Shown here: piece by piece, positions 1 to 64,000 of the stretch
Layout of the letters: each line of letters opens with the position of its first letter
How positions within the stretch are numbered: position 1 is the stretch's first letter
IMG/VR virus record: IMGVR_UViG_3300030041_000009
Location: 62,001 to 126,000 of that record
Direction: 5' to 3' (one strand)
DNA length: 64,000 nucleotides
Program-made: the position numbers and the translations under genes
The notes under the pieces: generated by a model
The model's database searches: none
The model's input: only the letters and a program-made list of their open reading frames with translations
What the model was told of the DNA's origin: nothing

Positions 1-427
1 TAAGTAAGTATAATATTACTGCACTTACTGCGGTAATAATAACTAAATAATATAAATGATAGAAAAATATTAATGATAGTTGACTTAATACTACTGCTCC
101 TAACGCACTATATTGATGCATATTTGCTGTAAAACTATCAAGTCTGAATGCTGACGCTATGCCTACAAAACAAATTAACCCACAAGCAAAAAACATAAAT
201 CCATCGGTTACTAAGAATAAGGTTGGTATTGCATATCCTAAGCAAAATAAAAGAAATAATGAATTATATTTAATAGGTAAAGTTAATACTACATTATTAT
301 TCCATTTTATTTTTATATATTCATCAGGTAAACTGTAGTAGCTTGCTGATATCGAATTTAACCATCCATATTTTAAAAGAATGAATAAATTGTAAAGTAC
401 AAAAACTGAAATCATTGTTATCCACAT
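1..427 (-). CDS. Multi-pass membrane protein, truncated at window edge (MWITMISVFVLYNLFILLKYGWLNSISASYY...)
   Basis: ATG at 427, open frame to the window start, several hydrophobic segments; read by hand, not in ORF track. Confidence 0.7.
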   Translation of the reverse strand, partial: MWITMISVFVLYNLFILLKYGWLNSISASYYSLPDEYIKIKWNNNVVLTLPIKYNSLFLLFCLGYAIPTLFLVTDGFMFFACGLICFVGIASAFRLDSFTANMHQYSALGAVVLSQLSLIFFYHLYYLVIITAVSAVILYLL

Positions 428-443
428 AATATATTATTGTTTT

Positions 444-3400
444 TTATACGCTCGTAATCGTCTCCCAACCTGTTGCACCACCAATTCTCATCTTATTCAA
501 GGTAGTATCGAAATACATTCCACCTTTAACATATGCTGGTGCTGCTGCAGTAGTTGCTTGTTGTGGCATTATTACTCCCTGAACTACTAAACTACCAGTT
601 GCTCCAACATACGCTTTTTCAACCCCATTATTTCTGAATGAAAATAACTTAGCTGTTGCATTTGCTAAAGCACTTGATGTATCTGTAAATGCTCCTACTG
701 CACTCGCTCCATCAACTACACGAGGATCAATTCTAAATCTTTCAGTAGATACTATTGTACCTGAAATTAATGCTCCTGAAACTGATGTACAGTTGGTTGG
801 GTTATCAGTTATATTTAATAAATTACCACTTACTGCATATGTGGAGTTACCATCAACACGTCTTGACATTATAAGTACAGAACCAGTATTGTTTTGGGTT
901 AATTTATCTACCCCATCACCTATATACATTGCTCCACCAGATGAATTTGTTGATATACCAATAAATCCAACTCCAGTTGTTGATATACCGCCTAATCCAT
1001 AAGAACTACTTGATTGTCCATAAACTCCATAATTATTTGTAGAGTTTCCATTAACTCCAGCACTATTTGTAGAGATTCCTTGAACTCCATAACTATTTGT
1101 AGAGTTTCCATTAACTCCAGTACTATTTGTAGAGTTTCCGTAAACTCCATAACTATTTGTAGAGATTCCATAAACTCCACCACTATTTGTAGAGATTCCT
1201 TGAACTCCATAACTATTTGTAGAGCTTCCATAAACTCCAACATAATTTGTAGAGGTTACATAAATACCCCTTGGAGTCTGTCCATAAATAATATATCTTC
1301 CTAAACCTGTATTTATTGTCCAATCTCCACTCGCAGGAGTTACAACATTTGTCGTACTTAAAGAATTAGAATTTCTATCAACTGTAATTGAACCTCCTCC
1401 TGTTACCGATGCACTTCTTTCAACTACTAACCAATATGAAGTACCATTAACCATCGTATAGTCTCCACCAAACAAGTATTCAACATAAGAAGTCGTTAAT
1501 GTGCCCATTTTAACCTGATCAGAAGTGTATAATAAAGCATTTGGGGCTGTACCTGTATCTGAATATAATTTAAGTCTAATATAATCTGTTGTATTTGTAA
1601 CAGTACCTATTTTCTTCAATCTAACTGATAACGAACCCATTGTGTTTGCAGCACTTGCGGTAAATTTCCAGGCATAGTATTGATTTAAAAGTGGTTCATC
1701 ATTACCTGTAGATACTATATCTTGTTGAAGATTAGTAGCATTCATCACCACGTTTAATCCATAAACAGTGCGTTGATTCTGAGTTTGAGTATTATCTAAG
1801 AAATGTAAAGGAGTTGTATATCCGCCAATACCAGTATTACCCTGTAAAATAGTTTTAGTAATTAATGTATTACCTAATGTTACTGAGTTACTTCCATTAC
1901 CAGTTGCGTTATATCCAATTACTATTTCATTTGAATTGCCATCAGCAGATGCCATTGTATTTGCTCCAATATAGACAGAATTATAAGAATTGATATTAGT
2001 TGTTACCCCTCCAGTTATATAACGACCAGATATATAACCAATAGCAGTATTATATGAAGATACAATATTACTTATCGATGAATAGCCAACAGCAGTATTG
2101 TATGATCCAACTGAATTTGAACTAAGAGAATTACCACCTAATGCAGTATTATAAAAACCAGTAGTATTTAAATTAATAGAATTAATTCCTATCGCAGTGT
2201 TATAATATCCAGTAGAATTTGAACTAAGCGCGCTTGCTCCAATGCCTGTATTATAATACCCAGCTGTGTTAGTGACAAGAACACTTATACCAACTGCTGT
2301 GTTATAATAACCAATAGAATTATTTTGTAGAGTTGCATTACCAATTGATGTATTGGCATAACCGACAGTATTGCTTAAAAGGGAATTAAAACCTATAGAG
2401 ATATTAGAAAATCCAGCTGTATTCGCTTGCATAGCACTACCACCAATTGCAACATTATTAAATCCAGTTGAATTTATCGGTAACGCTCCAGATCCAAGTG
2501 AAGTATTATTAATACCTGTTGTATTATATCTTCCAGAGTTTTTACCTATGAATAAATTTACTGAAGTATTTAAAGAACTACGAATTTCTAATGTATTAGC
2601 AGAAGAACTATCTTGAATAACATAAATAGGAGAATATGATGCAATTAATTTAATTGAAAGTATTATTGTGCCATTAAAATCAGTCGTTGGAGCAATAGTT
2701 AATGTTCCTACTGTTGCAGCTTTAGGACCATATGAGCCTGTTGCTGAATAAGTATAAGATGTAACTCCGCCGAATGTAATCGTAAATGTTCCTGTCGTCC
2801 TATTTGTTACTGTATAAGTTATTTGGTATAAATTACCAACCACTGGAACCAATGTAGAATCAGTTAATGCTGTTGTATTTCCAGTTGAGTGTGTGTATCC
2901 ACCAGCATAAGTTCCAGACCAACCAGTTTGAGTTGCAGTTCCAGTTGCATCGTTCGATACCCAAGTTGCCGTAATATAAAAGTTATTAACATCAATATAT
3001 GTTATTGTGTATGTACCATTATAATTAGTAGTTCCTGATATTACAACATTAGTTGTTGTTCCAGCTGGAAATCCATGAGCATTTGAAGTTACTTCAACTG
3101 TTCCAGCAACAGTAGATCCATAATTTGCAAAAGCAGTTATGCTTTTAGTTGTTGCTAATCCCCAAGTATCTCCAGAAGCTGTTAATTCAGTTCCTAACGT
3201 AGCAGATTCTAATGCGGTTGTAGATTTTTGAGTAAGCATAGACGTTGGAGTTACTCCAATACCTACGTTCCCTGAACTATCAATAGAAATTCTTTCAACT
3301 CCTACGGTACTCAACCCCATAGAAGTAAATGCACTTGAGTTAGCAAGTACAAGTTTTGCTCCATTCCTAGTTAGAGCTTGATTAGAAGCTAATAGAAGTC

Positions 3401-6400
3401 CATAATTGGTATTTAAAACATTTATGTGCCCATTATTTACTTCAAGTAATTGTCCAGGAGTAGTTGTTCCAATTCCAACATTTCCATTTGCTAAAACTTT
3501 AATACCAGTTGTACCTCCACCAGTTAACAATCCACCAGTTATTAAATTTCCACCTTGAACTTCTTTTAACGAAAACGTACCCAATGTGAATGTCTGTCCT
3601 GATACCAAAGTAGAAGTAATAACAAAATCAGTAGGTGTAGTAGCTGCTTTAAAATAAGTAGTTTGTGCTCCAGCTGTTATAGTAAGAGAAGTTGTTGATC
3701 CGCCAAAAGATGTTGTTATTGATGCAGATGGAGTTCCAGAAATAGCTGATACTGTATAAACAAATTTATACCATCTATATCCTACTCCTGCAACTGTTAA
3801 ATTAGCATTCGTTTGTGTAAGAGTTGAAGCAGTTCCACCAGAAAAAGTCCAAGTTGCGTTATTAGATACTAAAGTACAATCATTTGTTGCAGTCCAAGAA
3901 GTTCCACCAGATAACGTACCATTAGTTAAGCTTTCAGAACCTAAAGTTGTTGGATCAATAATATTTTGTGAACCACCCCAAACTGATAATTTTTGGTCTG
4001 GAGTGGTAGCTCCAATCCCGACGTTGCCATTATTTAAGATAACCATCACATCACCATCAACTGAACTTGTAATATTGAAATAATCAATTATTCCACTTTT
4101 ATAAATATTAAATCTTGCGTTAGGGGTTGATGAAGTTCCAAATCCTACATTTCCACTACTTCTAATTTGCATTATCTTAGTAGAGCCTTGATTAATGAAT
4201 AATCCACTACTACCATTAGCAGAACCGATATCAAAATATGAACCACCAGTATTAATGTCTCTAATCCTTAAAATTGAATTAATAGATATATTTGCAGAGT
4301 TACTTATTTCTAATAACGTTCCTGGAGTAGTAGTTCCAATCCCGACATTACCTCCAGATTTTATTCTTAAATTTTCTACATTGTTAGTTCCAAATATAAG
4401 GTCAGAACTTCCAACCGTACCAATAGTTAAATTTCTAAGAGTGCCACCTACTCCATTTAAATTATTAAATAAATAATTAGATGTACTTCTTGCAAATCCA
4501 AATAAAGTATTAGTATTAGTATCGGCTGGCGTTGAAAATGCCATATATTCATTTTTATTATTATTAAAAATGGCAAATCTAAAATCAGAGGCTGTTCCTG
4601 AATTAGAATTATACATTTGAACACCAGATGACCCTGTCGCGTTATCAGCAATTAAAACTTTAGCCGTACCAGTTCCTCCTCCATAATCAGAAGGTGTACC
4701 AAAACCTCCAATATCAACTGACGCATTAGGATTATTTGTAGTAATACCTAAATAGTGATGAACAGAATCAACAAACAGAGTATTTGTATCTACTGTTAAA
4801 TTATTAACACCTAAGTTTATTGTATTTGTATTTCCTGTGACTGGAATATAAGTAGAAGTGTCATAACTAATAGTTCCTGATGTGCTTTTTACAAATCCAG
4901 TTCCGCTTAATGCAACTTGTCTTGAAGTATCAACTGGATGAACATGTGCTCCATCAGCCCATTTACCACTTGCTCCAATTGCAGCAATTCCATTTATTAA
5001 AGGAGTTGTTGTAGCTACAACAGGAACTGATCCAATTGTTATATAATTAGATGGGTTAGTTGCGTTATAAGGAGTAAATCCTAAAGCCGTTGTAATATCA
5101 CCACTTAAAAAAGCACGTGTTTTTAATGAATAAGTTGCAGCATCATAGTAAGTAAATTGTGTATCTGTAGGTGTTTCTTGAATAGCTGCTAATTTCAATA
5201 AACTACCTACGTCTCCAACTCTTGCAAAGCCTTTATTATCAAAGACTAATTGACCATCATTAGATCCGTCATATAATTTAGCTGTAAATCCTGCATATTG
5301 TCCATCAGGTAATCCAGAAGTTGCTCCACTTCTCAAATAAATATAATCTTTAGTAGTGTATATTTGTTCTGTATGAGTTTCATATGTTGATCCTGATTGA
5401 ATAATATTTCCATCAATATGAAATGACCCACCATTATCTGTATAGACAAAAGGAGTTGTACCATTTGGTTGAAATAATTGATAATGACTATGACCAGTAT
5501 TTGAATATGTAGTTATATCAATAGTTCCATCAGCCTTTAAAAATTGATTAGATGTACCACCAGATTTAATAATTGAACTAGCTGTTAAATTATTATATCC
5601 TAAGTCTATATTTGATGTAGATCCAGTATAAGGTACATAATTATTTATAATATTCTGTGTTAATCCTGTAATTAAATTATTTAAAAATGTGTCTCCTGAA
5701 ATTCTATTAAATGTTTCACCTGTTAATAAATTATAATTATCCGTAACTGTTGATGTCAATCCAGTAATTAAATTATTTAATATTGTGTCTCCGCTTATTC
5801 TATCAAATGTTTCACCTGTTAATAATTCATTTAAAAAAGTGTCTCCGCTTATTCTATCAAATGTTTCACCAGTTAGTAAATTATTCAATAATGTATCTCC
5901 TGAAATTCTATTATTAATTTCATTATTCATTTGATTTTGAGCATTTATTGATAACTCTTCAATTAAATCATTTAATACTGTATCTCCACTTATTCTATTA
6001 AATGTTTCACCTGTTAATAAATTATAATTATTATTAACTGTTGAAGTTAATCCTGTAATTAAATCATTTAATACTGTGTCTCCAGAAATTCTATCAAATG
6101 TTTCACCAGTTAATAATTCAGTTAAAAATGTATCTCCTGAAATTCTATCAAATGTTTCACCTGTTAATAATTCATTTAAAAATGTATCACCTGATAATCT
6201 ATCAAATGTTTCACCTGTTAATAAATTATTCAAATATGTATCACCACTTATTCTATCAAATGTTTCACCAGTAAATAAATTAAAATCAGTATATGATGTT
6301 GAATCAATAGATCCATCAGCTTTTAAAAATTGAGTTGAAGTTCCTCCTGTTACAGATATTGTATTTGAAATAATATTTCCAATTACTGTTGTATTACCTG

Positions 6401-6902
6401 TTATATTAACATTACCATTTATATCTAATGTATTACCATCATATGTTAGTCCTGTATAACCAATTATTGAATTATTATTATATAATAATACTTGATTATT
6501 ACTTACATTTTGAGTATCTAACATTTTTTTATTAGAGAAAAATAACGGAGTAATATCTAATATAGGATTTTCGGTATTTAATATGAAATAACTATCATTA
6601 TATGTATCTCCTGATAAAATATAAATGTTAATTCCAGCAAATATATCATCACTTGTAGAAAAATCATTTGCTCGTAATAAAACGCCATCAGAACCTGTAC
6701 CAACATTTGAAACAATATAAATACCATTATCTATCTGATCTATCTGATTTATGACTAATATTCTATCATTTAAATTTAAAGATACTCCATCAATTACATT
6801 AGTTGACCCTGTTAAATTTACATTTTCTAATGTCGCAACGATACAAGGTTTTTTAAAACTTAATCCTTTTAATCTATCATTCGCATCTAATCTTGTACTC
6901 AT
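444..6902 (-). CDS. Giant tail fibre / receptor-binding protein (2152 aa)
   Basis: N-terminal phage fibre module (CIVAT..IDGV.L..NDRILV..Q...NGIY), 18-aa LTGETFDRISGDT repeats, GNVGIGTTTP shaft repeats, NTAVG beta-helix repeats, 10-aa GVYGxSTNSY repeats. Confidence 0.8.
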   Translation of the reverse strand: MSTRLDANDRLKGLSFKKPCIVATLENVNLTGSTNVIDGVSLNLNDRILVINQIDQIDNGIYIVSNVGTGSDGVLLRANDFSTSDDIFAGINIYILSGDTYNDSYFILNTENPILDITPLFFSNKKMLDTQNVSNNQVLLYNNNSIIGYTGLTYDGNTLDINGNVNITGNTTVIGNIISNTISVTGGTSTQFLKADGSIDSTSYTDFNLFTGETFDRISGDTYLNNLLTGETFDRLSGDTFLNELLTGETFDRISGDTFLTELLTGETFDRISGDTVLNDLITGLTSTVNNNYNLLTGETFNRISGDTVLNDLIEELSINAQNQMNNEINNRISGDTLLNNLLTGETFDRISGDTFLNELLTGETFDRISGDTILNNLITGLTSTVTDNYNLLTGETFNRISGDTFLNNLITGLTQNIINNYVPYTGSTSNIDLGYNNLTASSIIKSGGTSNQFLKADGTIDITTYSNTGHSHYQLFQPNGTTPFVYTDNGGSFHIDGNIIQSGSTYETHTEQIYTTKDYIYLRSGATSGLPDGQYAGFTAKLYDGSNDGQLVFDNKGFARVGDVGSLLKLAAIQETPTDTQFTYYDAATYSLKTRAFLSGDITTALGFTPYNATNPSNYITIGSVPVVATTTPLINGIAAIGASGKWADGAHVHPVDTSRQVALSGTGFVKSTSGTISYDTSTYIPVTGNTNTINLGVNNLTVDTNTLFVDSVHHYLGITTNNPNASVDIGGFGTPSDYGGGTGTAKVLIADNATGSSGVQMYNSNSGTASDFRFAIFNNNKNEYMAFSTPADTNTNTLFGFARSTSNYLFNNLNGVGGTLRNLTIGTVGSSDLIFGTNNVENLRIKSGGNVGIGTTTPGTLLEISNSANISINSILRIRDINTGGSYFDIGSANGSSGLFINQGSTKIMQIRSSGNVGFGTSSTPNARFNIYKSGIIDYFNITSSVDGDVMVILNNGNVGIGATTPDQKLSVWGGSQNIIDPTTLGSESLTNGTLSGGTSWTATNDCTLVSNNATWTFSGGTASTLTQTNANLTVAGVGYRWYKFVYTVSAISGTPSASITTSFGGSTTSLTITAGAQTTYFKAATTPTDFVITSTLVSGQTFTLGTFSLKEVQGGNLITGGLLTGGGTTGIKVLANGNVGIGTTTPGQLLEVNNGHINVLNTNYGLLLASNQALTRNGAKLVLANSSAFTSMGLSTVGVERISIDSSGNVGIGVTPTSMLTQKSTTALESATLGTELTASGDTWGLATTKSITAFANYGSTVAGTVEVTSNAHGFPAGTTTNVVISGTTNYNGTYTITYIDVNNFYITATWVSNDATGTATQTGWSGTYAGGYTHSTGNTTALTDSTLVPVVGNLYQITYTVTNRTTGTFTITFGGVTSYTYSATGSYGPKAATVGTLTIAPTTDFNGTIILSIKLIASYSPIYVIQDSSSANTLEIRSSLNTSVNLFIGKNSGRYNTTGINNTSLGSGALPINSTGFNNVAIGGSAMQANTAGFSNISIGFNSLLSNTVGYANTSIGNATLQNNSIGYYNTAVGISVLVTNTAGYYNTGIGASALSSNSTGYYNTAIGINSINLNTTGFYNTALGGNSLSSNSVGSYNTAVGYSSISNIVSSYNTAIGYISGRYITGGVTTNINSYNSVYIGANTMASADGNSNEIVIGYNATGNGSNSVTLGNTLITKTILQGNTGIGGYTTPLHFLDNTQTQNQRTVYGLNVVMNATNLQQDIVSTGNDEPLLNQYYAWKFTASAANTMGSLSVRLKKIGTVTNTTDYIRLKLYSDTGTAPNALLYTSDQVKMGTLTTSYVEYLFGGDYTMVNGTSYWLVVERSASVTGGGSITVDRNSNSLSTTNVVTPASGDWTINTGLGRYIIYGQTPRGIYVTSTNYVGVYGSSTNSYGVQGISTNSGGVYGISTNSYGVYGNSTNSTGVNGNSTNSYGVQGISTNSAGVNGNSTNNYGVYGQSSSSYGLGGISTTGVGFIGISTNSSGGAMYIGDGVDKLTQNNTGSVLIMSRRVDGNSTYAVSGNLLNITDNPTNCTSVSGALISGTIVSTERFRIDPRVVDGASAVGAFTDTSSALANATAKLFSFRNNGVEKAYVGATGSLVVQGVIMPQQATTAAAPAYVKGGMYFDTTLNKMRIGGATGWETITSV
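1021..1263 (-). repeat. 30-bp in-frame tandem repeat, about 8 copies (GVxGxSTNSx)
   Basis: actcca...tatttgtagag unit recurs every 30 bp. Confidence 0.9.
5660..6280 (-). repeat. About 54-bp (18-aa) in-frame repeats LTGETF(D/N)RISGDTxLN in the fibre
   Basis: attctatcaaatgtttcacc(t/a)gt recurs repeatedly. Confidence 0.9.
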
Positions 6903-6939
6903 TATTTTTAATTTATTTTTATTTATATTATATATAAAA

Positions 6940-7000
6940 TTATGTTATTGATAATTTATGTTATTGATAATTTATGTTATTGATAATTTATGTTATTGAT
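6940..7000. repeat. 16-bp tandem repeat ttatgttattgataat, about 3.8 copies, reiterating the 3' end/stop of the 6988..8346 gene
   Basis: Units at 6940, 6956, 6972 and a partial unit at 6988. Confidence 0.9.
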
Positions 7001-8346
7001 ATTATCAAACCATTAACAATATTTAATGTTTTTATTGTTCCATAATTATCAACAACAATATTTTGATTAATAGTAATTCCATTATGATAATTTGTGCCTA
7101 TACTACCAAACAATCTTAAAATATAATTATATTTAGGCGGAATTTTAATAAATGTTAAAGTTAATCCAGAGATATAATAGTCATTATTATATGTTTGTAA
7201 TTGTCCATCTACATAAAACATATGATTTTCACTTACAATTTCATTTGATAATATAAAATTTTTATTTACTCCATCTTGAATTCCAGAAATATCAATTTCG
7301 TTTATAATATCTCCATTTATACCTGATGTACCATTTGTTCCAGAACTACCTGATGAACCTGAACTACCTGATGACCCTGAACTACCTGATGACCCTGATG
7401 ATCCGCTTGTACCGTTTGTTCCTGATGTACCAAAAACACCGCCATGCTGAGTAATAAACAATCTTAAAATATCACTCTCTTTAGGAGGATTTTTAATAAA
7501 TGTTAAAGTTAATCCAGAAACATAATAATCGTTATTATATGTTTGTAATTGACCATCAACATAAAACATATGATTTTCACTAATACCACTTGATGATATA
7601 AAATTCTTATTTATACCATCTTGAATTCCAGTAATTGTAATTTCAAGAGACTCACTACCAGAAGCTCCTGATGTTCCATCTGTTCCTGATGTTCCATCTG
7701 TTCCTGATGTACCAAAAACACCGCCATGCTGTGTGATGAATAATCTTAAAATATCACTTTCTTTAGGTGGTATTTTAATAAATGTTAAAGTTAATCCAGA
7801 AACATAATAATCGTTATTATATGTTTGTAATTGACCATCAACATAAAACATGTGGATATAACTGACTCCGCTAGATAATATAAAATTCTTATTTATACCA
7901 TCTTGAACTCCAGTAATTGTAAGTTCAAGAGTTTCACTACCAGAAGCTCCTGATGTACCATTTTCTCCATCTATTCCTGATGTGCCACTTGTTCCTTGAG
8001 TATTACCAGAATAATTCCAATCTGTATCCGAAGTTAAAATTATATTTGTTAAACCACTTGTGATTACACCTTTAATTATAGAATATCTAGCGATATTTTG
8101 CCCAATGGCAACAGCAGTAAAATCTACATCAGTGTTTGGTATTCTACCTTCTTGAGTATTACCAGAATAATCAAAATCATAATAAATTGAGGTTCTTCCA
8201 GATATATATCCTGTTATTGGATGTCCATTAGAATCATTAATAAGTGTAGCATTTATACTTCCAAAATTATCTGAAAAATAAAGCCAATATTTACTGGTCA
8301 AATCTGCTATTAACGAATTATTTGGAAGTATTACTCCAGTTGACAT
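6988..8346 (-). CDS. Virion fibre/collar protein with GTS/GSS collagen-like triplets and three repeated beta domains
   Basis: (GSS/GTS)n tracts; three copies of ITGxQDGINKNF...HMFYVDGQLQTYNNDYYVSGLTLTF. Confidence 0.7.
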   Translation of the reverse strand: MSTGVILPNNSLIADLTSKYWLYFSDNFGSINATLINDSNGHPITGYISGRTSIYYDFDYSGNTQEGRIPNTDVDFTAVAIGQNIARYSIIKGVITSGLTNIILTSDTDWNYSGNTQGTSGTSGIDGENGTSGASGSETLELTITGVQDGINKNFILSSGVSYIHMFYVDGQLQTYNNDYYVSGLTLTFIKIPPKESDILRLFITQHGGVFGTSGTDGTSGTDGTSGASGSESLEITITGIQDGINKNFISSSGISENHMFYVDGQLQTYNNDYYVSGLTLTFIKNPPKESDILRLFITQHGGVFGTSGTNGTSGSSGSSGSSGSSGSSGSSGSSGTNGTSGINGDIINEIDISGIQDGVNKNFILSNEIVSENHMFYVDGQLQTYNNDYYISGLTLTFIKIPPKYNYILRLFGSIGTNYHNGITINQNIVVDNYGTIKTLNIVNGLIISIT

Positions 8347-8451
8347 TAAACTTAATTTTTTATTATATATTAAAAAAAGAAGATCAAAATTTTAATATAT
8401 AATTCTATATTTTTTTATTAATATATAGAATATAAAAAATAAATAATTAAT

Positions 8452-9012
8452 ATGGATTTATTTAACAATAAAGAGAATGATATTTTAAAATTTAAAATAA
8501 ATAGTGATGGCATTAACGTAAATGATGTTGAGCCAAGATTAATATTAATGACAAAAGAAAATAAAAATGTTCTTTTAATAGGTAAGATTGAAAATGATAT
8601 TTGTAGATTTGAAATTCCTAAATTGAGTCTATATGAAAAAGGTGATAATGGAAAAATAAAATTTGAAATTATATCAGAAGATTTATATTTTCCAGTGTGG
8701 CAAGATAATTTTGAAATAAAAAGTAAAGCTTCTATTAAAATAGAAGAAATGGTATCTGAAATTCAAAAACCTTCAAATAAACCAAGAATATCTGTATCAG
8801 AAACAAAATTTGAAAATAAACCAATTGTTGAAAAAAAAGTTGAAAAAAAAGTTGAAAAAGTAGTCGAGAAAAATGACACAATCTCAAAATTGGAAGCAGC
8901 TTTTGAGAAAAAAATAGAAATTGTTGAAGAAGATGTTGATGAAGAAACAGAAAAATCTAAAAAAGAAGAAAAAGTAGTTTCCAGTATAATGAAATTTGAT
9001 TCATTTAAATAA
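8452..9012 (+). CDS. Hypothetical protein with K/E-rich C-terminus
   Basis: ORF with TTAATATATA motif upstream and a terminator downstream. Confidence 0.6.
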   Translation: MDLFNNKENDILKFKINSDGINVNDVEPRLILMTKENKNVLLIGKIENDICRFEIPKLSLYEKGDNGKIKFEIISEDLYFPVWQDNFEIKSKASIKIEEMVSEIQKPSNKPRISVSETKFENKPIVEKKVEKKVEKVVEKNDTISKLEAAFEKKIEIVEEDVDEETEKSKKEEKVVSSIMKFDSFK

Positions 9013-9025
9013 CTTAAATATTTAT

Positions 9026-9058
9026 AAAAAAAGATGTAATATAAATTACATCTTTTTT
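9026..9058. terminator. Bidirectional rho-independent terminator
   Basis: aaaaaagatgtaat-ataa-attacatctttttt between convergent genes. Confidence 0.8.
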
Positions 9059-9395
9059 ATTTTATTATTTCTACTGTGAATTTTTTATTTGTTTTTAATA
9101 ATATTTCTGCTTCAATATGTTCTTTTAATAATTTAACTTCAATTTTTTTAAATGCTTTTAATTTTGCTCCTTTCCAATCAACAAACACTTTTATGTAGTC
9201 AATTTCTTCTTCTTTATGCTTTCTAAGTTCATCATAGAATGCTTCATCATTATCATATGAATGAACAACATTAGCACTCGATCCTCCTCTTTTTCTAAAT
9301 ATTATTTGATACTTAATTTGTATCATTCCTTTTGTAATATTAGAAATATTCAATAAACCTTTAGTTACTAAATTTGTTGTTATGTGATTAATCAT
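9057..9395 (-). CDS. Hypothetical protein
   Basis: ORF in structural operon. Confidence 0.55.
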   Translation of the reverse strand: MINHITTNLVTKGLLNISNITKGMIQIKYQIIFRKRGGSSANVVHSYDNDEAFYDELRKHKEEEIDYIKVFVDWKGAKLKAFKKIEVKLLKEHIEAEILLKTNKKFTVEIIK

Positions 9396-9403
9396 AATAA
9401 GAA

Positions 9404-10021
9404 TTAATTTTTAACTACTTTATAATCAATTAATAATCCATTATCATCATAAGCCGCATTCATTGTATAATTAGCAAAACTATTAACATTATTATTACAA
9501 TCAGTTTTAGTATTAAATAATTTTATTGTAACTGATGTCAATCTAAAATCATCATCATAAACATGATTACTTAATCTATAATTTTGCTGTGATAATCCTA
9601 ATATATGTTTAACATCAAATGAAATATCTATGATAGTATTATTCATATCTGATAATGTTTCTGTAATACCAGTTAAACTATCAATACTAGGTATATCAGA
9701 ATTTTTTGATAATATTGTAGAATTTATATTTAGATAAGGAATATCATAATCATCTGAATATAAATTATCTTGTATTGCTACATTTAAATTTTCTATTTTA
9801 ACTATCCAATTATTAGTTAAAAAAAAGTAGCTTGGAGCATTTTGATTTAATGTAGTTGGATCACCACCAAATGATCTGAATGCAGCTAGCCATTTAGAAT
9901 TATCTCCTTCTAATACCCATTGCTTCCATTCTAAATATAAATCAGTTTTAACATCAATACTTGTTACTCCACTATTTATAGTTATTATTTTTGCTGATCC
10001 ATCAAAAGTTACTTTACTCAT
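9404..10021 (-). CDS. Putative virion structural protein
   Basis: VTFDG..KII...DLY.EWK.W...GGDP...YFFL.N.W pattern typical of phage hypotheticals; structural context. Confidence 0.55.
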   Translation of the reverse strand: MSKVTFDGSAKIITINSGVTSIDVKTDLYLEWKQWVLEGDNSKWLAAFRSFGGDPTTLNQNAPSYFFLTNNWIVKIENLNVAIQDNLYSDDYDIPYLNINSTILSKNSDIPSIDSLTGITETLSDMNNTIIDISFDVKHILGLSQQNYRLSNHVYDDDFRLTSVTIKLFNTKTDCNNNVNSFANYTMNAAYDDNGLLIDYKVVKN

Positions 10022-10074
10022 TTATTTATTTAATTTTTACTAATTTATATATTTATTTTATTAGGTCAATAATA

Positions 10075-10815
10075 TTAATAAATATTAGAATTATAATTAT
10101 TTGGATCATAAACAGCATCTACAAGAAAATAATAAACAATCTCATAATTTGTACTATTTATTAAAGATAATTTTATGCAATAATAACCTGGTATAGAAAT
10201 TTCTTGATACTCATTATTATTTAATAAATTTGATCCTATAATTAAAACATTTATCATATATTTATTGATACAATAATCAATATTATCAATCACATAGCAT
10301 ATACAATTATAAATTATATCAACTTTATTAATTATATTTTTATCAAATTCAAAAAGATTAAATGTTACGCCAGAATAAATATTAATTCCTGATGTTATAC
10401 CAGTTGCTCCAGAAAAATCAATAGTATTTCCTGTCAATCCTGAATTAAAAATATTACAATTAAATATTATTTCAGGAGAACTATCATTTACAACAATATT
10501 ATAAATATATGATGTAGTTATATTTCCAACAGAATCTGAAATTGAAATATATATAAAATATTGTCCATATTTTGTTAATTCATATAATTGTATATTTGTA
10601 CCTTTCTCATATAACTCAAAAGTTATATTATCTAATGGTATATTCACTGAAATGCAACCAGTTATTCCACTAATGAATAGATGTTTTAAACTATTTAATG
10701 TCCAACCTGTAACACTATCATGATATAAATGCAAATATGCATTATGTGGTACAGTAGTTCCACTACCAATCCAAGTAGTTCCACTTATAGGAGAATTATA
10801 ATATATAATAGTCAT
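10075..10815 (-). CDS. Putative virion structural protein, rich in [ST]GxT
   Basis: ORF; about 9 [ST]GxT motifs in 246 aa. Confidence 0.55.
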   Translation of the reverse strand: MTIIYYNSPISGTTWIGSGTTVPHNAYLHLYHDSVTGWTLNSLKHLFISGITGCISVNIPLDNITFELYEKGTNIQLYELTKYGQYFIYISISDSVGNITTSYIYNIVVNDSSPEIIFNCNIFNSGLTGNTIDFSGATGITSGINIYSGVTFNLFEFDKNIINKVDIIYNCICYVIDNIDYCINKYMINVLIIGSNLLNNNEYQEISIPGYYCIKLSLINSTNYEIVYYFLVDAVYDPNNYNSNIY

Positions 10816-10834
10816 TTATAATTAATTTTTATTT

Positions 10835-11710
10835 TTAACAATTTATATTATTACCACTATCGTATGTTTCTGTTGTAGTTAAATATCTACAATTACCATC
10901 TGTATATGATGAATACGCGAATATTATTCTAAAATATGCTTGTTCATAATCAGATTGAGTTAAAAATTTAATAGTATAATAAGTTGATGTAGTGTTTATG
11001 TAAATGTAATATAATGATGTATCTGAATTTATTGATATAATAGTATTATATGGAATTATATATTGTGTAATTGTATAACCTGTACTTATTATTGAAGATG
11101 TAATTCCAGTAATAATAAATTCAGTAGATCCTGTTGTTAATCCAGTATAAGAATAACATTCAACTTGATTTGTTATAATGTCACTATAATACAAATTTGA
11201 TATCGTTACTGCACTACTTGGTGGTTGAACTATTGGAGCTTCAATATTAGCTTGCATTACATCTAAAACTACATCATAATCTAATGGATTATTCAAATAA
11301 ATTTGTCCTAATTTATTTGGAAATGAGCCATTTAAAAGCAATAATCTTCCAATTGGATATGTTATACCTGAATTAGAATCATAATAGTAATTAATATTAT
11401 ATGTACTTGGTTCATAATAATAATATGGATCATACGCATCTTCATTCTCATTATCATAATTACCATTATATGTAACTTTTAATAATAAAAAAGTAGATTC
11501 TTCAATTATACCATAATTTAATAAAAAATCTTCAGTATAAGAAGGTAATACTATTCTTGATGTATAACATGAATCATACGGTATTGCAATATCACTGAGA
11601 CTCATAACAGAAGATGTTTGAGGTCCATCTGATGTTCTAAAATCTCTACCCCAATTTTTTATTTCTCTTTTTGTTTTACCATAAAGACTATTACTTGTTA
11701 TTTTTGCCAT
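10835..11710 (-). CDS. Putative structural protein, paralog of the adjacent gene (probable start MAKIT at 11710)
   Basis: Shares KNW..GP..LSL.D.AIPY.S.Y.SRIVL..KVTY..DPYY.YE..YNINYY..NPLDYDV.LDV with 11718..12491. Confidence 0.6.
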   Translation of the reverse strand: MAKITSNSLYGKTKREIKNWGRDFRTSDGPQTSSVMSLSDIAIPYDSCYTSRIVLPSYTEDFLLNYGIIEESTFLLLKVTYNGNYDNENEDAYDPYYYYEPSTYNINYYYDSNSGITYPIGRLLLLNGSFPNKLGQIYLNNPLDYDVVLDVMQANIEAPIVQPPSSAVTISNLYYSDIITNQVECYSYTGLTTGSTEFIITGITSSIISTGYTITQYIIPYNTIISINSDTSLYYIYINTTSTYYTIKFLTQSDYEQAYFRIIFAYSSYTDGNCRYLTTTETYDSGNNINC

Positions 11711-11717
11711 ATTTATA

Positions 11718-12491
11718 TTATATTTTATCCCAGATACCAGTACCTGCATCAATTAGCACGACTACTTCATATTGAGTATTTAATACATATGAATTTAAAC
11801 CATCAATCAAATCTGTATCTTGTGTTAAAATAGTTATAACTCCGTTTAATATATTTTTGATTGTTAATACATTTCCTGTACCAGTTGCTAACGGTAAATA
11901 TAATGAATATGTAGAACCTGATTCTGTTGTACCAGAACATCTTATATATTCATCATCTGTTTTTCCAGAATATGTACTTGATATATTTGTTATAGCATAA
12001 TGTATTTGATAATCAGCAGGTATATCATCATCTTCATCAAATTCAGAATCAACTGTTGCTTCTAATACATCTAATGTTACGTCATAATCTAATGGATTTG
12101 TCACATAAATTTGTGGTATTCTTTCATCAGAAGAACCTGTCATTATTAATAATCTATTTAATGGTCTAAGAATAGGATCATTTTCAAAATAATAATTTAT
12201 ATTATATTTTTCTTGTTCATATGTATAATATGGATCAGATAAACTATCATAAGTTACTTTTATCATTAAGAATGTAACAGCCTTACCAATAAATCCGTAA
12301 AGCATTTTATTAGATTCACCAGCTTTTAAAACTATTCTCGATCTATATTGAGATTCATATGGAATAGCCAAATCTTCTAAGCTTAATTTTTCAATTATAT
12401 TTGGACCTTCAACTGCAATAAATGAGCAATTCCAGTTCTTTATTGTTTTTTCTGTTGGATTAATAAGATCATTAGGGGTGATTATAGCCAT
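11718..12491 (-). CDS. Putative structural protein, paralog of 10835..11710 (probable start MAIITP at 12491)
   Basis: Paralogy; promoter-like motif at 12509-12518 lies inside the longer ORF call. Confidence 0.6.
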   Translation of the reverse strand: MAIITPNDLINPTEKTIKNWNCSFIAVEGPNIIEKLSLEDLAIPYESQYRSRIVLKAGESNKMLYGFIGKAVTFLMIKVTYDSLSDPYYTYEQEKYNINYYFENDPILRPLNRLLIMTGSSDERIPQIYVTNPLDYDVTLDVLEATVDSEFDEDDDIPADYQIHYAITNISSTYSGKTDDEYIRCSGTTESGSTYSLYLPLATGTGNVLTIKNILNGVITILTQDTDLIDGLNSYVLNTQYEVVVLIDAGTGIWDKI

Positions 12492-12580
12492 AAAAAAATG
12501 TTTTCTCTTATATATAAAATTTATCATTCAAAATTTTATATAAACTTATATAATTATATTAACTATAATAAATAAAAAAT

Positions 12581-13327
12581 ATGCTAGATAGGTTTAAAAA
12601 TTTTGAAAAATATAGAAATTTTAATGAAGAAGCAGATTATTTTCACAATCATTTTTATTTAGCTATGAAGGAGGGATTAATTCATTCTGTTGATTATGAC
12701 TTTTTTTGTGAAAAATTAGATAATTTAATAAAATCATATAATATTAAATATGAAATAAAAAAATTAGAAGGATATATTTCATTATCAATTGATATTTCAA
12801 ATGTAAATAAAAAACAATTTAATAAAGAATTGACTAGTTTTATGCATAATATGGGATATTTTAAACCTAGTATAATTGATAATAATGGATTAGAAATAAA
12901 AAGTATAATGATATCAAAAGATACAATATTTAATATAACATTTCAAAAAAGATTTGATGTACCTGATGGAACACCTGATATATTATATCATGCAACAACA
13001 AAATATTATTACGAAAAAATTAAAAAAATAGGATTAGTTCCTAAATCTCAAAATATGATATCTAATGATGTAGATAGAGTATATTTAACTGACAATTTGT
13101 CAGATGCTAAAGAATTTTGTGCAGAAAAAAGAAAATTTTTTAAAAATAAATATGATAAGACAGAATTATTCAATATGAATATCGACGAATGGGTAATATT
13201 AGAAGTTGATATTTCTTCTATTCCTGATTTTAAATTATATAAAGACCCTAAAATGAAAAATTCTTATTATACATATGAATCAATATTAAGTTATGCAATA
13301 AGAGTAAAAGAAAGAGTTAATTTTTAA
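12581..13327 (+). CDS. ADP-ribosyltransferase-fold (Tpt1/KptA-like) protein
   Basis: LYHAT...I.K.GL.PK...RVYL...DP....YYTY pattern; paralog of 39806 and 40518. Confidence 0.6.
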   Translation: MLDRFKNFEKYRNFNEEADYFHNHFYLAMKEGLIHSVDYDFFCEKLDNLIKSYNIKYEIKKLEGYISLSIDISNVNKKQFNKELTSFMHNMGYFKPSIIDNNGLEIKSIMISKDTIFNITFQKRFDVPDGTPDILYHATTKYYYEKIKKIGLVPKSQNMISNDVDRVYLTDNLSDAKEFCAEKRKFFKNKYDKTELFNMNIDEWVILEVDISSIPDFKLYKDPKMKNSYYTYESILSYAIRVKERVNF

Positions 13328-13382
13328 AAAATATATTATAATTAAATTTTTTATATATAAGAGAAATATAAAATAATTAAAA

Positions 13383-15866
13383 ATGAGATATATTTACACT
13401 CCTAAATTTGATGGTACTTTTACAATGAGTTGGTTAGGTACTCCAACGTATACAGATGAAATATCTACTCAAATTCGTGATATTAAAAATTTTTCTATCG
13501 TTCCATTAAAAAGCATATCATCAATTACAAAATTTACAGATATTGTAAAAGGAGAAACTAATGATCATTATTTCAAAAAATATTTTTCTTATAGCAATAC
13601 AAGAAGTGGTATAAGTTATAGTGAGTATTCTCCTATTACAGGAATTACACAAGATTATTGCTCATTAAATAACTTATATTTAAATTTAGCTTATTATAGA
13701 ATTGATGCTGATACTACTACAATACCAGCACTTACAATAAATACAATTGTAATCGAAGGAACTTATGATATTGAACAAACAGATACAATTGTTAATATAC
13801 CAGATAATGAATTTATATTATTTACCCCAAAAGATATTTATAAAGTTTTCAAATTAACTGGTTATGAAATATATGGATCAAATACTAATAATTTACAAAT
13901 TAAATATAGATTCACTCAAGATAATGGTAGAACATATACGCCTTGGGAAAATTTAACAACAGAAAATATATCAACTGTAAAAATAAATCCAATTAGATTT
14001 GCACAAGTTGAGTATTCAGTTTCTAAAATAAATACTGGAACAACATCTAAAATTTATGATATTATATTATTAGGAGATTTTCAAAATATTAATAATAATT
14101 ATCTTAAAACTAATAGATATGGAGTTAGAGAGGATTGTGCAGTTTCTTATCCTGCAGTAAATACTGGAACTACAATTTCAAATTCAACAGATAGTGGTAC
14201 AAATTCAGTTTGTTTAAATGGTATAACATCATATAAAGGTGATAGTAAAACTCCATTAGATTATAGTAAAGATTGGGTGACAAAAGGATTAAGTTGTTAT
14301 ATATCAGGTAATGTTATACCAAGTCTAAGTTCACAAAGTAATACAACTGGATTAGATTCAACTCAAACAGCAGCATCACAAGGCATATTTAATCCTTATG
14401 CTGGACAAAAAATAGGAGATTGGTATACATATTTATCAAATACAGTAGGTAAAATATTTGGATGGACAGTTGATTATCATTTAACAGATCCTGACGGTAA
14501 AGGAATAGATAGTATATTACATGAATATCAATTATTTAATATAGTAGATACACAAAAAATAAAAATAATTGTACCTGAAAATAATTTTCCAGATAATCAA
14601 GTTCAAATAAATGAATATATGTTAGATATGATGGATACATTTCAAGTTATTATATTAAAAGACGAATTTCATAATGCATTTGGAATAGAAAAAAGACCAT
14701 TCCAAAAAGATATTATATATTTTTGTCAAGCAAATCGTATGTATAGAATTAAACATGCTCAAGTAAAAAGAGATATTATGTATATGGGTGTTTATTATAA
14801 TGTTGTTCTTGAAAAATATGAAAAACTTGCAAATGAAACTAATGTTTCTAATGCATCAAAAAATCTTATTGAATCATTAACAAATAATAATACTATAGAT
14901 TCTTTATTTGGCGGAGAAATAAGAGAACAAGAAGATAAAATTGCAAATAAACAATTAAAACCTATAACACACGAAGTTTATAGATTAATTGTTAATCCAA
15001 AATTAGAGATAATTAAAAAAGATATCTATAATTCATTAAAAGATATAAAAATAGCAGATAGCTATTATAATTTATCATCATTATCTTCTGGTACAACCGC
15101 AGTTACTTATACATATAAAGATTCAAATTTGAATTTTAGTGATAATAGAGCATTTAATGTGTGGTTTAATTTTAATAATAGTTTTGATCCAAATAAGGCA
15201 ATTGATGAAAATATATTTAATTCTTATTATGTTAGTAATAAAAGTTATTTTGAATTTATAAACAACTATGATTCAATTAATAATAAAGGATATAAATTAT
15301 CTTACGCAAATAATAATATAACATTGACTATAAATAACATAAATTATAGTTTACCAATAACAGGATTAACAACAAATATGTGGTATGGTTTAACTGTAAA
15401 TTTAGATAATAGACAAAGAACAATAAGTTTAGATTTATTTAAAAGAAGATATAATTATAAAATAACAATGTTTACACCTAATTATAAAAGTGTTATATTA
15501 GATAATACAAATATAAATGACATATCGTATTATACATCAAATGGATATAGACCAGTTAAAAATACTGAAATTGCTGATAAATTAACTGACACAAGTTTAT
15601 ATAATATAGCGTCAATAAAATATATTGATGAATATGAAGGAGTAACTGTACCATTAAATACATTTAATGTTGATCAAAATATAATAATAAATTCATCTAA
15701 TATAAAATTGACAAATATAAGGATATATGATGATGTTATTCCTGATGAATCTAAATCTAATTTATTATTACAACGAGTAGTGCAAGATTCTAATAATTTA
15801 ATATTAGCTGATAATGCAACTAAAGAATTGTATACATCAAATATTTATAATAATAGATGGGAATAA
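13383..15866 (+). CDS. Neck/head-closure protein (T4 gp14-like core with extra domains)
   Basis: G..VDY..D.ILHEY..FP..DMMD.F...K.EF..AFG..KRP..KDIIYF...RMY.I resembles gp14. Confidence 0.55.
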   Translation: MRYIYTPKFDGTFTMSWLGTPTYTDEISTQIRDIKNFSIVPLKSISSITKFTDIVKGETNDHYFKKYFSYSNTRSGISYSEYSPITGITQDYCSLNNLYLNLAYYRIDADTTTIPALTINTIVIEGTYDIEQTDTIVNIPDNEFILFTPKDIYKVFKLTGYEIYGSNTNNLQIKYRFTQDNGRTYTPWENLTTENISTVKINPIRFAQVEYSVSKINTGTTSKIYDIILLGDFQNINNNYLKTNRYGVREDCAVSYPAVNTGTTISNSTDSGTNSVCLNGITSYKGDSKTPLDYSKDWVTKGLSCYISGNVIPSLSSQSNTTGLDSTQTAASQGIFNPYAGQKIGDWYTYLSNTVGKIFGWTVDYHLTDPDGKGIDSILHEYQLFNIVDTQKIKIIVPENNFPDNQVQINEYMLDMMDTFQVIILKDEFHNAFGIEKRPFQKDIIYFCQANRMYRIKHAQVKRDIMYMGVYYNVVLEKYEKLANETNVSNASKNLIESLTNNNTIDSLFGGEIREQEDKIANKQLKPITHEVYRLIVNPKLEIIKKDIYNSLKDIKIADSYYNLSSLSSGTTAVTYTYKDSNLNFSDNRAFNVWFNFNNSFDPNKAIDENIFNSYYVSNKSYFEFINNYDSINNKGYKLSYANNNITLTINNINYSLPITGLTTNMWYGLTVNLDNRQRTISLDLFKRRYNYKITMFTPNYKSVILDNTNINDISYYTSNGYRPVKNTEIADKLTDTSLYNIASIKYIDEYEGVTVPLNTFNVDQNIIINSSNIKLTNIRIYDDVIPDESKSNLLLQRVVQDSNNLILADNATKELYTSNIYNNRWE

Positions 15867-15871
15867 AAAAT

Positions 15872-15903
15872 ATGAAAAAATATATTGAATTTATAACTGA
15901 AAA
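15872..15903 (+). pseudogene. 5' fragment (MKKYIEFITE) of a GNAT acetyltransferase gene split by IS607
   Basis: Joins in frame through GAAAA to 18281 onward, giving MKKYIEFITEKKIVIDKKNYKF. Confidence 0.7.
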
Positions 15904-16007
15904 TGTAATACAAAAATAATAAAAGACTATTAATTATAATTATATAACGTTATATAAATTATATTATTTTAGCAAAAAACGGTATTTTTTATTTAATATA
16001 TATAATT

Positions 16008-16610
16008 ATGAAAGCAAAAGAAGTAAAAGAAATATTGGGTATAACCCAAGTTACATTAAGTAAATATATTAAAAAAGGATTAATAAAAATTAATAAAATA
16101 AATAATTATTCATATATTTATAATGACGAAGATGTATATAAATTAATTGGAGTTAAAAAAATAAAACATAAAAGAATTAATGTTAGTTATGCCAGAGTTT
16201 CAAACCAACCAAGAAAAAATGATTTAAAAGAACAATCTAATAGAATTTATGAATTCTCTATATTAAATGATATAGTAATTGAACAGCAATTTGAAGATAT
16301 TAAGTCAGGTATGTCATTTGAAAGAGATGGTTTAAATAAATTAATTAAACTTGTTATTGAAGGTAAAATTGAATGCGTTATAGTTGAAAATAAAGATAGA
16401 TTATGTAGATTTGGATTCGACCTTATTACTGAAGTATTTAAATATTTTGGTACTAAAATTATAGTCATAAGTGATAACATACAAAACAAAAGTTATGAAC
16501 AAGAATTAACAGATGATTTGATTTCTATTATTCATTATTTCTCTATGAAATCATATTCAAATAGAAGAAAATTAAATAAAATTAAAAAAGAACTACAAGA
16601 TAATAAATGA
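16008..16610 (+). CDS. tnpA: IS607 transposase TnpA (MerR-type HTH + serine recombinase)
   Basis: N-terminal HTH (KAKEVKEILGIT..TL), YARVS, DIKSG, ENKDRLCRFG, QELTDDLISII. Confidence 0.92.
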   Translation: MKAKEVKEILGITQVTLSKYIKKGLIKINKINNYSYIYNDEDVYKLIGVKKIKHKRINVSYARVSNQPRKNDLKEQSNRIYEFSILNDIVIEQQFEDIKSGMSFERDGLNKLIKLVIEGKIECVIVENKDRLCRFGFDLITEVFKYFGTKIIVISDNIQNKSYEQELTDDLISIIHYFSMKSYSNRRKLNKIKKELQDNK

Positions 16611-16642
16611 TATAAAATTAAAAAAGAACTACAAGATAATAT

Positions 16643-18244
16643 ATGATATCAATAAAAGTTGGATTTAACGTTAGTGAAGAGGGTAAACTTAAAATATTAA
16701 ATCGTCAGAAACAGTTTTCATATTTCTTTCGTAAACTTTATAAACATTATGATAAAATTAATGATAAAGAATATATTACTAAATTAACTAAAATATATGG
16801 TTTGAGTGTTTACGAGTCTAACTGTTTAATAATTGATGTTAAGACAAAATTTAAGCAAATTCAAACAAATAAAGATAAATTATCACAGGAAATACTTGAT
16901 TTACAAGATGATATAAAAGAATTACAATCAAAAATAAAATTAACCAAAAAAGAAACAAGGAATCTATTTAAATATCAGAAAAACTTAAGTTATAAAAATA
17001 GAAATTTATCAAAGGATATTACTTTCGGTACAAGAAAACTACTAAAAGAAATATCCTACTTAAATAATGATAAAAAGGAAAATAAAAACACTATAATTAC
17101 TAAAACAGATGAATATCATTCGAATAGAATCCTTCCTTTGAGTCTTTACGGATCTAAATGTGATCCTAATTCTAATAGATTTTTTGAATTTGATTTTACT
17201 AATAATCAAATCATTTATAAAATGAACAGCGAGAATAAAATTTATATCAATTATGTAGTTAAAGGTAATTATAAGAAACAATTGAAGGATCTTCAATTAA
17301 TTAAAGACTTAAATATATTACCTATTTCAGTCAAGTTAGATCATGAATATCTTTGTATTACAGTTGATAATGAAATGATTAATGGTGAACCTTTTGATTA
17401 TAAAACTTACATCAAGGAAATCAAAGAAAAGAATAATGGTAAGTACGACAAAAACATTTACATTAAACATAAACAAGAACAAACATCACGAAAACTTGTA
17501 GGCAAAAATCAAAATAGATTTGCTGCAGTTGATTTAAATCCTGATTATATTGGTTTAGTAATCTTAGATAAAACATCAAATGATGAAGTTAAAGTAATTG
17601 ATAGTAAATGTTATGACTTAAGTGAGTTGATGAAAAAATCAGGTAAAGATGTTACCGTAGACGAAAGTCTTTATCTAACCAGAAAAAGAAAACATGAAAT
17701 CGGTAACATTTACGTTAAGATATTTGATATAATAACTCACTACAAGTGTGGTTATTTTGTGATGGAAGACTTAAACTTTAAATCAAATAGTCAGGATGAA
17801 ATGTCAAAAGAAGTTCGTCGTAAAATAAATAATTGTTGGAACTTAGGCTTCCAAACAAATTTAATAAATAAACATTGTGATAATAATGGATTAATATTAA
17901 TAAAAGTTAATCCTTGTTATTCAAGTTTTATCGGAAATATAAATTACTCAGTATTCGACCCTGTTGCAGCAGCAACTGAAATCGGAAGAAGAGGAGCTTA
18001 TAAATATGATAAGAATGGTTTTTATCCAAAATTTACAAGTACAATGCTGAACACAGTGGTTGAAAGATTTATTAATTCTTTTCCTGATGTTTCAGTTGTT
18101 AAAGATTGTGAAAACTGGGTAAGCCTTTATAAACTATTCAAAAAGGCGGGAATTATATACCGTTGGCAGCTAACCGATATAAAGCCAGTTGACTGTTCTA
18201 GCAAAAATACTAAAAGAAACCATTGGAAAGTGTATACTTTTTAA
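16643..18244 (+). CDS. tnpB: TnpB RNA-guided nuclease (large, lacks Zn finger)
   Basis: RuvC motifs AVDLNP, VMEDL, VNPCYSSFIG..DPVAAA.EIGRR; downstream of tnpA. Confidence 0.85.
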   Translation: MISIKVGFNVSEEGKLKILNRQKQFSYFFRKLYKHYDKINDKEYITKLTKIYGLSVYESNCLIIDVKTKFKQIQTNKDKLSQEILDLQDDIKELQSKIKLTKKETRNLFKYQKNLSYKNRNLSKDITFGTRKLLKEISYLNNDKKENKNTIITKTDEYHSNRILPLSLYGSKCDPNSNRFFEFDFTNNQIIYKMNSENKIYINYVVKGNYKKQLKDLQLIKDLNILPISVKLDHEYLCITVDNEMINGEPFDYKTYIKEIKEKNNGKYDKNIYIKHKQEQTSRKLVGKNQNRFAAVDLNPDYIGLVILDKTSNDEVKVIDSKCYDLSELMKKSGKDVTVDESLYLTRKRKHEIGNIYVKIFDIITHYKCGYFVMEDLNFKSNSQDEMSKEVRRKINNCWNLGFQTNLINKHCDNNGLILIKVNPCYSSFIGNINYSVFDPVAAATEIGRRGAYKYDKNGFYPKFTSTMLNTVVERFINSFPDVSVVKDCENWVSLYKLFKKAGIIYRWQLTDIKPVDCSSKNTKRNHWKVYTF

Positions 18245-18275
18245 TTGTACTTTATTGTTTTTGTATATAACAGCA

Positions 18276-18638
18276 GAAAAAAAAATTGTAATTGATAAAA
18301 AGAATTATAAATTTAAGTTGTTTTTAGATGATATTTTAGTATCTGAATCTAGTTTTAGAATAGAACATCCAGATAAATGGTTTAATGAAAAATATGTAAC
18401 TATTCATGATTTAAAAACGGTTAAAAATTTTCAAGGAAAAGGGTATGCTAAATATCTATTAGAACAGATATTTAATTATGTTAAAAATGAACTTAAAATT
18501 AATATTATTACTTTACTTGTTTATAAAAATAATTATAAAGCAGTAAATTTATATTTAAAATGCGGATTTGAAATATATCAAGATTATGATGATAATAAAA
18601 ATCAATCTTTTATACTTATAAAAAAATTAAAAATATGA
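18276..18638 (+). pseudogene. 3' part of GNAT acetyltransferase interrupted by IS607
   Basis: FQGKGYAK acetyl-CoA motif and N..AVNLY.K.GF; the ORF-track N-terminus is IS sequence. Confidence 0.8.
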
Positions 18639-19018
18639 AAAATTTTATTGAATTTATAAATGAATCTAAAAAGAAGATAGAAGATGATTTTTTATATGAT
18701 CCAGAATTGACAAAAAAACTTAAATATACAATAGATTGCGCTGAAAAATATAAGAAATGTTATTTTTGGCATAGCGCATCAAATTCTAAACAAAGGACGA
18801 ATAATGAAATTCATTTTACCAGAAATTATCCAGATTATAAATTTGAATATAACGGTGATAAATATGAAGTAAGTTTTAATTATAGTGAATCATCAAATAA
18901 TATTAGATTTTCATTAGATATATATAAAAATGATAATAAATCTAATTTAACTGTTATAAAAAATATTTATAATAAACTTAATAAACTTGAAACAGATATA
19001 AACAAATTTAATTTATGA
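18635..19018 (+). CDS. CTS-like/FNL-tagged hypothetical protein
   Basis: MKNFIEFINE...KFNL. Confidence 0.6.
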   Translation: MKNFIEFINESKKKIEDDFLYDPELTKKLKYTIDCAEKYKKCYFWHSASNSKQRTNNEIHFTRNYPDYKFEYNGDKYEVSFNYSESSNNIRFSLDIYKNDNKSNLTVIKNIYNKLNKLETDINKFNL

Positions 19019-19287
19019 AATATATTAAGAAATTTGAAATGATTGAAAATAAAAATTATAAAGAAGGTGAATATATTTTAGTTAATATTTATTTTGATCC
19101 ACATCATAGAGTTGATAAAAAATCAAAAATAATAAAAAATAACTTTGACTCTACAACATCATATAAAATATTATATGATGATAATAAAACTGATACTGTT
19201 CTTTTTTATAAAATAATTAGATATTTAACTACAGATGAAATAGATGAATTTGAATCTAATATAAATGCAATTAAATTTAATTTATAA
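19015..19287 (+). CDS. CTS-like/FNL-tagged small protein
   Basis: MKYIKKFE...KFNL. Confidence 0.6.
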   Translation: MKYIKKFEMIENKNYKEGEYILVNIYFDPHHRVDKKSKIIKNNFDSTTSYKILYDDNKTDTVLFYKIIRYLTTDEIDEFESNINAIKFNL

Positions 19288-19316
19288 AAAAAGAACCTCA
19301 ATATAAGGTTCTTTTT
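19286..19316. terminator. Bidirectional terminator
   Basis: aaaaagaacct...aggttcttttt between convergent genes. Confidence 0.75.
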
Positions 19317-19347
19317 AATATTATATTACAAAGATACAAAATTATTT

Positions 19348-19833
19348 TTAATTTTCAATCATTTTTTTAATATCTTTAGATAAATAATATCTAATTTTTT
19401 TATCTTTAATTTTAAATTCGTAAACTTCAAATTTTTTAATTTGCTGTAACGCATTATTAATGAAATTATTCAAATCTACTATAGCATCAGTAAACACTGG
19501 ATCTGAATCCCAATAATCAGGAAATCTTTTCTTATAACTTTCTAATTCATTTTCTACTATTCTAACAGATAAATAAACATTTTTATCAAAAATATTTGAT
19601 TTTATACTTATCATCTCTTTCATATGAACAATAAACCTATGTACTAAATTATCTGTCTCTATTGTTTTTAGTAATCCTATTGCATATGCATCATTTTCTG
19701 AAATGACGATTGGCTTATTTTCTTTTACAATTTCTTGAATCTCTTGCTCATTTTTATCTTTAAGTACAAATCTTTTGTAGTCACTCCATAAGCAACGTCT
19801 AAAAATATCATCAATCGTTAATGTTATTATCAT
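19348..19833 (-). CDS. Hypothetical protein
   Basis: ORF only. Confidence 0.55.
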   Translation of the reverse strand: MIITLTIDDIFRRCLWSDYKRFVLKDKNEQEIQEIVKENKPIVISENDAYAIGLLKTIETDNLVHRFIVHMKEMISIKSNIFDKNVYLSVRIVENELESYKKRFPDYWDSDPVFTDAIVDLNNFINNALQQIKKFEVYEFKIKDKKIRYYLSKDIKKMIEN

Positions 19834-19930
19834 ATTATATTTATATTTTTTTTATTATTAAGTTATATGATAATTATTATTTTTTGTTTATTTTTTTTAA
19901 TATATAATTAAAAAATAAATCATTCATAAT

Positions 19931-20752
19931 ATGAAAACATACTTGCAATATATCAAAGAAGCTAAAATGAATCAACTCATACAACCAAGTGATGAAGATG
20001 TTTTAGAAGCTGAAAAAATATTAGAAGAAGGAAAAGATAAAAAATTGACAATTAGAGATGTAGGCTGCTTTTATATAGATGTATCTGGAAAATACTCCGT
20101 TTATTATACTTTTTGGAGATGGAATCCAAGAAGTGCATCATGCTATTATATTTGTAATTTAAGTACTGACTTTACGACAGCAGTTAAAAAAGCTGCTAAA
20201 GCTTCTGGTCAAATTCCAGTTATTATAGATAGATTTGGTACATATGCTGGATTATTTCAAGCAGAAAAAAATAAAATATTAAAATTTGGAAAACATCGTG
20301 GAGAAACAATAGGTGAAGTATTCGTAGATGATCCTCAATATGTTGTTTGGTTATCTAAAGGATTTCAAGGAAATGAAGATATGGCGAATGAAATTGAAAA
20401 ATATAAAAATCTATTCTTTGAAACATTAACCAAAAAAAATCAAGAAGAAAGTATAAGTAAATATGTTGGTGAGATTGGAAGTAAAATTACAATAAAAGCT
20501 GATGTTTATAATTTTAAAATCCAAAACACTGAATTTGGCACTCAATATACTTGTAAATTAATAGATGAAGAAGGTAATAGATATATGACTTATAATATTG
20601 GTAGAATAGTAGAAAAAGGTGATACTATATATATGACAGCAAAAGTTAAAGATCATAAAGAAATAGTAGGTATTAAATTTACAGTTATATATTATTGTAA
20701 AATATCTAATGTTTTTAATTTAGAAAAAGATGCAGCAAATTTTAATATGTAA
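19931..20752 (+). CDS. CTS-like/FNM-tagged protein with FGKH.G (DUF3820-like) motif and C-terminal OB-fold
   Basis: MKTYLQYIKEA; LKFGKHRGETIGEV...P.YVVWL; OB-like strands; ends NFNM. Confidence 0.6.
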   Translation: MKTYLQYIKEAKMNQLIQPSDEDVLEAEKILEEGKDKKLTIRDVGCFYIDVSGKYSVYYTFWRWNPRSASCYYICNLSTDFTTAVKKAAKASGQIPVIIDRFGTYAGLFQAEKNKILKFGKHRGETIGEVFVDDPQYVVWLSKGFQGNEDMANEIEKYKNLFFETLTKKNQEESISKYVGEIGSKITIKADVYNFKIQNTEFGTQYTCKLIDEEGNRYMTYNIGRIVEKGDTIYMTAKVKDHKEIVGIKFTVIYYCKISNVFNLEKDAANFNM

Positions 20753-20755
20753 ATT

Positions 20756-21466
20756 ATGAAATACATCAAAAAATTAAATGAATTCAATATATCTGATATA
20801 GGTAAAAACAAATCCTTTGGGTTTGATTTCTCCCCTAGACGTGGAACATTAAATATACTTCATAATAATGAATTATATTCATTTTATTGGCATGAAGCAT
20901 ATAGTGAGATTATAGATTATCTTGAAAGTAACACAATAATTAATAATCCAATGAAACTTTTAGGTAATATAATTGATTATGTTAATAGTATCACAAGTGA
21001 TATCACAAAATCTAATCAAATAATGACAAATAAAAAACAAATAATTAAATCTAATTTATCATATGAAGATTTATTAATAATAAATTCTATATATTCTTTA
21101 TCTACTAATTTTTGGTTAAATTGGGATACAGATTATGCAAAATATACAATTAAATTTATAAATGATAATTTTAAAAATAAATTACCATCATTAAGTAATA
21201 TATTATTTTTAGATAAAATGATATTTTATTATAATGGATATAAATTAGATTTAAATACTAAAAAGTGGACTCCATCAAAAGATATAGATGTTTCAAATAA
21301 AATTTCAGCAAAAAATATTATAAATATTTTTATGACATATAATTTTCAAAAACAATATTTAAAGAATAATTCATTTCTAATTAATAATATTCCTGATGAA
21401 ATATTAGATGATAATATAAGAATAGAATATGACTACATATTAAAGTCAAATAATTTCAATATATAA
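20756..21466 (+). CDS. CTS-like/FNI-tagged hypothetical protein
   Basis: MKYIKKLNE...NFNI. Confidence 0.6.
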   Translation: MKYIKKLNEFNISDIGKNKSFGFDFSPRRGTLNILHNNELYSFYWHEAYSEIIDYLESNTIINNPMKLLGNIIDYVNSITSDITKSNQIMTNKKQIIKSNLSYEDLLIINSIYSLSTNFWLNWDTDYAKYTIKFINDNFKNKLPSLSNILFLDKMIFYYNGYKLDLNTKKWTPSKDIDVSNKISAKNIINIFMTYNFQKQYLKNNSFLINNIPDEILDDNIRIEYDYILKSNNFNI

Positions 21467-21468
21467 TT

Positions 21469-21499
21469 AAAAAGACTGTCATTATGACAGTCTTTTTTT
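21469..21499. terminator. Bidirectional terminator
   Basis: aaaaagactgtca-tta-tgacagtcttttt. Confidence 0.85.
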
Positions 21500-21914
21500 A
21501 TATTTTTATATAACCTTTACCAGTAAATTTTAATTTTTCATTTCTATTTTTAACATTTGAGTAACTAACATGTACCCATTCGAAATTTTTTTCATTTATA
21601 ATCTGATCAAATTTGAAATTGCTAACTATTAAATTAAAAAGTTTTTCATTTTCTTCTGGACTACCACCTGTAATATCTGCTGCTTGACCAAATACATGCT
21701 GACTATTGATGAACCCTTTAATTTCTCTATTAACTATCGGAGAACGATATCCACTATTTATATGAATTTGATTACCATATAATTCCCTTAATGGATCAAG
21801 TATATTCTTAACTAATAATACTAAATTATCTTGCTCTGGCTTCATTGGTAAATTATTTAATCCTGTTGAAGTTACAGTTAATTCCGATAAACTAAAATAT
21901 TTTCCAAGTTTCAT
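21498..21914 (-). CDS. Peptidase M15A (Zn D-Ala-D-Ala carboxypeptidase-like), possible endolysin
   Basis: YFSLSEL, INSGYRS..N, SQH..GQAADI, WVHVS. Confidence 0.85.
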   Translation of the reverse strand: MKLGKYFSLSELTVTSTGLNNLPMKPEQDNLVLLVKNILDPLRELYGNQIHINSGYRSPIVNREIKGFINSQHVFGQAADITGGSPEENEKLFNLIVSNFKFDQIINEKNFEWVHVSYSNVKNRNEKLKFTGKGYIKI

Positions 21915-21954
21915 ATTTTCTTTTTTATTATATATAAAAAAATATAAAAAGTTT

Positions 21955-22401
21955 TTATGCCTTTCTCTTTCTTTTTAAAATCACACCAATATTACCATAA
22001 TTTTCAGCATCAAATCCAGTTAACCATTCTAATTCATGCTCAATTATAACATATTTTCCTAATTTACTTCTCCATATATTTTCATACTGTTTAGATGCAT
22101 GATTTACATTATTAGAATTATCAACATAAAGTGCTACTTTTTCATATTCAAATTCATACTCATCATTATCACATATATTATATCCATATAAATTATAATA
22201 TTTAATATAATTATTTAATTTTGAACTACGCGGTAATATATTATAAGGCCAAGATTTTTCTGATGCGCCACACCATTCATCAAATATATCTAAACTATAT
22301 GCAAAACAATTAAAAACAATTAAATTATAATTTATATTTATAATTTTATAATTTTTACCTATCAATTTAGGATGCCAAATTTCAATATTATTTATATCCA
22401 T
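21955..22401 (-). CDS. Papain-like Cys-His protein (DUF7689-like)
   Basis: NCFAYS...HA...WRSKLG..IEH. Confidence 0.55.
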   Translation of the reverse strand: MDINNIEIWHPKLIGKNYKIININYNLIVFNCFAYSLDIFDEWCGASEKSWPYNILPRSSKLNNYIKYYNLYGYNICDNDEYEFEYEKVALYVDNSNNVNHASKQYENIWRSKLGKYVIIEHELEWLTGFDAENYGNIGVILKRKRKA

Positions 22402-22699
22402 TTTCTATACCCCATTTTTTCCAAGAATTCATAATATCAATTGATTTAATTGATTCTTTGTCAGGCTCGTCCCCAGTTATTCTACGTAATGCTTCAAACC
22501 AAAACATACTCTCATCTATTCTATTTAATAATGAAGGTATTGATTTTTCACCATATTCTATAATTTTAATATATGATGGATGAGAATATATTTTTTCTAA
22601 TACTGAACAATTACCTTTTTGATTTTCTAAATCATCAATTAATTTTTCTATAACTAATAAATCATTATTAATAAATTCATTAAATTTATTTATTTCCAT
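22388..22699 (-). CDS. HEAT-like helical protein, partner of the Cys-His gene
   Basis: HPSY.KII..G...IP.LL...WF.AL..ITG..P...W.KWG. Confidence 0.5.
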   Translation of the reverse strand: MEINKFNEFINNDLLVIEKLIDDLENQKGNCSVLEKIYSHPSYIKIIEYGEKSIPSLLNRIDESMFWFEALRRITGDEPDKESIKSIDIMNSWKKWGIENGYK

Positions 22700-22800
22700 T
22701 TTAATTTTTTATTTATATATTAAATATTAGTGATTATAATTAAAATAAACAAAACTTAATTATTTTTATATAAATATATGATAATAAAATAAAATAATAA

Positions 22801-23769
22801 ATGATAATAAGTAAAACTGTTAATATTAGAATTAGTACAAGCAACAAAGATCATTTTGAAAAATTAGGATATAAAGTAAAATTAAATGAATATATTGAAG
22901 TTAACGTTTGTCATTTAAAACCGAATTCAAAAGTTATTATTGATGTAGAATGCGATGTTTGTCATAGAAAAACTCAAATTAGATATGATGTTTATATGAG
23001 AAAATCTATATTTTCATGTAGTTATAAATGCGCTGCAAAATTGTATTTCGCTAAAAGTCAGGAAACATTTATTGCACAATTAAATGAAGTATATAAAAAT
23101 AATCTTGATTTTTCAAAGAGTGTATATGTTAATAATCATACTTGTGTTATTGTAGAATGCGAAAAACACGGAGAATTTAAAATGTTACCGAAAGATTTAA
23201 TTGACGGAAGAGGCTGCATAAAATGTAATAAAGAAAAAAGAATAGAAAAAAGATATAAAAAATTCGTTTCTGAAGCAAAAATATTACACAACAATAAATA
23301 TACTTATCCAAATTATTCAGATTCTAATTATATTGACTCAAGCACGAAGCTAGTAATTAGTTGTCCTATACATGGCGATTTTAAACAAACTTCATCTCAT
23401 CATTTATTATTGTGTGGTTGTCAAAAATGTAGTAATACAAGTAAAAGATTAAAAAGATTAAAAAGATTAAGTGATGATAAATTTGATGGAAATCAAGTAT
23501 TTCCATCATATAATAAAAAAGGTTGTGATATTTTTGATGAAATATCAAAGAATGAAAATATTCATATTCAACATGCAATGAATGAGGGAGAATATCATAT
23601 TGAAGAACTTGGTTATTGGATAGATGGATATGATGCTATAAATAATGTAGTATATGAGTATGACGAAAAACATCATTTTATAAAAGGTGAATTAAGACAA
23701 AAAGATCTTGATAGGCAAAAAGAAATTGAAAATTTTTTAAATTGCAAATTTATAAGAATTAAAGATTAA
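22801..23769 (+). CDS. Free-standing homing endonuclease (Zn-ribbon/DUF723-like repeats + PD-(D/E)XK nuclease)
   Basis: CDVC, C.KHG.F and CPIHG.F repeats; IDGYD...VYEYDEKHH...D..R...I...L.C.FIRI. Confidence 0.75.
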   Translation: MIISKTVNIRISTSNKDHFEKLGYKVKLNEYIEVNVCHLKPNSKVIIDVECDVCHRKTQIRYDVYMRKSIFSCSYKCAAKLYFAKSQETFIAQLNEVYKNNLDFSKSVYVNNHTCVIVECEKHGEFKMLPKDLIDGRGCIKCNKEKRIEKRYKKFVSEAKILHNNKYTYPNYSDSNYIDSSTKLVISCPIHGDFKQTSSHHLLLCGCQKCSNTSKRLKRLKRLSDDKFDGNQVFPSYNKKGCDIFDEISKNENIHIQHAMNEGEYHIEELGYWIDGYDAINNVVYEYDEKHHFIKGELRQKDLDRQKEIENFLNCKFIRIKD

Positions 23770-25332
23770 TTATAATTTGACCTTTAATTCATCATAAGGA
23801 TATTGTTGTTTTTTATATACTTCATCTCTTCTAGATTCATATTGTTTCCATAATATTGTTTTATAGTCAGGATGAAAAATGTCTACCAAATCAAATACGA
23901 TTAATTTTGTTTTTTCTTTGTGTAATCTTAGACCTCTCCCTATTGCTTGCCTTATTATTTTAGGCTCTTTATAAGAATCCGCAAAGATAATATTTGTTAT
24001 TGCTTTAACACTTACGCCGACAGAAAATACTCCGAAAGATGCTAAAAGTATTTTAGGATTACCTGAAGTATCTTCTAATTTTTTCTTGATATATTCTCTT
24101 TTTTCTGTAGATGTTGTACCGTCAATATAGAACACATCTTTACCAATGCAATTATCTTTGATATAATTATATAATTCTGTTCCATAAGTAATAGTATGAA
24201 ATAATATAAGAGAATTAGATTTAAATTTATCTGTTAAATTTTTAATAAATGTTTTTCTTTTTGCTGAATTATGTACGTATTCACGTTCTAAAATCCATGC
24301 ACGTTGACCGTCAGTTTTTTTTATATTATTAACTCCTTCTGCAAATTTATGATTATCATGATGTAACATGATAACTTTTATTTTAAGATCTGATATTAAT
24401 CCTTTATCTATTAATTTTCTAGCACTAATATTTATTAATTTAGGACCCATTAAAGATTGAATTGTTAATATTTCTATTGAAGAATCCGAAGGATAAGATC
24501 CACTCATTCCGAATCGTAATTTTGCAACTCCAAACGTTTTTGTTAAAATAGTTTGAATGGTAATAGCTTTTGCAGTATGTGCTTCATCACATGCTACAAC
24601 TTCAAATTGGTCAAAAAATGTTTTAGGATATTTTTCTAATGATTGATAAGTTCCAATGTATATATTTGGTATTTTTTCACCATCTCTATATTTTCTTGGT
24701 TTATCACTCATAACTTCATCAATTCTAATATCAATAGGGTTTTTATTATCATTATTAAAACCGTAATTATAATCATTAAGATCATTATAAAATTGAGTAA
24801 CTAAACTTATACTTGGGACAATCAATAAAAATTTAGCATTTGTATTTATATTTTTTAAATAATAAAATAGTAATGTGCCAAATACCAATGATTTACCTCC
24901 AGCAGTAGCAATTTCAATTAATCCATATTGATGTTTTAATAATTGAAATATTGCATCTACTTGATGTTCATATGGCATAAAAGGTTTACCATCAGGAGTT
25001 TTATGATCTTTATAAAATTCAGTCACAAAATCTTGTACATTTTCTCTTAATATATCTTTATTACGTGGAAATTGTTCTTGATTTTCAATTATAAATTTAT
25101 AACCATACTCTTTACAACATTTATATATTTCTTGCCATAATCCAAAGTCAATTGATCCACCTGGATTTCCAAAATAACTTATACTTCCATCCCATACACC
25201 AAGCTTGAACCTTTTCATAAAACGGTAGTTATGAACTTTTCTGGTTAGATATAGTTTAAGTTGGTTATATTCTCCTTTGGTTGATTCTGTTAAAATTAAC
25301 TTTGAATTGTCTTTATTTAATTTAAATTTCAT
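23770..25332 (-). CDS. uvsW: UvsW-like SF2 DNA helicase
   Basis: WDG.I N-domain, ATAGGKS, DEAH, SGS, QAIGRGLR; next to uvsY. Confidence 0.88.
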   Translation of the reverse strand: MKFKLNKDNSKLILTESTKGEYNQLKLYLTRKVHNYRFMKRFKLGVWDGSISYFGNPGGSIDFGLWQEIYKCCKEYGYKFIIENQEQFPRNKDILRENVQDFVTEFYKDHKTPDGKPFMPYEHQVDAIFQLLKHQYGLIEIATAGGKSLVFGTLLFYYLKNINTNAKFLLIVPSISLVTQFYNDLNDYNYGFNNDNKNPIDIRIDEVMSDKPRKYRDGEKIPNIYIGTYQSLEKYPKTFFDQFEVVACDEAHTAKAITIQTILTKTFGVAKLRFGMSGSYPSDSSIEILTIQSLMGPKLINISARKLIDKGLISDLKIKVIMLHHDNHKFAEGVNNIKKTDGQRAWILEREYVHNSAKRKTFIKNLTDKFKSNSLILFHTITYGTELYNYIKDNCIGKDVFYIDGTTSTEKREYIKKKLEDTSGNPKILLASFGVFSVGVSVKAITNIIFADSYKEPKIIRQAIGRGLRLHKEKTKLIVFDLVDIFHPDYKTILWKQYESRRDEVYKKQQYPYDELKVKL

Positions 25333-25495
25333 GTAATGCCTTTAATTTTTCTTTTCTTAAAATTTTATTTGCTTTATCGTAATATGATTTAAAATTATTT
25401 TTATTTTTAATAAAAAAATCTTTTTTACAATAATACTTTGGAGTAAATCCTAAGTAGTTTATTAATAATTTATATGCTAAATTATTTAGTTCCAT
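25322..25495 (-). CDS. 57-aa RKxKL-tagged protein, tandem paralog of 25482..25664 (not in ORF track)
   Basis: MELNNLAYKLL...KSYYDKANKILRKEKLKALHEI. Confidence 0.7.
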   Translation of the reverse strand: MELNNLAYKLLINYLGFTPKYYCKKDFFIKNKNNFKSYYDKANKILRKEKLKALHEI

Positions 25496-25664
25496 ATGAT
25501 TTTAATGTCTTTAATTTTTCTTTTCTTAGAATTTTATTTGCTTTATCGTAATATGATTTATATCTATTTTTATTTTTCATAAAAATATTAATTTTAAAAT
25601 CCTGAATTGAAATAAATCCAAATTTTTCTATAAATAATTTATATGCCAAATCATCTAATTTCAT
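25482..25664 (-). CDS. Small RKxKL-tagged protein
   Basis: ...KSYYDKANKILRKEKLKTL. Confidence 0.65.
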   Translation of the reverse strand: MKLDDLAYKLFIEKFGFISIQDFKINIFMKNKNRYKSYYDKANKILRKEKLKTLKSYGTK

Positions 25665-25884
25665 TTAATAAAAATAATTTCTTTTTTCTAATTTGTTTTA
25701 AACAAACAATATTTATATGGTTTTTAATAGTATTATCTAATAAATCAAATGATAGTTTGTCAGAATTATAAATATATTTTGAGTCATCGAAATGTATTAT
25801 TGTAATTTTTGGGCTATTCATTCCTTCTGCTATTATAAAATCTGATTTTATTTCAAATTTTTTAATATAATTATTAGTTATCAT
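25651..25884 (-). CDS. Small RKxKL-tagged protein
   Basis: Ends IRKKKLFLLNEIR. Confidence 0.55.
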   Translation of the reverse strand: MITNNYIKKFEIKSDFIIAEGMNSPKITIIHFDDSKYIYNSDKLSFDLLDNTIKNHINIVCLKQIRKKKLFLLNEIR

Positions 25885-26342
25885 TATTTGTAACCTCCTA
25901 ATATATTAGCCAGTTCAATTTTAGATTTAACTGAATAGTTTATAGATTCTAGATTTTTAGAAGTATCTCTTAAAAAATTTACATGTTCATCTAGTTCATT
26001 TATAAAGCATTGATGTTCTGATAAATCTGCTTCGATAAGTCTTAATTTTTCTGTTCCAGACGTTTTAACTTGATATGATGTTGCATAGAATTCAAATCTT
26101 TCTTTTGTTAGAACTTTTGTTTTTTGAACCAGTTTATGTATTTTAACGCTATAATTTTTAATTTCTTCGACTACAATTTGTCGTTGACTTATAGCTTCTG
26201 CCTGAATATCTGCAATATTTTTTAGATCGTCGTTAATTAATCTATTAGTTAATTTATTAACAATAGCGATCCATTGTTTTGTAGATTCTATCATTTTTTT
26301 TTGAAATTTTTGTCTTGAGTCTAGTTCAATGTTTTCTGACAT
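25884..26342 (-). CDS. uvsY: UvsY-like recombination mediator
   Basis: Helical, about 150 aa; RFEFY...IEADL...FL....K.L....Y.VK..IE; adjacent to uvsW as in T4-like phages. Confidence 0.65.
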   Translation of the reverse strand: MSENIELDSRQKFQKKMIESTKQWIAIVNKLTNRLINDDLKNIADIQAEAISQRQIVVEEIKNYSVKIHKLVQKTKVLTKERFEFYATSYQVKTSGTEKLRLIEADLSEHQCFINELDEHVNFLRDTSKNLESINYSVKSKIELANILGGYK

Positions 26343-26389
26343 AGTTGTAGAATGAGTTTATTTTATATATAATATAAATAGAAGTTAGT

Positions 26390-27124
26390 TTAAATTTTTG
26401 CAAAATTAATATCAAAATAATAGTTAAAATTATATTGATTAGATGGTTTACTTTGATTATATAATATTGACACAGAATTAAAATTATAAGGATCATAATT
26501 TTGTATACTTATATTTGTCAAATTTGCTGTTTGATATACATCTGGATTAAATATTGGATTATATTGTAGAACAATATTATTATAAATAGTTTGATCTGTA
26601 ATGCTATAGTAGTTTACATAAAATTGTATAGAATCTAATTTATATCTATTAAAAATATTCTGATTTATATATTCATATATTGCGTTATTAATATCATTAG
26701 AATATATATCATTTTGTCTTATTATTTTAAATACTCTTTGTTCTTTAATTTTAAAGAATAAATAATCTTTTAATATTTGTGCTCCGTTAATATTTATTAG
26801 CCATCTGGTATTATTATTTTTATCTGATTGTGTTTGACTATATTGTGAAATTACTTGATTATTTTGTTTTAAATCTGATAAATTTTCATTGAATGTAATT
26901 TCCCAATCATCGGGTATTGTAGTTATATCATAGTATTGGTATCCGTTATTACCATTGATAGTATTGTTAACAATTTGACTAAATTTTATAGCGTCGTCGT
27001 TAATATAGATTTCATCTTCGGTATATATTATTTTACCTCCAAAAAAAGTTCTTAATTCTGTTTGATTCATTGTACCTGGCACAGAGTTTACAGAAAATTT
27101 TTTTAATATTAAATTACTTTTCAC
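26390..27124 (-). CDS. Putative structural protein
   Basis: N/Q/Y-rich ORF in an operon with large structural genes. Confidence 0.5.
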   Translation of the reverse strand: MKSNLILKKFSVNSVPGTMNQTELRTFFGGKIIYTEDEIYINDDAIKFSQIVNNTINGNNGYQYYDITTIPDDWEITFNENLSDLKQNNQVISQYSQTQSDKNNNTRWLININGAQILKDYLFFKIKEQRVFKIIRQNDIYSNDINNAIYEYINQNIFNRYKLDSIQFYVNYYSITDQTIYNNIVLQYNPIFNPDVYQTANLTNISIQNYDPYNFNSVSILYNQSKPSNQYNFNYYFDINFAKI

Positions 27125-27139
27125 TATTTATTATTTTTT

Positions 27140-27532
27140 TTATATATTAAATTTATTTACATCAAATTCGAAATCAGGTATATTTATATTTCCCATAAAT
27201 TTATATCCTTTTTTTTCATAAAAATCTTCAGTATTTTTATTCCAATTAACTTTATAGTTCCAGCCCCAACAAAGACTAACATCGTCATCTACAGTTTTAG
27301 TTGGATTATATCCAACAAATACATAATTATATTGTCTCATATTTTTATTACCTAAAAATTGTTCTATTTTAAAATCAGGACATTTTATTTGTTTTAAAGA
27401 ATCTTCAAATCTATCATCAGTTGGTAATAACCAATAGCATCTACTATCATATATATTTTCATATATATTTTCATATATATTTTCATATATATTTTCATAT
27501 ATATTTTCTTCAAACATTTTTATATATTTCAT
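27140..27532 (-). CDS. CTS-like/FNI-tagged protein with YENI repeat (probable start 27532)
   Basis: MKYIKMFE..YWLLPTDDRFE..KFNI; paralog of 27537. Confidence 0.65.
   Translation of the reverse strand: MKYIKMFEENIYENIYENIYENIYENIYDSRCYWLLPTDDRFEDSLKQIKCPDFKIEQFLGNKNMRQYNYVFVGYNPTKTVDDDVSLCWGWNYKVNWNKNTEDFYEKKGYKFMGNINIPDFEFDVNKFNI
27447..27506. repeat. 12-bp tandem repeat tcatatatattt x5
   Basis: Five perfect copies encoding ENIY repeats. Confidence 0.95.
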
Positions 27533-27536
27533 ATAG

Positions 27537-27854
27537 TTATATGTTAAATTTATCAGCAATTAATTCTAATTCATTCATATTTATATGTCCACCAAATTTA
27601 TAATTATTTTCTTCAAGATAATCGTCAAGTAATTTACCTTTATATGAATTCCATTCCCATTGTTTATTATATGGTGAATAACAAATGAATACATATTTAA
27701 TATTTTTAATTCTATTATTATTTAAAAAAAATTTAATATTATTATTAGGACATTTTATTTGTTTTAAAGATTTTTCAAATCTATCATCAGTCGGCAATAA
27801 CCAATATGTTGGTTCATTATATAATTCATTTTCAAAAGTTTTAATATATTTCAT
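27537..27854 (-). CDS. CTS-like/FNI-tagged protein
   Basis: MKYIKTFE..YWLLPTDDRFE..KFNI. Confidence 0.65.
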   Translation of the reverse strand: MKYIKTFENELYNEPTYWLLPTDDRFEKSLKQIKCPNNNIKFFLNNNRIKNIKYVFICYSPYNKQWEWNSYKGKLLDDYLEENNYKFGGHINMNELELIADKFNI

Positions 27855-30800
27855 TAATCATTTATATTTTTTATTGGATCAATTATATATTCATAGTTAG
27901 AAAAATTTGAAAAGACATTATTATTCATATTTTGAGTATTATTTGTTATTACATAAAAATCGTTATCCCAAGATGAGCTAAATATAAATCTTGAAGAAAA
28001 CTGATATCCAAATTCGTCAACTATTGGATACACAGATACATCAGTATTAGTATTACTTAATTTTAATGGAGATATTACAGGATTAATTTTTGAATAAATT
28101 AATTCTTCAATCATACCGAAGTTTTCAAATGAAGTATCGAATTTATAGTTTGATTCAAATTGACTTATAGTATTTCCTGATTCATATAAAAATGTATTAT
28201 TAAATACTGGTATTGTATTAAATATTGGTTCATAAGAGCCGTTATATCTATAAATAGAATTATCTGATGATACGCCGTTTGAAGTATTCATTATATTTTG
28301 TTGTATATTTAATGACATAGATCTAGCTAACGGTTCAGAAACATTATATTTAGTTTTTTGATTTGTATCGTAATACACTTGATATTTATCATAAATATTA
28401 GTTAATGGTCCTTTTATTGCAGTTTTAATATATGAATTTTGTTTAGTTGTTAAAACTGCTGGATCATTTAAATTTAAAATAAATGGAGTATCATTTTTAA
28501 CCCAATCAGGTATTAATGCCATGGTACCTCCAGTTGTATTCATAGGTGCTGTATATCCAGATTGTCCAATTGAATTGATATAATAATATGTTATACCAGA
28601 ATCAAATTCTGATAATGAATTCATATCATAAAATGCGTTAAATATATTTGATGCAACTATTAATGATGGATCGAATTCTTTAACATTTGCTGGATAGACT
28701 AAACTATTACCGTCTAATGTTTTTGAATTATATAATCCAAATTTTTCACCAAAAAAGGCGACATTATTTAAACTAATATAATTTTTTTGAATTGGTATTT
28801 TAACATTAACAACAACTAAAATATTTTTAAATTCTTCATTTAAAAATGCGTGTATTGCATTTGATGATATATCAATTATCGTATTTCCTGATAATCCACC
28901 TTCATATGTTGAATCATATGTATTACCAGTATAATATTGATAAACATCATTAAGAATTATTGCAAATTTATAATCATTAAAATTTTTACTATTATCAGCA
29001 ACTATACTTGTAATTGATCCATTAATATCTCTTGATACACTTGTAACATTTAATGCGTTAATATTTAAACCTTTAAATAATGTACTAGATGCTGTATATA
29101 TATCGCCTGCTTGAAAAGTTGAATATTTTAATGTTTGTTTTGTATAATTAATATCATCTATAGTAAAATATGTTTTATTTTTAAAAAAATAATCAAAATA
29201 ATCAACATTTGAATTTAGATATAAATCTAAATTAAATTTTTTACTATAATTTTCCATAAAATCTACTTCTATGTTAGTAGTTTGATTTAAATATTTAATA
29301 ATATTATTTGTATTACCTGAGAAAAAATTACCTATTCTGTAGCAGTAATCTAAATTTTTTTCTACTTCTGTTGGTAGCAAGCTAAATACATCTGCAGTTG
29401 CATTAAATACGTCTCCTATACTAATTGAATTATTTAATTTATATGGATAATCGCAATTAGAATTTGAGCCAGCGAACCCCCATTTTACAACTGATGGATT
29501 TTTTCTCCATATTTCTGTTAAATCGTTAAATGATATTTCATAAAGTTCGTCATCTGCGATATATTCAGAAGATACATTCATTATTTGATATTGTCCATCT
29601 TCACCTCTTGGATATGTCATATAATTTTGACTTAATACTGAAGTATCAGTATAATCTATAGCATATAATTTTTGTTCATCAGTTGCAGTATAAATATCTT
29701 TTTCATAGTCAAAATCAGCAAAATGTGTATTTACTCTATTAAAATCAAAATCTTTAATATCATTAAATTTTATTCTATACACAGGATAGATTAATGGTTT
29801 ATTTCCATATGTATAAATTTGTTTTGTAGTATAATAATTACTATTTTTACCACCTTTCCAATATTCTAGTCCTGTTGTGTAAGAATTTATTGCGTAATCA
29901 CTTTGTATAAAATAGCTATCATTTTTACATTTTAGTACATGATATATACCATCAATTAGTATTAAATATAAATCACCATACATTGATTTAATAGTATTTC
30001 CTGAGTAATATGGATCAATATTAAAGTTAGAAGTATATCCAGATATATAATTAGTAATACCTGATGGATTATTAATAGTTTGACAATTATAAATATAGCC
30101 ATCAGTATAATTAATAAAGCACGTTCTATCATTTGAAACATTAAAAGTAGAACCACTCATATCAAAATCACTAATAACTCTATATGTATTAACACCGTTA
30201 TTATACACTAGTACTACTTGATAAAATTCATTATCAGTCTCAGATGACGTAAGTTGTATCCAATAAGTTTTATCTAAAAAGAAACCTTCTACAAATGGAG
30301 ATTCATTAGTTGGTATGAAAGTACTTCCTGACATATAGCCAAATATATTATTCTTCAATGTAAATCCACTTATCAATTCTGGAGTTATATATGAAGTTAA
30401 ATTAGTAATCAATTCTAATTTATCAGCATAAAAACCATAATATCTATTTAATGAATAATTATGTATATTAACAGGATCTGCTGGTACATCATTAAATAAA
30501 AATTTAAAATTTAAAATATGAGGATATATTAAATTATTTGTTTTAAATGACTCTATAATATCAGATTCAAGTTTAAAATGTGGTTGTTCATATTGCAATG
30601 TTGATTGTAAAAAATTAGAAATATTAACATATCCTCCATTATTATAATCTATTCCGTAAAATTTAGAATATTCATATGATCTAAAATCCAAATCAAATGA
30701 TCTTTCTGGATATGATGTATTATTTGTAATATTTGTATTTAAAAATAATCCTAAATCTGTATTATATCTCATATCAACAAAAGATACGCATTTCCAATTA

Positions 30801-31288
30801 TTAACAATTTGAGAATTAAAATTATCTTTTGTAATTTTACCAGCACCTAAATCATCATCTTGGATATCATAAGGAGCGGAATCATCTACTCTTAATATAA
30901 CAAATCCATCTGGTATATTATTTTTTCTTATAAATAATGGCGCAAAATATTCATATGTTTCATTATACCATGTATCTTCAACTGATTTAGCACCACTCCA
31001 ATAAATATCATCAAATTGTTGTTCGTATTTAGAAAATACAGTAGAATCATCAGAATCATATTTAACATCAAATGCCAATTGTGATGATAGTCCATCATAA
31101 AATTTAACAATTTGATTTTCATATAAATTATTTTTTGATATTGAAAAATGTTTATATTTTTGATTAGATAATTGAGAATTTGTATCAAATGATTCTAAAT
31201 AGAACTTATAATCAGAACTAACAACTAATTTAACATTAGTTGTTAGTGCTGGATTTGTTCTTAATAATTGAAAGCTATTATTTATCAT
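27854..31288 (-). CDS. Large putative virion (baseplate/tail) protein, 1144 aa
   Basis: Size, N/S/T/Y-rich, about 13 [ST]GxT motifs. Confidence 0.55.
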   Translation of the reverse strand: MINNSFQLLRTNPALTTNVKLVVSSDYKFYLESFDTNSQLSNQKYKHFSISKNNLYENQIVKFYDGLSSQLAFDVKYDSDDSTVFSKYEQQFDDIYWSGAKSVEDTWYNETYEYFAPLFIRKNNIPDGFVILRVDDSAPYDIQDDDLGAGKITKDNFNSQIVNNWKCVSFVDMRYNTDLGLFLNTNITNNTSYPERSFDLDFRSYEYSKFYGIDYNNGGYVNISNFLQSTLQYEQPHFKLESDIIESFKTNNLIYPHILNFKFLFNDVPADPVNIHNYSLNRYYGFYADKLELITNLTSYITPELISGFTLKNNIFGYMSGSTFIPTNESPFVEGFFLDKTYWIQLTSSETDNEFYQVVLVYNNGVNTYRVISDFDMSGSTFNVSNDRTCFINYTDGYIYNCQTINNPSGITNYISGYTSNFNIDPYYSGNTIKSMYGDLYLILIDGIYHVLKCKNDSYFIQSDYAINSYTTGLEYWKGGKNSNYYTTKQIYTYGNKPLIYPVYRIKFNDIKDFDFNRVNTHFADFDYEKDIYTATDEQKLYAIDYTDTSVLSQNYMTYPRGEDGQYQIMNVSSEYIADDELYEISFNDLTEIWRKNPSVVKWGFAGSNSNCDYPYKLNNSISIGDVFNATADVFSLLPTEVEKNLDYCYRIGNFFSGNTNNIIKYLNQTTNIEVDFMENYSKKFNLDLYLNSNVDYFDYFFKNKTYFTIDDINYTKQTLKYSTFQAGDIYTASSTLFKGLNINALNVTSVSRDINGSITSIVADNSKNFNDYKFAIILNDVYQYYTGNTYDSTYEGGLSGNTIIDISSNAIHAFLNEEFKNILVVVNVKIPIQKNYISLNNVAFFGEKFGLYNSKTLDGNSLVYPANVKEFDPSLIVASNIFNAFYDMNSLSEFDSGITYYYINSIGQSGYTAPMNTTGGTMALIPDWVKNDTPFILNLNDPAVLTTKQNSYIKTAIKGPLTNIYDKYQVYYDTNQKTKYNVSEPLARSMSLNIQQNIMNTSNGVSSDNSIYRYNGSYEPIFNTIPVFNNTFLYESGNTISQFESNYKFDTSFENFGMIEELIYSKINPVISPLKLSNTNTDVSVYPIVDEFGYQFSSRFIFSSSWDNDFYVITNNTQNMNNNVFSNFSNYEYIIDPIKNIND

Positions 31289-31308
31289 AATTTTTTAATA
31301 TTTTATAT

Positions 31309-34300
31309 TTAAGATGCTGTACTACTTCTATTTGATGATGTATTATTTCTAAATATTTTAAATATAATTTCGAATTCAAATGGTCTAGTTAAGCTTTCAG
31401 ATTCAATAAATATTCTTAATTTCCTTATTACATATGGAGATGTAGATAAATTAGTTGGAAATGTTATAGAATCATTTGTTCCACCAGATAATTTAAAAAA
31501 TATTTTAATAGGTAATATAAATTTACTATTTGCGTTAATTAATTCAACTCCACTTTTATCAGCATAAACATAATCGTTAATATTATCAATATATGGATGA
31601 ATAGTAACAGGAAAATCTGTTTCATAATTATTATCTGCTATCCAAGTACCTCCAGTCCAGTTAATATCATTAAAAATATTGATTGGTGTTGAATATGTAC
31701 CGCCAGAATTTGGTACTGTTGTACCAGTTAATCCAATATTCCAATTTTTAGAATATAATACCTGTCCTAATCCATTAGCATCATATGTTACTCCTGAATT
31801 ATATATAGCATTATTTCCTGATGTATCAGAAATCCAAACAAATTGATTATCAACTTGTGTTTGTAAATTATCATTTGAATCTACATATGTTGCTAATGAT
31901 CCATTTGAATATATTGGATTATAAAATCTATTATCACCAGAAATAGTAGGTACATATTTTCTATATGAAAGTAAGCCTAATTGTGAAGATTGAGATAAAT
32001 TATCAAATTCTAAATAATAATCATTAGTTGAATATGTACTATTATAATACGTTCTTGTAGTTGTACCAGACAATTCAGCATATTTTTCACATACTATTTT
32101 TTGTGTTATAGATGCGCCATTTTGTATAATAACACTATTAGTATTTTGATATAAACTAATTGAAAGTTCACCTTTAGCATTAGAAACAATTTGTTCAAGT
32201 GCTAAAATTCTATTAGTTAATGATGTTAGATAATCACTCAACATAATCATATTGCCTGAACTATCTTTAAAAGATGTACCTAAGTTTATATCTGTATGAG
32301 CAACATATAAATCGTTAACATAATATGATTGTTGTAAATGTGCAGTTAGTCCTTTTGAATTAAAATCACTTTCTATTTGATTATATATTTGATCATTTTG
32401 AGCAGATTGTAAAATTGTAGCATTTTCATTACCTACTTGTGCAAGATCATCTGGAAAATCAATAGTCATAATATTACTCCAATCAGATGTAATAAGTGCA
32501 TCAGGATATCCAACTTCTGATATTGATTTAATTCTAATATCAACTGTTTCGTTAGGATGTAATGGAATATCCAATTGATTTACTTTTTTTATATTTGCAT
32601 CAGTAACATCTTCAATATCCCATGTCCATACATTTAATGCTGAATTATAAGTTCTTGTTCTAGCATCTGTTGTAAATTGATACCAATTTGAAAAATATCC
32701 AGTTTCTGTTACACTTTGAGTTGATACACTTGGATTTTGATATGCTTTTGTTTGATCTACAATATCACCAGTTGAAATATAGTTAGTATATATATTTTCA
32801 GTTAAATTTAGATCAAATCCAACAGTAGTCGGAGCAGATCCACCTGTTGCACTATATCTATATTGAACAATAAATTGAACAACCTCTTGCTTTTGATTTT
32901 CTCCTACTGTATTTATTATAATAGGTTCTGGAACACTCCAAAATCCTCTTACACTAAATTCTGCCTCAACATCTGAAATTGCTCCAGTATTTTGTGCTGT
33001 TATTTGATTAACTATTGATGTATAAGATTTAGTCAAAGAAGATTGTTGATTTATTAAATTATTTAATGTTGTTTGACTAGCTTGTTTATCAGATGTTGAT
33101 TTATATTGTTTAGTACTAAGTTCTTTATTTTGTTCAATAATAGCATCATTTAATTGTTCTAATTGAGAATTTATAGATACTTTTTGTACATTTAAACTTT
33201 GAATTTTTGCGGAATCCGCAGTATTTGTTAAATGAGTATTTGTTTGTAAAACTTTAAAATTAGTAGCTGTTAAATTTGGTACATTTGGAATAACTCCAAA
33301 TTGACTAGGTATATTTTTAGCAATCAAATCTTTTAATATAGCGCCATAATCAAATACATTATCACTATAATATCTTGTCATAGAGACAGTACTATTAGTA
33401 TCCAATACTAAATTGTTGGTATAGAAAGATGTACCATAAGACCATGTTGACGAAATTACATTTGAATCAGTATTAATCGGTTTAATAAATATAACATTAT
33501 ACTCGTCATAACCAATAGATATTTTTATTGTTCTCGCTGGTAATACAGGACTATAAATCTTTAATCCTTGTGATAGTATAGGCACAGGATCTAAGCCTTC
33601 CACCCTCTCTAAAATAACTCTATAATTACTTTTAGCAGTACTAACTTCGTTAATTGTCCATAATGTTGATGAATCTTTTTTATTTATTATCAATTCATCT
33701 CCAACTGATAATTGTTTGGTATTCCCAGTATAATCGTAATATGTAATTGAACCTAATACATACCACATTTTATTATTTATTGTATCATTATCAATACCAA
33801 CAACATCAAATATACCATAGTATTGAAGGCTATCATAATCCAAATCAAATATTTGTTCATCATATGGTTCATTTCTCTGAAAAACTCCGTTATTTTTAGT
33901 GTTTGTATACCATGCAGTTAAATCATCAATAAAAATATCATTTCTATTTAAGAAATTATTTTCAAAATCAGATTTAGAATTTGCTCCATCAGATGTTAAA
34001 TTTCCATATTGATCTTTCTGAAATTCAATAATATATCTACGTGATAATACTTTTTTTACTTTTTGATCTATTTTATCAGTTAAATCAAGTTCAATAGCTA
34101 ATATAGGATCACATAATGATTCAAAAAAAGAATTATTTATAGAAGTAAAATTATTAATTGTATCTAAACTATCAATAGGACTAGGTTCACTATTTAAATC
34201 ATCAACATATATTCTTCTCATTGTTGTACCATCAGATACATAGGCTGTACTATCAGCTAATCCTGCTAATTTTTGAATATTTCTATTCGCAATATCTAAT

Positions 34301-34494
34301 TCATTTTTCAATTGTCCAACAGTTGGAAATTGATATGATGATGTTGTACCATCAGAATTCATTAAGTTAACGTTAATAACAGAATTTCTACTAGTTACGA
34401 CATCATTTAATTTTGTCATAACTTCCGTAGAATTTTTATTTAATACAGCTAGTTGTTCAGCTAATGATACAAAACTATTTTGTTGATTTATCAT
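31309..34494 (-). CDS. Large putative virion protein with central coiled coil, 1061 aa
   Basis: Size, Q-rich heptads, promoter-like motif upstream. Confidence 0.55.
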   Translation of the reverse strand: MINQQNSFVSLAEQLAVLNKNSTEVMTKLNDVVTSRNSVINVNLMNSDGTTSSYQFPTVGQLKNELDIANRNIQKLAGLADSTAYVSDGTTMRRIYVDDLNSEPSPIDSLDTINNFTSINNSFFESLCDPILAIELDLTDKIDQKVKKVLSRRYIIEFQKDQYGNLTSDGANSKSDFENNFLNRNDIFIDDLTAWYTNTKNNGVFQRNEPYDEQIFDLDYDSLQYYGIFDVVGIDNDTINNKMWYVLGSITYYDYTGNTKQLSVGDELIINKKDSSTLWTINEVSTAKSNYRVILERVEGLDPVPILSQGLKIYSPVLPARTIKISIGYDEYNVIFIKPINTDSNVISSTWSYGTSFYTNNLVLDTNSTVSMTRYYSDNVFDYGAILKDLIAKNIPSQFGVIPNVPNLTATNFKVLQTNTHLTNTADSAKIQSLNVQKVSINSQLEQLNDAIIEQNKELSTKQYKSTSDKQASQTTLNNLINQQSSLTKSYTSIVNQITAQNTGAISDVEAEFSVRGFWSVPEPIIINTVGENQKQEVVQFIVQYRYSATGGSAPTTVGFDLNLTENIYTNYISTGDIVDQTKAYQNPSVSTQSVTETGYFSNWYQFTTDARTRTYNSALNVWTWDIEDVTDANIKKVNQLDIPLHPNETVDIRIKSISEVGYPDALITSDWSNIMTIDFPDDLAQVGNENATILQSAQNDQIYNQIESDFNSKGLTAHLQQSYYVNDLYVAHTDINLGTSFKDSSGNMIMLSDYLTSLTNRILALEQIVSNAKGELSISLYQNTNSVIIQNGASITQKIVCEKYAELSGTTTRTYYNSTYSTNDYYLEFDNLSQSSQLGLLSYRKYVPTISGDNRFYNPIYSNGSLATYVDSNDNLQTQVDNQFVWISDTSGNNAIYNSGVTYDANGLGQVLYSKNWNIGLTGTTVPNSGGTYSTPINIFNDINWTGGTWIADNNYETDFPVTIHPYIDNINDYVYADKSGVELINANSKFILPIKIFFKLSGGTNDSITFPTNLSTSPYVIRKLRIFIESESLTRPFEFEIIFKIFRNNTSSNRSSTAS

Positions 34495-34587
34495 GTTTAA
34501 TAATTTAATTTTTATCTATATATAAAAAAAATCTATTTCATTCGAAATAAAATTCATGCAAGATCATGATATATACTATATATAATA

Positions 34588-35370
34588 TTATATATTAAAT
34601 TTATTAACATTTATTGCCACATCTTCAGCATTTTTGAAATATTTTTTTAGTTCTTTTGGTACCCCGTATTGAGCTAACATTATATCTTTATCTAATGAAT
34701 CTTTAATTATATCAAAAAATCCTTCGTCTTTAGATTTTAATCTTTTGTAAAAATTTTTTATATGTTCAATAATAGGATAATATTTTATCATTAGATTATA
34801 ATTACATTCTTTTGTATCTCTCACCATGTTTTTACCATGCATATCGTGATCTCCTGATGTTCCTCCTATAAAATATTGAAATTCTCCATATTTATTTTCA
34901 AGAACTCCACCAAGTCTTTTTATAAGTATTGTCATAGCATACATCCTTTCATATCTTACAGTTATATTAGTATTAATATTTCTAGATTTATAATAACCTT
35001 TATCATCTTTTTCATTATTATAAAAATCAATTTGTTCTTGATTGATATAATCACGAACTCCTTTATTTTTATAAAGTTTATTTAATTTTGCATATGTTGG
35101 AGTCATTAATTTTGCCATATCATCTGATATGTATAATATATCTCCACTTAAATAAAAAGGTTGTTGTTTAATAATATTAATATTTTCAGATAAATAATTC
35201 ATTTTTTTATGTCTTTCAGGTATTGATTCGCCTTCTTTCCATATATCATTAATATTTCCACAATTTGGACATTTAACTATTTTGGTCATAGGTAACCAGC
35301 CTATCCATCCACATTCAAGACAATGATATTCAACTTCTAATTTTGTTTCAAAATATTTTAAGTATTTCAT
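34588..35370 (-). CDS. CTS-like/FNI-tagged protein with N-terminal Zn ribbon
   Basis: MKYLKYFE, CLECG..CPNCG, ends KFNI. Confidence 0.6.
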   Translation of the reverse strand: MKYLKYFETKLEVEYHCLECGWIGWLPMTKIVKCPNCGNINDIWKEGESIPERHKKMNYLSENINIIKQQPFYLSGDILYISDDMAKLMTPTYAKLNKLYKNKGVRDYINQEQIDFYNNEKDDKGYYKSRNINTNITVRYERMYAMTILIKRLGGVLENKYGEFQYFIGGTSGDHDMHGKNMVRDTKECNYNLMIKYYPIIEHIKNFYKRLKSKDEGFFDIIKDSLDKDIMLAQYGVPKELKKYFKNAEDVAINVNKFNI

Positions 35371-35714
35371 AAATTAAATTGTTTAGATTTTGATATTTCA
35401 GGATGCTCTTTATCTAACCATTTTTTATATTCAATTAGATTATTATAAGGTAATTTAGTGTTATAGCAACGTAATTCAGTCATAGTTTCTGGTAATATAG
35501 GTAACTCAGATAAATTATGATTATGAGAACATTTTAAATGTTTCAAATTAGGAGGTAATTTTTTAATTTTAGTTAAAAAATTATTATTACAATATAAAGT
35601 AATTAAACTATCTGGTAATTCAGGTAATTCAGTTAAATTATCTCCAGAGCAATCAATAGTAGTTATATTATTGATTCCTTTTGATATTGATTCAAATGTT
35701 TTAATATATTTCAT
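35367..35714 (-). CDS. CTS-like/FNL-tagged leucine-rich-repeat protein
   Basis: LTELPELPDSLITLYCNNN / LSELPILP bacterial-type LRRs; ends QFNL. Confidence 0.75.
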   Translation of the reverse strand: MKYIKTFESISKGINNITTIDCSGDNLTELPELPDSLITLYCNNNFLTKIKKLPPNLKHLKCSHNHNLSELPILPETMTELRCYNTKLPYNNLIEYKKWLDKEHPEISKSKQFNL

Positions 35715-36049
35715 AAGTTAAATTTCTTTATATTACGTTGTATTTCAGCTTCTTCTTTCACAGTTTCTTTGTTTTTACCAAATGCTAAAATAGAATTCAT
35801 TGGAAAAATCTTTATATGATCAGGATTAAAATGAGTATTTAGATTCTTTGGTATATTAAAAAATTTGATTTTAATACCTTTTCCGTTATATACATTTCCA
35901 AATCCAACAACTTTGCCAATATTATTATTCAAAAAATAAAAAATATCATCATAACTTGGACCTAGTATATTATTAAGTTTATCTATAATAATATAATCCC
36001 CAATTTCAGGATTATTATTAATATTTTCAAATCTTTTTAAATATTTCAT
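35711..36049 (-). CDS. CTS-like/FNL-tagged small protein
   Basis: MKYLKRFE..IGDYII..KFNL. Confidence 0.6.
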   Translation of the reverse strand: MKYLKRFENINNNPEIGDYIIIDKLNNILGPSYDDIFYFLNNNIGKVVGFGNVYNGKGIKIKFFNIPKNLNTHFNPDHIKIFPMNSILAFGKNKETVKEEAEIQRNIKKFNL

Positions 36050-36309
36050 ATGTTAAATTTATTTGATATATTATCTAATTCATATTTTTCAATTTCTTTT
36101 TTAGATAATTTTCTTTTTATGTCCTTATATTCTAAAAAATGAATATCTCCATTTACTCCAATAACGTTATATGGATAATATGCATTTTTTACAATATCAA
36201 CAATTTTAAATATTTTACTAGTTCCTACATATATATTATTATGAACAATTATATAATCATCAATATTATATTCTTTTTCCTTATTTTCAAATCTTTTTAA
36301 GTATTTCAT
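36046..36309 (-). CDS. CTS-like/FNI-tagged small protein
   Basis: MKYLKRFE..KFNI. Confidence 0.6.
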   Translation of the reverse strand: MKYLKRFENKEKEYNIDDYIIVHNNIYVGTSKIFKIVDIVKNAYYPYNVIGVNGDIHFLEYKDIKRKLSKKEIEKYELDNISNKFNI

Positions 36310-37004
36310 TTCACTATCAATATAAATTTTATTGGATCGCCTTCATCATCAACGCTACATTCAACTTTGTTTCTCCACATTTTTTTAGAAGCCCAATTAT
36401 CTAATGATCTGAATGGACGATTCATATTTATATCATCATCAGTGAATTGATCTCTTGTTATATAAATAATCACTTTATTGTCTGATATTTCTACTTTTGT
36501 TTTCTTCTTACCTTTGTAAAATTGTTCACAATCTTGTTTTATCTTTGATAGTATTGGTAATTTTTTAGCATCAGTATTCTGTATTATTTTATTAACAAAC
36601 TGCATAGATTTATATTTAGATATTGATCCAAAAAATTCTTTAGTAAATATAAATTCTCCAACAACATAACTCCTTTGTGTATCTAAATCTAAAAATCCAT
36701 ATCTTAATGTAGAATTTTCTTTTATACCAAAAAAGAATGCTAATTTATTATCTTTTATTTGTAATAATATTTCATATGCTGATGCTAATGAGTGTTTATA
36801 TTTAAAAATATCTACATAATCTTCTATTCCTGTTATAGTTTCAGTTGAAAAAAATACATGATATTTGTATAATTTTCTATATGTATCATTCGAAATAAAA
36901 TGATAATCATGATTTGAAACTATCTGCAAATAAGTTAAAAATGAATTCTTTCCAGATAATTCATATGTTTCATTTAATGTATATTTTTTAAAATTTGTTA
37001 TCAT
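36306..37004 (-). CDS. Hypothetical protein (probable start MITNFKKYTLNE)
   Basis: ORF; CTS-like leader. Confidence 0.55.
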   Translation of the reverse strand: MITNFKKYTLNETYELSGKNSFLTYLQIVSNHDYHFISNDTYRKLYKYHVFFSTETITGIEDYVDIFKYKHSLASAYEILLQIKDNKLAFFFGIKENSTLRYGFLDLDTQRSYVVGEFIFTKEFFGSISKYKSMQFVNKIIQNTDAKKLPILSKIKQDCEQFYKGKKKTKVEISDNKVIIYITRDQFTDDDINMNRPFRSLDNWASKKMWRNKVECSVDDEGDPIKFILIVK

Positions 37005-37347
37005 AATTAAATTGTTCAAATGTTTTTATGTGTTTATTCTCGCCCATTAAAGTATTAGGCACATTCTGTGAATCCGTTTGATTGAATACATTATTTTTAG
37101 TTTGAACTTTAAATTTATCATAAAGAATTTTAGCAATTTTATTAATATCTAAATCATTCATTGTTGCTTGATCGATGTAATTACTTATCTCACTTTTAAT
37201 TTCATCAGATTGATTGAAAATTTCATCATTAAATGTTTGCACATCACTTTTCTTTATTTCTTTATCTTGAGAAATTAATCTTTTGATTTCTTCTTGAACT
37301 AAATCAAAATATTTTTTTACTAAATCTTCATTTCTTGTATCTATCAT
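36988..37347 (-). CDS. Hypothetical protein with CTS-like HIKTFEQF near its C-terminus
   Basis: ORF; promoter-like motif upstream. Confidence 0.55.
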   Translation of the reverse strand: MIDTRNEDLVKKYFDLVQEEIKRLISQDKEIKKSDVQTFNDEIFNQSDEIKSEISNYIDQATMNDLDINKIAKILYDKFKVQTKNNVFNQTDSQNVPNTLMGENKHIKTFEQFNYDNKF

Positions 37348-37437
37348 AATAGATGTTTTTTCTTTATATATAAATAAAAAAAAACTTAAAACTATTTTTA
37401 TAATAGAACATCTAATAAAATAACGTTATATGAAAAT

Positions 37438-38565
37438 ATGAAAATTTTAATTGTGCTATCATTGCTAATTTCTTTTTTATTTATAATATCATTATTATAT
37501 TTTTTAATAAATATAGTATATTTTGAATATATAAAAAGAAGGAATTTTATAATTCTAAAAAAAAATATTGTAATATTAAATAAAAGAATAAAAAAATTAA
37601 AAAATAAAATAAATGAATTACCTGATGAATTATTAATAAAATATAATGATTCAATCTATGATAAAATAACTAAGATTGATGTGAATATAAATGTTTATAT
37701 CAAATTGAAAAATATGTATAAATCATTAATTGAATATAAACAAATTGTTAATAGTATAGATGATTCAATATATTTAATATCAAAAAGTAAATCTGATATT
37801 GAAATTTATATGCAAACTAATTATCCAAATTGTGAAAAATATATCAAATCTGAATTAAATAATCTTACCGTAGATATTAATATGAATGATAATGAGTATA
37901 CAATTAATAGAATGAAGAAGTTAATTAAAGAAAAAAACTTATTAGATAATAAATTGAATAAATCTTTAACTAAAATTGTTAAAATTAATAATATTGTTAT
38001 AGATTATCAAAACATTAATAAAAAAATTGATGAATTAACGAAAATAGATATCATATGCTATAATGATAAAAAAATATTAGAACATGCTAAAGTTGGTAAT
38101 AGATATCATAATCTTAGTAATATAAATCTTGATTATTATGCTGATAAAATGAAAAATGATTTGAATAGTAGTTTAAAATTATTAAATGATGAAGATTTTG
38201 ATAATGCTATATTATATTATGGTAATTATGTAACATGTATGTCTTTATTAAATAAATCATTTAATTGCGTAATAAATTTATTAAAAGATTATAATAATAG
38301 TAATAATTATATTAAATCTAATAGTAAAGACATAATTAATCTAACAAGCAAAATTGAAGAAAAAATATTTAAATTAGGAGTTAAAATTTGTAATAGAAAT
38401 CTATATTCAGAATATAAAAATGATATATTAATTTATAAAAAATTTTTAAATTTTGATATTATTTCTGCTGCAGAAAAACATAAAGAAATTATTAAGAATC
38501 TTGAAAAATTATTAAATGATATTGATAATAATATTATAAGTTATTATAAAAATAAAAAAGTGTAG
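37438..38565 (+). CDS. N-terminally membrane-anchored coiled-coil protein
   Basis: Hydrophobic residues 3-28 followed by helical K/N/I-rich sequence. Confidence 0.55.
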   Translation: MKILIVLSLLISFLFIISLLYFLINIVYFEYIKRRNFIILKKNIVILNKRIKKLKNKINELPDELLIKYNDSIYDKITKIDVNINVYIKLKNMYKSLIEYKQIVNSIDDSIYLISKSKSDIEIYMQTNYPNCEKYIKSELNNLTVDINMNDNEYTINRMKKLIKEKNLLDNKLNKSLTKIVKINNIVIDYQNINKKIDELTKIDIICYNDKKILEHAKVGNRYHNLSNINLDYYADKMKNDLNSSLKLLNDEDFDNAILYYGNYVTCMSLLNKSFNCVINLLKDYNNSNNYIKSNSKDIINLTSKIEEKIFKLGVKICNRNLYSEYKNDILIYKKFLNFDIISAAEKHKEIIKNLEKLLNDIDNNIISYYKNKKV

Positions 38566-38581
38566 AAATTTCTACACTTTT
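38556..38581. terminator. Perfect 26-bp palindrome overlapping two convergent stop codons
   Basis: aaaagtgtagaaa|tttctacactttt. Confidence 0.65.
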
Positions 38582-39327
38582 GGATTTATTTTTTCAATTT
38601 TATTTTTATAGTATATAATATATGCATTATTAAAATAAAAATTTTTCATTAAATCTTTATAATAATAGTCTTTAATTTTAGTTAAATCTCCTCTAATACT
38701 AGCTGTATTATTTAGAAATAATTTTATTTCTATTTTACCAATATTCTGCCAATCGCCAGTTCTATGTTTTATCTCAATACATTTTTCATTAAATATTAAT
38801 TCGTAAAAACTTTCAAAATTATCATAATCATCTTTAAAATTTATTTTTATTGAGTTTTTATCTAAATTATAAACATCTACATTTAGATAATTTTTATTGA
38901 ATTTGAAATCTTTATCAATAAGATTATATTTATTTTTGAATTTGAACCAATCAATGACAGTATTTATACTTTCACAGTTATTTTCAGGAGGTTTACCTCT
39001 ATCATCATATTTTAATGAAAAAATATTTTTTATAAATTCATTAATTTTATCATCAGGATTAAATTTAGAAAAATGATTCATCACTTCTTTTTCAACTTCT
39101 GAATAATTTTTTATATCATAAAGATTACGATAAAAATTATCAGGTATATCTAATTTTAATGTATTGTATTTTTGTACAATTTTTTGAATTTTATTTTGGT
39201 GATAATCATCTCTTCTACTTATATATCCAAATCCTTGATCATATATAGCATCAAATACTTTATTTAAATCAGATTCTGATTTAATTTGAGGCATTTTGAA
39301 TTCTTCTTTTTCTTTATTATTTTCCAT
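38572..39327 (-). CDS. Hypothetical protein
   Basis: ORF. Confidence 0.55.
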   Translation of the reverse strand: MENNKEKEEFKMPQIKSESDLNKVFDAIYDQGFGYISRRDDYHQNKIQKIVQKYNTLKLDIPDNFYRNLYDIKNYSEVEKEVMNHFSKFNPDDKINEFIKNIFSLKYDDRGKPPENNCESINTVIDWFKFKNKYNLIDKDFKFNKNYLNVDVYNLDKNSIKINFKDDYDNFESFYELIFNEKCIEIKHRTGDWQNIGKIEIKLFLNNTASIRGDLTKIKDYYYKDLMKNFYFNNAYIIYYKNKIEKINPKV

Positions 39328-39380
39328 TAAATTTGAATTTCATTTTTTTATATATATTAAAAAAAGAATATCAATTTTTT

Positions 39381-39776
39381 ATGTTAAACAAATATTTAGA
39401 TTTTATAAATGAAAATTTTAATATAGCTGAAGGTTATGTAAGTCATCCAACTGTTATATACTGGAATGAAAATGTAAATGATGTATTAAATGATGAGTGG
39501 TTTGATATATCAGTTAGTAGATATGGTTATCCTATATATATTATTAAATTTAGAATTGGAAATGATAAAAATGATACTCATAATTATTATCAAGCAGTAC
39601 TTGAAAATAAAGGATCAAATGATATTTATTATATGGAAAATCCTGAACCTTTTATTGCTAAATTTAAAACAGAATTTTCAAAAAATTCGTTAGAATATAT
39701 AAATAATATGAAATATGATCCAAAAGCACTAGGTGATTTGAGTTCTATTAGAGCATCAGCAAAATTTAATTTATAA
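39381..39776 (+). CDS. CTS-like/FNL-tagged protein (probable start 39381)
   Basis: MLNKYLDFINE...KFNL. Confidence 0.6.
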   Translation: MLNKYLDFINENFNIAEGYVSHPTVIYWNENVNDVLNDEWFDISVSRYGYPIYIIKFRIGNDKNDTHNYYQAVLENKGSNDIYYMENPEPFIAKFKTEFSKNSLEYINNMKYDPKALGDLSSIRASAKFNL

Positions 39777-39803
39777 AAAAGTTCAGAAAAATCTGAACTT
39801 TTT
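39775..39803. terminator. Bidirectional terminator
   Basis: aaaaagttcaga-aaaa-tctgaacttttt. Confidence 0.8.
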
Positions 39804-39805
39804 AT

Positions 39806-40507
39806 TTAAATATTATGTTTTATTATTTTTAAAAATTTTGGATTAAAACTATCATAGGTATAAAAACCGTTACTATAATTAGGATCAGTATGAATAATAT
39901 TTTTATCACTCATTTCTACCTCATATAAATTATAATTTCTATTTATATCTTTTAACTTATCATCGTATTTTAATGATTTTAATAATTTATCGCAATCATT
40001 AATATTTCTAAATAAATATATTCTTTCAGGATATTCACCTTTTCTATTATGAGTTTTTACTAATAATCCAATTCTATTTATTTTATCTTCATTATTAACT
40101 GGAGATAAATGATATGCAACATTAGGAACCTTTATATCATTTTTATAAAAACCATCATCATATTTAGCTTCAAATATAATTTTAATTGATTTATATTTAT
40201 TTGATAAATACTTTTTATCAAATTTAAACCCATTTTTACCAATATTATTTTCAACTGTTATATATGATGAAAAATAACCTAATTGATCTTCAATATAATC
40301 AATAATATATTCAAAATCAACGAAATCAAAATTATTAGTATTTAATAATGTAAGATCAAATTTTAATTTACTATAAATTTTTATTTTAAATTTAAATCCA
40401 ATTAAATATAATTCTCTTTCTAAACTACTTTCACAATTAATTATATTATGAGTTCTGATTAATCCTTCTTTGATTAATTCTACATATTCTTTATAATTAT
40501 CTATCAT
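39806..40507 (-). CDS. ADP-ribosyltransferase-fold protein, tandem paralog
   Basis: AYHLSP..N..KI...GL...RIYLF...DPNY..GFYTY. Confidence 0.6.
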   Translation of the reverse strand: MIDNYKEYVELIKEGLIRTHNIINCESSLERELYLIGFKFKIKIYSKLKFDLTLLNTNNFDFVDFEYIIDYIEDQLGYFSSYITVENNIGKNGFKFDKKYLSNKYKSIKIIFEAKYDDGFYKNDIKVPNVAYHLSPVNNEDKINRIGLLVKTHNRKGEYPERIYLFRNINDCDKLLKSLKYDDKLKDINRNYNLYEVEMSDKNIIHTDPNYSNGFYTYDSFNPKFLKIIKHNI

Positions 40508-40517
40508 TAATTAAATA

Positions 40518-41213
40518 TTATGTTTTTATTATTTTTAAAAATTTTGGATTAAAACTATCATAGGTATAAAAACCGTTACTGTAATTAGGATCAGTATGTA
40601 TAATATTTTTATCACTCATTTCAACCTCATATAAATTATAATTTTTATTTATACCTTTTAATTTATCATCAATTTTAAGCGAATTTAATAAATCATCATA
40701 TTCATTAATATCAGCAAATAAATATATTCTTTCAGGATGTTCACCTTTTCTATTATATGCCTTTACGCATAATCCATTTTTATTTATTTTATCTTCATTA
40801 TCAACTGGTGATAAGTGATATGCAATTTTAGGAACTTTTATAATATTTTTATAAAATCCATCATCGTACTTAGCTTCAAAATTTATCTTAATTGATTTAT
40901 ATTTATTTGATAAATACTTTTTATCAAATTTAAACCCATTTTTACCAATATTATTTTCAACTGTTATATATGAAGGATAATATCCTAATTGTTTTTCAAT
41001 ATAATTAACAATATATTCAAGATAATCATTATCAATAATATTAGTTTTATATAATGATAGATCAAATTTTAATTTATTGTAAATTTTTATTTCAAATTTA
41101 ATCCCAATTAAATATAACTCTCTTTCTAAACTACCTTCATATGTTATTATATTATGAGTTCTAATTAGTCCTTCTTTTATTAGTTCTACATATTCATTAT
41201 ATGTTTCTATCAT
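40518..41213 (-). CDS. ADP-ribosyltransferase-fold protein, tandem paralog
   Basis: Highly similar to 39806..40507 at DNA and protein level. Confidence 0.6.
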   Translation of the reverse strand: MIETYNEYVELIKEGLIRTHNIITYEGSLERELYLIGIKFEIKIYNKLKFDLSLYKTNIIDNDYLEYIVNYIEKQLGYYPSYITVENNIGKNGFKFDKKYLSNKYKSIKINFEAKYDDGFYKNIIKVPKIAYHLSPVDNEDKINKNGLCVKAYNRKGEHPERIYLFADINEYDDLLNSLKIDDKLKGINKNYNLYEVEMSDKNIIHTDPNYSNGFYTYDSFNPKFLKIIKT

Positions 41214-41231
41214 ATTTTATATTTATAATTT

Positions 41232-42074
41232 TTAAATCGCTAATTCCAAAGGAGATTTAATTTTTTCAATTCCTTCTATTCCAGTAATTTCAAAATCATT
41301 AATATTATAATCATAAAAGTTTTTATTCTCTTTTAATATTAATTTTGACTGTGTATCTAATGGAGTTCTTTGTAATAATTCTTCTAAAGCATCAAAATGC
41401 CTATCATAAACATGTAAGTTTTGCATTAAATGGCAAAACTTACCAACTTTATATCCAAGATGTCCAGCAATCATCATTTGAAATGCCACATACTGAATTT
41501 TGTTAATAAATCCTGAAGTTAAATAATCATTTGATCTTTGCGTTAATGTCATATCTAAATAATATTCATTGTTTACTTTTCTAACTGACCACAATGTTTC
41601 ATATGCACAAGGATATAATCCTTTTGTTTCATCAAAATCTTCATATTGATACATGTTAATTATATGACGCCTACCAAATGGATCATTTTTTAATCCATCT
41701 AATAATTTATTCATTAAATTATATTTCTTAATAGTATAACCGTACCTGGATCCAATTGTTAAATCACCGACATTCCATTCATCCCACCAAGTGACTCCAA
41801 GCTCATGTGCCACATCTAATGAATTTGTTTGTTTTTGATATATCCAGAAAATCTCTTTTATTCCAGTTTTTATAGCTGTATTTCTCAGTGTTGGAATTGG
41901 AAACTCACCTTTTGAAATGTCATATTCTTCAAATACTTGAGTTATAAATTTTGTATATGCCTCAGTACCATCTTTATATCTTGGCCTTGGATTTTCATCA
42001 AAAGAACCTTCATTTTTTATTCTGTTTAAATTTTCAATGTAATATTTATCTGCTTTATTCATTTTCATTTTCAT
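41232..42074 (-). CDS. thyA: Thymidylate synthase
   Basis: EIFW, GRRH, LYPC, QRSND, conserved Asn (NKIQY), HVYDRH. Confidence 0.92.
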   Translation of the reverse strand: MKMKMNKADKYYIENLNRIKNEGSFDENPRPRYKDGTEAYTKFITQVFEEYDISKGEFPIPTLRNTAIKTGIKEIFWIYQKQTNSLDVAHELGVTWWDEWNVGDLTIGSRYGYTIKKYNLMNKLLDGLKNDPFGRRHIINMYQYEDFDETKGLYPCAYETLWSVRKVNNEYYLDMTLTQRSNDYLTSGFINKIQYVAFQMMIAGHLGYKVGKFCHLMQNLHVYDRHFDALEELLQRTPLDTQSKLILKENKNFYDYNINDFEITGIEGIEKIKSPLELAI

Positions 42075-42228
42075 TATTTTTTAAATTTTCTTTAAGATAT
42101 TCTTCATATATAAATAATGATATTTCACTTATTTGATAAGTAGAATAATTATTTAAATCATCAATTTCATTATCAGTTAATTTTTTTGGTTCTACTCTTT
42201 CATTTGTTTTCATATTATTTATTATTTT

Positions 42229-43050
42229 TTAAAAATTTAAATAAAGAGATTCACTAATTATTGTATCATTACTTGCTTCTTTTATTCTTCTAAATGAAGA
42301 ATTTCCAGATATTAAATATTCATGCCGTTTATAATTATTTGGTCCAAAATGTTCTATTTTATCATCATTTATTTTTCCATTATATGATAAAATCCATTTG
42401 GATGATAATAAATCTAACCAATTTATAAATTTTTCAGAATTAAATCCACCATAATACATACCTTTGGTATTTTGATAAGGCGGATCCATATAAATTATAT
42501 CATTTTCATTTGATTTTATATTTTCATAACTTTCTTGTGAAAATATAATATTTTTAGAATTGAATAATTTGTTATATTTTTTTATAATTTTATCAACAGA
42601 TTCTGGCATCATTCCACTTCTTGTGAAATGACAACTGGAATTAAACTTACCACTTTGATTCCATCTTGGTAATCCAGAAGTTACAGTCCTCATAATAAAA
42701 TAGAAATCTTCTGACTTTTTATTTTCATTAAAATTATTTCTTATTTCATTAAAATATTCTTTTCTATGCTGTATATCATCATCTATATTAAATTCCTTAT
42801 AATGATTATTATATGTATCTATAAGTAAATCAGGATCATTCATTATTAATTGATAAATACCTATTAATTCCTTATTAATATCAGATAAATAGTAACTATT
42901 GACCTCAATATCACTTTCTAATAATTTTAAAAATACAGATCCTCCTCCTAAAAATGGCTCTCTGTATGTGTCTATTTTTTTAGGAAAATAATTTATTATA
43001 TTTTTTGCTTGGGAATCTTTCGATCCTGACCATTTCATTAATTTGCTCAT
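42229..43050 (-). CDS. dam: DNA adenine methyltransferase (Dam/D12 class)
   Basis: KW.GSK, EPFLGGGSV, SDIN, YMDPPY. Confidence 0.85.
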   Translation of the reverse strand: MSKLMKWSGSKDSQAKNIINYFPKKIDTYREPFLGGGSVFLKLLESDIEVNSYYLSDINKELIGIYQLIMNDPDLLIDTYNNHYKEFNIDDDIQHRKEYFNEIRNNFNENKKSEDFYFIMRTVTSGLPRWNQSGKFNSSCHFTRSGMMPESVDKIIKKYNKLFNSKNIIFSQESYENIKSNENDIIYMDPPYQNTKGMYYGGFNSEKFINWLDLLSSKWILSYNGKINDDKIEHFGPNNYKRHEYLISGNSSFRRIKEASNDTIISESLYLNF

Positions 43051-43074
43051 TTTAATATTTTTTATATTATCTGT

Positions 43075-43437
43075 TTATTCATCTTTATCTTCTAATATTC
43101 TTATTTTTAATTCCCTTAATAATTTATTCCAATATGGTTTAACGTCATCATAGTGTATATCTTTTATTATTTTATTAATATCATTTACTATATCATAAAA
43201 ATTATTAGAATATGTATTTCCAGCTATTGGATAAATAACTTCAATATTATTATCTCCTGTTTGTATCGGTAAATACAGTTCACGTATAGTATAATTTTCT
43301 TTTAATTCTTCATCTGATGATAAATTACCAGATTCAATATAACTCATTATCATCTCTTCTGCTTGCTGTCTTGTTAACCCTGATATATTTATTTTATATA
43401 CTATTATTATTAGTTCATTTTTCATTCGATATTTCAT
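43075..43437 (-). CDS. Hypothetical protein with RxxK[IL]-type tail
   Basis: Ends LLRELKIRILE. Confidence 0.55.
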   Translation of the reverse strand: MKYRMKNELIIIVYKINISGLTRQQAEEMIMSYIESGNLSSDEELKENYTIRELYLPIQTGDNNIEVIYPIAGNTYSNNFYDIVNDINKIIKDIHYDDVKPYWNKLLRELKIRILEDKDE

Positions 43438-43603
43438 TTAATTTTTCTAATTTATCTTTTCTTGTGACCGTATCAACAATTAAAATAGTTTGACCATCTC
43501 CAGTCGAAATCTTTTCTATTATAGATTTACAATCTTTTAATTCTCTATTTATATCATTAATTTTTTGCTTAGCATCATATCCTATATAAATTGCTTTTAA
43601 CAT
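43415..43603 (-). CDS. Small RKxKL-tagged protein, paralog of 43613
   Basis: RELK.CKSI..STG..LIVD..RKDKLEKLNE. Confidence 0.65.
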   Translation of the reverse strand: MLKAIYIGYDAKQKINDINRELKDCKSIIEKISTGDGQTILIVDTVTRKDKLEKLNEISNEK

Positions 43604-43612
43604 ATTTTTTAA

Positions 43613-43804
43613 TTATTTTTTATTTGATATTTCATTTAATTTTTCTAATTTTTCTTTTCTTGAAAAAATATCAACTATTAAAACTGTTCCATATCCAGTT
43701 GACATTTCTTTAATTATAGATTTGCATTCTTTTAACTCTCTATTTAATTCTTCCAGATCACTTTGTTTTCCATAATCTCCTCTTACAAATATTGCTTTTA
43801 TCAT
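43613..43804 (-). CDS. Small RKxKL-tagged protein
   Basis: RKEKLEKLNE. Confidence 0.65.
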   Translation of the reverse strand: MIKAIFVRGDYGKQSDLEELNRELKECKSIIKEMSTGYGTVLIVDIFSRKEKLEKLNEISNKK

Positions 43805-43806
43805 AA

Positions 43807-45024
43807 TTATTCTATTAATTTTTTAAATAATTCAGATCTTTTTTGATTTGTAATACCAATTTCATAATTATCTCTTACATATTCAAATAAATTTTCACCA
43901 TGCTCTTTAACTTTATCAGGATTTTCAACATAATATTGCATAATTTCTTTCCAACGTAATGAACTATCAGTATCTTCATCAACTAAAAAACCTTTTTGTT
44001 TACCATCAATCTTACCTTCAATATCATCTATAGTATAAGGTCCATAATTACTACATATAATCGGGCAATGATGCGCTCCAGCCTCAATTACTTTTAATTG
44101 ACTCTTTACCATATTAAAAGAATTGTGAGACTTTAAAGGTGCTAATACTACATCTGCTTCATTATACATAGTACCAAAAAGCAATATTGGTTTTGTCCAC
44201 CTTCTCTGATAAAATTCATCTTTAAATTCTTCATTTACTCCGTAATTATCTCGACCTTTATCATCACCTTGTCTAAGCCAAGCATTATATTTACCGTTTA
44301 AAATATATCTGAAATTATTTGTAAAAATTGATTCAAAAAATGTCCAAGGACTTCTATTTATATTATCTTTAATTATACCATTCGGAGTAGCCATTCGTAA
44401 ATCGAATCCGCACATTACCATTTGAGCTTTTTGTAAAAAATATTTATCTAATTTTTCAAATGATGTTTTTAATAATCTTAAATCTACCAAGTGAGTTATT
44501 CCACCACCCCATAAAAATCTAATTTTATCTGAAGGTTTTTTATTTGAACACCATTGGTGTTCTTTTAAATTTACTGAATTTGGAGCAATTAATATATTAG
44601 TGTTAAATTCTATAATTTTATCTGCTAATAATTCTGTTGTTGTAGTTATTGCATCTGCTTCACGAATTTGATTCTCAATTATTGATTGAGAATTATTTTG
44701 TTTCCACATTCTGTAATTCGGATGATCATTGGATAAAATCCAATAATCATCTAGATCAAAAACTTTTTTTATATTATGCTTTTTTATAATTGCATCAAAA
44801 ACTTCTTTAGCTTTTGGTTCAGGAAAAGGAATTGGTTTATTAAATACTATTATTTTATATTGACTTAGAAAATTTTCATTAAATAATGGTAATGTACTAT
44901 CCATAAATAATCTTATATCTACTTGAATATCAGGATCATTAAAACATGAATATGGTGAAAGCAATCTTGCGTATCCAACACCATCACAGTCTGAGTCAAG
45001 AACTAAAACTTTAAATTTGTTCAT
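43807..45024 (-). CDS. GT-B fold glycosyltransferase
   Basis: G.GY.R..P, FDLDDYW, AD.ITTTT..LA, W.GG..H..DL, LAPL..FN..KS.LK.IEAG..PIICS..PY. Confidence 0.8.
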   Translation of the reverse strand: MNKFKVLVLDSDCDGVGYARLLSPYSCFNDPDIQVDIRLFMDSTLPLFNENFLSQYKIIVFNKPIPFPEPKAKEVFDAIIKKHNIKKVFDLDDYWILSNDHPNYRMWKQNNSQSIIENQIREADAITTTTELLADKIIEFNTNILIAPNSVNLKEHQWCSNKKPSDKIRFLWGGGITHLVDLRLLKTSFEKLDKYFLQKAQMVMCGFDLRMATPNGIIKDNINRSPWTFFESIFTNNFRYILNGKYNAWLRQGDDKGRDNYGVNEEFKDEFYQRRWTKPILLFGTMYNEADVVLAPLKSHNSFNMVKSQLKVIEAGAHHCPIICSNYGPYTIDDIEGKIDGKQKGFLVDEDTDSSLRWKEIMQYYVENPDKVKEHGENLFEYVRDNYEIGITNQKRSELFKKLIE

Positions 45025-45080
45025 TTAATTGATTGTTTTTATGTTTTTATATAATTTAATTGAGTAATAGTTTATTTAAA

Positions 45081-45245
45081 TTATTCTATAATATTATTCT
45101 CTTTAAGATAATTAATTACTAATTTTTCTAGTAATTTAGGTTTACTTATAACATTATCTTTAATATATTTTTCAAATTTATAACTAATTTCTGTGCTTAA
45201 ATTAAAATAATGTTTAACTGTTAATATTTTTACTTTTTTTTCCAT
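45081..45245 (-). CDS. 54-aa ribbon-helix-helix-like protein divergent from the HEG (not in ORF track)
   Basis: MEKKVKILTVKHYFNLSTEISYKFEKYIKDNVISKPKLLEKLVINYLKE. Confidence 0.6.
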   Translation of the reverse strand: MEKKVKILTVKHYFNLSTEISYKFEKYIKDNVISKPKLLEKLVINYLKENNIIE

Positions 45246-45307
45246 TTATGACCTTTTTATTTTTATATATAAATAAAATAAAGTCCGACTAAAAATAATT
45301 AAAATGA

Positions 45308-46246
45308 ATGATAATATCAAAATATGTTGAAATTAAAATAACAAAAAATAATTTAAGAATTTATAGTGATACTAAATGCAAAATAGGTGATATAATAAAT
45401 TATCCAGTAAAAAACTTAACATTAGGCAGTCATGCTATTATAGATGTTAAATGTGATTATTGTGGTAAAATATTTAAAATTAACTATAATAATTATAATA
45501 ATTATAATAATAAAACAAAAAATGGAAAATCGACAACATGTTGTAATGATGTTAAGTGCATGAAACAAAAAAGATTGTTGGCTACACAAGAAAAATATGG
45601 AGTAGATAATGTATTTCAATTAGAAGATATAAAAGAAAAAATGAAAAATACAAATTTAGAAAGATATGGAGTTGAAAATCCACATCAAAATGAAGAAATT
45701 AAAATCAAAGTAGATAATACTAATTTAATAAGATATGGATGTAAAAATGTTTTTCAAAATGAAGAAATTAAAGATAAAATAAGAGAAACGAATTTAAAAA
45801 ATTTAGGAGTAGAATATCCTACTCAATGTGAATCAGTTAAAGATAAAATAAGAAAAACAAATTTTAAAAATTATGGTTTTGATTATCCTTCTCAAAATCA
45901 AGATTATTTTAATAAACATAAAAATAATGGATTTAAGTTAACTTATTTTGATGATTTATTTTGTCAAGGTTCTTATGAAAATGATTTTGTATTAAAATAC
46001 AAAGATATAATTAAAATAGAGAATGGATTATCTTTAAAATATAATTATTTAGGTCAAACAAGAATATATCATTCTGATTTTTATTTACCTGATTATGATT
46101 TAATAATTGAAATAAAATCGTCATATTGGTATAATGTGCATTTAGAACAATGCAAAGCAAAGGAAGAATATTCTAAAAAGGAACATAATTATATTATGAT
46201 AATGAATAAAAAATATGCTGAATTTGATAAATTATTAAAATTTTAA
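45308..46246 (+). CDS. Homing endonuclease with KYGVEN..Q repeats and PD-(D/E)XK domain
   Basis: CDYCG; four YGV(E/D)(N/Y)..Q repeats; YHSDFYL...IEIKS. Confidence 0.75.
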   Translation: MIISKYVEIKITKNNLRIYSDTKCKIGDIINYPVKNLTLGSHAIIDVKCDYCGKIFKINYNNYNNYNNKTKNGKSTTCCNDVKCMKQKRLLATQEKYGVDNVFQLEDIKEKMKNTNLERYGVENPHQNEEIKIKVDNTNLIRYGCKNVFQNEEIKDKIRETNLKNLGVEYPTQCESVKDKIRKTNFKNYGFDYPSQNQDYFNKHKNNGFKLTYFDDLFCQGSYENDFVLKYKDIIKIENGLSLKYNYLGQTRIYHSDFYLPDYDLIIEIKSSYWYNVHLEQCKAKEEYSKKEHNYIMIMNKKYAEFDKLLKF

Positions 46247-46252
46247 AATAAA

Positions 46253-46284
46253 TTTGGTAAATAACAATAAATATATTATCTTTG
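46253..46284 (+). promoter_or_regulatory. Bacteroidota-type sigma promoter (-33 TTTG, -7 TATCTTTG)
   Basis: TTTG 46253-56, 20-nt spacer, TATCTTTG 46277-84, upstream of 46311. Confidence 0.7.
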
Positions 46285-46310
46285 CACATAAATATTAAAA
46301 TTGTATAAGT

Positions 46311-47057
46311 ATGAAAAATAAAGAAATATTATTTTTAGTAATTTCGATTTCAGTTATTATATTTTTAATCTATATAAATGTTAAACCATATACTAAATTA
46401 TATTCTAACATTTCTACATCAGATTACAATTTTAGTGAAATTGATAAATCATCTTCGTATAGTGATAAAAAACTTAATATTTTATCAAGTAGTACAGATA
46501 ATAATATTTCTGATGAAAGTGATGAACCTAACATCAGTATACCATCTGATGAATCATATAAGGTTATATCAGTAAATAATGATAATCCGTCATCATTGAG
46601 TTCTTCTGATTATAATGATGTATTATATTCTCATAATAATATGAATGATCATTCAGATATATTAATTCCATCATTTGATTTATATAATTCTAAAAAAGCA
46701 TCAAGTTCTAAATTAGATAATAATTTAACAGCAATAGCTACTACTACTGATTTGTCAAATAGTAGTTCATCAAATAGTAGTTTATCAAATAGTGGTAGTT
46801 CATCACAAAAATGTACTACTCCGCCAACTGGTTGTGGACATTGGGTACATCATGATGGATATTACGAATGGGAATATGATAAATGTGGTTGGCATGAAGT
46901 ATGGATTCCTCCTTATGATGAATGGGTATCTGAACCATGTCCTCCATCTTCTGTTCCAGTTGGTGATATACCTATATTAGAGTTATTTTCTCTTATATTT
47001 ATATATGTATTATATCTTAAACATAAAAAACTAAAACATTTAAAAGAATTATTATGA
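46311..47057 (+). CDS. Surface protein: N-terminal signal/anchor, Ser-rich linker, Cys/Trp domain, PID/PEP-CTERM-like C-terminal anchor
   Basis: VPVGD + TM helix + basic tail; HWVHHDGYYEW...WIPPYDEW. Confidence 0.55.
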   Translation: MKNKEILFLVISISVIIFLIYINVKPYTKLYSNISTSDYNFSEIDKSSSYSDKKLNILSSSTDNNISDESDEPNISIPSDESYKVISVNNDNPSSLSSSDYNDVLYSHNNMNDHSDILIPSFDLYNSKKASSSKLDNNLTAIATTTDLSNSSSSNSSLSNSGSSSQKCTTPPTGCGHWVHHDGYYEWEYDKCGWHEVWIPPYDEWVSEPCPPSSVPVGDIPILELFSLIFIYVLYLKHKKLKHLKELL

Positions 47058-48244
47058 AAAAACTATTATTATTTATTTTTTTGATGATTTCTTTTTCTAT
47101 ATTTTCAGAAAATGATAATCATAAATTTTCAATTGTAGGTGAAATTGGAGTAAATTATTTCGATGGTGATGTAACTCAAGATATCACAAGTATTTTTCCT
47201 GGATCAGTAAGACAAATAACAGTTGGAGGTCTTATTGAGTATACTCTCACTCCAATTTGGGGATTATCAGTTAATTATTATCATTTACCGTTAAAAGGTG
47301 AAAATCATTATGCATCATTTGAAACTAATTATAATACAGGTGATTTTAATGCCACTATTAATTTTACAAAAATGATTTTTCCAATGTCAAATTCTAAATT
47401 TTCTTTTAATGGATCAATTGGAATTGGTTATGCAAATTATACATTTAATCAAAATATCATAAAGCCTGATGTTACATCTAAAGCAATTCCTGATTATGGT
47501 AATGCATTCACTATTCCTATTACATTTTATGCTGAATATAGTTTATATAATAATATAAGTATAGGAGGAAAAATACATTATAGAACTAATAATAAAGATA
47601 ATTTAGAAGGTATAGTTTTAGCTTTTAGTACACCTGAAGGAGTAAAACATTATAGTAGTGGTGGATATGATAGCAATTCTAATGATAATATTGATGTATT
47701 TACACTCTATGCTCGTTATAAATTTAAATCAAAAGAATCTAAATCTATAGAAATTAATAAAAAATTAGAAAAGTATTCAGATTATGATAAACCTTGTTGT
47801 GGTACAACAGTTAATATAACTAATAATTATAATACAAATACAAATACTATTTATAATGGGTGTAAAACTTGTAATGATAGTACTACATATGCAAATAATA
47901 ATGGTATAAATGATGAATTTGTTAATAAAATTCCAAGTATTTATTTTGATTTCGATAAATATAATTTAGATAATACTGCATTAAATATTATTAAACATGT
48001 TGCGTTTATAATGAGAAAATATCCAGATTATAATGTTGAAATAAGAGGATATTGTGATTATATTGGTAATGTACCTTATAATGATAAATTAAGCATGAAT
48101 AGAGTTAATATGGTTAAAAATGAATTAGTAAATACATATAAAATTTCAGAGGATCATATTATCATAAATGGATTAGGTAAAATTGATACTCCAAAAATGA
48201 TGTATAGAATTAATAGACGTTGTGATTTCTTCTTCTTTAAATAA
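47054..48244 (+). CDS. OmpA-family outer membrane protein (beta-barrel + OmpA-C peptidoglycan-binding domain)
   Basis: Signal peptide; IYFDFDKY.L, I.GYCD..G...YN..LS..R, NRRCDF. Confidence 0.85.
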   Translation: MKKLLLFIFLMISFSIFSENDNHKFSIVGEIGVNYFDGDVTQDITSIFPGSVRQITVGGLIEYTLTPIWGLSVNYYHLPLKGENHYASFETNYNTGDFNATINFTKMIFPMSNSKFSFNGSIGIGYANYTFNQNIIKPDVTSKAIPDYGNAFTIPITFYAEYSLYNNISIGGKIHYRTNNKDNLEGIVLAFSTPEGVKHYSSGGYDSNSNDNIDVFTLYARYKFKSKESKSIEINKKLEKYSDYDKPCCGTTVNITNNYNTNTNTIYNGCKTCNDSTTYANNNGINDEFVNKIPSIYFDFDKYNLDNTALNIIKHVAFIMRKYPDYNVEIRGYCDYIGNVPYNDKLSMNRVNMVKNELVNTYKISEDHIIINGLGKIDTPKMMYRINRRCDFFFFK

Positions 48245-48252
48245 AAAAGCAT

Positions 48253-48310
48253 AAAATTCATCATTATTTAGTGATGAATTTTTGTTATACAAAAATTATT
48301 ATTATCTTTG
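48253..48310 (+). promoter_or_regulatory. Terminator hairpin overlapping a Bacteroidota-type promoter
   Basis: aaaattcatca/tgatgaatttt hairpin; TTTG 48281-84 and TATCTTTG 48303-10. Confidence 0.6.
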
Positions 48311-48342
48311 TATTAATTAAAAACTTGAATATTCAATAACTT

Positions 48343-48774
48343 ATGAAAAATAAAGAAGAAAGAGCATTAAAATTAAAAATGATAACTGAAATTAATTTAA
48401 TTAGTCATGAGTTAACTTTAAGAAAACTTAAATTTAGTTATGAATGCGGATTATTTGAAATAGCATTAAGAAAGACTACTCTTTATATTCAAATAGAAGA
48501 TGGTGTTTCAATTTCAAACTGTTGGATTAATTTATCTATAGATAAATGTTTTGATTTGTGTCAATTTAATTTGGTTATTGAAGAATTTATTATGCAATTA
48601 AATGAAATTATTGAAGATGCTAATAAAATATGTAATTTAAAAGAAAAAGTAGAAAAACAAATAAATAATACAAGAGAATTGATTAATAATTCTGGTATTT
48701 GTCATATAAAAACTGATGATTCTTTTTTTGATGATGTACTATTTGAAAATTTAATATGTTGTGATACAATTTAA
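48343..48774 (+). CDS. Hypothetical protein
   Basis: ORF; N-terminal EERALKLKMI resembles the RKxKL tag. Confidence 0.55.
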   Translation: MKNKEERALKLKMITEINLISHELTLRKLKFSYECGLFEIALRKTTLYIQIEDGVSISNCWINLSIDKCFDLCQFNLVIEEFIMQLNEIIEDANKICNLKEKVEKQINNTRELINNSGICHIKTDDSFFDDVLFENLICCDTI

Positions 48775-48786
48775 AATTATAAAATC

Positions 48787-49068
48787 ATGAAAGAGATAAC
48801 TAGGTATTTTTACATGACATTAATTGTCGTTCAAATTTTGTTTGTGTTTTTATGGTATTTTAATATTAATGCTATTGGTATTCTATCTTGGATAGGAAAA
48901 GGTAGTGATTATAATCCTTTAAAGTTATTTCTACCATTGATTGTTTATGGCGTAATTAAAATACTTTATTGGTTTGCTGATCCTCTTTCAGCATTATTTT
49001 CAATTATTCTTAGGTGGGTTGTTATTATTGGAGTTTTTTATCTGTTTGTCTGGTTATTTCTTAAATAA
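48787..49068 (+). CDS. Small membrane protein (3 TM)
   Basis: Three hydrophobic segments. Confidence 0.6.
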   Translation: MKEITRYFYMTLIVVQILFVFLWYFNINAIGILSWIGKGSDYNPLKLFLPLIVYGVIKILYWFADPLSALFSIILRWVVIIGVFYLFVWLFLK

Positions 49069-49074
49069 TTATAT

Positions 49075-49521
49075 ATGAATATGTTAAATAAAATAATAAA
49101 AAATATTTTAAAAATATTTAAGAATTTTTATTACTTTTTATATACTCCTATGAAATTGTATGATACCTATCATGCATTAGATATTTTAGTTGTATATTTA
49201 GAAAATGTTAAAATTATTAATATTGAAATTATAATAGGTAATTGTGTAATAACTTTCTCTGATAATTCAGTATTAACTTTTTGGAATTCTAGATGGAATG
49301 CTTGGATGGCTTATGGAACAATGAAATTTAGTAATGGAAGAATAATGAAATGGAATAAAAAACAACCATCTTGTGAAGTTTATTATAAATATAAAAAATT
49401 AATTCTAAATCATGAAAAATCTAAAAATCATAAAATAGATAATGTAGAAATTGAAGATTTTTCTGATTGCTTACCTATTAAATTACTTAGAAAACAAAAA
49501 TTAAAAAATATTAAAAAATAA
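49075..49521 (+). CDS. RKxKL-tagged protein, intact paralog of the tnpB-split gene
   Basis: LDIL.VYLENVKI...RW..WM..G.M.F.NG..W...PS.EV.YKYKKLIL...CLPIKL.RK.KLKNIKK. Confidence 0.7.
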   Translation: MNMLNKIIKNILKIFKNFYYFLYTPMKLYDTYHALDILVVYLENVKIINIEIIIGNCVITFSDNSVLTFWNSRWNAWMAYGTMKFSNGRIMKWNKKQPSCEVYYKYKKLILNHEKSKNHKIDNVEIEDFSDCLPIKLLRKQKLKNIKK

Positions 49522-49782
49522 TGAATAAGTTATTAAAAAAAATATATTACGGGTTTTTATGGCATAATCATATAAAATATGATTATTATCCTTTGTTAGA
49601 TATTTTACTTGTATATTTAGAAAATGTTAAAATTTCATCTATTAATGTAGATAATTATTATGCTACAATATTATTTTATGATAATTCAATATTAAAATTT
49701 TTGATTTGTGATGATAATATTCATTTTACTGTTAAAGATTATAATAGATGGTATATATGGATGAGCAAAGGTGAAATGTCAT
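49521..49782 (+). pseudogene. 5' half of gene split by the solo tnpB element
   Basis: Matches the N-half of 49075; stop codon created by the insertion. Confidence 0.85.
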
Positions 49783-51591
49783 AGTTAATAGCTATCAGTT
49801 TTAATATAATATATAAACTTTTATGATAAAAACTGATATAATAATTTTATTATATAGTACAAATATACTATTAAATTTTGATTCTACCAAATAAACGATT
49901 TAAATAAATGTTAACTATTAAATTAAAAATAAAAGAGTGCTTACAAGCAGAGATAATAGATCAATATTGTTCTGACTACACTGGTTTGTTTTATACTCTT
50001 TATAATCATTTTGATTTAATTGATGATGATTATATAAAATCACTATTAAATAATTCTGTGTTAGACAAATCCATGTTTGATTGTTGTATTTCTGATGTGA
50101 AAACAAAACTTAAACAGCACGAAGCAACCAAAGAAAAGAAATCAAAAAAGATAATTGATATTCAGAAATGTCTTGATAATAACGAATTCAAAACAAAAAA
50201 GGAAAAACGTAAAAAATATAATTTAATAAATAATCTAGCAAGAATTAAACGAAATATAAACAATAATATTACATTTGGTGGTAAAGCACTACAACGTGAA
50301 ATCACGAAATTACATTTAAATATTTATAAAACTGAGCTACAGCTAACAAAGATTGATATTAAATCAACAGATTACAAGAAATTTCTTGAATATAAGAAAG
50401 AATTAATAGAAAGGTTAGGGCTCAAGAAATTAGAGTTCACATCAAAACGTAAATTAGGAATTTATTTAATCGGACGTGCCTGTGAAAAAGGTAACAGAAA
50501 AATTGATTTCGATCTAATTAATAATAAAATCACTTTCAAACCATCAAGAGATTTTAAAATTGATATCACTTTTAAAACTAACGGCAAAAAACAAAAAAAT
50601 AAATTAATTAAAATTCAAGAAATGTCTAACCTGAATTTAATGCCAGTGACCATAAGATTATCAAACGAATATATTCATTTATCTTATGACGAAGAGTTAT
50701 TAAATGGTTATGAATTCAATCAATTGGACTGCAAGAAAGAACAGTTACTTGCGTTAAGCAAAGAAAGTAAAAAGGAAATTTATATAAAGCATAAGAATGA
50801 ACAAAATGATAGAAAAAAAGTAGGTAAGCTATCAAATCGTTACATGGCGGTTGATTTAAATCCAAAGTTTATCGGTTTAAGTATATTTGATGACATTAAT
50901 GATGAGCAGAAATTAATTCATGTTCAGTGCTTTATTTTATCTGAGTTAAGTACGAAATTAAGTTTAAGCTCTTCAGACAAGAAACAAGTTAAACAAAATG
51001 ATAAAAGAAAACATGAAATAAAAGAAGTCTGGAAACAAATATTCATGATGTGTAAGCACTTCAGAGTGTATAATTTTGTGATGGAAGATCTTGATTTTAA
51101 AGATAAACAATCAAAAGATACAGTAGGTAAAGAGTTAAATAAACAAACTAAAAATCTATGGCATCGAACTTTAACGACCAACTTGATTACTAAATATTGT
51201 AATGAAAATGGCTTAAATAAAATAGAGGTAAACGCTGCTTATAGTAGTTTTATCGGAAATATGATACATACCTTCTTTGACCCAATTTCATCTAGCATTG
51301 AAATTGGCAGTAGAGGGATGAATAAATTTAAAAAAGGTAGTTCTATATACCCGTGTATGAATTTAATAAATCAAGAGAAATTGTTTTATCTACTTGGTGA
51401 GAATATCAACACAACACAGGATAATTGGATTCAATTATATAGAAAGACCAACCAACTGAAGTATCGGAACATGTTATTAAAAGATGATGTGTTAATAGAC
51501 TATCACTTAGGAAATTGTAAAAGTAAAGTTAGAATTGTTACCCAACAAATCTAATAAAATACTACAAATTACTATATTTTAGTTACCTCAT
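49783..51591 (+). mobile_element. Non-autonomous tnpB-only element (IS200/IS605/IS1341- or IS607-derived), 1809 bp
   Basis: TCAT at both junctions (49779-82, 51588-91); removal restores the ORF; subterminal inverted repeat 49793-49802 / 49829-49838. Confidence 0.85.
49908..51554 (+). CDS. tnpB: TnpB RNA-guided nuclease (large, lacks Zn finger)
   Basis: MAVDLNP, VMEDL, VNAAYSSFIG..DP; homologous to 16643. Confidence 0.85.
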   Translation: MLTIKLKIKECLQAEIIDQYCSDYTGLFYTLYNHFDLIDDDYIKSLLNNSVLDKSMFDCCISDVKTKLKQHEATKEKKSKKIIDIQKCLDNNEFKTKKEKRKKYNLINNLARIKRNINNNITFGGKALQREITKLHLNIYKTELQLTKIDIKSTDYKKFLEYKKELIERLGLKKLEFTSKRKLGIYLIGRACEKGNRKIDFDLINNKITFKPSRDFKIDITFKTNGKKQKNKLIKIQEMSNLNLMPVTIRLSNEYIHLSYDEELLNGYEFNQLDCKKEQLLALSKESKKEIYIKHKNEQNDRKKVGKLSNRYMAVDLNPKFIGLSIFDDINDEQKLIHVQCFILSELSTKLSLSSSDKKQVKQNDKRKHEIKEVWKQIFMMCKHFRVYNFVMEDLDFKDKQSKDTVGKELNKQTKNLWHRTLTTNLITKYCNENGLNKIEVNAAYSSFIGNMIHTFFDPISSSIEIGSRGMNKFKKGSSIYPCMNLINQEKLFYLLGENINTTQDNWIQLYRKTNQLKYRNMLLKDDVLIDYHLGNCKSKVRIVTQQI

Positions 51592-51785
51592 TTCATAATG
51601 GTAATACAATTGATTGGAGAAACGATTCTCCATCACGTGAAGTATTATATAAATACAAAAAACTTATTTTGAAGTATGAAAAAGATGAAATAATAAGAAA
51701 AAAAGAAGCTGATATGTTGAAATATAATAATTGTTTACCAATTAAATTAGTTAGAAAAGAAAAATTAAAAAATATTAAAAAATAA
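51592..51785 (+). pseudogene. 3' half of gene split by the tnpB element
   Basis: Encodes FHNGNTIDWRNDSPSREVLYKYKKLIL...CLPIKLVRKEKLKNIKK. Confidence 0.85.
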
Positions 51786-51790
51786 TAAAA

Positions 51791-52306
51791 ATGGGTTTAG
51801 ATATATCATATTATAGTAAAATTAAAATATCAGAAAGTAATGACGATGATGACGATAATTATATTGAAAATCATAAATATTTCATATATCAATTAGGTTC
51901 ATTAAAAAATGGTCAATGTTATCATGAAACAGATGAATCTGAAAGTGACTCTTTTCATGTTGGATCATGTTCAGGTTATGGTGTTTGGAGAAAGAATTTA
52001 TTAGAAATGCTAGGATATATTAGTATGCAAGATGTATTTAATGATTTTGATACAAATATTAGAAAAATTAAATTAGATGAAATTAATTCAGGAGAAAAAT
52101 ATGTAGCTAAATCTTTTTATGAAATTATAATATTCAGTGATTGTGAAGGCGTTATAGGACCTGAAATATCAAAAAAACTATATGAAGATTTTGTTGAATT
52201 TGATAAAGTAGCAATTAGTCAAGGAGATTATTTTTATGATATTTATTCTAAATTTAAAGAAGCATTTAGAGTAGCATCAGATAATGGACTTGTTTGTTTT
52301 AGTTAA
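51791..52306 (+). CDS. Conserved phage hypothetical protein
   Basis: MGLDI..GS.SGY..WR..FSDCEGVIG...KKLY.DF. Confidence 0.6.
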   Translation: MGLDISYYSKIKISESNDDDDDNYIENHKYFIYQLGSLKNGQCYHETDESESDSFHVGSCSGYGVWRKNLLEMLGYISMQDVFNDFDTNIRKIKLDEINSGEKYVAKSFYEIIIFSDCEGVIGPEISKKLYEDFVEFDKVAISQGDYFYDIYSKFKEAFRVASDNGLVCFS

Positions 52307-52327
52307 GAATATTAAAAATAGAGAGAT

Positions 52328-52693
52328 TTAAATATCTCTATTTTTATTTATTAAATTAAGTTCATCTAACCATTTTATAAAATTCATTCTATCTTCAGGT
52401 GTACCTCTAAAAAATTTACCTCCAAGATTAGTATATGATTTATTTTCTTTACTATATTTTAAAATTTCAAAATATCCAAGATCTTCATCTTTATCATAAT
52501 TCAATGATATTTTTATTTTAAAAAATTTTTGAGCTGGATGAAAAAAATTATGTTCATACCATAAAGATTTCCAAGAATAACAATCATACCATAAAGATTT
52601 CCAAGCTTTACCTGCTTGAGAATATGACATTTTATACTGCTTAATTTCTTTCTCTGTGTATTGATCTAATTCAAAAAATTTTAAGTGCTTCAT
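52328..52693 (-). CDS. CTS-like leader protein with internal WKSLWY duplication
   Basis: MKHLKFFE; promoter-like motif upstream. Confidence 0.55.
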   Translation of the reverse strand: MKHLKFFELDQYTEKEIKQYKMSYSQAGKAWKSLWYDCYSWKSLWYEHNFFHPAQKFFKIKISLNYDKDEDLGYFEILKYSKENKSYTNLGGKFFRGTPEDRMNFIKWLDELNLINKNRDI

Positions 52694-52837
52694 ATCTGTA
52701 TATATTAAATATTTTTTAAATTATATCTTGATTAATTTCTTGTTTAAATATATTATTTAATATTTTTGATTTTATTATTTCTCTATTATATTTATTTTTA
52801 AAATCATCATCTATATAATCTTTTTCTAAATGATCAT

Positions 52838-53143
52838 TCATATCAAATTTTTTAATTTTAATTTTCTAAATATTTTTATATGATATTCAATTATAAATTT
52901 TTTAAAATCTTCAAAATTAAAAAATTCTTTTGTATAGACTTTAATTTCATTTGTTATTTGGTAGTACCTATTAAATGAAATTATTTTATCCCAATCATTT
53001 ATTATATAAAAATTTATATTAATATAGCCATCTTGTTCAAATAGCATGAAATTATTTGTTTTATTTTTATAGCCTATAGATTCAATTAATTTTATGCATT
53101 TTTCATCATAATATTCTCTATATTTAAAATCAATCATATTCAA
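52838..53143 (-). CDS. Small RKxKL-tagged protein
   Basis: Ends FRKLKLKNLI. Confidence 0.55.
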   Translation of the reverse strand: MNMIDFKYREYYDEKCIKLIESIGYKNKTNNFMLFEQDGYININFYIINDWDKIISFNRYYQITNEIKVYTKEFFNFEDFKKFIIEYHIKIFRKLKLKNLI

Positions 53144-53375
53144 TCATTATATTTGTAATTATATATTATTATTGTTATGATTTGTTTTGATATATTATGC
53201 TATAACTGTTTATAATTTATAAAAAATATTAAATAATTTTTTTATTAAAATAAAAATATCTACTTTTGTAATCATAAAAAACTAAATATAGTTGATTAAT
53301 TATTATTAACTTTTTTATATCAGTTATTATATATATCTTTGTAGTGTAAAAATTATTCATTAAAAAAACATTAAT

Positions 53376-53894
53376 ATGAAATTAACAGAAAGAATTGAAA
53401 TTAAGAAATCTTATTTTAAAGTCAAGAAACAAAAATTTCGTCGTGACACACAAAAATTTGCAATTAAACTTATTAGGTTTTTTACAATTAGTGATAATAA
53501 GATTAATAAAGTAAATAATAGTGAAAATGAAGTAGTAAGTCTATGTAGACGACTTATTAGAGATAATGATTCAGTATTATCAATGACTTCAAAAACACTT
53601 AAAAGAATTATAGACAATAAAATAACTGGAACATATATTATTATTAGAAATATGCAAGTTCTTGTTTACCATAAAGAAACTGCATATCCACCAATTATTA
53701 TTTCAGATAAAAAATATTTATATCTTCTTGAAATATTTGATATTAAAAAAGAAGAAATTGAAAATGAAAAAGAAAAAGAAATTGATAATAAAGTTAAAAA
53801 TTCATTCAAAATGATTTATGCTAATATCGTTCAAACTGATTTAATCGAACAAGAAAGAAAAAATAATGAAATTAATAACATCAAAAATAACTAA
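53376..53894 (+). CDS. Hypothetical protein
   Basis: ORF downstream of TATCTTTG (53334-41). Confidence 0.55.
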   Translation: MKLTERIEIKKSYFKVKKQKFRRDTQKFAIKLIRFFTISDNKINKVNNSENEVVSLCRRLIRDNDSVLSMTSKTLKRIIDNKITGTYIIIRNMQVLVYHKETAYPPIIISDKKYLYLLEIFDIKKEEIENEKEKEIDNKVKNSFKMIYANIVQTDLIEQERKNNEINNIKNN

Positions 53895-53897
53895 AAA

Positions 53898-54194
53898 ATG
53901 AAAAAAATTAATAAAAATAAATTCAAATCTTTATATTATATAGGATTAATTTTTTATTCTGCAGTTGTATTTTTTGCTGCTGTTATTATTATATCTTTTG
54001 TTATATTTTCTTATAATAAAATTGAAGATAAACATAAAGCAGAAGTTGAAGCAAAAGAAGCAGCAGAAAAACCTGTAATTCCAATTGTTAAACAGATAAT
54101 TTATGATACAATTCCTGTATATGATACTATAAGACCTGTAAAGCATCATAAGTTTTTTGTACCTATTGTTAAAAATAAAAAAGATAGTTTATAA
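53898..54194 (+). CDS. Single-TM membrane protein
   Basis: Hydrophobic residues 12-38. Confidence 0.55.
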   Translation: MKKINKNKFKSLYYIGLIFYSAVVFFAAVIIISFVIFSYNKIEDKHKAEVEAKEAAEKPVIPIVKQIIYDTIPVYDTIRPVKHHKFFVPIVKNKKDSL

Positions 54195-54197
54195 TAT

Positions 54198-54258
54198 AAA
54201 AAGTCAGTTTACAAACTGACAAAATATTAAAAAAGTCAGTTTTTAAACTGACTTTTTT
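54198..54258. terminator. Double hairpin, bidirectional terminator
   Basis: gtcagttt..aaactgac twice, the second flanked by A6/T6. Confidence 0.8.
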
Positions 54259-54317
54259 GTTTATATCATAAATACACTTCAATAGGATTATCTGGAAAGT
54301 CTAATAATTTATTTAAA

Positions 54318-54857
54318 TTAAATATTGACATTTTTTAATGATATTAATTTTAATTTTCTTTGATCAATTCTAATTCTATCATTAAGATTTATGATAGTTT
54401 TTTCATAATCAATTCCTTCTTTTCTTCTGTAAAAAATTCCAGTTAGTTCATCTCGTCCTGATTTTTTATTTGTTAACTCTTTATAGAAAAAAATTTCTCT
54501 TGACTTAAAGAATTCTAATTTACGACAACCTTTTGTACTCATTATATCATCAACTACTAATTTACCATCAATATAAAATTTATTAATATTAAATTGAGTT
54601 GGACTAAATTCACTAGTAACATTATATTTTATCATAGCAGGACCATACAAATTATGAAGTTTACCATGATTTAAGTAGTACTCATAGTCATCAAATAATA
54701 TATGAGTAATATCCTTCAAATTGAATTCAATGTACTCATATAAAGAATAAAATGACTCAAAATCTTTTTTATATAATCTACCTGTTACGGAATCTATAGA
54801 TAAAAAAGAATCAAAATCAATCTTACATTCAACATCTAAAAATTTATACATTATCAT
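54318..54857 (-). CDS. Protein with LH..GPA motif and RKxKL tail
   Basis: GKLHNLYGPAMI; QRKLKLISL. Confidence 0.55.
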   Translation of the reverse strand: MIMYKFLDVECKIDFDSFLSIDSVTGRLYKKDFESFYSLYEYIEFNLKDITHILFDDYEYYLNHGKLHNLYGPAMIKYNVTSEFSPTQFNINKFYIDGKLVVDDIMSTKGCRKLEFFKSREIFFYKELTNKKSGRDELTGIFYRRKEGIDYEKTIINLNDRIRIDQRKLKLISLKNVNI

Positions 54858-55122
54858 TTAATAACTTATTTAATTTATATTTTCTTGCATCTTGATTATC
54901 TCCAAAATATTCATAAAAATAAAAATAAACACTATATTCATCATATTCATCATCTAATGAAAATGATATTTCACTAATTTTATCATTAAGTATAATTGTA
55001 ATAACACTATCATATATATGAGTTAATTTATAATATTTTCCTTTTTCTAATTCAGGAAAATTATTAAGAGTTGTATTTAATGTCTTTTTACAAAAATATA
55101 ATTCATTAATCTTAGGATGCAT
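54844..55122 (-). CDS. Distant member of the array family
   Basis: YFCKK...KGKYYK...FYEYFG...RKYKLNKL. Confidence 0.65.
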   Translation of the reverse strand: MHPKINELYFCKKTLNTTLNNFPELEKGKYYKLTHIYDSVITIILNDKISEISFSLDDEYDEYSVYFYFYEYFGDNQDARKYKLNKLLNDNV

Positions 55123-55366
55123 TTAATAACTTATTTAATTTTTCTTTTCTTTCTTCTTTAATAGTTCCAAAATATTCATAAAAATACAAATAACTCATAT
55201 GATTCTCTAATGAGAACACCATTTCACCAATATTAGAAATTATAACTACGTCACCATGATGACGATCTGAAACTTTATAATGTTTTCCTTTTTCAAAATA
55301 GTCATTATTAAATAAAAATTTCATTGCTTTCTTGCAATAATAATATTCATTAATCTTTGGACGCAT
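55112..55366 (-). CDS. Distant member of the array family
   Basis: YYCKK...KGKHYK...FYEYFG..ERKEKLNKL. Confidence 0.65.
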   Translation of the reverse strand: MRPKINEYYYCKKAMKFLFNNDYFEKGKHYKVSDRHHGDVVIISNIGEMVFSLENHMSYLYFYEYFGTIKEERKEKLNKLLNAS

Positions 55367-55649
55367 TTTCTAACTCACTTTTTAAATAATTAGCTAATCT
55401 TTGAATTTTATAAGCATCTTCAGGTTTAAAAATAAATTCATCAAATGCGCCATACCTACATCTATAACCAAAAATATATTTAATACCATATTTTAATCTA
55501 TTCCAAAATGATCTTCTATTTAATAATACATGAGCATAACATATAGGATCAATTTTACCTGATTCTGTTATATCTTCTTCATATAAAAATATAAGTTGAT
55601 GATCAGTTGAATGACAACTACAAATTAATATTTCTTCTTTATTTTTCAT
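55350..55649 (-). CDS. Phage hypothetical protein
   Basis: CSCHS..H...FW.RLK..IKYIFG. Confidence 0.55.
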   Translation of the reverse strand: MKNKEEILICSCHSTDHQLIFLYEEDITESGKIDPICYAHVLLNRRSFWNRLKYGIKYIFGYRCRYGAFDEFIFKPEDAYKIQRLANYLKSELENASKD

Positions 55650-55723
55650 GTTCTAATATTTTTTTTTATTTTTTTTTTTCTGTATTTTTCTTACAGTAAA
55701 CTTTATCTCTTCTTTTGTAATTA

Positions 55724-56008
55724 CTAACATTCTTTAATTATTTTTTCTAATTTATTTTTTCTAAATTCTTTTAAATCACAAAAATATGTATCAAAATCAT
55801 AATCTTCCATTCTTGGGGTGAACCAAAATGAATACCAACCATCACCATCACAACCATAACCATCATTAGTGTATTTTATTACAATAATATTATTATAATC
55901 TTTTTTCTCGTAAATAAAATATGAATAATTTTTTTTAAAAATCAATAGTTTATCAAACTCTCTGTAACAGTCCTTTATGCAAAAAACTTTATCGCCAACT
56001 TTATACAT
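55724..56008 (-). CDS. Distant member of the array family
   Basis: KVGDKVFCIKD...YF..KEFRKNKLEKI. Confidence 0.65.
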   Translation of the reverse strand: MYKVGDKVFCIKDCYREFDKLLIFKKNYSYFIYEKKDYNNIIVIKYTNDGYGCDGDGWYSFWFTPRMEDYDFDTYFCDLKEFRKNKLEKIIKEC

Positions 56009-56324
56009 TATTAATTATATTTTCTAATTTTTTCTTTCTTTTATTCTTAATCCAATCAGTTCTATTAAACTCAAATACAGATGGTATAATACTATGATCA
56101 TAATCAGTCATGATAATGTTACAATTTATTAAATCTAACCAACAATATGATATTCCTTTTTCTACATATCCATAAAATCCAGATATATATTTATTTGGTA
56201 TCTTAGGTATTTCAGATTCTGCTATTATTCTAAATTCATTTATTTTATTTGTAGGCTCAATATCTAAATTGAAACTAAAATAAATAAATTTACAATCATA
56301 AAACCATTCTTCTATCTCTTTCAT
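56001..56324 (-). CDS. Small RKxKL-tagged protein
   Basis: Ends KRKKKLENII. Confidence 0.55.
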   Translation of the reverse strand: MKEIEEWFYDCKFIYFSFNLDIEPTNKINEFRIIAESEIPKIPNKYISGFYGYVEKGISYCWLDLINCNIIMTDYDHSIIPSVFEFNRTDWIKNKRKKKLENIINNV

Positions 56325-56373
56325 ATTATATAAAGATAATGAAAAATAATGAACTATTATTCATTATTATTAA

Positions 56374-58008
56374 TTATGTTTTTAAAACTTTTATAGAATC
56401 TGTAAAGTGCTTAGGTAATATATTAGAATTATATTTTAATAAATCTGAAAAGTTTGAGTCTAATATAAACGTATCGCAGTAATCTGTTTCACTACGAATT
56501 CCTCTACCTACTTCTTGTATTGTTTGAACACATGCATTCCAGCTATACCATTCAGGCATCATTTTTTGTCTTGCTTTAATTTTTTTACTACCCAAATTTG
56601 CGAATGATATTTTTAACACTATTTGAAAACGAGCTAATTCATCATCTAAAGAAATTCCTTCCATCATAGATGGACTTACTAAAACTGTTGGAGCTGTACT
56701 TGTTAAATGTTTTTCAAGAATTTCATTTCTATCTTCAGTAGTGTGAAATAATAACCTTTCATCCATAATATTTTCTTTTAACCATTCTGTTATTTCATAA
56801 TTTGATGTGTGAATTATTCCTTTTTTGTTTTTATATTTAGCTAATATTTTTTTTATCCAAGGTATCTGATTCTTAAAAGTCTCTTCTTTACTATAAAAAG
56901 ACATTTTACCAAGTTTCATATAAAATATAGGATGATTTTTTAATTCAAAAGGAGAATCCATTTCATGATAACTTGTTAATTCTTCATCTAATCCATTAAT
57001 GAAACTAAACATTTTAGAATCGAGTACAGAAGCAGACATAAAAATTATATGATCGTATTTAGACCATACATATTGATTTAGGTACTCATAAACGAAAATA
57101 TGTTCAGTTACCAACTCTATCCCACTATAATTTTTTTCACTCTTATTTTTATTGATATCAAGAACTACATTATCTGGATCATTTTTATGTGAATCAAATA
57201 AATGTTTAAACGATAATAGTTTACTATCAATATTTTGTAAATATTTAGATAACTCTACTTTTTGTTTTGATTTTGATGATCCAGCAATATCAGATTCAAA
57301 TTGAGTTCTTTTTTTCTCTAACATTGGTATTAACTTTCTTTCTAAAAATTCTAAATATTTATCTAAAAATTTAATTTTTGAAATATATTTGCTATCAATC
57401 TCTTCAATTTCTTTTAATCCAAATCCACATCTTTTTAAAGTTTTTGAACTTAATTTTGAGGAAAGATAGGATGAGAAGGTTTCTTCGAATGATTGACACT
57501 CATCAATTATAAGTACATTACCATCTCTTCTTTTTAAAATATCAGGTTGAAATAATGATAATGTATCAAATAGATGAAAATTACTCAAACCTATATCTCC
57601 AGATATCCAGGAATTTTTAGCAATGTCATATGGACATTGATCACAATGTTTTTTCATTATAGCACAGAGTTCTTTAGCTGTACCGCAATCACAATCAAAA
57701 TCTTTACAATAATAGTTAGATTTGCCTCTATAATCATTTATGAACGGAAAATCTCTGATATACTGGCCTTGAAGTACCTTCGATGCTGTAAGAATATCAA
57801 ATTTGGCATCTGGATTCACGAATCCTTTATACCAATTGGCTAGCATTATGACCATGAATGACTTACCAACCCCAGTCGGCAAATTTTCTAAAATAAAACG
57901 TTTACCTGTCAATATACTATTTTTAATAAAATTTAGTCCATCAATTTGGTAAGATTTTGGTTCGTATTTGAGAGGAAAAAATATTTTTTTGTCGTCTATT
58001 TGAATCAT
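56374..58008 (-). CDS. dinG: DinG/XPD-family helicase with Fe-S cysteines
   Basis: PTGVGKS, NYYC..C..C..CPY, IIDECQ, SAS, EGISL, Q.VGRGIRS.TD. Confidence 0.85.
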   Translation of the reverse strand: MIQIDDKKIFFPLKYEPKSYQIDGLNFIKNSILTGKRFILENLPTGVGKSFMVIMLANWYKGFVNPDAKFDILTASKVLQGQYIRDFPFINDYRGKSNYYCKDFDCDCGTAKELCAIMKKHCDQCPYDIAKNSWISGDIGLSNFHLFDTLSLFQPDILKRRDGNVLIIDECQSFEETFSSYLSSKLSSKTLKRCGFGLKEIEEIDSKYISKIKFLDKYLEFLERKLIPMLEKKRTQFESDIAGSSKSKQKVELSKYLQNIDSKLLSFKHLFDSHKNDPDNVVLDINKNKSEKNYSGIELVTEHIFVYEYLNQYVWSKYDHIIFMSASVLDSKMFSFINGLDEELTSYHEMDSPFELKNHPIFYMKLGKMSFYSKEETFKNQIPWIKKILAKYKNKKGIIHTSNYEITEWLKENIMDERLLFHTTEDRNEILEKHLTSTAPTVLVSPSMMEGISLDDELARFQIVLKISFANLGSKKIKARQKMMPEWYSWNACVQTIQEVGRGIRSETDYCDTFILDSNFSDLLKYNSNILPKHFTDSIKVLKT

Positions 58009-58045
58009 TTAATTGTAATTTTATTTATTGTATATAAAAATATTA

Positions 58046-58946
58046 TTATTGTTTATTCCAATTCATATAATCATAAATCTTATCTTTCCAATTATTTCTA
58101 ATCATTGATTTATAAGCGCCAGAACTATTTAATAATTTTTTATTATTTATTTTTATTGTTTCATTCAAACAATTTTCATAATTCCAATAACCTTTAGGTT
58201 TTGTTTTATTTTCCATGTGTGAACATATATCATCAATCCAACCATTTTTTAATGCTGATCCAGCAGCACTTGCATATTTTAAGTAAAATTCACTTTTAGT
58301 TTTGCATTGTAATGCAACTTCTTGACATTTTTCTTTTGTCCATATTAAAGTAATTCCTCCTAAACTTCCTGTTTTCGCTGTATTTAAAATAATCCAACCA
58401 TTTTTTTTTATATATTTCTAAATGTGTTTCTTCCATAATTTTTGCATCACTAATATTTAAATAATCTGTTAATTGAATAAGTGTTGGATTTAATTTAAAT
58501 TCTTTAAAATATTTATATACAATACTATTATTATATTCATTGAAATGTCTACTATTTCTATTTTTTAAATTATATGTCAAGCCAACATATACATTCTTAT
58601 CACTAAATTCATAAGAATATATACATCTTAAAAAATCGTTAGGTTGTATCATATGAGAACAAATTTCATCTATCCAGTTATTTTTTATAGAAACGTTATG
58701 AGCAGCATAATATTTTTCACCAAATTCTTTTCTATTTTTACATTTTAATGCTAGTTCTAAACATATTTCTTTTGTCCAATAATCTTCATGATGTTTTAAT
58801 TTAATCATATGTGAACAAATATCGTCTAACCATTTATTTTTTGCAGATGCGAAATACGCAGAGCCAGAATTTAAACTAAAGCTACCTCTTGTATTATATT
58901 TCAAAGCTTCTTCTTTACATTTTTCATAAGTCCATTTTAATTTCAT
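58046..58946 (-). pseudogene. GIY-YIG homing endonuclease with WTKEKC repeats, frameshifted at an A9 tract
   Basis: CIYSY..VYVGLT; removing one A at 58401-58409 gives YKKNGWIILNTAKTGSLGG and further repeats to a stop at 58046. Confidence 0.8.
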
Positions 58947-59125
58947 AGTATAATATGTTTATTTTTTAGTTCATCTTTAAATTTTAGATCTTTACAGAGT
59001 TCTTCTATTATGCTATATTCTAAAAATTTTGATTTATTTGTAAAATTATCATCTATTTGTTTAATAATATTAACGTCTAGTGATATAGATATCGACAATT
59101 TTCTATTTTTCTTTGGTGATTTCAT
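58943..59125 (-). CDS. Ribbon-helix-helix-like protein
   Basis: KLSISISLD...NKSKFLE. Confidence 0.6.
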   Translation of the reverse strand: MKSPKKNRKLSISISLDVNIIKQIDDNFTNKSKFLEYSIIEELCKDLKFKDELKNKHIIL

Positions 59126-59259
59126 ATATTTTAGTTATTTTTCTTCTATATATAAATAACTTAAGGTCGTAAATTGCTATATTTTTACTAAAATCTTACT
59201 ATATAAAATTTAAAATAACTTTTTAAATTATTTTTCATATAATAGATAAAAATTATATT

Positions 59260-59418
59260 ATGCGGAAAAAGATACCTGATGATCAAAAAAGGAAGAAGAT
59301 TTCATTTTCGATAGATCCAAGGGTTTATGATATGTTTGTTAGATATTGTGAGCAGAATGAGATTGAGAATTATTCTGGATATATTGAGAAGATAATAATT
59401 GAAAAATTAAAAATTTAA
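59260..59418 (+). CDS. 52-aa ribbon-helix-helix-like protein (not in ORF track)
   Basis: MRKKIPDDQKRKKISFSIDPRVYDMF...NYSGYIEKII. Confidence 0.65.
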   Translation: MRKKIPDDQKRKKISFSIDPRVYDMFVRYCEQNEIENYSGYIEKIIIEKLKI

Positions 59419-59729
59419 TGAAGGATATTAAGACTATTAAAAGATCTAAAAAGAAGGTTATTCCAGTGAATGAAAGGACTTATATTGGATTTGATGTTAT
59501 AGAATTTAAGAGTGGTGGTAAATGTTACAGATTAAAATATGAATAGATGAAAGAAAAATTTAAAAAATACATATAATACGGAATAAAATGATTATATTTG
59601 ATATTGAATGGAAAATTGAATACAGTTGGAGTCAGAGTTTCTAATTTCGGTGAAAAACAATGAAATTAGTTTAGAATTACTTTACATTAGCAACAGTTCA
59701 TGATAGAAAAATAAAATTAGAACCACTTT

Positions 59730-59996
59730 ATGGATAAACAGAATATTAATATTGGAGATAAATTATTATGCAAAAATAGTTATTATAATTATACTGAAGT
59801 TTTTTATAAAGATAGAGAATATGAAATAGTTAATACTAACATATTTTATAGTAGTAATTTTTATTCATTAAAAGAAAAAAATAGCAAAAATTTATTATAT
59901 CTACGTAAAGTTGATTTTTATGATGTTTTTTATACTAAACAAGAAGAAAGAAAAATAAAATTAAACAAATTAAAAAATGACGAAAAAGAATATTAA
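59730..59996 (+). CDS. Array paralog 1
   Basis: QN.N.GDKLLCK ... FYTKQEERKIKL. Confidence 0.8.
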   Translation: MDKQNINIGDKLLCKNSYYNYTEVFYKDREYEIVNTNIFYSSNFYSLKEKNSKNLLYLRKVDFYDVFYTKQEERKIKLNKLKNDEKEY

Positions 59997-60300
59997 TTTA
60001 GGAGATAAGTTATTATGTAAAAAAGATTTATTTCAAAATTTAATTAGTGATGATAAATTAATAATATTTTCTCATTTTATAAAAGATAAATATTATTCTA
60101 TTGTTGATATAAAAATAATAGATGATAAATATGCTTATAAGAATACATGTGATCATATATTTGGACAAGATGATTATATTTATTATATAAATGGAGAAAT
60201 GAATAAATCATGTTCATTTTGGTCTGAAAGTTTTTTTCATGATTATTTTTATGAAAAAAAAGAATTAAGAAATAAGAAATTGCAGAAAATAAATGGATAA
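59977..60300 (+). CDS. Array paralog 2
   Basis: Same terminal motifs. Confidence 0.8.
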   Translation: MTKKNINLGDKLLCKKDLFQNLISDDKLIIFSHFIKDKYYSIVDIKIIDDKYAYKNTCDHIFGQDDYIYYINGEMNKSCSFWSESFFHDYFYEKKELRNKKLQKING

Positions 60301-60586
60301 ACAGAATCTTAATATTGGAGATAAATTATTATGCAAAAATGATTTAAAATCATTGGTATCTAATAATACTTCATTATTATTTTTTAAAAAAGGTAAATAT
60401 TATGTTGTTGATGAAATTAGATTAATTAATGATATTTTTGTGGATTATAATGAATATTTTTATTATATAATTGATGATAATAATGAACGATATTCATTTT
60501 GGATGGAAAGATATTTATATACTTATTTTTATACTAAAAATGAAATTAGAAGCATGAAATTAAATGAAATAAATGAAGGATCATAA
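60293..60586 (+). CDS. Array paralog 3
   Basis: Same terminal motifs. Confidence 0.8.
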   Translation: MDKQNLNIGDKLLCKNDLKSLVSNNTSLLFFKKGKYYVVDEIRLINDIFVDYNEYFYYIIDDNNERYSFWMERYLYTYFYTKNEIRSMKLNEINEGS

Positions 60587-60842
60587 TTTTAAAGTAGGAG
60601 ATAAATTATTATGCAAAAAAGATTATATTCATCATAAGATATCTATTCATAAAGGGAACGAATATATTATAAGTGATAGTTTATTTGAGACTGAATATTA
60701 TACTTTTATTTATATAATTGATGATAATAATGTAAAGGTAGAAGTTCAGTATGAAAAAGATATTTATGAATTTTTTTACACTGAGAAGGAAGTTAGGAAT
60801 ATTAAATTAAAAAAGTTGGGTAATGAAGGAACAGAATCTTAA
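60573..60842 (+). CDS. Array paralog 4
   Basis: Same terminal motifs. Confidence 0.8.
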   Translation: MKDHNFKVGDKLLCKKDYIHHKISIHKGNEYIISDSLFETEYYTFIYIIDDNNVKVEVQYEKDIYEFFYTEKEVRNIKLKKLGNEGTES

Positions 60843-61110
60843 TATAGGAGATGAATTAATATGTAAACGTATATTTCATCCAAATTTTGAATATTATATA
60901 CTAAATTCATGTTATACTGTTTATGATATTAAATTTTTTAATATTGATAATAAATTTTTTAATATTGATAATGCATATTATTATATGACCATAGGAAATG
61001 AAAAAATGAATATTGTTTGTTCATATGAAGATATTTATACTTATTTTTACACAAAAAACGAAACTAGAAAAATTAAATTACAAAAACTTCATGAAGAATC
61101 AAAATTTTAA
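60823..61110 (+). CDS. Array paralog 5
   Basis: Same terminal motifs. Confidence 0.8.
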   Translation: MKEQNLNIGDELICKRIFHPNFEYYILNSCYTVYDIKFFNIDNKFFNIDNAYYYMTIGNEKMNIVCSYEDIYTYFYTKNETRKIKLQKLHEESKF

Positions 61111-61375
61111 TATAGGAGATAAATTATTGTGTAAAATTGATGTTAATAAATCATATCTGACATTAACGAAAGGTGTAGAATATATAATTTTGAGTGCTGA
61201 CTTTGATGTACTTTTGAGTGCTGACATTGATGTACTTTATTATAAATATAATATAATAGATGATACCAATAAAGATTTCTATTATATAGAAGAATTTGAT
61301 GATTATTTTTATACTAAAAATGAAGTACGAAAAATTAAATTAGAAAAATTAAAAAATGAAGAAGCAGAATATTAA
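61091..61375 (+). CDS. Array paralog 6 (probable start 61091, MKNQNFNIG)
   Basis: Same terminal motifs. Confidence 0.8.
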   Translation: MKNQNFNIGDKLLCKIDVNKSYLTLTKGVEYIILSADFDVLLSADIDVLYYKYNIIDDTNKDFYYIEEFDDYFYTKNEVRKIKLEKLKNEEAEY

Positions 61376-61625
61376 TATTGGAGATAAGTTATTATGTAAG
61401 ATTAGTTTTTTATCAAATTCTACATATATTATAAAAGGTAAATATTATTATATTAAATATATTGATATTATTAATGTAGCTCGTAAAGATTATTATTTCT
61501 ATTATTTAGACGATTTCGAATCATTGGTATGTTGTGATGAAAAAGAATTTTGTAAATATTTTTATACTAAACAAGAAGAAAGAAAAATTAAATTAGAAAA
61601 ACTTTATGAAGAAGCAGAATATTAA
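61356..61625 (+). CDS. Array paralog 7
   Basis: Same terminal motifs. Confidence 0.8.
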   Translation: MKKQNINIGDKLLCKISFLSNSTYIIKGKYYYIKYIDIINVARKDYYFYYLDDFESLVCCDEKEFCKYFYTKQEERKIKLEKLYEEAEY

Positions 61626-61881
61626 TGTAGGAGATAAATTATTATGCAAAAAAAATCTTTTTAATTCAGAAAGTACATATCTTATTGAATTTGAATATTA
61701 TTATGTTTGTGAAATTACTCCAACTAATAATAATTATACTGATTATATTTATATGCTTATATGTGAACAATATCAACCTGTTAATTTTAGATATTACGGA
61801 GAATTTTGTGAATATTTTTATACTAAACAAGAAGAAAGAAAAATCAAATTAGAAAAACTTTATGAAGAATCAAAATCTTAA
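61606..61881 (+). CDS. Array paralog 8
   Basis: Same terminal motifs. Confidence 0.8.
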   Translation: MKKQNINVGDKLLCKKNLFNSESTYLIEFEYYYVCEITPTNNNYTDYIYMLICEQYQPVNFRYYGEFCEYFYTKQEERKIKLEKLYEESKS

Positions 61882-62137
61882 AGTAGGAGATAATTTATTA
61901 TGTAAATATAATATAATTAATATAAATAAAAATTTCAAAATAGACAAATATTATGCTATGATATCAATTTATATTATTTCTAATACTATAAGCGGTGTGG
62001 ATTTTTATTATTATTATTTATTTGATGATGATGATAATTTAATATTATTTTGTGGTGAAGAAGATTTATATGAATATTTTTATACTAAACAAGAAGAAAG
62101 AAAAAGAAAATTAGATAAAATAGAAAATTATGAATAA
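61862..62137 (+). CDS. Array paralog 9
   Basis: Same terminal motifs. Confidence 0.8.
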   Translation: MKNQNLKVGDNLLCKYNIININKNFKIDKYYAMISIYIISNTISGVDFYYYYLFDDDDNLILFCGEEDLYEYFYTKQEERKRKLDKIENYE

Positions 62138-62396
62138 TTTTAATGATGGTGATAAAATATTATGTAAAAAGGATTTAACTTATTATGGTAACCATATTAT
62201 AGAAGGTGATTATTATATTTTTCATGATAATATGTTTAGTGGTATTTTTAATGATTTTTACTGCTGTTATATAAGTGAATCTAATAATATATTTTCATAT
62301 TATTTAACTGAACATGATTTAGTTGGTCATTTTTTTATGAAAAATGAGATTAGAAAATTAAAATTAGAAAAACTTTATGAAGAAACAGAATATTAA
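62130..62396 (+). CDS. Array paralog 10
   Basis: Same motifs; MNNFN subtype. Confidence 0.8.
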   Translation: MNNFNDGDKILCKKDLTYYGNHIIEGDYYIFHDNMFSGIFNDFYCCYISESNNIFSYYLTEHDLVGHFFMKNEIRKLKLEKLYEETEY

Positions 62397-62628
62397 TGTA
62401 GGAGATAGATTATTATGTAAAGAGGAGATTGATAAAATATTTATTAAAGATAAATATTATTATGTAGATGATATTAAAAATTTTTCAACTGATTATAGTG
62501 AATATTTTTATGATTTAAGATCAGAATTCAATACAATATTACCATTTTTTAGTGAATCATATTTACATCAGTATTTTTATACTAAACAAGAAGAAAGAAA
62601 AATCAAATTAGAAAAACTTTATGAATAA
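62377..62628 (+). CDS. Array paralog 11
   Basis: Same terminal motifs. Confidence 0.8.
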   Translation: MKKQNINVGDRLLCKEEIDKIFIKDKYYYVDDIKNFSTDYSEYFYDLRSEFNTILPFFSESYLHQYFYTKQEERKIKLEKLYE

Positions 62629-62887
62629 TTTTAATGAAGGTGATAAAATATTATGTAAAAAAGATTTAATAGCTAATTATAGTACACATTTTATAGAATG
62701 TAAATATTATATTTATCATAAAATTCTGAATGATTCATTTAAAGGTTTTGCCTGCTGTATATTTAATGAATCTAATGGAATATATCCATATTTTTTAAAT
62801 AAAAATGAATTACTAAATCATTTTTATACTAAACAAGAAGAGAGAAAAATTAAATTAGAAAAACTTTATGAAGAATCAGAATCTTAA
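62621..62887 (+). CDS. Array paralog 12
   Basis: Same motifs; MNNFN subtype, core similar to paralog 10. Confidence 0.8.
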   Translation: MNNFNEGDKILCKKDLIANYSTHFIECKYYIYHKILNDSFKGFACCIFNESNGIYPYFLNKNELLNHFYTKQEERKIKLEKLYEESES

Positions 62888-63140
62888 TGTAGGTGATAAG
62901 TTATTGTGTAAAAAAAATTTAAATGAATTATATGCAAGTTTTAATAAAAATAAATATTATATTGTTTATGATATTAAATTATTTGACAATAATACTGATT
63001 ATTGTTATTATATAGAATTTGATAAAAAAAAATATTATTCTTTTAGATATAGCGTTAGATTTTTTTATGAACATTTTTATACTAAACAAGAGGAGAGAAA
63101 AATAAAATTAGAAAAACTTTATGAAGAAACAGGATATTAA
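62868..63140 (+). CDS. Array paralog 13
   Basis: Same terminal motifs. Confidence 0.8.
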   Translation: MKNQNLNVGDKLLCKKNLNELYASFNKNKYYIVYDIKLFDNNTDYCYYIEFDKKKYYSFRYSVRFFYEHFYTKQEERKIKLEKLYEETGY

Positions 63141-63387
63141 TGATGAAGATAAATTATTATGTAAAAAAAATCTTCTAGTTGGAGCAAATAAATATTTATA
63201 TGTTGATAATTATTATATTGTTATGGTAGTATACGGTCCTTATGAATATTGTTATTATTTTAATGATGAAAATGATAGAATATTACCATTTTCATTTAGC
63301 ATAAAAGAGATGTCTGAACATTTTTATACTAAACAAGAAGAAAGAAAAATTAAATTAGAAAAAATTTATGAAGAATCAGAATCTTAA
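63121..63387 (+). CDS. Array paralog 14
   Basis: Same terminal motifs. Confidence 0.8.
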   Translation: MKKQDINDEDKLLCKKNLLVGANKYLYVDNYYIVMVVYGPYEYCYYFNDENDRILPFSFSIKEMSEHFYTKQEERKIKLEKIYEESES

Positions 63388-63631
63388 TGTAGGAGATAAG
63401 TTATTATGTAAAAAAGATTTAACAACATCATATTCAATATATCATAAAGATAGATATTATATTGTTCATTTTATTATTAATTATGATGATGATTATCAGT
63501 ATTTGATATCTGATGATAAAAATGCTTATTCATCTTTTAAACGTGATGAAGAATATTTATATACTTATTTTTATAGAAAAAATGAGATTAGAAAAATTAA
63601 ATTGAAAAAATTGAATAATATTTTTAATTAA
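63368..63631 (+). CDS. Array paralog 15
   Basis: Same terminal motifs. Confidence 0.8.
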   Translation: MKNQNLNVGDKLLCKKDLTTSYSIYHKDRYYIVHFIINYDDDYQYLISDDKNAYSSFKRDEEYLYTYFYRKNEIRKIKLKKLNNIFN

Positions 63632-63632
63632 A

Positions 63633-63664
63633 TTAGGTTATACCAAATATTTACTTTACTTTTG
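63633..63664 (+). promoter_or_regulatory. Bacteroidota-type promoter upstream of the Cas7-like ORF
   Basis: TTAG 63633-36, 20 nt, TACTTTTG 63657-64. Confidence 0.55.
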
Positions 63665-63696
63665 TACTTTATAAAAACAATTTAAAATTATTTAAT

Positions 63697-64000
63697 ATGA
63701 AAAAAGTAAAGAACATTTTATTTAAAATGGAATTAGAAGGTAATGGTGTTGTTAACTGTGATAGTAATGGACAAAAATGGATATGGAATGAAATTAGTGG
63801 TGGAAAGTATGAAACTGATAATAATTTAATATTTGCAAAAAAAAATATATATCAGAAAAGTAATGGTGAATATGATTATAAAATAAAAATTTCTAGTAAT
63901 TGTTTAAGACATAATATTTTTATTGATGATATTCCATTTCAATCTCCAAATATATTGCATAATAATTATTTACTTGTGTCAATGTTGGCTTCTCCTGCAA
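63697..64000 (+). CDS. Putative Cas7/RAMP-like protein, truncated at window edge (not in ORF track)
   Basis: MKKVKNILFKMELEGNGVVNCDS...NNLIFAKK...KIKISSNCLRHNIF resembles the Cas7 (DevR/Cst2) N-terminal pattern N...KK...iS..alR. Confidence 0.55.
   Translation, partial: MKKVKNILFKMELEGNGVVNCDSNGQKWIWNEISGGKYETDNNLIFAKKNIYQKSNGEYDYKIKISSNCLRHNIFIDDIPFQSPNILHNNYLLVSMLASPA

What the first reader, a model, noticed from the sequence alone, without database searches (positions are those of the whole stretch)
49779..51611. Solo tnpB element with exactly definable ends, TAM and guide
Seen: removing 49783-51591 gives ...GAA ATG TCA TTT CAT AAT GGT..., restoring a full paralog of the neighbouring 49075 gene. 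TCAT occurs at both junctions, a 10-bp inverted repeat lies near the left end, and only 37 nt separate the tnpB stop from the right end. Knowledge: TnpB omegaRNA derives from the right end and the guide from the flank. Inference: TAM about 5'-(G)TCAT, guide TTCATAATGGTAATACAATT, scaffold overlapping the CDS. No Y1 TnpA is in the window, so it may be mobilised in trans or home into empty alleles of co-infecting phages.
Basis: partly seen in the sequence, partly recalled or inferred. Interest (0 to 1): 0.6.

Follow-up and report, generated by a model that had tools for sequence, protein, structure and literature searches.

The report
Phage-borne divergent TnpB element, empty site found
A 1.8-kb mobile element carrying a very divergent TnpB/Cas12-like nuclease sits precisely inside a gene of a large peat phage, and the uninterrupted version of that gene exists in related phages, so this is a natural filled/empty pair for testing RNA-guided homing between phages.

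Summary
Removing 1809 bp (49783-51591, register ambiguous by 4 bp) restores a 151-aa gene. Two public contigs from other samples carry exactly that uninterrupted gene with the predicted junction: one TCAT and no other change.

- The 548-aa ORF matches no Pfam, NCBIfam, PHROGs or PDB sequence profile.
- A D316/E393/D458 triad is invariant, and there is no zinc-finger (TNB) domain.
- The family has about 1,300 clusters at 50% identity, mostly from tailed phages.
- Its partner transposase is an IS607-type serine recombinase, not a Y1 TnpA. It lies directly upstream in 30 of 93 relatives, including the closest ones. One such tnpA with a 36%-identical paralogue lies in this window (16008-18244).
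- Junctions share an invariant TC, not the GG of IS607.
- In six related elements the left flank reads GTC where the right end reads CTC. This could serve as a TAM that tells self from target.
- The last ~250 nt of family members are unusually structured. The right-end hexamer co-varies with codons of a conserved LRYRN motif, which fits an omegaRNA ending at 51589.
- No RNA or cleavage data were obtained.

The parts
49521..49782 (+). N-terminal part (87 codons) of the interrupted phage gene, which ends in a TAG created by the insertion. The last four bases, TCAT (49779-49782), are the junction identity.
   Evidence: The empty allele P0384/L173/L174 continues in frame across this point.
49783..51591 (+). 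The inserted element, 1809 bp. The register is ambiguous by 4 bp: 49779-51587 through 49783-51591 are equivalent, and family comparison favours 49781-51589. It has no terminal inverted repeats and no duplication beyond the shared TC(AT).
   Evidence: It is absent from L173 and L174, whose flanks are otherwise identical. The identical element and context occur on 19 contigs. Related elements sit in different contexts with sharp borders.
49783..49907 (+). Non-coding left end (125 nt). With the preceding G it begins GTCATAGT, like the left ends of solo relatives L088 and L093. It contains the inverted repeat 49793-49805 / 49826-49838.
   Evidence: The inverted repeat is not conserved in relatives.
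49908..51554 (+). CDS of a 548-aa divergent TnpB/Cas12-fold protein. Invariant RuvC residues are D316, E393 and D458. There is no Zn-finger/TNB domain, and the REC region has a long helical insertion (about residues 54-180).
   Evidence: Alignment A1. AF2 model with pLDDT 88 and pTM 0.76. Foldseek and VIA matches to Cas12f, Cas12k and TnpB. No sequence-profile hits.
51454..51589 (+). Predicted omegaRNA scaffold overlapping the last 100 nt of the CDS. The 5' strand lies in the LKYRN codons (GAAGTA, 51458-51463). Hairpin A is 51468-51493. Hairpin B is 51529-51554 and ends at the stop codon. The 3' strand is at the right-end terminus.
   Evidence: Fold z -2.2. Family-wide structure signal at the 3' end. 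Covariation between the LRY codons and the right-end hexamer. Not verified by RNA data.
51577..51589 (+). Conserved right-end terminus TTTTAGTTACCTC. Relatives have TTTT.G.TATCTC, and conservation between related elements stops after CTC.
51590..51609 (+). Predicted guide-encoding flank, which is the target sequence in the empty allele (ATTTCATAATGGTAATACAA). In the empty allele the TAM-side sequence is ...AAATGTC, against ...TTACCTC in the filled allele.
   Evidence: Inference, by analogy with IS605 and IS607 TnpB (PMC8612924, PMC11061315). Not tested.
51592..51785 (+). C-terminal part of the interrupted gene (64 codons plus stop).
49075..49521 (+). Intact tandem paralogue of the interrupted gene.
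16008..18244 (+). Second, autonomous-type copy of the same kind in the window. It has an IS607-type tnpA (MerR-HTH plus Resolvase, 16008-16610) followed by a 533-aa paralogue (16643-18244, 36% identical). The element is probably about 15949-18271, with TATATAAC at both junctions.
   Evidence: The right-end class ...TTGTTTTTGTATATA is shared with L022, L027, L029, L030, L035 and L045.

Best explanation
The region is a non-autonomous (transposase-less) member of an IS607-like family of insertion elements that lives in tailed, mostly large phages.

Shown:
- It is an 1809-bp insertion into one of two tandem paralogous phage genes, in the same orientation as the gene.
- It has no terminal inverted repeats and no duplication other than a short identity (TCAT here; TC is invariant in relatives) shared by target, left junction and right junction.
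- Its single gene encodes a protein with the WED-REC-RuvC architecture of TnpB/Cas12f, an intact D-E-D site and no zinc-finger/TNB domain.

Inferred mechanism:
- Insertion occurred by serine-recombinase crossover at the TC core between a circular intermediate and the target. This is as in IS607, but with TC in place of GG. The recombinase was supplied in trans by a related autonomous element.
- Transcription through the gene yields an omegaRNA of about 135 nt (about 51454-51589). Its guide-proximal 3' strand is the right-end terminus, which pairs with the LKYRN codons.
- The RNA continues into the flank, so its guide matches ATTTCATAATGG....
- The RNP would cut the empty allele, which reads GTC 5' of that sequence, and spare the filled allele, which reads CTC there.
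- In a cell co-infected by filled and empty phages, repair of the cut from the filled genome would copy the element in (homing). If the break is not repaired, it would harm the competing phage.
For: Insertion and empty site.

Fold and catalytic residues:
- 40-sequence alignment with invariant D316, E393 and D458 and no conserved Cys.
- AF2 model with pLDDT 88.
- Foldseek top hits are all Cas12f/k/p/g/h, Fanzor2 and TnpB, down to E 1e-6.
- A weak colinear hhalign match runs from RuvC-I D to Y(T/S)S against canonical TnpBs (E 0.008).

IS607 link:
- An HTH+Resolvase tnpA abuts the gene in 30 of 93 non-redundant loci, including the closest relatives at 50-55% identity.
- The same arrangement is in the window.
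- The genome has no Y1 TnpA.

Mobility of the family:
- Near-identical elements occur in different contexts with sharp ends 7-35 nt after the stop.
- Some metagenome contigs stop exactly at the right end.

Junction rule: in six elements the left flank reads ..G-TC.. and the right end reads ..C-TC.

RNA:
- In 74 non-redundant members the last 140-nt window has mean MFE z -2.9 (70% below -2) and the next window -2.1, against -0.6 to -0.9 for the three windows further upstream in the CDS (Wilcoxon p 1.5e-11).
- The sense strand is more stable than the antisense strand in 57 of 74 (p 2e-8).
- The right-end hexamer is the complement of the last base of the L/I codon, the R/K codon and the first two bases of the Y codon, and co-varies with them: GAGATA:TATCTC, TAGATA:TATCTA, TAAGTAC:GTACTTA, TCAGATACC:GGTGTCTGA, GAAATA:TATTTT.
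- In five independently bounded groups the complement lies within 1 nt of the boundary, and none of 66 control registers per group scores as well.

Host type: tail spike, tail fibre and UvsW-type helicases in the window; T4 Gp23 next to relatives.

Published background: IS607 exchanges over a 2-bp identical core without target duplication (PMC6188088). IS607 TnpBs are RNA-guided nucleases with the TAM next to the left end (PMC11061315).
Against: - No RNA data and no cleavage data.
- No sequence profile recognises the protein. Assignment rests on a predicted structure and a weak profile-profile match (probability 5%).
- This copy has no tnpA. The only serine recombinase in the 256-kb record belongs to an element with different ends, so trans-mobilisation here is unproven.
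- The element is seen at one site only, and no circle junction was found.
- In this copy the proposed closing helix has one A.C mismatch (GAAGTA:TACCTC). RNAfold prefers a shifted 11-bp helix (51454-64 / 51574-84).
- Per-locus helix searches are not individually significant in this AT-rich DNA.
- A 4-bp identity is formally indistinguishable from a 4-bp target duplication.
- Filled and empty alleles were not shown to occur in the same sample.
Confidence: 0.68

Rival explanations
1. This is an IS200/IS605-type element. It would be moved as single-stranded DNA by a Y1 (HUH) TnpA supplied in trans. It would insert 3' of the tetranucleotide TCAT and carry a matching cleavage site at its right end.
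For: TCAT lies at the left flank and at the right-end tip. A hairpin-capable inverted repeat lies near the left end, and a hairpin lies near the right end.
Against: PF01797 finds no Y1 TnpA in the 256-kb record. In relatives the adjacent transposase is a serine recombinase in 30 of 93 loci. The left-end inverted repeat is absent from relatives' left ends. The 3' structure is stronger on the sense strand and co-varies over about 125 nt, which points to RNA rather than a subterminal DNA hairpin.
Confidence: 0.06
2. The gene is no longer part of a moving element. It would be a fixed, phage-exploited guided nuclease whose guide targets competitor phages that carry the uninterrupted allele. It would act as a weapon or marker-exclusion device, like free-standing homing endonucleases of T-even phages, with or without homing.
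For: There is one site only, identical on 19 contigs and 7 IMG/VR records. There is no tnpA in the element. The catalytic triad is intact. The empty allele is carried by a related but mosaic phage whose sequence diverges 204 nt downstream.
Against: The element keeps the family's conserved ends and junction rule, as mobile copies do. Weapon and homing outcomes are not exclusive and need the same RNA-guided cleavage.
Confidence: 0.15
3. The protein is a RuvC-type nuclease or resolvase accessory that is not RNA-guided. The 3' structure would then be a transcription terminator or a recombinase binding site.
Against: The match to Cas12f, Cas12k and TnpB covers the WED and REC lobes from residue 1, not only the RuvC core. 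The terminator scan finds none. Long-range covariation involving coding bases is not expected for a terminator or a double-stranded DNA site.
Confidence: 0.07
4. This is a cut-and-paste element with a 4-bp target-site duplication (TCAT), made by an unseen DDE-type transposase.
For: TCAT flanks the insert on both sides and occurs once in the empty allele. Identity of 3-4 bp is seen in five of six relatives.
Against: There are no terminal inverted repeats. TC is invariant and part of the conserved ends. L088 and L093 share only 2-3 bp. The family's transposase is a serine recombinase, which makes no duplications (PMC6188088).
Confidence: 0.03

Closest known systems
IS607-family insertion sequences (serine-recombinase TnpA plus TnpB; IS607, IS1535, ISFba1)
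   Same: - tnpA with an N-terminal MerR-type HTH and a resolvase catalytic domain, directly followed by the tnpB-like gene in relatives and in the window's second copy.
- No terminal inverted repeats and no target duplication.
- A short identical core at both junctions and in the target.
- Many solo tnpB copies.
   Different: - The core is TC, extended to TCAT here, instead of GG.
- The flank motif is GTC instead of the G-rich AGGAG/GAGGG TAMs.
- The hosts are AT-rich tailed phages.
- The TnpB-like protein is not recognised by the TnpB sequence profiles and lacks the TNB zinc finger.
- This copy has no tnpA.
TnpB of ISDra2 and ISFba1, and miniature Cas12f (solved structures 8exa, 8h1j, 8iaz, 7wju, 9i8y)
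   Same: - D-E-D triad at the ends of beta1 and beta4 and at the start of the last helix.
- Structured RNA-coding 3' region overlapping the CDS and ending at the element's right end.
   Different: - 548 aa instead of about 400.
- A long helical insertion in REC.
- No zinc-finger/TNB insertion: only 11 residues lie between YSS and D458.
- A C-terminal extension (about residues 480-548).
- Sequence identity is 8-14% and there are no significant sequence hits.
TnpB branches without the C4 zinc finger in Altae-Tran et al. 2023 (PMC10691335), e.g. clade RIIIr-4 (virus-enriched, RHH/MazE-associated)
   Same: - Loss of the zinc finger.
- Enrichment in viruses.
- Solo relatives L088 and L093 carry a 51-aa ribbon-helix-helix-like ORF upstream of the gene.
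   Different: RIIIr-4 is described as having the RuvC-III aspartate replaced by histidine, whereas here D458 is invariant. Whether this family was in that survey could not be checked.
Free-standing homing endonucleases of T-even phages (Seg, Mob) and intron/IStron homing
   Same: Filled and empty alleles occur in related phages. Spread is expected during co-infection by cutting the empty allele and repairing it from the filled one.
   Different: - Recognition would be by guide RNA, not by protein.
- The element has discrete transposon ends.
- No group I intron was detected, so the interrupted gene is probably inactivated rather than spliced.

Membership tests
TnpB/Cas12 (OMEGA effector) superfamily | RuvC (RNase H-fold) nuclease domain with a split D...E...D catalytic triad | tested here: met
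   [not shown]
TnpB/Cas12 (OMEGA effector) superfamily | N-terminal WED and REC lobes preceding RuvC (bilobed architecture) | tested here: met
   [not shown]
TnpB/Cas12 (OMEGA effector) superfamily | Match to the family's sequence profiles (Pfam PF01385 OrfB_IS605, PF07282 TNB; NCBIfam) | tested here: not met
   No hit for this protein, for 40 family members or for 9 shorter relatives. No PDB sequence or profile hit. hhalign against a canonical TnpB alignment gives only E 0.008 and probability 5%.
TnpB/Cas12 (OMEGA effector) superfamily | C4 zinc-finger / TNB domain between RuvC-II and RuvC-III | tested here: not met
   There is no conserved cysteine in the alignment. Only 11 residues separate Y445-S446-S447 from D458. 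PF07282 hits a different gene of the genome, not this one.
TnpB/Cas12 (OMEGA effector) superfamily | omegaRNA encoded at the 3' end or right end, with a guide from the flank | tested here: inconclusive
   There is a family-wide structure signal at the 3' end, and the right-end hexamer co-varies with the LRY codons. No RNA reads were available and there is no Rfam match.
TnpB/Cas12 (OMEGA effector) superfamily | TAM-dependent, RNA-guided DNA cleavage | not testable with these tools
   This needs biochemistry. The only indirect evidence is GTC in the flank against CTC in the right end in six elements.
IS607 family | Serine-recombinase TnpA with an N-terminal HTH encoded in the element | tested here: not met
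   It is absent from this copy: 125 nt of non-coding left end precede the gene. At family level it is present in 30 of 93 loci, including the closest relatives and the window's second copy.
IS607 family | No terminal inverted repeats and no target-site duplication; a short identical core in target and both junctions | tested here: met
   Comparing the empty and filled alleles shows a single TCAT in the target. The two ends are not inverted repeats of each other. A 4-bp duplication cannot be formally excluded from sequence alone.
IS607 family | GG crossover dinucleotide and G-rich target | tested here: not met
   The core here is TC in six related elements. Published IS607 elements use GG (PMC6188088, PMC13565253).
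IS200/IS605 family | Y1 (HUH) TnpA and subterminal imperfect palindromes at both ends | tested here: not met
   There is no PF01797 match in the 256-kb record, and relatives carry serine recombinases. The left-end inverted repeat exists but is not conserved in relatives.
IStron (IS plus group I intron) | Group I intron ribozyme at the element's ends that allows splicing from the host mRNA | tested here: not met
   Rfam gathering and E-value searches find no intron. The left end is only 125 nt long.
TldR (nuclease-dead TnpB-like repressors) | Loss of RuvC catalytic residues | tested here: not met
   The triad is invariant.

The most novel reading that the evidence does not exclude
This would be a previously uncharacterised TnpB lineage that standard sequence profiles do not detect and that lacks the zinc finger. 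It has about 1,300 clusters at 50% identity and is mostly phage-borne. It rides IS607-type elements that cross over at TC instead of GG. Its omegaRNA is closed by pairing of the transposon's last six bases with the codons of a conserved LRYRN protein motif, so protein, RNA scaffold and recombination site are written in the same bases. In a peat phage population it would act as a natural RNA-guided gene drive between co-infecting phages, and both the filled and the empty allele are in hand.
Probability: 0.3. Interest if true: 0.8.

Novelty: new variant of a known kind. Interest (0 to 1): 0.62.

Why it matters
1. It gives a natural filled/empty allele pair whose flanks are identical for 231 nt to the left and 204 nt to the right of the junction. 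With it, RNA-guided homing, or exclusion of competitors, between phages becomes directly testable. Homing is shown for protein-guided endonucleases of T-even phages and for TnpB in bacteria and plasmids. My limited literature search found no demonstration between phages.
2. The protein family is large yet missed by Pfam, NCBIfam and PHROGs. It shows that TnpB-like nucleases without the TNB zinc finger are common in tailed phages, so annotation pipelines undercount them.
3. The TC core and GTC flank extend the target repertoire of IS607-type elements into AT-rich DNA. If the nuclease is active, it would be an AT-context guided nuclease with a short TAM.
4. The overlap of a conserved protein motif, the RNA closing helix and the recombination site is an unusually compact case of multi-layer coding that can be tested by compensatory mutations.

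Tried and rejected
- Exact-pattern searches for the empty junction in IMG/VR and in JGI metagenome contigs with a gapped flank pattern found nothing. The empty allele was found only through the protein of the N-terminal gene fragment.
After that, no letters of 49084-49122 were sent to any search tool. They were touched only in local string comparisons in Python.
- The circle junction (right end joined to left end) was not found in IMG/VR.
- A search for the right end of this element in IMG/VR found only the same phage and site.
- Rfam gave nothing, with no group I intron and no known TnpB-associated RNA motif.
- A MAFFT plus RNAalifold consensus on 15 right ends gave no structure because the hairpins are misaligned. 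I used shuffling statistics and anchored covariation instead.
- A per-locus search for the best helix between the LRY codons and the 3' region is not significant on its own in AT-rich DNA.
- Giant-virus (Fanzor) origin was considered and rejected. The window has tail spike, tail fibre and phage helicases. Relatives sit beside T4 Gp23. The best viral structure matches are Myoviridae and Campylobacter-phage proteins.
- The Gp23 profile search of the phage's own 256-kb record found no match, and it also found none in any control genome, so it says nothing either way.
- My first guess that the window's IS607 copy splits a gene beginning at 15873 was dropped. Relatives place its right end at about 18269-71.
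- The promoter/terminator scan was uninformative.
Full report
CONTEXT. The window is bases 62001-126000 of a 256-kb IMG/VR virus record with about 22% G+C, which CheckV rates 36% complete. The window encodes tail-spike and tail-fibre proteins, UvsW-type and other phage helicases and a glycosyltransferase. Relatives of the element lie next to T4 Gp23 and other T4-type genes. The host genome is therefore a large tailed phage, not a giant eukaryotic virus. Runs that hold the stretch are mostly peat metagenomes.

THE OBSERVATION.
- TCAT lies at 49779-82 and at 51588-91.
- An ORF of 87 codons (49521-49784) ends in a TAG just inside the insert.
- Removing 49783-51591 (1809 nt) gives a 151-aa ORF. 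It aligns without a gap across the junction with the tandem paralogue at 49075-49521.
- The inverted repeat near the left end is 10 bp perfect and 13 nt at 92% (49793-49805 / 49826-49838).
- The ORF stop is 37 nt from 51591.

The decisive result came from searching the protein of the N-terminal gene fragment. A 151-aa protein, P0384, is identical to the predicted restored ORF except for one substitution. It is encoded on two ENA contigs from two samples, L173 and L174, in the same upstream gene context. Both contigs read ...GGTGAAATGTCAT|TTCATAATGG.... They are identical to the window for 231 nt to the left and 204 nt to the right of the junction. Further right, from window 51796, they carry different DNA. 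The empty allele therefore exists in a closely related, mosaic phage, and its junction is exactly the predicted one.

Because TCAT occurs at both junctions, the borders can be slid by up to 4 bp without changing the product.

WHAT THE GENE IS. The 548-aa protein has no match in Pfam, NCBIfam, PHROGs or PDB sequences, either alone or as a 40-sequence profile. It nevertheless belongs to a sizeable family. There are 215 or more homologues at 34-55% identity in the clustered protein database, a few of which JGI labels 'IS605 OrfB family transposase'. An exhaustive profile search finds 1,296 clusters at 50% identity with E<=1e-3 and 580 with E<=1e-30. The nearest ESM-Atlas clusters are mostly from Uroviricota.

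The alignment has invariant D316 (AVDLNP), E393 (VMEDL) and D458 (FDP..S..EIG.RG) and no conserved cysteine. The AlphaFold model is confident, with pLDDT 88 and pTM 0.76.
- Foldseek's top PDB matches are exclusively Cas12f, Cas12k, Cas12p, Cas12g and Cas12h, followed by Fanzor2 and TnpB.
- The three invariant acidic residues sit where the RuvC triad sits: the end of beta1, the end of beta4 and the start of the last helix.
- Only 11 residues separate the Y-S-S motif from D458, so the zinc-finger/TNB insertion of canonical TnpB is absent.
- A profile-profile comparison with canonical TnpBs gives only a weak but colinear match from the RuvC-I aspartate to Y(T/S)S (E 0.008, probability 5%). The canonical alignment was built from a third, ordinary tnpB of the same phage that lies outside the window.

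I therefore call it a highly divergent, zinc-finger-less member of the TnpB/Cas12 fold. It is a member by predicted structure and catalytic motifs, not by the family's sequence models.

Altae-Tran et al. (PMC10691335) note that the zinc finger is lost in some TnpB branches and that one such clade, RIIIr-4, is enriched in viruses and associated with RHH proteins. That clade has histidine in place of the RuvC-III aspartate, whereas here D458 is invariant. Even so, two solo relatives, L088 and L093, carry a 51-aa RHH-like ORF upstream. I could not check whether this family was in that survey.

WHICH TRANSPOSON FAMILY. The family comparison points elsewhere.
- A paralogue (533 aa, 36% identical) lies in the same window at 16643-18244. 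It sits directly behind a 200-aa MerR-HTH plus Resolvase protein, which is an IS607-type tnpA.
- The closest relatives of the finding's protein all abut a 191-192-aa HTH+Resolvase gene: P0002 and P0003 at 55%, P0011 at 52%, and L014 at 50%.
- Over 93 non-redundant loci with enough upstream DNA, 30 have this tnpA directly upstream and the rest are solo.
- The 256-kb record has no Y1 TnpA and only this one resolvase.

The family is mobile. Near-identical elements occur in different contexts with sharp borders. Examples are L085, L087 and L094 (2.28 kb, with tnpA), L088 and L093 (1.89 kb, solo), and L014/L099, L125/L127 and many others. Several metagenome contigs stop exactly at the right end.

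ENDS AND JUNCTION RULE. Right ends fall into classes with conserved termini.
- The finding's class ends TTTT.G.TATCTC, here TTTTAGTTACCTC at 51577-51589. Similarity between related copies stops right after CTC.
- Left junctions of six elements of this class read flank-G-TC-(A/G).... The finding's GTCATAGT matches the GTCATAGT of L088.
- TC is therefore invariant at both junctions. The identity extends to 3-4 bp in five of the six (TCAT, TCGT, TCAT, TCAT, TCA) and is only TC in L088.

This is the IS607 pattern of an exchange over a short identical core with no target duplication and no terminal inverted repeats (PMC6188088), but with TC in place of GG. From sequence alone a 4-bp duplication cannot be excluded. 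It is unlikely given the serine recombinase and the absence of inverted ends.

The base 5' of TC is G in all six left flanks and C in all right ends. In the finding, the empty allele reads AAATGTC|AT... and the filled allele reads TTACCTC|AT.... If the nuclease spares its own element, as TnpB does, its TAM must read this position. Because conservation ends at CTC, the guide more probably begins at 51590 (ATTTCATAATGG...) than at 51592. Only a TAM library can settle the register.

RNA. No Rfam family matches, and no group I intron is present. A single-sequence fold of 51440-51589 is modestly better than shuffles (z -2.2). The comparative evidence is stronger.
- In 74 non-redundant family members, the window from stop-110 to stop+30 has mean z -2.9 (70% below -2) and the next 140 nt upstream has -2.1. 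The three windows further upstream in the CDS have -0.6 to -0.9 (Wilcoxon p 1.5e-11).
- The sense strand is more stable than the antisense strand in 57 of 74 (p 2e-8). This points to RNA rather than to a DNA site.
- Hairpins at equivalent positions differ in sequence between relatives. One example is TATAAATCTA...TAGATTTATA against TATAAATCGA...TCGATTTATA.
- The terminal hexamer of the right end is the reverse complement of six bases about 125 nt upstream, inside the codons of the conserved motif (L/I)(R/K)Y-R-N. The two change together across the family: GAGATA:TATCTC in most, TAGATA:TATCTA, TAAGTAC:GTACTTA, TAGATACC:GGTATCTA, TCAGATACC:GGTGTCTGA and GAAATA:TATTTT.
- In five groups whose right end was fixed independently by comparing copies in different contexts, the complement lies within 1 nt of that boundary. 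None of 66 control registers per group scores as well.
- In the finding itself the pair is GAAGTA (51458-63) with TACCTC (51584-89). Five of six positions pair, including a compensatory A-U to G-C change relative to its relatives, and there is one A.C mismatch. RNAfold prefers a shifted 11-bp helix (51454-64 / 51574-84).

This long-range helix, whose 3' strand is adjacent to the guide, resembles the repeat:anti-repeat logic of Cas12f and TnpB guide RNAs. That comparison rests on my own knowledge. The helix also fixes the likely scaffold as about 51454-51589.

All of this is inference.

MECHANISM (shown versus inferred).
- Shown: a precise 1809-bp insertion, a natural empty allele, the TnpB/Cas12 fold with an intact triad, the family link to serine tnpA, mobility of relatives, conserved ends, the TC/GTC/CTC rule, and a structured and co-varying 3' region.
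- Inferred: insertion by serine-recombinase crossover at TC with a recombinase supplied in trans. The window's own tnpA belongs to an element with different ends, so it is a doubtful helper.
- Inferred: production of an omegaRNA that ends in flank sequence, and cleavage of the empty allele next to GTC with sparing of the filled allele.
- Inferred: homing, or exclusion of the competitor, in co-infections.

No circle junction and no second insertion site of this element were found, so current mobility in this phage is unproven.

COMPARISON AND NOVELTY. The element works like an IS607-type TnpB element and like homing endonucleases of T-even phages. As to membership, it meets the structural and catalytic criteria of the TnpB/Cas12 superfamily. 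It fails the family's sequence-profile models and lacks the zinc-finger domain. It meets the IS607 criteria of no inverted repeats and no duplication. It fails the GG criterion, and this copy lacks tnpA. It fails the IS200/IS605, IStron and TldR criteria that could be tested. I rate it a new variant of a known kind. The specific value lies in the filled/empty allele pair and in the overlap of protein motif, RNA helix and recombination site.

Noticed in passing
window 15949-18271 (tnpA 16008-16610, tnpB-like 16643-18244): This is a complete IS607-type element of the same protein family, with a 36%-identical nuclease. TATATAAC lies at both junctions (15941-48 and 18264-71), and the right end is of the class ...TTGTTTTTGTATATA shared with six other phage loci. 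It sits just upstream of a GNAT acetyltransferase ORF (18189-18638) that has no ATG start.
   Followed up: partly
G000:C1:28540-29778 (outside the window; locus L171:1414-2652, minus strand): This is a third, canonical tnpB of 412 aa (PF01385 plus PF07282 family) in the same phage record. The phage therefore carries three TnpB-type genes of two very different lineages.
   Followed up: partly
L006 = window 49797-51599: An 1803-bp contig seen identically in three samples starts 14 nt inside the left end and stops 8 nt past the right end. This suggests assembly-graph breaks at the element borders, for example mixed filled and empty alleles. The offsets do not fit a simple k=141 bubble.
   Followed up: no
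window 51796 onward versus L173/L174: The empty-allele phage is identical up to the end of the interrupted gene and then carries unrelated DNA in place of gene 51791-52306. This is a mosaic breakpoint right beside the insertion site.
   Followed up: no
L088:2838-2993 and the same place in L093: Solo relatives carry a 51-aa ribbon-helix-helix-like ORF (FNFRVERELKKMF...) between the left end and the nuclease gene. It recalls the Arc/MazE-like partners reported for some TnpB clades. It is absent from the window's element.
   Followed up: no
L128, L134 and other short metagenome contigs: Contigs of about 2.0-2.7 kb often equal one element and end exactly at the conserved right-end terminus (...GTGTCTGA). 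This is the signature of a repeated or polymorphic mobile element in those communities.
   Followed up: no
window 49075-49521 and 49521-49782 plus 51592-51785: These are tandem paralogues of a small gene of unknown function with no Pfam match. The only database relatives of the interrupted copy's N-terminal part were its own allele and the empty allele.
   Followed up: partly
window 47054-48244: A 396-aa phage ORF has a signal-peptide-like N-terminus and an OmpA C-terminal domain (PF00691, E 5e-13).
   Followed up: no

What the first reader, a model, noticed from the sequence alone, without database searches (positions are those of the whole stretch)
59730..63631. Protein-coding repeat-spacer array: 15 coupled genes with constant ends and hypervariable cores
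Seen: 15 consecutive 83-107-aa ORFs, each overlapping the next by 8-20 bp. A ~90-bp junction encodes both the upstream C-terminus (FYTKQEERKIKLEKLYEE) and the downstream N-terminus (MKxQNLNVGDKLLCKK). Many junctions are nearly identical at DNA level (e.g. near 61560, 61815, 62820, 63070, 63320), while the ~50-60-aa cores mostly share little beyond a KxKYYxV strand and extreme Tyr/Phe richness. Inference: a small beta-barrel (SH3/KOW-like) scaffold with a diversified aromatic surface, i.e. a repertoire of binders such as anti-defence or host-takeover proteins. Homogenised junctions would let recombination (UvsW/UvsY are in this window) add, delete or swap whole cassettes while keeping frame and translational coupling, like an integron or gene accordion with no integrase.
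Basis: partly seen in the sequence, partly recalled or inferred. Interest (0 to 1): 0.9.

Follow-up and report, generated by a model that had tools for sequence, protein, structure and literature searches.

The report
Tandem SH3-like gene array beside phage CRISPR-Cas
A 346-kb peat phage carries 15 overlapping copies of a small, fast-diverging beta-barrel protein gene directly upstream of its own CRISPR-Cas system; the array is real and is reshaped by recombination at its conserved gene junctions, but what the proteins do is still unknown.

Summary
Fifteen intact paralogous ORFs of 83-107 aa fill window 59730-63631. They overlap by 8-20 nt, and each sits one frame ahead of the one before.

AlphaFold models of two cassettes give an SH3/Tudor-like barrel plus C-terminal helices. 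The family has no Pfam, PHROG or NCBIfam match, yet it has about 1,300 metagenomic relatives.

- The array lies directly upstream of a phage CRISPR-Cas (Cas7fv, Cas5fv-like, Cas6, 37 repeats, Cas3).
- Sister lineages keep the array but carry a different Cas type.
- A decayed 16th copy lies at 59547-59729, and three more members lie on the minus strand.
- The constant C-terminal block (RKxKLxxL) also ends at least nine unrelated small proteins in the window.

Recombination at junctions is supported:
- Junctions cluster by genome (34/57 against 13.8 expected); cores do not.
- One relative has a 133-nt exact junction repeat that builds mosaic cassettes.
- Another differs by a clean two-cassette indel.

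The array is nevertheless identical in nine assemblies, and the constant ends are mainly a protein signature. The binder or anti-defence function is untested. I read it as a birth-and-death multigene family in a conflict island.

The parts
59260..59418 (+). 52-aa ORF at the head of the operon. By eye it looks ribbon-helix-helix-like; this was not confirmed.
   Evidence: 90% and 80% identical in lineage D and in L024. Pfam gives only a sub-threshold Trans_coact hit.
59418..59546 (+). 42-aa ORF conserved directly upstream of the array in all lineages
   Evidence: About 74% identity over its C-terminal 27-34 residues in L001, L007, L013 and L024
59547..59729 (+). Decayed remnant (several stops) of a 'leader' cassette subfamily. 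Its C-terminal tail ...HDRKIKLEPL is kept right before the ATG of cassette 1.
   Evidence: tblastn of the intact L013 leader cassette: 49% over 57 aa, E 5e-12. The subfamily is intact in lineages B, C and D.
59730..59996 (+). cassette W01, 88 aa
59977..60300 (+). cassette W02, 107 aa, with a loop insertion. Ortholog of L013 cassette C04 (core about 80% identical).
60293..60586 (+). cassette W03, 97 aa
60573..60842 (+). cassette W04, 89 aa
60823..61110 (+). cassette W05, 95 aa, with an in-frame 21-nt tandem repeat at 60924-60986
61091..61375 (+). cassette W06, 94 aa from the family-type ATG, with an in-frame 24-nt tandem repeat at 61188-61238
61356..61625 (+). cassette W07, 89 aa
61606..61881 (+). 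cassette W08, 91 aa
61862..62137 (+). cassette W09, 91 aa
62130..62396 (+). cassette W10, 88 aa (MNNFN subtype, recent paralog of W12)
62377..62628 (+). cassette W11, 83 aa. Ortholog of L001 cassette D13.
62621..62887 (+). cassette W12, 88 aa. Ortholog of C15 and B12.
62868..63140 (+). cassette W13, 90 aa (modelled)
63121..63387 (+). cassette W14, 88 aa
63368..63631 (+). cassette W15, 87 aa, the last one. It keeps the tail although the next gene starts 66 nt later.
63698..64000 (+). 5' part of cas7fv, cut by the window end. First gene of a type I-Fv-like CRISPR-Cas module.
   Evidence: L006 is 99.99% identical to the window and extends it. Pfam Cas7fv-like and NCBIfam cas_Cas7fv, E 2e-19, below that model's cut-off. 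CRISPR array.
54844..55122 (-). family member outside the array, 92 aa
   Evidence: hmmsearch with the family profile, E 8e-12
55112..55366 (-). family member outside the array, 84 aa
   Evidence: E 1e-11
55724..56008 (-). family member outside the array, 94 aa
   Evidence: E 1e-10
56374..58008 (-). 544-aa helicase. Synteny anchor on the left of the variable island.
   Evidence: Helicase_C_2. 75-90% identical in all lineages.
58296..58946 (-). GIY-YIG-like ORF (weak match). It is replaced by a DUF723 protein, or absent, in other lineages.
58943..59125 (-). 60-aa ORF transcribed divergently from the array operon. Ribbon-helix-helix-like by eye only.

Best explanation
SHOWN. The region is a tandem multigene family of at least 15 translated small genes. 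Each is predicted to fold as a six-stranded SH3/Tudor-like barrel followed by two helices. The N-terminal strand (GDKLLCKK), a central YY strand and the C-terminal FYxKxExRKxKLxxL helix are conserved. The exposed core residues differ almost completely between copies.

The family evolves by birth and death. Most cassette types predate the split of four sister phage lineages. Only 4-7 orthologs per genome pair can still be recognised. Copy number runs from 13 to 18, or 15 to 19 if the divergent leader copies are counted, and pseudogenes occur. Recent paralogs diverge fastest in the core.

Homologous recombination centred on the conserved gene junctions (the tail of gene n plus the head of gene n+1) homogenises blocks of junctions. 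It also makes mosaic cassettes and adds or removes whole cassettes in frame.

Genes overlap by 8-20 nt in a +1 frame rotation, with no Shine-Dalgarno sequence. The A-rich, unstructured codons of the tail lie just upstream of the next gene's start.

INFERRED. The A-rich tail codons double as the leader of the next gene. The array is probably one polycistronic unit, possibly continuing into the cas genes. The proteins are a set of binders on one scaffold. They probably act in phage-host or phage-phage conflict, because they sit in the most variable island of the genome beside a swappable CRISPR-Cas module. The shared C-terminal basic helix would be a common handle, and the variable barrel surface would give specificity.
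For: ORFs and overlaps. Family profile and size: (1,307 representative clusters at E<=1e-3). Fold. Conserved hydrophobic pattern with variable exposed positions. Synteny helicase - array - Cas in four lineages with two Cas types. Junction nearest neighbour in the same genome in 34 of 57 cases against 13.8 +/- 3.6 under label shuffling; cores 11 of 63 against 15.2. A 133-nt exact junction repeat and mosaic cassettes D13/D15/D16 in L001. A clean 506-bp two-cassette indel between L001 and L002 with its breakpoint inside identical junctions. An alternative right flank starting in the tail of cassette C16 (L032). Pseudogene remnant and truncated B06. Orthologs and turnover. dN/dS in ortholog cores 0.3-1.25, in ends 0.1-0.6, in recent paralog cores 0.8-2.2. 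No SD (1 of 89 genes) and A-rich leaders. Junction RNA less structured than shuffles. No internal terminators.
Against: There is no expression or protein evidence: no RNA run was listed and the read-laying run failed. The array is identical in eight IMG/VR contigs and differs at one base in the ENA contig, so turnover is slow on the sampled scale. The L002 deletion could be a short-read assembly collapse across a junction repeat that is identical over the roughly 70 nt compared. Averaged over all cassettes, the ends are barely more similar within genomes than between them, and synonymous identity is no higher in ends than in cores. No structural match is significant and no homolog has a known function, so the binder or conflict role rests on context only. 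More distant phages hold even larger arrays with no Cas homolog on the same contig (L054), so the Cas adjacency may be inherited synteny. NG86 dN/dS is unreliable at 18% G+C.
Confidence: 0.55

Rival explanations
1. The cassettes form an anti-CRISPR library, or a CRISPR-linked accessory set. They inhibit the Cascade complexes of rival phages or of the host, and are kept and co-expressed next to the phage's own CRISPR-Cas.
For: The array is directly upstream of, and co-oriented with, the cas genes in all four lineages although the Cas type differs. Cascade subunits diverge far faster than their neighbours between lineages W and B: Cas7fv 54%, Cas5fv-like 41% and Cas3 44%, against Cas6 86% and helicase 88%. 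That is what an inhibitor arms race would produce. The related lineages are recovered from peat metagenome assemblies of the same series. The cassettes are small proteins, and a small possibly regulatory ORF heads the operon.
Against: There is no sequence or structural similarity to any solved anti-CRISPR among the top Foldseek PDB hits. Large arrays occur in other phages with no Cas homolog on the contig. Family members also lie elsewhere in the genome. No spacer of one lineage was found to target the held parts of another.
Confidence: 0.1
2. The conserved C-terminal RKxKLxxL helix is an address tag, for example for packaging into the virion for injection, recruitment to a hub protein, or timed degradation. 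The array is one class of tagged cargo among many.
For: The tail sits within 12 residues of the C-terminus of 9 non-family proteins in the window, against 0.05 expected. 181 distinct ORFs in the held loci carry it. Profile comparison with four of these proteins matches only the tail. Synonymous codon variation shows selection on the amino acids. The tail is kept where no downstream gene follows closely (W15, 54318, 52838).
Against: The tail's first codon lies 25 or 28 nt before the next ATG in most cases, and its codons are more A-rich than background. Part of the constraint may therefore serve translation of the next gene. The pseudogene at 59547-59729 keeps only its tail. No partner, virion proteome or localisation data exist.
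Confidence: 0.15
3. The cassettes are nucleic-acid-binding small barrels, like Tudor/KOW domains or the SH3 domain of Dda/RecD-type helicases. They modulate replication, transcription or translation. The many copies give dosage or sequence-preference variants rather than anti-defence binders.
For: ESM Atlas structure matches to the C-terminal SH3 region of UvrD_C_2/AAA_30 helicases, TM 0.58-0.66 over residues 3-90. BFVD hits include phage helicase C-termini. The ends are basic. A weak feature-level lead points to T4 MotB.
Against: All matches are below significance (E>0.03; feature scores <0.9). Cores are mostly acidic and aromatic. Some orthologous cores are kept under purifying selection while being different from each other, which argues against simple dosage.
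Confidence: 0.13
4. The array is a dedicated cassette-exchange device, like an integron or a protein-coding analogue of a CRISPR array, with the junction acting as a specific recombination site.
For: Co-oriented cassettes without evident own promoters, conserved junctions, and indel and flank breakpoints that fall in junctions.
Against: No integrase or recombinase is in the precomputed Pfam lists of the flanks. There is no hairpin: junctions fold worse than shuffles. Both ends are protein-level motifs kept in single-copy relatives. All cassettes are homologous to each other. General homologous recombination is sufficient, and UvsW is present.
Confidence: 0.03
5. The ORFs are not separate genes. 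Ribosomes shift +1 at each junction to make a beads-on-a-string polyprotein, or the region is non-functional repeat DNA.
For: Every junction advances the frame by +1. Some junctions read CTT TAT G, which resembles the CUU-U slippery site of prfB (recalled from general knowledge).
Against: Each cassette has its own ATG and stop. The slippery-like codon is absent from many junctions. No stimulatory stop or SD is present. 63 cassettes in four lineages keep intact frames with only one truncation. Single-copy relatives exist.
Confidence: 0.02

Closest known systems
PeSL-mediated modular shuffling in hyperplastic regions of T4-type phages (Arbiol et al. 2010, PMC2839356; PMC4122927)
   Same: Short conserved sequences flank small non-essential ORFs in a variable region of a phage with T4-type recombination genes. 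Recombination between them causes insertions, deletions and replacements of whole genes.
   Different: PeSLs are non-coding intergenic promoter plus stem-loop terminator units. Here the recombining unit is coding (tail of one protein plus head of the next), overlaps two genes and is unstructured, and the cassettes are paralogs. No terminator-like sites were found.
Viral tandem multigene families and gene accordions (poxvirus K3L amplification, ASFV MGF360/505; recalled from general knowledge)
   Same: Tandem amplification followed by diversification of small host-interaction genes. Copy number differs between lineages, and there are pseudogenes and gene conversion.
   Different: No rapid expansion or contraction is seen in nine assemblies. 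The function here is unknown. The genes overlap with a fixed +1 frame rotation.
Integron cassette arrays
   Same: Ordered, co-oriented cassettes behind a leader, with a conserved element at each cassette boundary.
   Different: No integrase, no attC hairpin, cassettes are homologous to each other, and the boundaries are protein-coding.
T4 internal proteins with a constant capsid-targeting sequence and variable bodies (recalled from general knowledge)
   Same: A constant terminal peptide is shared by otherwise different small proteins in a polymorphic locus of a T4-type phage. Some of those proteins are anti-restriction factors.
   Different: The tag here is C-terminal and helical. No cleavage site or packaging evidence exists, and about 30% of the ORFs in the window carry it.
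Huge-phage CRISPR-Cas systems without adaptation genes (Al-Shayeb et al. 2020, PMC7162821)
   Same: This is a huge phage related to the Mahaphage clade (helicase 45% identical to LR756501). It carries a type I variant system lacking Cas1/Cas2 and a compact array.
   Different: That paper was searched only for four terms, none about such an array, so whether it describes one is unknown. The array is the subject here. Within this clade the Cas type is swapped in situ.
Anti-CRISPR operons with Aca regulators
   Same: Small proteins of unknown fold family, a small possibly DNA-binding ORF in the operon, and a location in a conflict island.
   Different: No homology to known Acr families. Fifteen paralogs of one fold is not typical. 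Activity is untested.

Membership tests
Tandem multigene family evolving by birth-and-death with gene conversion | Members are homologous and tandemly arranged | tested here: met
   All 15 hit one profile and are aligned in A1
Tandem multigene family evolving by birth-and-death with gene conversion | Copy number and content differ between related genomes, with some shared orthologs | tested here: met
   13, 15, 17 and 18 profile-matching copies. Only 4-7 reciprocal best core hits per genome pair, while the flanking helicase is 75-90% identical.
Tandem multigene family evolving by birth-and-death with gene conversion | Pseudogenes or truncated members | tested here: met
   Remnant at 59547-59729; 50-aa truncated B06
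Tandem multigene family evolving by birth-and-death with gene conversion | Conversion or unequal crossing-over tracts | tested here: met
   Junctions cluster by genome while cores do not. 133-nt exact repeat and mosaics in L001. Two-cassette indel, with the caveat of possible assembly collapse.
SH3/Tudor-like small beta-barrel fold | Five to six strands forming a small barrel | tested here: inconclusive
   AF2 pLDDT 87 and 80 with six strands. The best Foldseek hits are SH3/Tudor, but at E 0.3-1 and TM 0.4-0.56.
CRISPR repeat-spacer array | Short (about 23-47 bp) non-coding direct repeats separating spacers of foreign origin | tested here: not met
   Period 244-316 bp, and every unit is an ORF. 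The genuine CRISPR array (36-nt repeat, 29-31-nt spacers) lies downstream in L006.
Integron | Tyrosine-recombinase integrase next to the array | tested here: not met
   No integrase family in the precomputed Pfam lists for 10 kb on either side in four lineages
Integron | attC-like imperfect inverted repeat at each cassette end | tested here: not met
   Junctions fold less well than shuffles, z +0.4 to +1.7
PeSL regulatory cassette | Intergenic early promoter followed by a terminator stem-loop | tested here: not met
   No intergenic space. 0 terminator-like sites, and promoter-like sites at shuffle level.
Anti-CRISPR protein | Inhibits a CRISPR-Cas effector | not testable with these tools
   Needs an interference assay
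Anti-CRISPR protein | Homology or structural similarity to a known Acr family | tested here: not met
   No Pfam, PHROG or NCBIfam hit. No Acr among the top PDB fold matches.
Diversity-generating retroelement target | Reverse transcriptase and a template repeat nearby | tested here: not met
   No RT in the flanks. Differences between near-identical strains are not concentrated in the array.
Type I-Fv CRISPR-Cas (the neighbour, not the array) | Cas7fv, Cas5fv, Cas6f and Cas3, without Cas8 or a small subunit | tested here: inconclusive
   Cas7fv-like (Pfam; NCBIfam E 2e-19 but below its cut-off). The 299-aa protein has no family hit. Cas6 and Cas3 with HD are found. No Cas1/2 in the held 9 kb.

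The most novel reading that the evidence does not exclude
The phage runs a tagged-effector system. About 30% of the ORFs in this window end in one C-terminal RKxKLxxL helix. That helix would act as an address label, for packaging and injection or for recruitment to a hub. The SH3-like array would be the diversified warhead set, possibly including inhibitors of rival phages' fast-evolving Cascade complexes. Because tail and head are coding and overlap, ordinary homologous recombination at junctions would work as a built-in, frame-preserving cassette shuffler, a coding counterpart of T4 PeSLs.
Probability: 0.12. Interest if true: 0.85.

Novelty: new variant of a known kind. Interest (0 to 1): 0.62.

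Why it matters
Huge phages carry hundreds of small genes of unknown function, and this locus gives three ways into them.

- **An undescribed family.** It has about 1,300 representative clusters and no Pfam, PHROG or NCBIfam model. One scaffold is amplified to 15-27 tandem copies.
- **Evolution through coding junctions.** Cassettes are homogenised, deleted and recombined into mosaics at overlapping gene junctions. This extends the PeSL idea of modular shuffling to overlapping genes in a phage that uses no Shine-Dalgarno sequences.
- **A shared C-terminal tail.** It sits on many unrelated small proteins and can be tested directly as a tag.

The position next to a CRISPR-Cas module that is swapped between sister lineages marks a phage conflict island. 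Binders against host or rival-phage factors, including possible new anti-CRISPRs, could be looked for there.

Tried and rejected
- **Phage record searches.** Megablast of the region and tblastn of one cassette against 50,697 phage records found nothing.
- **Protein family libraries.** Pfam, PHROGs and NCBIfam on the cassettes gave nothing; Pfam and PHROGs on ten distant relatives gave nothing either.
- **Solved structures.** The PDB sequence search gave only chance Ras hits.
- **Bacterial and archaeal genomes.** No relative was found. The first attempt failed for lack of a conserved stretch.
- **RNA families and signals.** Rfam gave nothing. The promoter scan was at shuffle level and uninformative at this A+T content.
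- **Processing hairpin at junctions.** Rejected, because junctions are less structured than shuffles.
- **Expression data.** No RNA run was listed.
- **CRISPR spacers.** Spacers of three lineages were searched against all held loci and two against IMG/VR. Only the arrays themselves matched.
- **Hypermutation or a DGR.** Rejected, because strain-level SNPs are not concentrated in the array.
- **Junction DNA identity beyond protein constraint.** Rejected as a general statement. It was kept for sub-blocks.
- **Tail as a purely RNA-level signal.** Rejected. The nucleotide motif is in frame 25 times against 2 out of frame, and it shows synonymous variation.
- **Tail or family in Mahaphage LR756501.** None was found in 50 kb.
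- **Programmed +1 frameshifting into a polyprotein.** Considered and judged unlikely.

Full report
**Observation**

One search lists 15 consecutive + strand ORFs between 59730 and 63631, of 83-107 aa. The sixth is listed from an upstream TTG; the family-type ATG is at 61091. Neighbours overlap by 20, 8 or 14 nt, and every start-to-start distance is 1 mod 3, so each gene sits one frame ahead of the previous one.

The repeat finder and TRF see the 244-316-bp periodicity. The protein alignment gives MKxQNxNxGDKLLCKK at the start, a central YY strand and YFYTKQEERKIKLEKL at the end. Amino-acid identity within the array is 70% in the first 16 residues, 22% in the core and 62% in the C-block.

The array is 18.3% G+C against 23.2% for the window. 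Tyr is 11.9% against 6.8% in other window proteins. At this composition roughly one random codon in ten is a stop, so 15 open frames in a row are not chance. The 'nearly identical' junctions are in fact 88-92% identical over about 103 nt, and the longest exact repeat is 54 nt.

1. *A CRISPR-Cas system follows the array.* The ORF starting at 63698 is the beginning of cas7fv. Locus L006 is 99.99% identical to the last 11.4 kb of the window and continues 8.9 kb further. It shows, in order:
   - Cas7fv-like protein;
   - a 299-aa protein in the Cas5fv position;
   - Cas6;
   - a CRISPR array of 37 copies of a 36-nt repeat with 29-31-nt spacers;
   - Cas3 with an HD domain.
   No Cas1 or Cas2 is present.
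2. *A 16th, decayed cassette.* Window 59547-59729 is the remnant of a 'leader' cassette subfamily that is intact in sister lineages. tblastn gives 49% identity over 57 aa (E 5e-12), with several stops. Its last 20 codons, including ...HDRKIKLEPL, are still open right up to the ATG of cassette 1.
3. *Three more members on the minus strand.* They lie at 54844, 55112 and 55724, on the other side of a 544-aa helicase.

**Source and relatives**

The window comes from a 346,561-bp contig of a peat metagenome. The helicase is 45% identical to that of the 735-kb Mahaphage LR756501, a clade predicted to infect Bacteroidetes (PMC7162821). Only 1 of 89 window ORFs has a Shine-Dalgarno-like sequence, and the 20 nt before starts are 50-70% A. 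That fits such a host.

Four sister lineages were recovered, here called W, B, C and D:

| Lineage | Loci | Cassettes matching the profile | Downstream Cas module |
|---|---|---|---|
| W | the window | 15 | type I-Fv-like |
| B | L007, L023 | 13, one truncated | type I-Fv-like, strongly diverged |
| C | L010-L013, L045 | 17 | Cas6, 551-aa protein, Cas7, Cas5d, Cas3 |
| D | L001 | 18 | as C, plus Cas4 and Cas1 |

Lineages B, C and D also carry one or two divergent leader-type copies that the profile missed or only partly caught.

All four share the order helicase - 42/43-aa ORF - array - Cas module - a conserved roughly 650-aa gene. The helicase is 75-90% identical between lineages. Between W and B, Cas7fv is 54%, the Cas5fv-like protein 41% and Cas3 44% identical, while Cas6 is 86%. 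The array therefore sits inside the most variable island of these genomes, next to a Cas module that was exchanged in place.

**Family**

The cassettes have no Pfam, PHROG or NCBIfam match, and ten distant relatives have no Pfam or PHROG match. There is no hit in 50,697 phage records and none in bacterial or archaeal genomes.

A profile search of 1.84 billion representative proteins finds 1,307 clusters at E<=1e-3, all about 80-110 aa. More distant A+T-rich phage contigs hold single copies, triplets or larger arrays. L054 has 27 copies on 14.6 kb and L058 has 10 on 5.2 kb. Neither shows a Cas homolog on the contig. The adjacency to CRISPR-Cas is thus a feature of this clade, not of the family.

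**Structure**

AlphaFold2 with a 67-sequence alignment gives mean pLDDT 87 for W13. The model has six strands and then helices at 63-69 and 73-88. For the 107-aa W02 it gives pLDDT 80 with the same order of elements plus a low-confidence insertion at 49-65.

Foldseek against the PDB ranks SH3 and Tudor domains first, but none is significant (E 0.3-1). BFVD gives small uncharacterised phage proteins and the C-termini of UvrD-like helicases. The ESM Atlas gives TM 0.58-0.66 to the same helicase region.

Across 63 cassettes the alternating hydrophobic pattern of the core strands is conserved while the other positions vary freely. So the cores share a fold, and the variation is on exposed positions.

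**How the array evolves**

- *The constant ends are mostly a protein signature.* Synonymous-codon identity at identical residues is about 0.8 in ends and cores alike. It is similar within and between genomes, which reflects extreme codon bias. Averaged over all pairs, the ends are hardly more alike within a genome than between genomes: N-block 0.665 against 0.652, C-block 0.567 against 0.535. Single-copy relatives keep both ends.
- *Junctions are nevertheless homogenised in blocks.* The nearest neighbour of a junction (tail of gene n plus head of gene n+1, about 103 nt) lies in the same genome in 34 of 57 cases, against 13.8 +/- 3.6 under label shuffling. None of 20,000 shuffles reached 34. 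For cores the figure is 11 of 63 against 15.2. The effect is concentrated in W07-W15 and D08-D17.
- *Mosaic cassettes.* L001 holds a 133-nt exact repeat that covers the tail of D12 plus the first 30 codons of D13, and again D14/D15. D15 combines the head of D13 with a D16-like body.
- *A whole-cassette indel.* L002, from another sample, differs from L001 by a clean 506-bp deletion of exactly two cassettes, with its breakpoint inside junctions that are identical over the roughly 70 nt compared. A third sample (L003) has the long form. This could be real unequal crossing-over or an assembly collapse.
- *An alternative right flank.* L032 is identical to lineage C up to the tail of cassette C16 and then continues into different DNA.
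- *High turnover between lineages.* Only 4-7 reciprocal best core hits exist per genome pair, mostly collinear (for example W02-C04 at 81%, W11-D13 at 68%). 47 of 63 cassettes have their best core match in another genome. Most cassette types are therefore older than the lineages, and recent duplicates are few (W10/W12, D13/D14, D15/D16, C15/C16).
- *Selection.* NG86 estimates give dN/dS of 0.3-1.25 in ortholog cores, 0.1-0.6 in ends and 0.8-2.2 in the cores of recent paralogs. The method is crude at this base composition.
- *In-frame micro-duplications.* Two cassettes carry tandem repeats inside the core: 21 nt x 3 in W05 and 24 nt x 2 in W06.
- *No rapid change on the sampled scale.* The 4.5-kb region is 100% identical in eight IMG/VR contigs from different samples and differs at one base in an ENA contig. 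SNPs between near-identical strains of lineage C are not concentrated in the array.

**The C-terminal block is a shared tail**

The pattern R-[KNSHA]-x-K-[LIM]-x-x-[LI] within 12 residues of the C-terminus occurs in nine window proteins that do not match the family profile, plus the three minus-strand members. The nine range from 57 to 179 aa. Shuffling predicts 0.05.

Profile-profile comparison of the family with four of them aligns only the 9-15 residues of the tail, or nothing. Related loci show the same: 9 of 44 ORFs in L025 and 11 of 39 in L027. In L054 and L058, other tail-bearing genes are interspersed with family members. Altogether 181 distinct tail-bearing ORFs are in the held loci.

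Several observations bear on what constrains the tail:
- The codons vary synonymously: AGA 0.79 with CGT, AGG and CGA also used; TTA, TTG and CTT for Leu.
- The nucleotide pattern is in frame 25 times, out of frame twice and flagged intergenic three times. One of those three is the tail of W05, misclassified by the script, and one is the pseudogene tail at 59705. The constraint is therefore on the protein.
- The first codon of the motif lies 25 or 28 nt before the next ATG in most cases.
- The tail codons are somewhat more A-rich than background.
- Junction RNA is less structured than shuffles.
- The pseudogene keeps only its tail.

The tail codons probably also serve as the A-rich leader of the next gene in a host without Shine-Dalgarno initiation. 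The tail is absent from 50 kb of Mahaphage LR756501.

**Function**

Nothing links the family to a known activity. My best reading has three parts.
- It is a repertoire of small binders on one scaffold, evolving by birth and death.
- It is probably expressed as one translationally coupled operon that may run on into the cas genes. No terminator-like site lies in the array.
- It acts in phage-host or phage-phage conflict, because it lies in a hypervariable island with a swappable CRISPR-Cas module and polymorphic homing-endonuclease-like genes.

The evolutionary and structural description is well supported; the function is inference from context. The rivals are an anti-CRISPR library aimed at rival Cascades, a tagged-cargo system defined by the tail, nucleic-acid-binding modulators, a dedicated integron-like device, and a frameshifted polyprotein. 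Each is scored in its own section.

**Comparison with known systems**

The closest known mechanism is PeSL-mediated modular shuffling in T4-type phages (PMC2839356; PMC4122927). There, short conserved units flanking small ORFs recombine to insert, delete and replace genes. Here the unit is coding, overlapping and unstructured instead of an intergenic promoter-terminator.

The array resembles viral multigene families and gene accordions in outcome, but it shows no rapid copy-number change. It is not a CRISPR array, not an integron and not a DGR target, because defining features of each were tested and not met. The neighbouring Cas module fits the huge-phage systems without adaptation genes described in PMC7162821.

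**Verdict**

This is a real and unusual locus: a new, large, uncharacterised phage protein family in a new variant of a known evolutionary pattern. It has two added points of interest, the position next to a phage CRISPR-Cas system and the clade-wide C-terminal tail. The fold and junction recombination are supported. The binder or anti-defence role remains open.

Noticed in passing
window 63698-64000 and L006:11077-18674: Phage-encoded type I-Fv-like CRISPR-Cas: Cas7fv-like, a 299-aa protein with no family hit in the Cas5fv position, Cas6, 37 copies of a 36-nt repeat with 29-31-nt spacers, and Cas3 with an HD domain. No Cas1/Cas2 in the held sequence.
   Followed up: partly
L007:10898-17224, L013:10855-17298, L001:11878-19526: Sister phage lineages with 75-90% identical flanking helicases carry different Cas modules in the same slot. 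Some have I-Fv-like; others have Cas6, a 551-aa protein, Cas7, Cas5d and Cas3, and L001 adds Cas4 and Cas1. Between the two I-Fv lineages the Cascade subunits and Cas3 are only 41-54% identical while Cas6 is 86%.
   Followed up: partly
L007:13762-13792 and L013:18575-18607: Two lineages with different CRISPR-Cas types and different repeats carry nearly the same spacer (29 nt with one mismatch), which suggests a common target. No protospacer was found by exact search in IMG/VR.
   Followed up: partly
window 25322-25884, 43415-43804, 49075-49521, 52838-53137, 54318-54857, 56001-56324: Nine small proteins unrelated to the array family end in the same RKxKLxxL tail within 12 residues of the C-terminus (0.05 expected by shuffling). 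The same is seen in related loci, giving 181 distinct tail-bearing ORFs in all.
   Followed up: yes
window 19015-19287, 27537-27854, 35367-35714, 35711-36049, 36046-36309, 39381-39776; L060:16411-17802: A second multi-copy small-protein family. Five of the six window copies start MKY[IL]KxFE, and all end in KFN[LI]. It is scattered through the window and also present in a more distant phage contig.
   Followed up: no
window 60924-60986 and 61188-61238: In-frame tandem micro-duplications inside two cassette cores (21 nt x 3 in W05, 24 nt x 2 in W06). This is a further way the cores lengthen and diverge.
   Followed up: no
window 58296-58946 (-); L001:4880-6148; L003:1730-2410; L007:3513-4811: The gene between helicase and array is polymorphic. 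It is a GIY-YIG-like ORF here (weak Pfam match) and a DUF723 protein of 422-432 aa, or a 226-aa version, in other lineages and samples. It is absent in lineage C. It may be a mobile endonuclease next to the recombining array.
   Followed up: no
L032:1697-1991: A short contig is identical to lineage C up to the tail of cassette C16. It then continues into an unrelated ORF instead of the last cassette and Cas6. This is either a strain with another right flank or a chimeric assembly.
   Followed up: partly
whole window: Shine-Dalgarno-like sequences precede only 1 of 89 ORFs, and the 20 nt before starts are 50-70% A. This fits SD-independent initiation as in Bacteroidota, and the Mahaphage-like helicase.
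   Followed up: partly
window 444-6902, 6988-8346, 47054-48244: A 2,152-aa ORF, a 452-aa protein with a collagen triple-helix repeat, and a 396-aa protein with an OmpA-family domain lie elsewhere in the window.
   Followed up: no

What the first reader, a model, noticed from the sequence alone, without database searches (positions are those of the whole stretch)
63697..64000. Unannotated Cas7/RAMP-like ORF immediately after the array, with a DinG helicase nearby
Seen: an ORF missed by the track, with its own host-type promoter, reading ...GVVNCDS...NNLIFAKK...ISSNCLRH. Knowledge: Cas7 (DevR/Cst2) N-termini carry N..KK and iS.qalR motifs, and type IV-A systems pair Cas7 with DinG. Inference: start of a phage-encoded minimal class 1 or RAMP-based RNA-guided module. 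No CRISPR array lies in this window, so any guide source is downstream or non-canonical; a link to the adjacent repeat/variable transcript is speculative but testable. DinG (5.7 kb away, other strand) may be an ordinary phage helicase.
Basis: partly seen in the sequence, partly recalled or inferred. Interest (0 to 1): 0.75.

Follow-up and report, generated by a model that had tools for sequence, protein, structure and literature searches.

The report
Megaphage CRISPR-Cas operon, cas7 first
The open reading frame at the window's end is a real Cas7 gene that opens a four-gene, Cas8-less type I CRISPR-Cas operon with a 37-repeat array, carried by a very large peat-soil phage and aimed at a smaller rival phage; it is a phage-borne variant of a known kind of system.

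Summary
An ATG at window 63697 opens a 357-aa ORF that runs 770 bases past the window's end.

- **Cas7 identity.** It is homologous to Cas7fv, the backbone of type I-F2/I-Fv Cascade: NCBIfam E 2e-19, PDB 5o6u E 1e-7, AlphaFold model Z 23.3 to Cas7fv.
- **Operon.** Downstream lie a Cas5fv-like gene (identified by fold only), a Cas6b-type gene, a canonical CRISPR array and a Cas3. The array has 37 repeats of 36 nt and 36 spacers of 29-31 nt. The Cas3 has HD and helicase domains and no Cas2 domain.
- **What is missing.** There is no Cas8 or Cas11. Cas1, Cas2 and Cas4 were not found here or in four complete relatives.
- **Carrier.** The host record is a 256-kb fragment, about 36% complete, of a tailed megaphage from peat. 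Its promoters are of the Bacteroidota type.
- **Conservation.** All 36 related phage loci analysed keep cas3, cas7 and cas5 wherever the locus reaches that far. Most also keep cas6 and an array.
- **Target.** Three of the six newest spacers match, at 29-30 of 30 bases, a smaller tailed phage whose terminase resembles those of Bacteroides prophages.
- **Type IV-A idea.** It fails: the nearby DinG is a generic helicase and is not linked to the module.

The protein family is already catalogued as Pfam PF28157. The system as a whole is a phage-borne variant of type I-F2.

The parts
63657..63664 (+). TACTTTTG, a TAnnTTTG box (Bacteroidota-type -7 promoter element) 40 nt upstream of the cas7 ATG. 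It is the candidate promoter of the operon.
   Evidence: The motif is at L001 657-664. Genome-wide it peaks at -40..-31 from start codons, 17 hits against about 4 per bin. The same motif lies upstream of the first cas gene in 13 of 25 relatives. That this consensus is the Bacteroidota one is from my own knowledge. Function is not shown.
63697..64000 (+). The first 101 codons of cas7 (Cas7fv-like). The full gene is 357 aa at L001 697-1770 = genome 125697-126770, and ends 770 bases beyond the window.
   Evidence: NCBIfam NF040577 Cas7fv E 2.1e-19. PADLOC Cas7fv 4.4e-13. PDB 5o6u_C Cas7fv E 1e-7. Precomputed Pfam PF28157 'Cas7fv-like'. AF2 model pLDDT 86.6, Z 23.3 to 5o7h_E against about 13 for other Cas7s.
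64000..64000 (+). Pointer to the rest of the operon, which lies beyond the window's last base. Coordinates are in L001; L001 + 125000 = genome, and L001 + 63000 = extrapolated window coordinate.
- cas5 (Cas5fv-like, 299 aa): 1781-2680
- cas6 (Cas6b-type, 234 aa): 2664-3368
- CRISPR array: 3470-5877 (37 repeats of 36 nt, 36 spacers of 29-31 nt), then one more spacer and a degenerate repeat to about 5943
- cas3 (HD + helicase, 765 aa, no Cas2 domain): 5997-8294
   Evidence: - **cas5:** no sequence hit. AF2 pLDDT 86.5 with six inserted helices at residues 109-206. Best folds are Cas5fv 5o6u_F (Z 8.6) and 9g44_B, then other Cas5s.
- **cas6:** TIGR01877 E 6e-22 and PADLOC Cas6b 6.5e-36.
- **Array:**
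- **cas3:** TIGR01596 above its cut-off, cas3_core 4.7e-24, PADLOC Cas3fv 6.5e-66.
- **Conservation:** the same gene set is found in relatives.

Best explanation
**What it is.** The ORF is the first gene of a phage-borne, adaptation-less, Cas8-less type I CRISPR-Cas interference operon. Its order is promoter, cas7, cas5, cas6, CRISPR array, cas3.

**Likely mechanism** (inferred from the solved Shewanella type I-F2 system and from the gene set here):
1. The operon is transcribed from a Bacteroidota-type promoter.
2. Cas6 cuts the repeats and leaves an 8-nt 5' handle, predicted to be GUCUCAAC.
3. Cas5 caps that handle. Its six-helix insertion reads the PAM in place of a large subunit.
4. Five or six Cas7 copies coat the 30-nt guide.
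5. The complex forms an R-loop on matching DNA.
6. The Cas7 backbone recruits the HD-helicase Cas3, which shreds the target.

**Biological role.** The carrier is a very large tailed phage from peat. Its target is another, smaller tailed phage or prophage of the same, probably Bacteroidota, host. The system therefore serves phage-against-phage competition or anti-prophage warfare, not host defence.

**Shown:** gene identities, the array, conservation across phages, absence of Cas1/2/4, spacer-to-target matches, and co-occurrence of both phages in one sample.

**Inferred:** complex assembly, the processing site, Cas3 recruitment, DNA degradation, and how new spacers are acquired.
For: - **Cas7fv homology and fold:**
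- **Cas5fv-like fold with a six-helix insertion:**. The Cas5fv architecture is described in PMC6546366.
- **Cas6 and Cas3 identities:**
- **Array:** 37 repeats.
- **No extra subunit:** no other ORF lies between the cas genes.
- **Phage origin:** IMG/VR virus record, 36% complete. Tail spike and tail fibre PHROGs. Relatives include two complete genomes with terminal repeats.
- **Conservation:** all 36 related phage loci analysed keep cas3, cas7 and cas5 wherever the locus reaches that far, most also keep cas6, and 19 of about 26 distinct ones have an adjacent array of period 66.
- **Targets:** spacers 2 (29/30), 3 (30/30) and 6 (29/29), plus one spacer of a relative (28/30), hit one 9-kb contig. 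That contig carries terminase, portal, protease-capsid fusion and tail genes. Its TerL is 62% identical to one on a 4.2-Mb Bacteroides contig.
- **Co-occurrence:** one metatranscriptome holds both a cas5 fragment and the spacer-3 protospacer with the target's own flanks.
- **No self-match of spacers**.
- **Array turnover:** arrays of close relatives differ at the cas6-proximal end while sharing an ordered subset of spacers.
- **Mechanistic model:** the type I-F2 structure paper PMC12956352.
Against: - No experiment was done. crRNA processing, complex formation and interference are all inferred.
- Only 4 of 36 spacers have a known protospacer. Five other spacer scans found only the array itself.
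- Cas5 is identified by predicted fold only. Z is 8.6, with 116 residues aligned and Foldseek TM 0.29, and there is no sequence hit.
- The RNA-library contig for cas5 could be carried-over DNA.
- The record is about 36% complete. Absence of cas1/cas2 in this phage rests on complete relatives, not on its own full genome.
- The host assignment is indirect.
Confidence: 0.85

Rival explanations
1. A type IV-A-like system: a Cas7-Cas5-Cas6 complex that works with the nearby DinG helicase to silence targets without cutting them.
For: The 544-aa helicase 5.7 kb upstream matches a PADLOC 'typeIV_DinG' model at 5.8e-52. It is kept in the same place in the closest syntenic relative.
Against: A Cas3 with HD and helicase domains belongs to the operon in every relative. 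Cas7 and Cas5 match the I-Fv proteins far better than type IV ones. NCBIfam places the helicase with generic YoaA/DinG (about 1e-18) and matches Csf4 only at 8e-5. No homologue lies within 10 kb of cas7 in any other relative. It is on the opposite strand, behind about 16 unrelated genes.
Confidence: 0.03
2. A decaying, non-functional remnant of a bacterial CRISPR-Cas locus picked up by the phage. It has lost its adaptation genes and its array is frozen.
For: No Cas1, Cas2 or Cas4. Seven IMG/VR contigs of this phage from different samples carry identical spacers. Most spacers have no known target.
Against: All four genes are intact, and the family has 602 representatives at the 50% identity level, mostly viral. 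The gene set is kept across phages that share only 26-53% Cas7 identity. The cas6-proximal spacers match a co-occurring phage perfectly. Related phages show spacer turnover. Cas3 HD and helicase signatures score above or near curated cut-offs.
Confidence: 0.05
3. The system binds but does not degrade. It would silence genes of the host or of a resident prophage, or use Cas3 mainly for host takeover and nucleotide scavenging through a prophage target in the chromosome, much as ICP1 does against PLE.
For: The target's terminase is closest to prophage genes in Bacteroides chromosomes, so the target may be integrated in the host. Huge phages have been reported to target host genes (PMC7162821).
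Against: An HD nuclease domain is present and conserved. The hit genes are virion structural genes on both strands, which fits destruction better than regulation. No spacer matched any bacterial sequence held here.
Confidence: 0.07

Closest known systems
Type I-F2 (formerly I-Fv) CRISPR-Cas of Shewanella putrefaciens CN-32 (PDB 5O6U, 5O7H, 9G44)
   Same: Four-protein interference set without Cas8 or Cas11. The Cas7 has the same fold (Z 22-23, 22% identity). The Cas5 has a RAMP core plus an inserted six-helix domain. The Cas3 helicase best matches the Cas3fv model (PMC12956352, PMC6546366).
   Different: - Cas6 is of the Cas6b type, not Cas6f.
- Cas3 has no fused Cas2.
- There is no cas1.
- Repeats are 36 nt and spacers 30 nt, against 27-28 and 32.
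- No GG/CC is seen next to five protospacers.
- Cas7 carries an extra Lys-rich C-terminal helix.
- Cas7 scores 70 bits against an equivalog cut-off of 200, and Cas5 is not detected by sequence.
- The carrier is a phage, not a bacterial island or plasmid.
Type I-F CRISPR-Cas of Vibrio phage ICP1
   Same: A phage-encoded type I-F-related system used against a rival genetic element in the host (PMC10161043).
   Different: ICP1 has Cas8f/Csy1, Cas1 and Cas2/3, and acquires its own spacers. The system here has none of these and sits in a far larger phage of a different host phylum.
Adaptation-less CRISPR-Cas systems of huge phages (Al-Shayeb et al. 2020, PMC7162821)
   Same: Huge phages carry arrays and effectors without Cas1, Cas2 or Cas4, and their spacers target competing phages.
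   Different: The type I example described there is a I-C variant that lacks Cas6 and has another helicase in place of Cas3. A Cas7fv/Cas5fv-based module with Cas6 and Cas3 is not mentioned in the text I could search.
Type IV-A3 systems that acquire spacers in trans (bioRxiv 10.1101/2023.06.23.546257)
   Same: A mobile-element-borne class 1 system without its own adaptation module. It is a precedent for borrowing host Cas1-Cas2 (title and abstract).
   Different: It uses DinG instead of Cas3, is carried on plasmids, and has different Cas7 and Cas5 families. Here no host array with a matching repeat was found.

Membership tests
[quoted passage not shown] | Cas3 with an HD nuclease and an SF2 helicase | tested here: met
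   cas3_HD TIGR01596 at 62 bits, above its 43.45 cut-off. cas3_core E 4.7e-24. Pfam Cas3_HD, DEAD and Cas3-like_C_2.
[quoted passage not shown] | Cas7 and Cas5 RAMP proteins next to a CRISPR array | tested here: met
   The array starts 101 nt after cas6.
Type I-F2 (I-Fv) | Backbone protein of the Cas7fv/Cas7f2 family | tested here: met
   Homology E 2e-19. Fold Z 23.3, well above all other Cas7 types. It is a distant member: 70 bits against the NCBIfam equivalog cut-off of 200.
Type I-F2 (I-Fv) | Cas5fv/Cas5f2 with an added six-helix domain that replaces the large subunit | tested here: inconclusive
   The predicted fold fits best to 5o6u_F (Z 8.6), and six helices are inserted at residues 109-206. 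Only the RAMP core superposes, and no sequence model detects the protein.
Type I-F2 (I-Fv) | No Cas8 and no Cas11 | tested here: met
   No further ORF of 50 aa or more lies on the coding strand between cas7 and cas3. The same compact layout is seen in relatives.
Type I-F2 (I-Fv) | Cas6f-type endoribonuclease | tested here: not met
   The best models are Cas6b (6.5e-36) and generic Cas6. There is no Cas6f hit.
Type I-F2 (I-Fv) | Cas2-Cas3 fusion, with cas1 in the locus | tested here: not met
   The HD domain starts at about residue 16, and the Cas3fv profile is matched only from position 320. Pfam Cas1 and Cas2 are absent from the record and from four complete relatives.
Type I-F2 (I-Fv) | Repeats of about 27-28 bp, spacers of 32 bp, GG PAM | tested here: not met
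   Repeats are 36 nt and spacers 30 nt. The 5' flanks of five protospacers are TTT, ATA, TTT, TTC and TCT, and none has CC or GG on either side. The sample is small.
Type IV-A | Csf-type effector with a dedicated DinG (Csf4) and no Cas3 | tested here: not met
   Cas3 is present. The helicase matches Csf4 only at 8e-5, against generic DinG/YoaA at about 1e-18. It is not linked to the module in relatives.
Pfam PF28157 'Cas7fv-like' | Hit to the family model | tested here: met
   The precomputed annotation lists PF28157 for this protein and all 120 listed homologues, and names the family. Atlas clusters of the family are 58-84% viral. The model is not in the local Pfam copy.

The most novel reading that the evidence does not exclude
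These megaphages may carry a distinct, phage-specific subtype of type I CRISPR-Cas. It would combine a I-F2-like Cas7/Cas5 core, a Cas6b-type nuclease, a stand-alone Cas3, 36-nt repeats, a non-GG (possibly T-rich) PAM, and a Lys-rich Cas7 tail that may stand in for Cas11.

Its arrays keep gaining spacers although neither the phage nor any bacterial genome searched supplies a matching adaptation module. That would imply acquisition in trans by an unrelated host Cas1-Cas2, or a new route altogether.
Probability: 0.25. Interest if true: 0.75.

Novelty: new variant of a known kind. Interest (0 to 1): 0.5.

Why it matters
- **Ecology.** It adds a clear, well-anchored case of CRISPR-based warfare between phages. 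A peat megaphage, probably about 700 kb when complete, aims its newest spacers at a smaller co-occurring phage of a likely Bacteroidota host.
- **Compactness.** The module is among the most compact type I sets: four proteins, about 1,655 aa in total, and no Cas8 or Cas11. It differs from the only studied I-F2 system in its nuclease for crRNA processing, its repeat geometry and apparently its PAM. It could therefore widen the toolbox derived from I-F2.
- **Open question.** How do arrays turn over without any Cas1-Cas2 in the phage? Related phages with diverging arrays make this directly testable.

Tried and rejected
**Searches that found nothing useful**
- DNA and protein searches of the GenBank phage collection with the cas genes found nothing.
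- The array against that collection gave only chance-level hits.
- Scans for spacers 1, 7/9, 19 and 36 in viral contigs returned only the phage's own arrays. So did the scan for spacers 7/9 in JGI metagenomes.
- The array against five relatives' whole records gave no convincing protospacer.
- Spacers of all relatives against all loci held gave no cross-targeting.
- The target contig could not be extended: searches found no longer contig.

**Host and adaptation leads**
- The repeat's 3' end was searched in 185,579 species genomes. It occurs as an array only on one 'Bacteroidetes MAG' contig, which carries the same phage-type module and is probably a mis-binned phage.
- Of 401 genomes of that phylum sampled, only that MAG has the Cas7.
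- The MAG's lone Cas1 has no array beside it.

- The sigma-70 promoter and terminator scan was uninformative in this AT-rich DNA.
- Complex prediction with an RNA chain was not folded and gives no evidence.

**Weak or negative side results**
- The repeat hairpin is weak: folding energy is not better than shuffles, and only one pair covaries.
- The suppressor tRNA suggested TAG recoding, but read-through does not raise coding density.
- The 650-aa ORF after cas3 was considered as a hidden large subunit. It occurs only in the closest relative and has P-loop/DEAH-like motifs, so it was rejected.

Full report
**Observation.** The ATG at window 63697 opens a frame that stays open to the last base of the window. 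The window is bases 62001-126000 of a single 256,033-bp record with 22% G+C. In that record the ORF continues to 126770 and encodes 357 aa. In DNA this AT-rich an open frame of that length is not chance. The mechanical ORF list omits it only because it runs off the window.

**Identity of the ORF.**
- The protein matches the NCBIfam model for the type I-Fv backbone protein Cas7fv over residues 4-271, with E 2.1e-19. The score is 70 bits, below the 200-bit equivalog cut-off.
- It matches the PADLOC Cas7fv model at 4.4e-13.
- It matches the solved Shewanella Cas7fv chains 5o6u_C and 9g44_F at E 1e-7.
- An AlphaFold model built on 33 homologues (pLDDT 86.6) superposes on Cas7fv with Z 23.3 over 273 residues. 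Cas7 proteins of other types reach only about 13.
- Residues 310-356 form a long Lys-rich helix that lies beyond the Cas7fv fold.
- Public precomputed annotation already files this protein and its homologues under Pfam PF28157 'Cas7fv-like'.
- ESM Atlas clusters of that family are 58-84% viral.
- An exhaustive profile search finds 602 representatives at the 50% identity level.

**The rest of the operon.** I fetched genome 125001-141000 as L001. L001 coordinate plus 63000 equals window coordinate. Five features follow cas7 on the same strand.
- **Cas5-like gene (299 aa, L001 1781-2680).** It has no sequence-family hit. Its AlphaFold model (pLDDT 86.5) is a RAMP core interrupted by six helices at residues 109-206. 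Its best structural matches are Cas5fv (5o6u_F, Z 8.6; 9g44_B, Foldseek E 9e-4), followed by Cas5 proteins of many type I systems. A six-helix insertion is the published hallmark of Cas5fv (PMC6546366).
- **Cas6 (234 aa, L001 2664-3368).** It is of the Cas6b type (TIGR01877 E 6e-22; PADLOC Cas6b 6.5e-36).
- **CRISPR array (L001 3470-5877).** It has 37 repeats of 36 nt and 36 spacers of 29-31 nt, plus one more spacer and a degenerate repeat. Repeats are perfect at the cas6 end and mutated towards the far end.
- **Cas3 (765 aa, L001 5997-8294).** It has an HD domain starting at about residue 16 and an SF2 helicase. Its best model is Cas3fv, matched only from profile position 320, so there is no Cas2 domain.
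- **What is absent.** No other ORF sits between these genes, so there is no Cas8 or Cas11. No intrinsic terminator-like site was found across the operon.

**The carrier is a phage.** The record is an IMG/VR virus record, linear, with a CheckV completeness of 36%.
- Large ORFs in the window match tail spike, tail fibre, helicase and glycosyltransferase PHROGs.
- A 346,561-bp contig of the same phage exists.
- A syntenic relative sharing 53% Cas7 identity occurs on contigs of up to 711 kb. The complete genome is therefore probably several hundred kilobases.
- Sequencing runs that hold the locus are peat, soil, freshwater and permafrost metagenomes.
- TAnnTTTG is the -7 promoter box typical of Bacteroidota (my own knowledge). 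It peaks 31-40 nt upstream of start codons across the record, 17 hits against about 4 per bin. One copy sits 40 nt before cas7, and 13 of 25 relatives have one before the first cas gene.

**Conservation.** Forty IMG/VR loci encode relatives, at 26-100% identity.
- Every analysed locus keeps cas3, cas7 and cas5 wherever it reaches that far, and most also keep cas6. The order is either cas3-cas7-cas5-cas6-array or cas7-cas5-cas6-array-cas3.
- Nineteen of about 26 distinct loci have an adjacent array of period 66. In nearly all of these the repeat ends in GGGAATCACAAC.
- The repeats can form a weak 3-5 bp stem ending 6-8 nt before the repeat's end, with one covarying pair.
- Four complete or nearly complete relatives of 310-597 kb, two with terminal repeats, have no Cas1, Cas2 or Cas4. 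Neither does this record.
- Even so, arrays of close relatives share an ordered subset of spacers and differ at the cas6-proximal end and internally. The arrays therefore change over time.
- The seven IMG/VR copies of this phage itself have identical arrays.

**Targets.** No spacer matches the phage's own genome.
- A scan with spacer 6 found a 5.3-kb viral contig, L113. It matches spacer 6 (29/29), spacer 3 (30/30) and a spacer of the 53%-identity relative (28/30).
- A 9-kb version of that contig, L114, also matches spacer 2 (29/30).
- The contig encodes small and large terminase, portal, a protease-capsid fusion, adaptor, neck and tail proteins.
- Its TerL is 62% identical to a gene on a 4.2-Mb 'uncultured Bacteroides' contig. 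It is 53-56% identical to genes of Bacteroides salyersiae and Phocaeicola barnesiae. This points to a Bacteroidota host and a temperate-type target.
- One permafrost metatranscriptome holds a 223-nt contig identical to part of cas5, and a 543-nt contig carrying the spacer-3 protospacer with the target's own flanks. A 2025 soil metagenome holds an exact spacer-29 protospacer.
- The five known protospacers have 5' flanks TTT, ATA, TTT, TTC and TCT. None has CC or GG on either side.

**Mechanism.** By analogy with the solved I-F2 complex, Cas5 senses the PAM and the Cas7 backbone recruits Cas3 directly (PMC12956352). The most likely working is as follows. Cas6 processes the array transcript. Cas5, Cas7 and Cas6 assemble on each crRNA. 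The complex forms an R-loop on the rival phage's DNA, and Cas3 degrades it. All of these steps are inferred. Huge phages with adaptation-less CRISPR systems that target other phages are an established phenomenon (PMC7162821).

**What does not hold.** The DinG-family helicase at window 56374-58008 best matches generic YoaA/DinG models, and a homologue lies near the cas genes only in the one syntenic relative. Together with the presence of Cas3, this rules out a type IV-A reading. The upstream 'array' is a tandem family of 83-120-aa protein-coding paralogues with no Pfam match.

**Comparison and novelty.** The module works like type I-F2 and shares its Cas7, its Cas5 architecture and its Cas3 helicase lineage. 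It fails several defining features:
- it has a Cas6b-type nuclease rather than Cas6f;
- it has no Cas2-Cas3 fusion;
- it has no cas1;
- its repeat and spacer geometry is 36/30 rather than 27-28/32;
- no GG PAM is seen.

The Cas7 family is already catalogued, and phage CRISPR systems are known. I found no paper in the searchable library that describes this system. The 2022 survey of virus-encoded CRISPR-Cas systems is not in that library, so prior description cannot be excluded. I rate it a new variant of a known kind, of moderate interest. How spacers are acquired remains unexplained.

Noticed in passing
window 59730-63631 (+) and 54844-56324 (-): At least 20 tandem paralogous ORFs of 83-120 aa. 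The N-terminus is like MKxQNxNxGDKLLCKK and the C-terminus like FYTKQEERKIKLEKLYEE. None of the three members scanned has a Pfam match. The same block lies upstream of cas7 in the syntenic relative L010 but not in other relatives.
   Followed up: partly
window 56374-58008 (-): A DinG/XPD-family helicase of 544 aa. It hits a PADLOC 'typeIV_DinG' model at 5.8e-52, yet NCBIfam places it with generic YoaA/DinG. It is a caution that this PADLOC model is not specific for Csf4.
   Followed up: yes
genome 248960-249031 (-), 145044-145207 (+); outside the window: A tRNA with anticodon CTA (amber-suppressor type, called tRNA-Pyl by ARAGORN) and two tRNA-Gln. TAG ends only 16 of 348 predicted genes, but reading TAG through does not raise coding density. 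There is thus no sign of recoding in this fragment.
   Followed up: partly
L001 1624-1767 (just beyond the window's end): Cas7 carries a C-terminal Lys-rich helix of about 47 residues, confidently modelled, that lies outside the Cas7fv fold and is kept across the family consensus. It could bind the displaced DNA strand as small subunits do elsewhere. This is untested.
   Followed up: no
L001 8387-10339 (beyond the window): A 650-aa ORF directly after cas3 with Walker-A-like and DEAH-like motifs and no family match. It is present only in the closest syntenic relative (L010/L021), so it is probably not part of the cas module.
   Followed up: partly
L041/L042 versus L043/L044 (arrays at about 12726-14479): Two closely related phages share 11 spacers in the same order. 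They differ by three spacers at the cas6-proximal end and by internal blocks. The arrays therefore turn over in phages that have no Cas1-Cas2.
   Followed up: partly
L064 (JAIFNC010000057.1, 'Bacteroidetes bacterium bin_69'): A 44-kb contig of 27% G+C, binned into a bacterial MAG, carries the same cas7-cas5-cas6-array-cas3 module. It is the only array with this repeat ending among 185,579 species genomes, and is probably a phage contig binned with its host.
   Followed up: partly
window 16643-18244 and 49908-51554 (also genome 28541-29779, outside the window): Several ORFs of 410-550 aa resemble one another at their N-termini, and one looks like an IS200/IS605 TnpB-type protein to the eye. The two inside the window had no PHROG match. 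They were not examined further.
   Followed up: no
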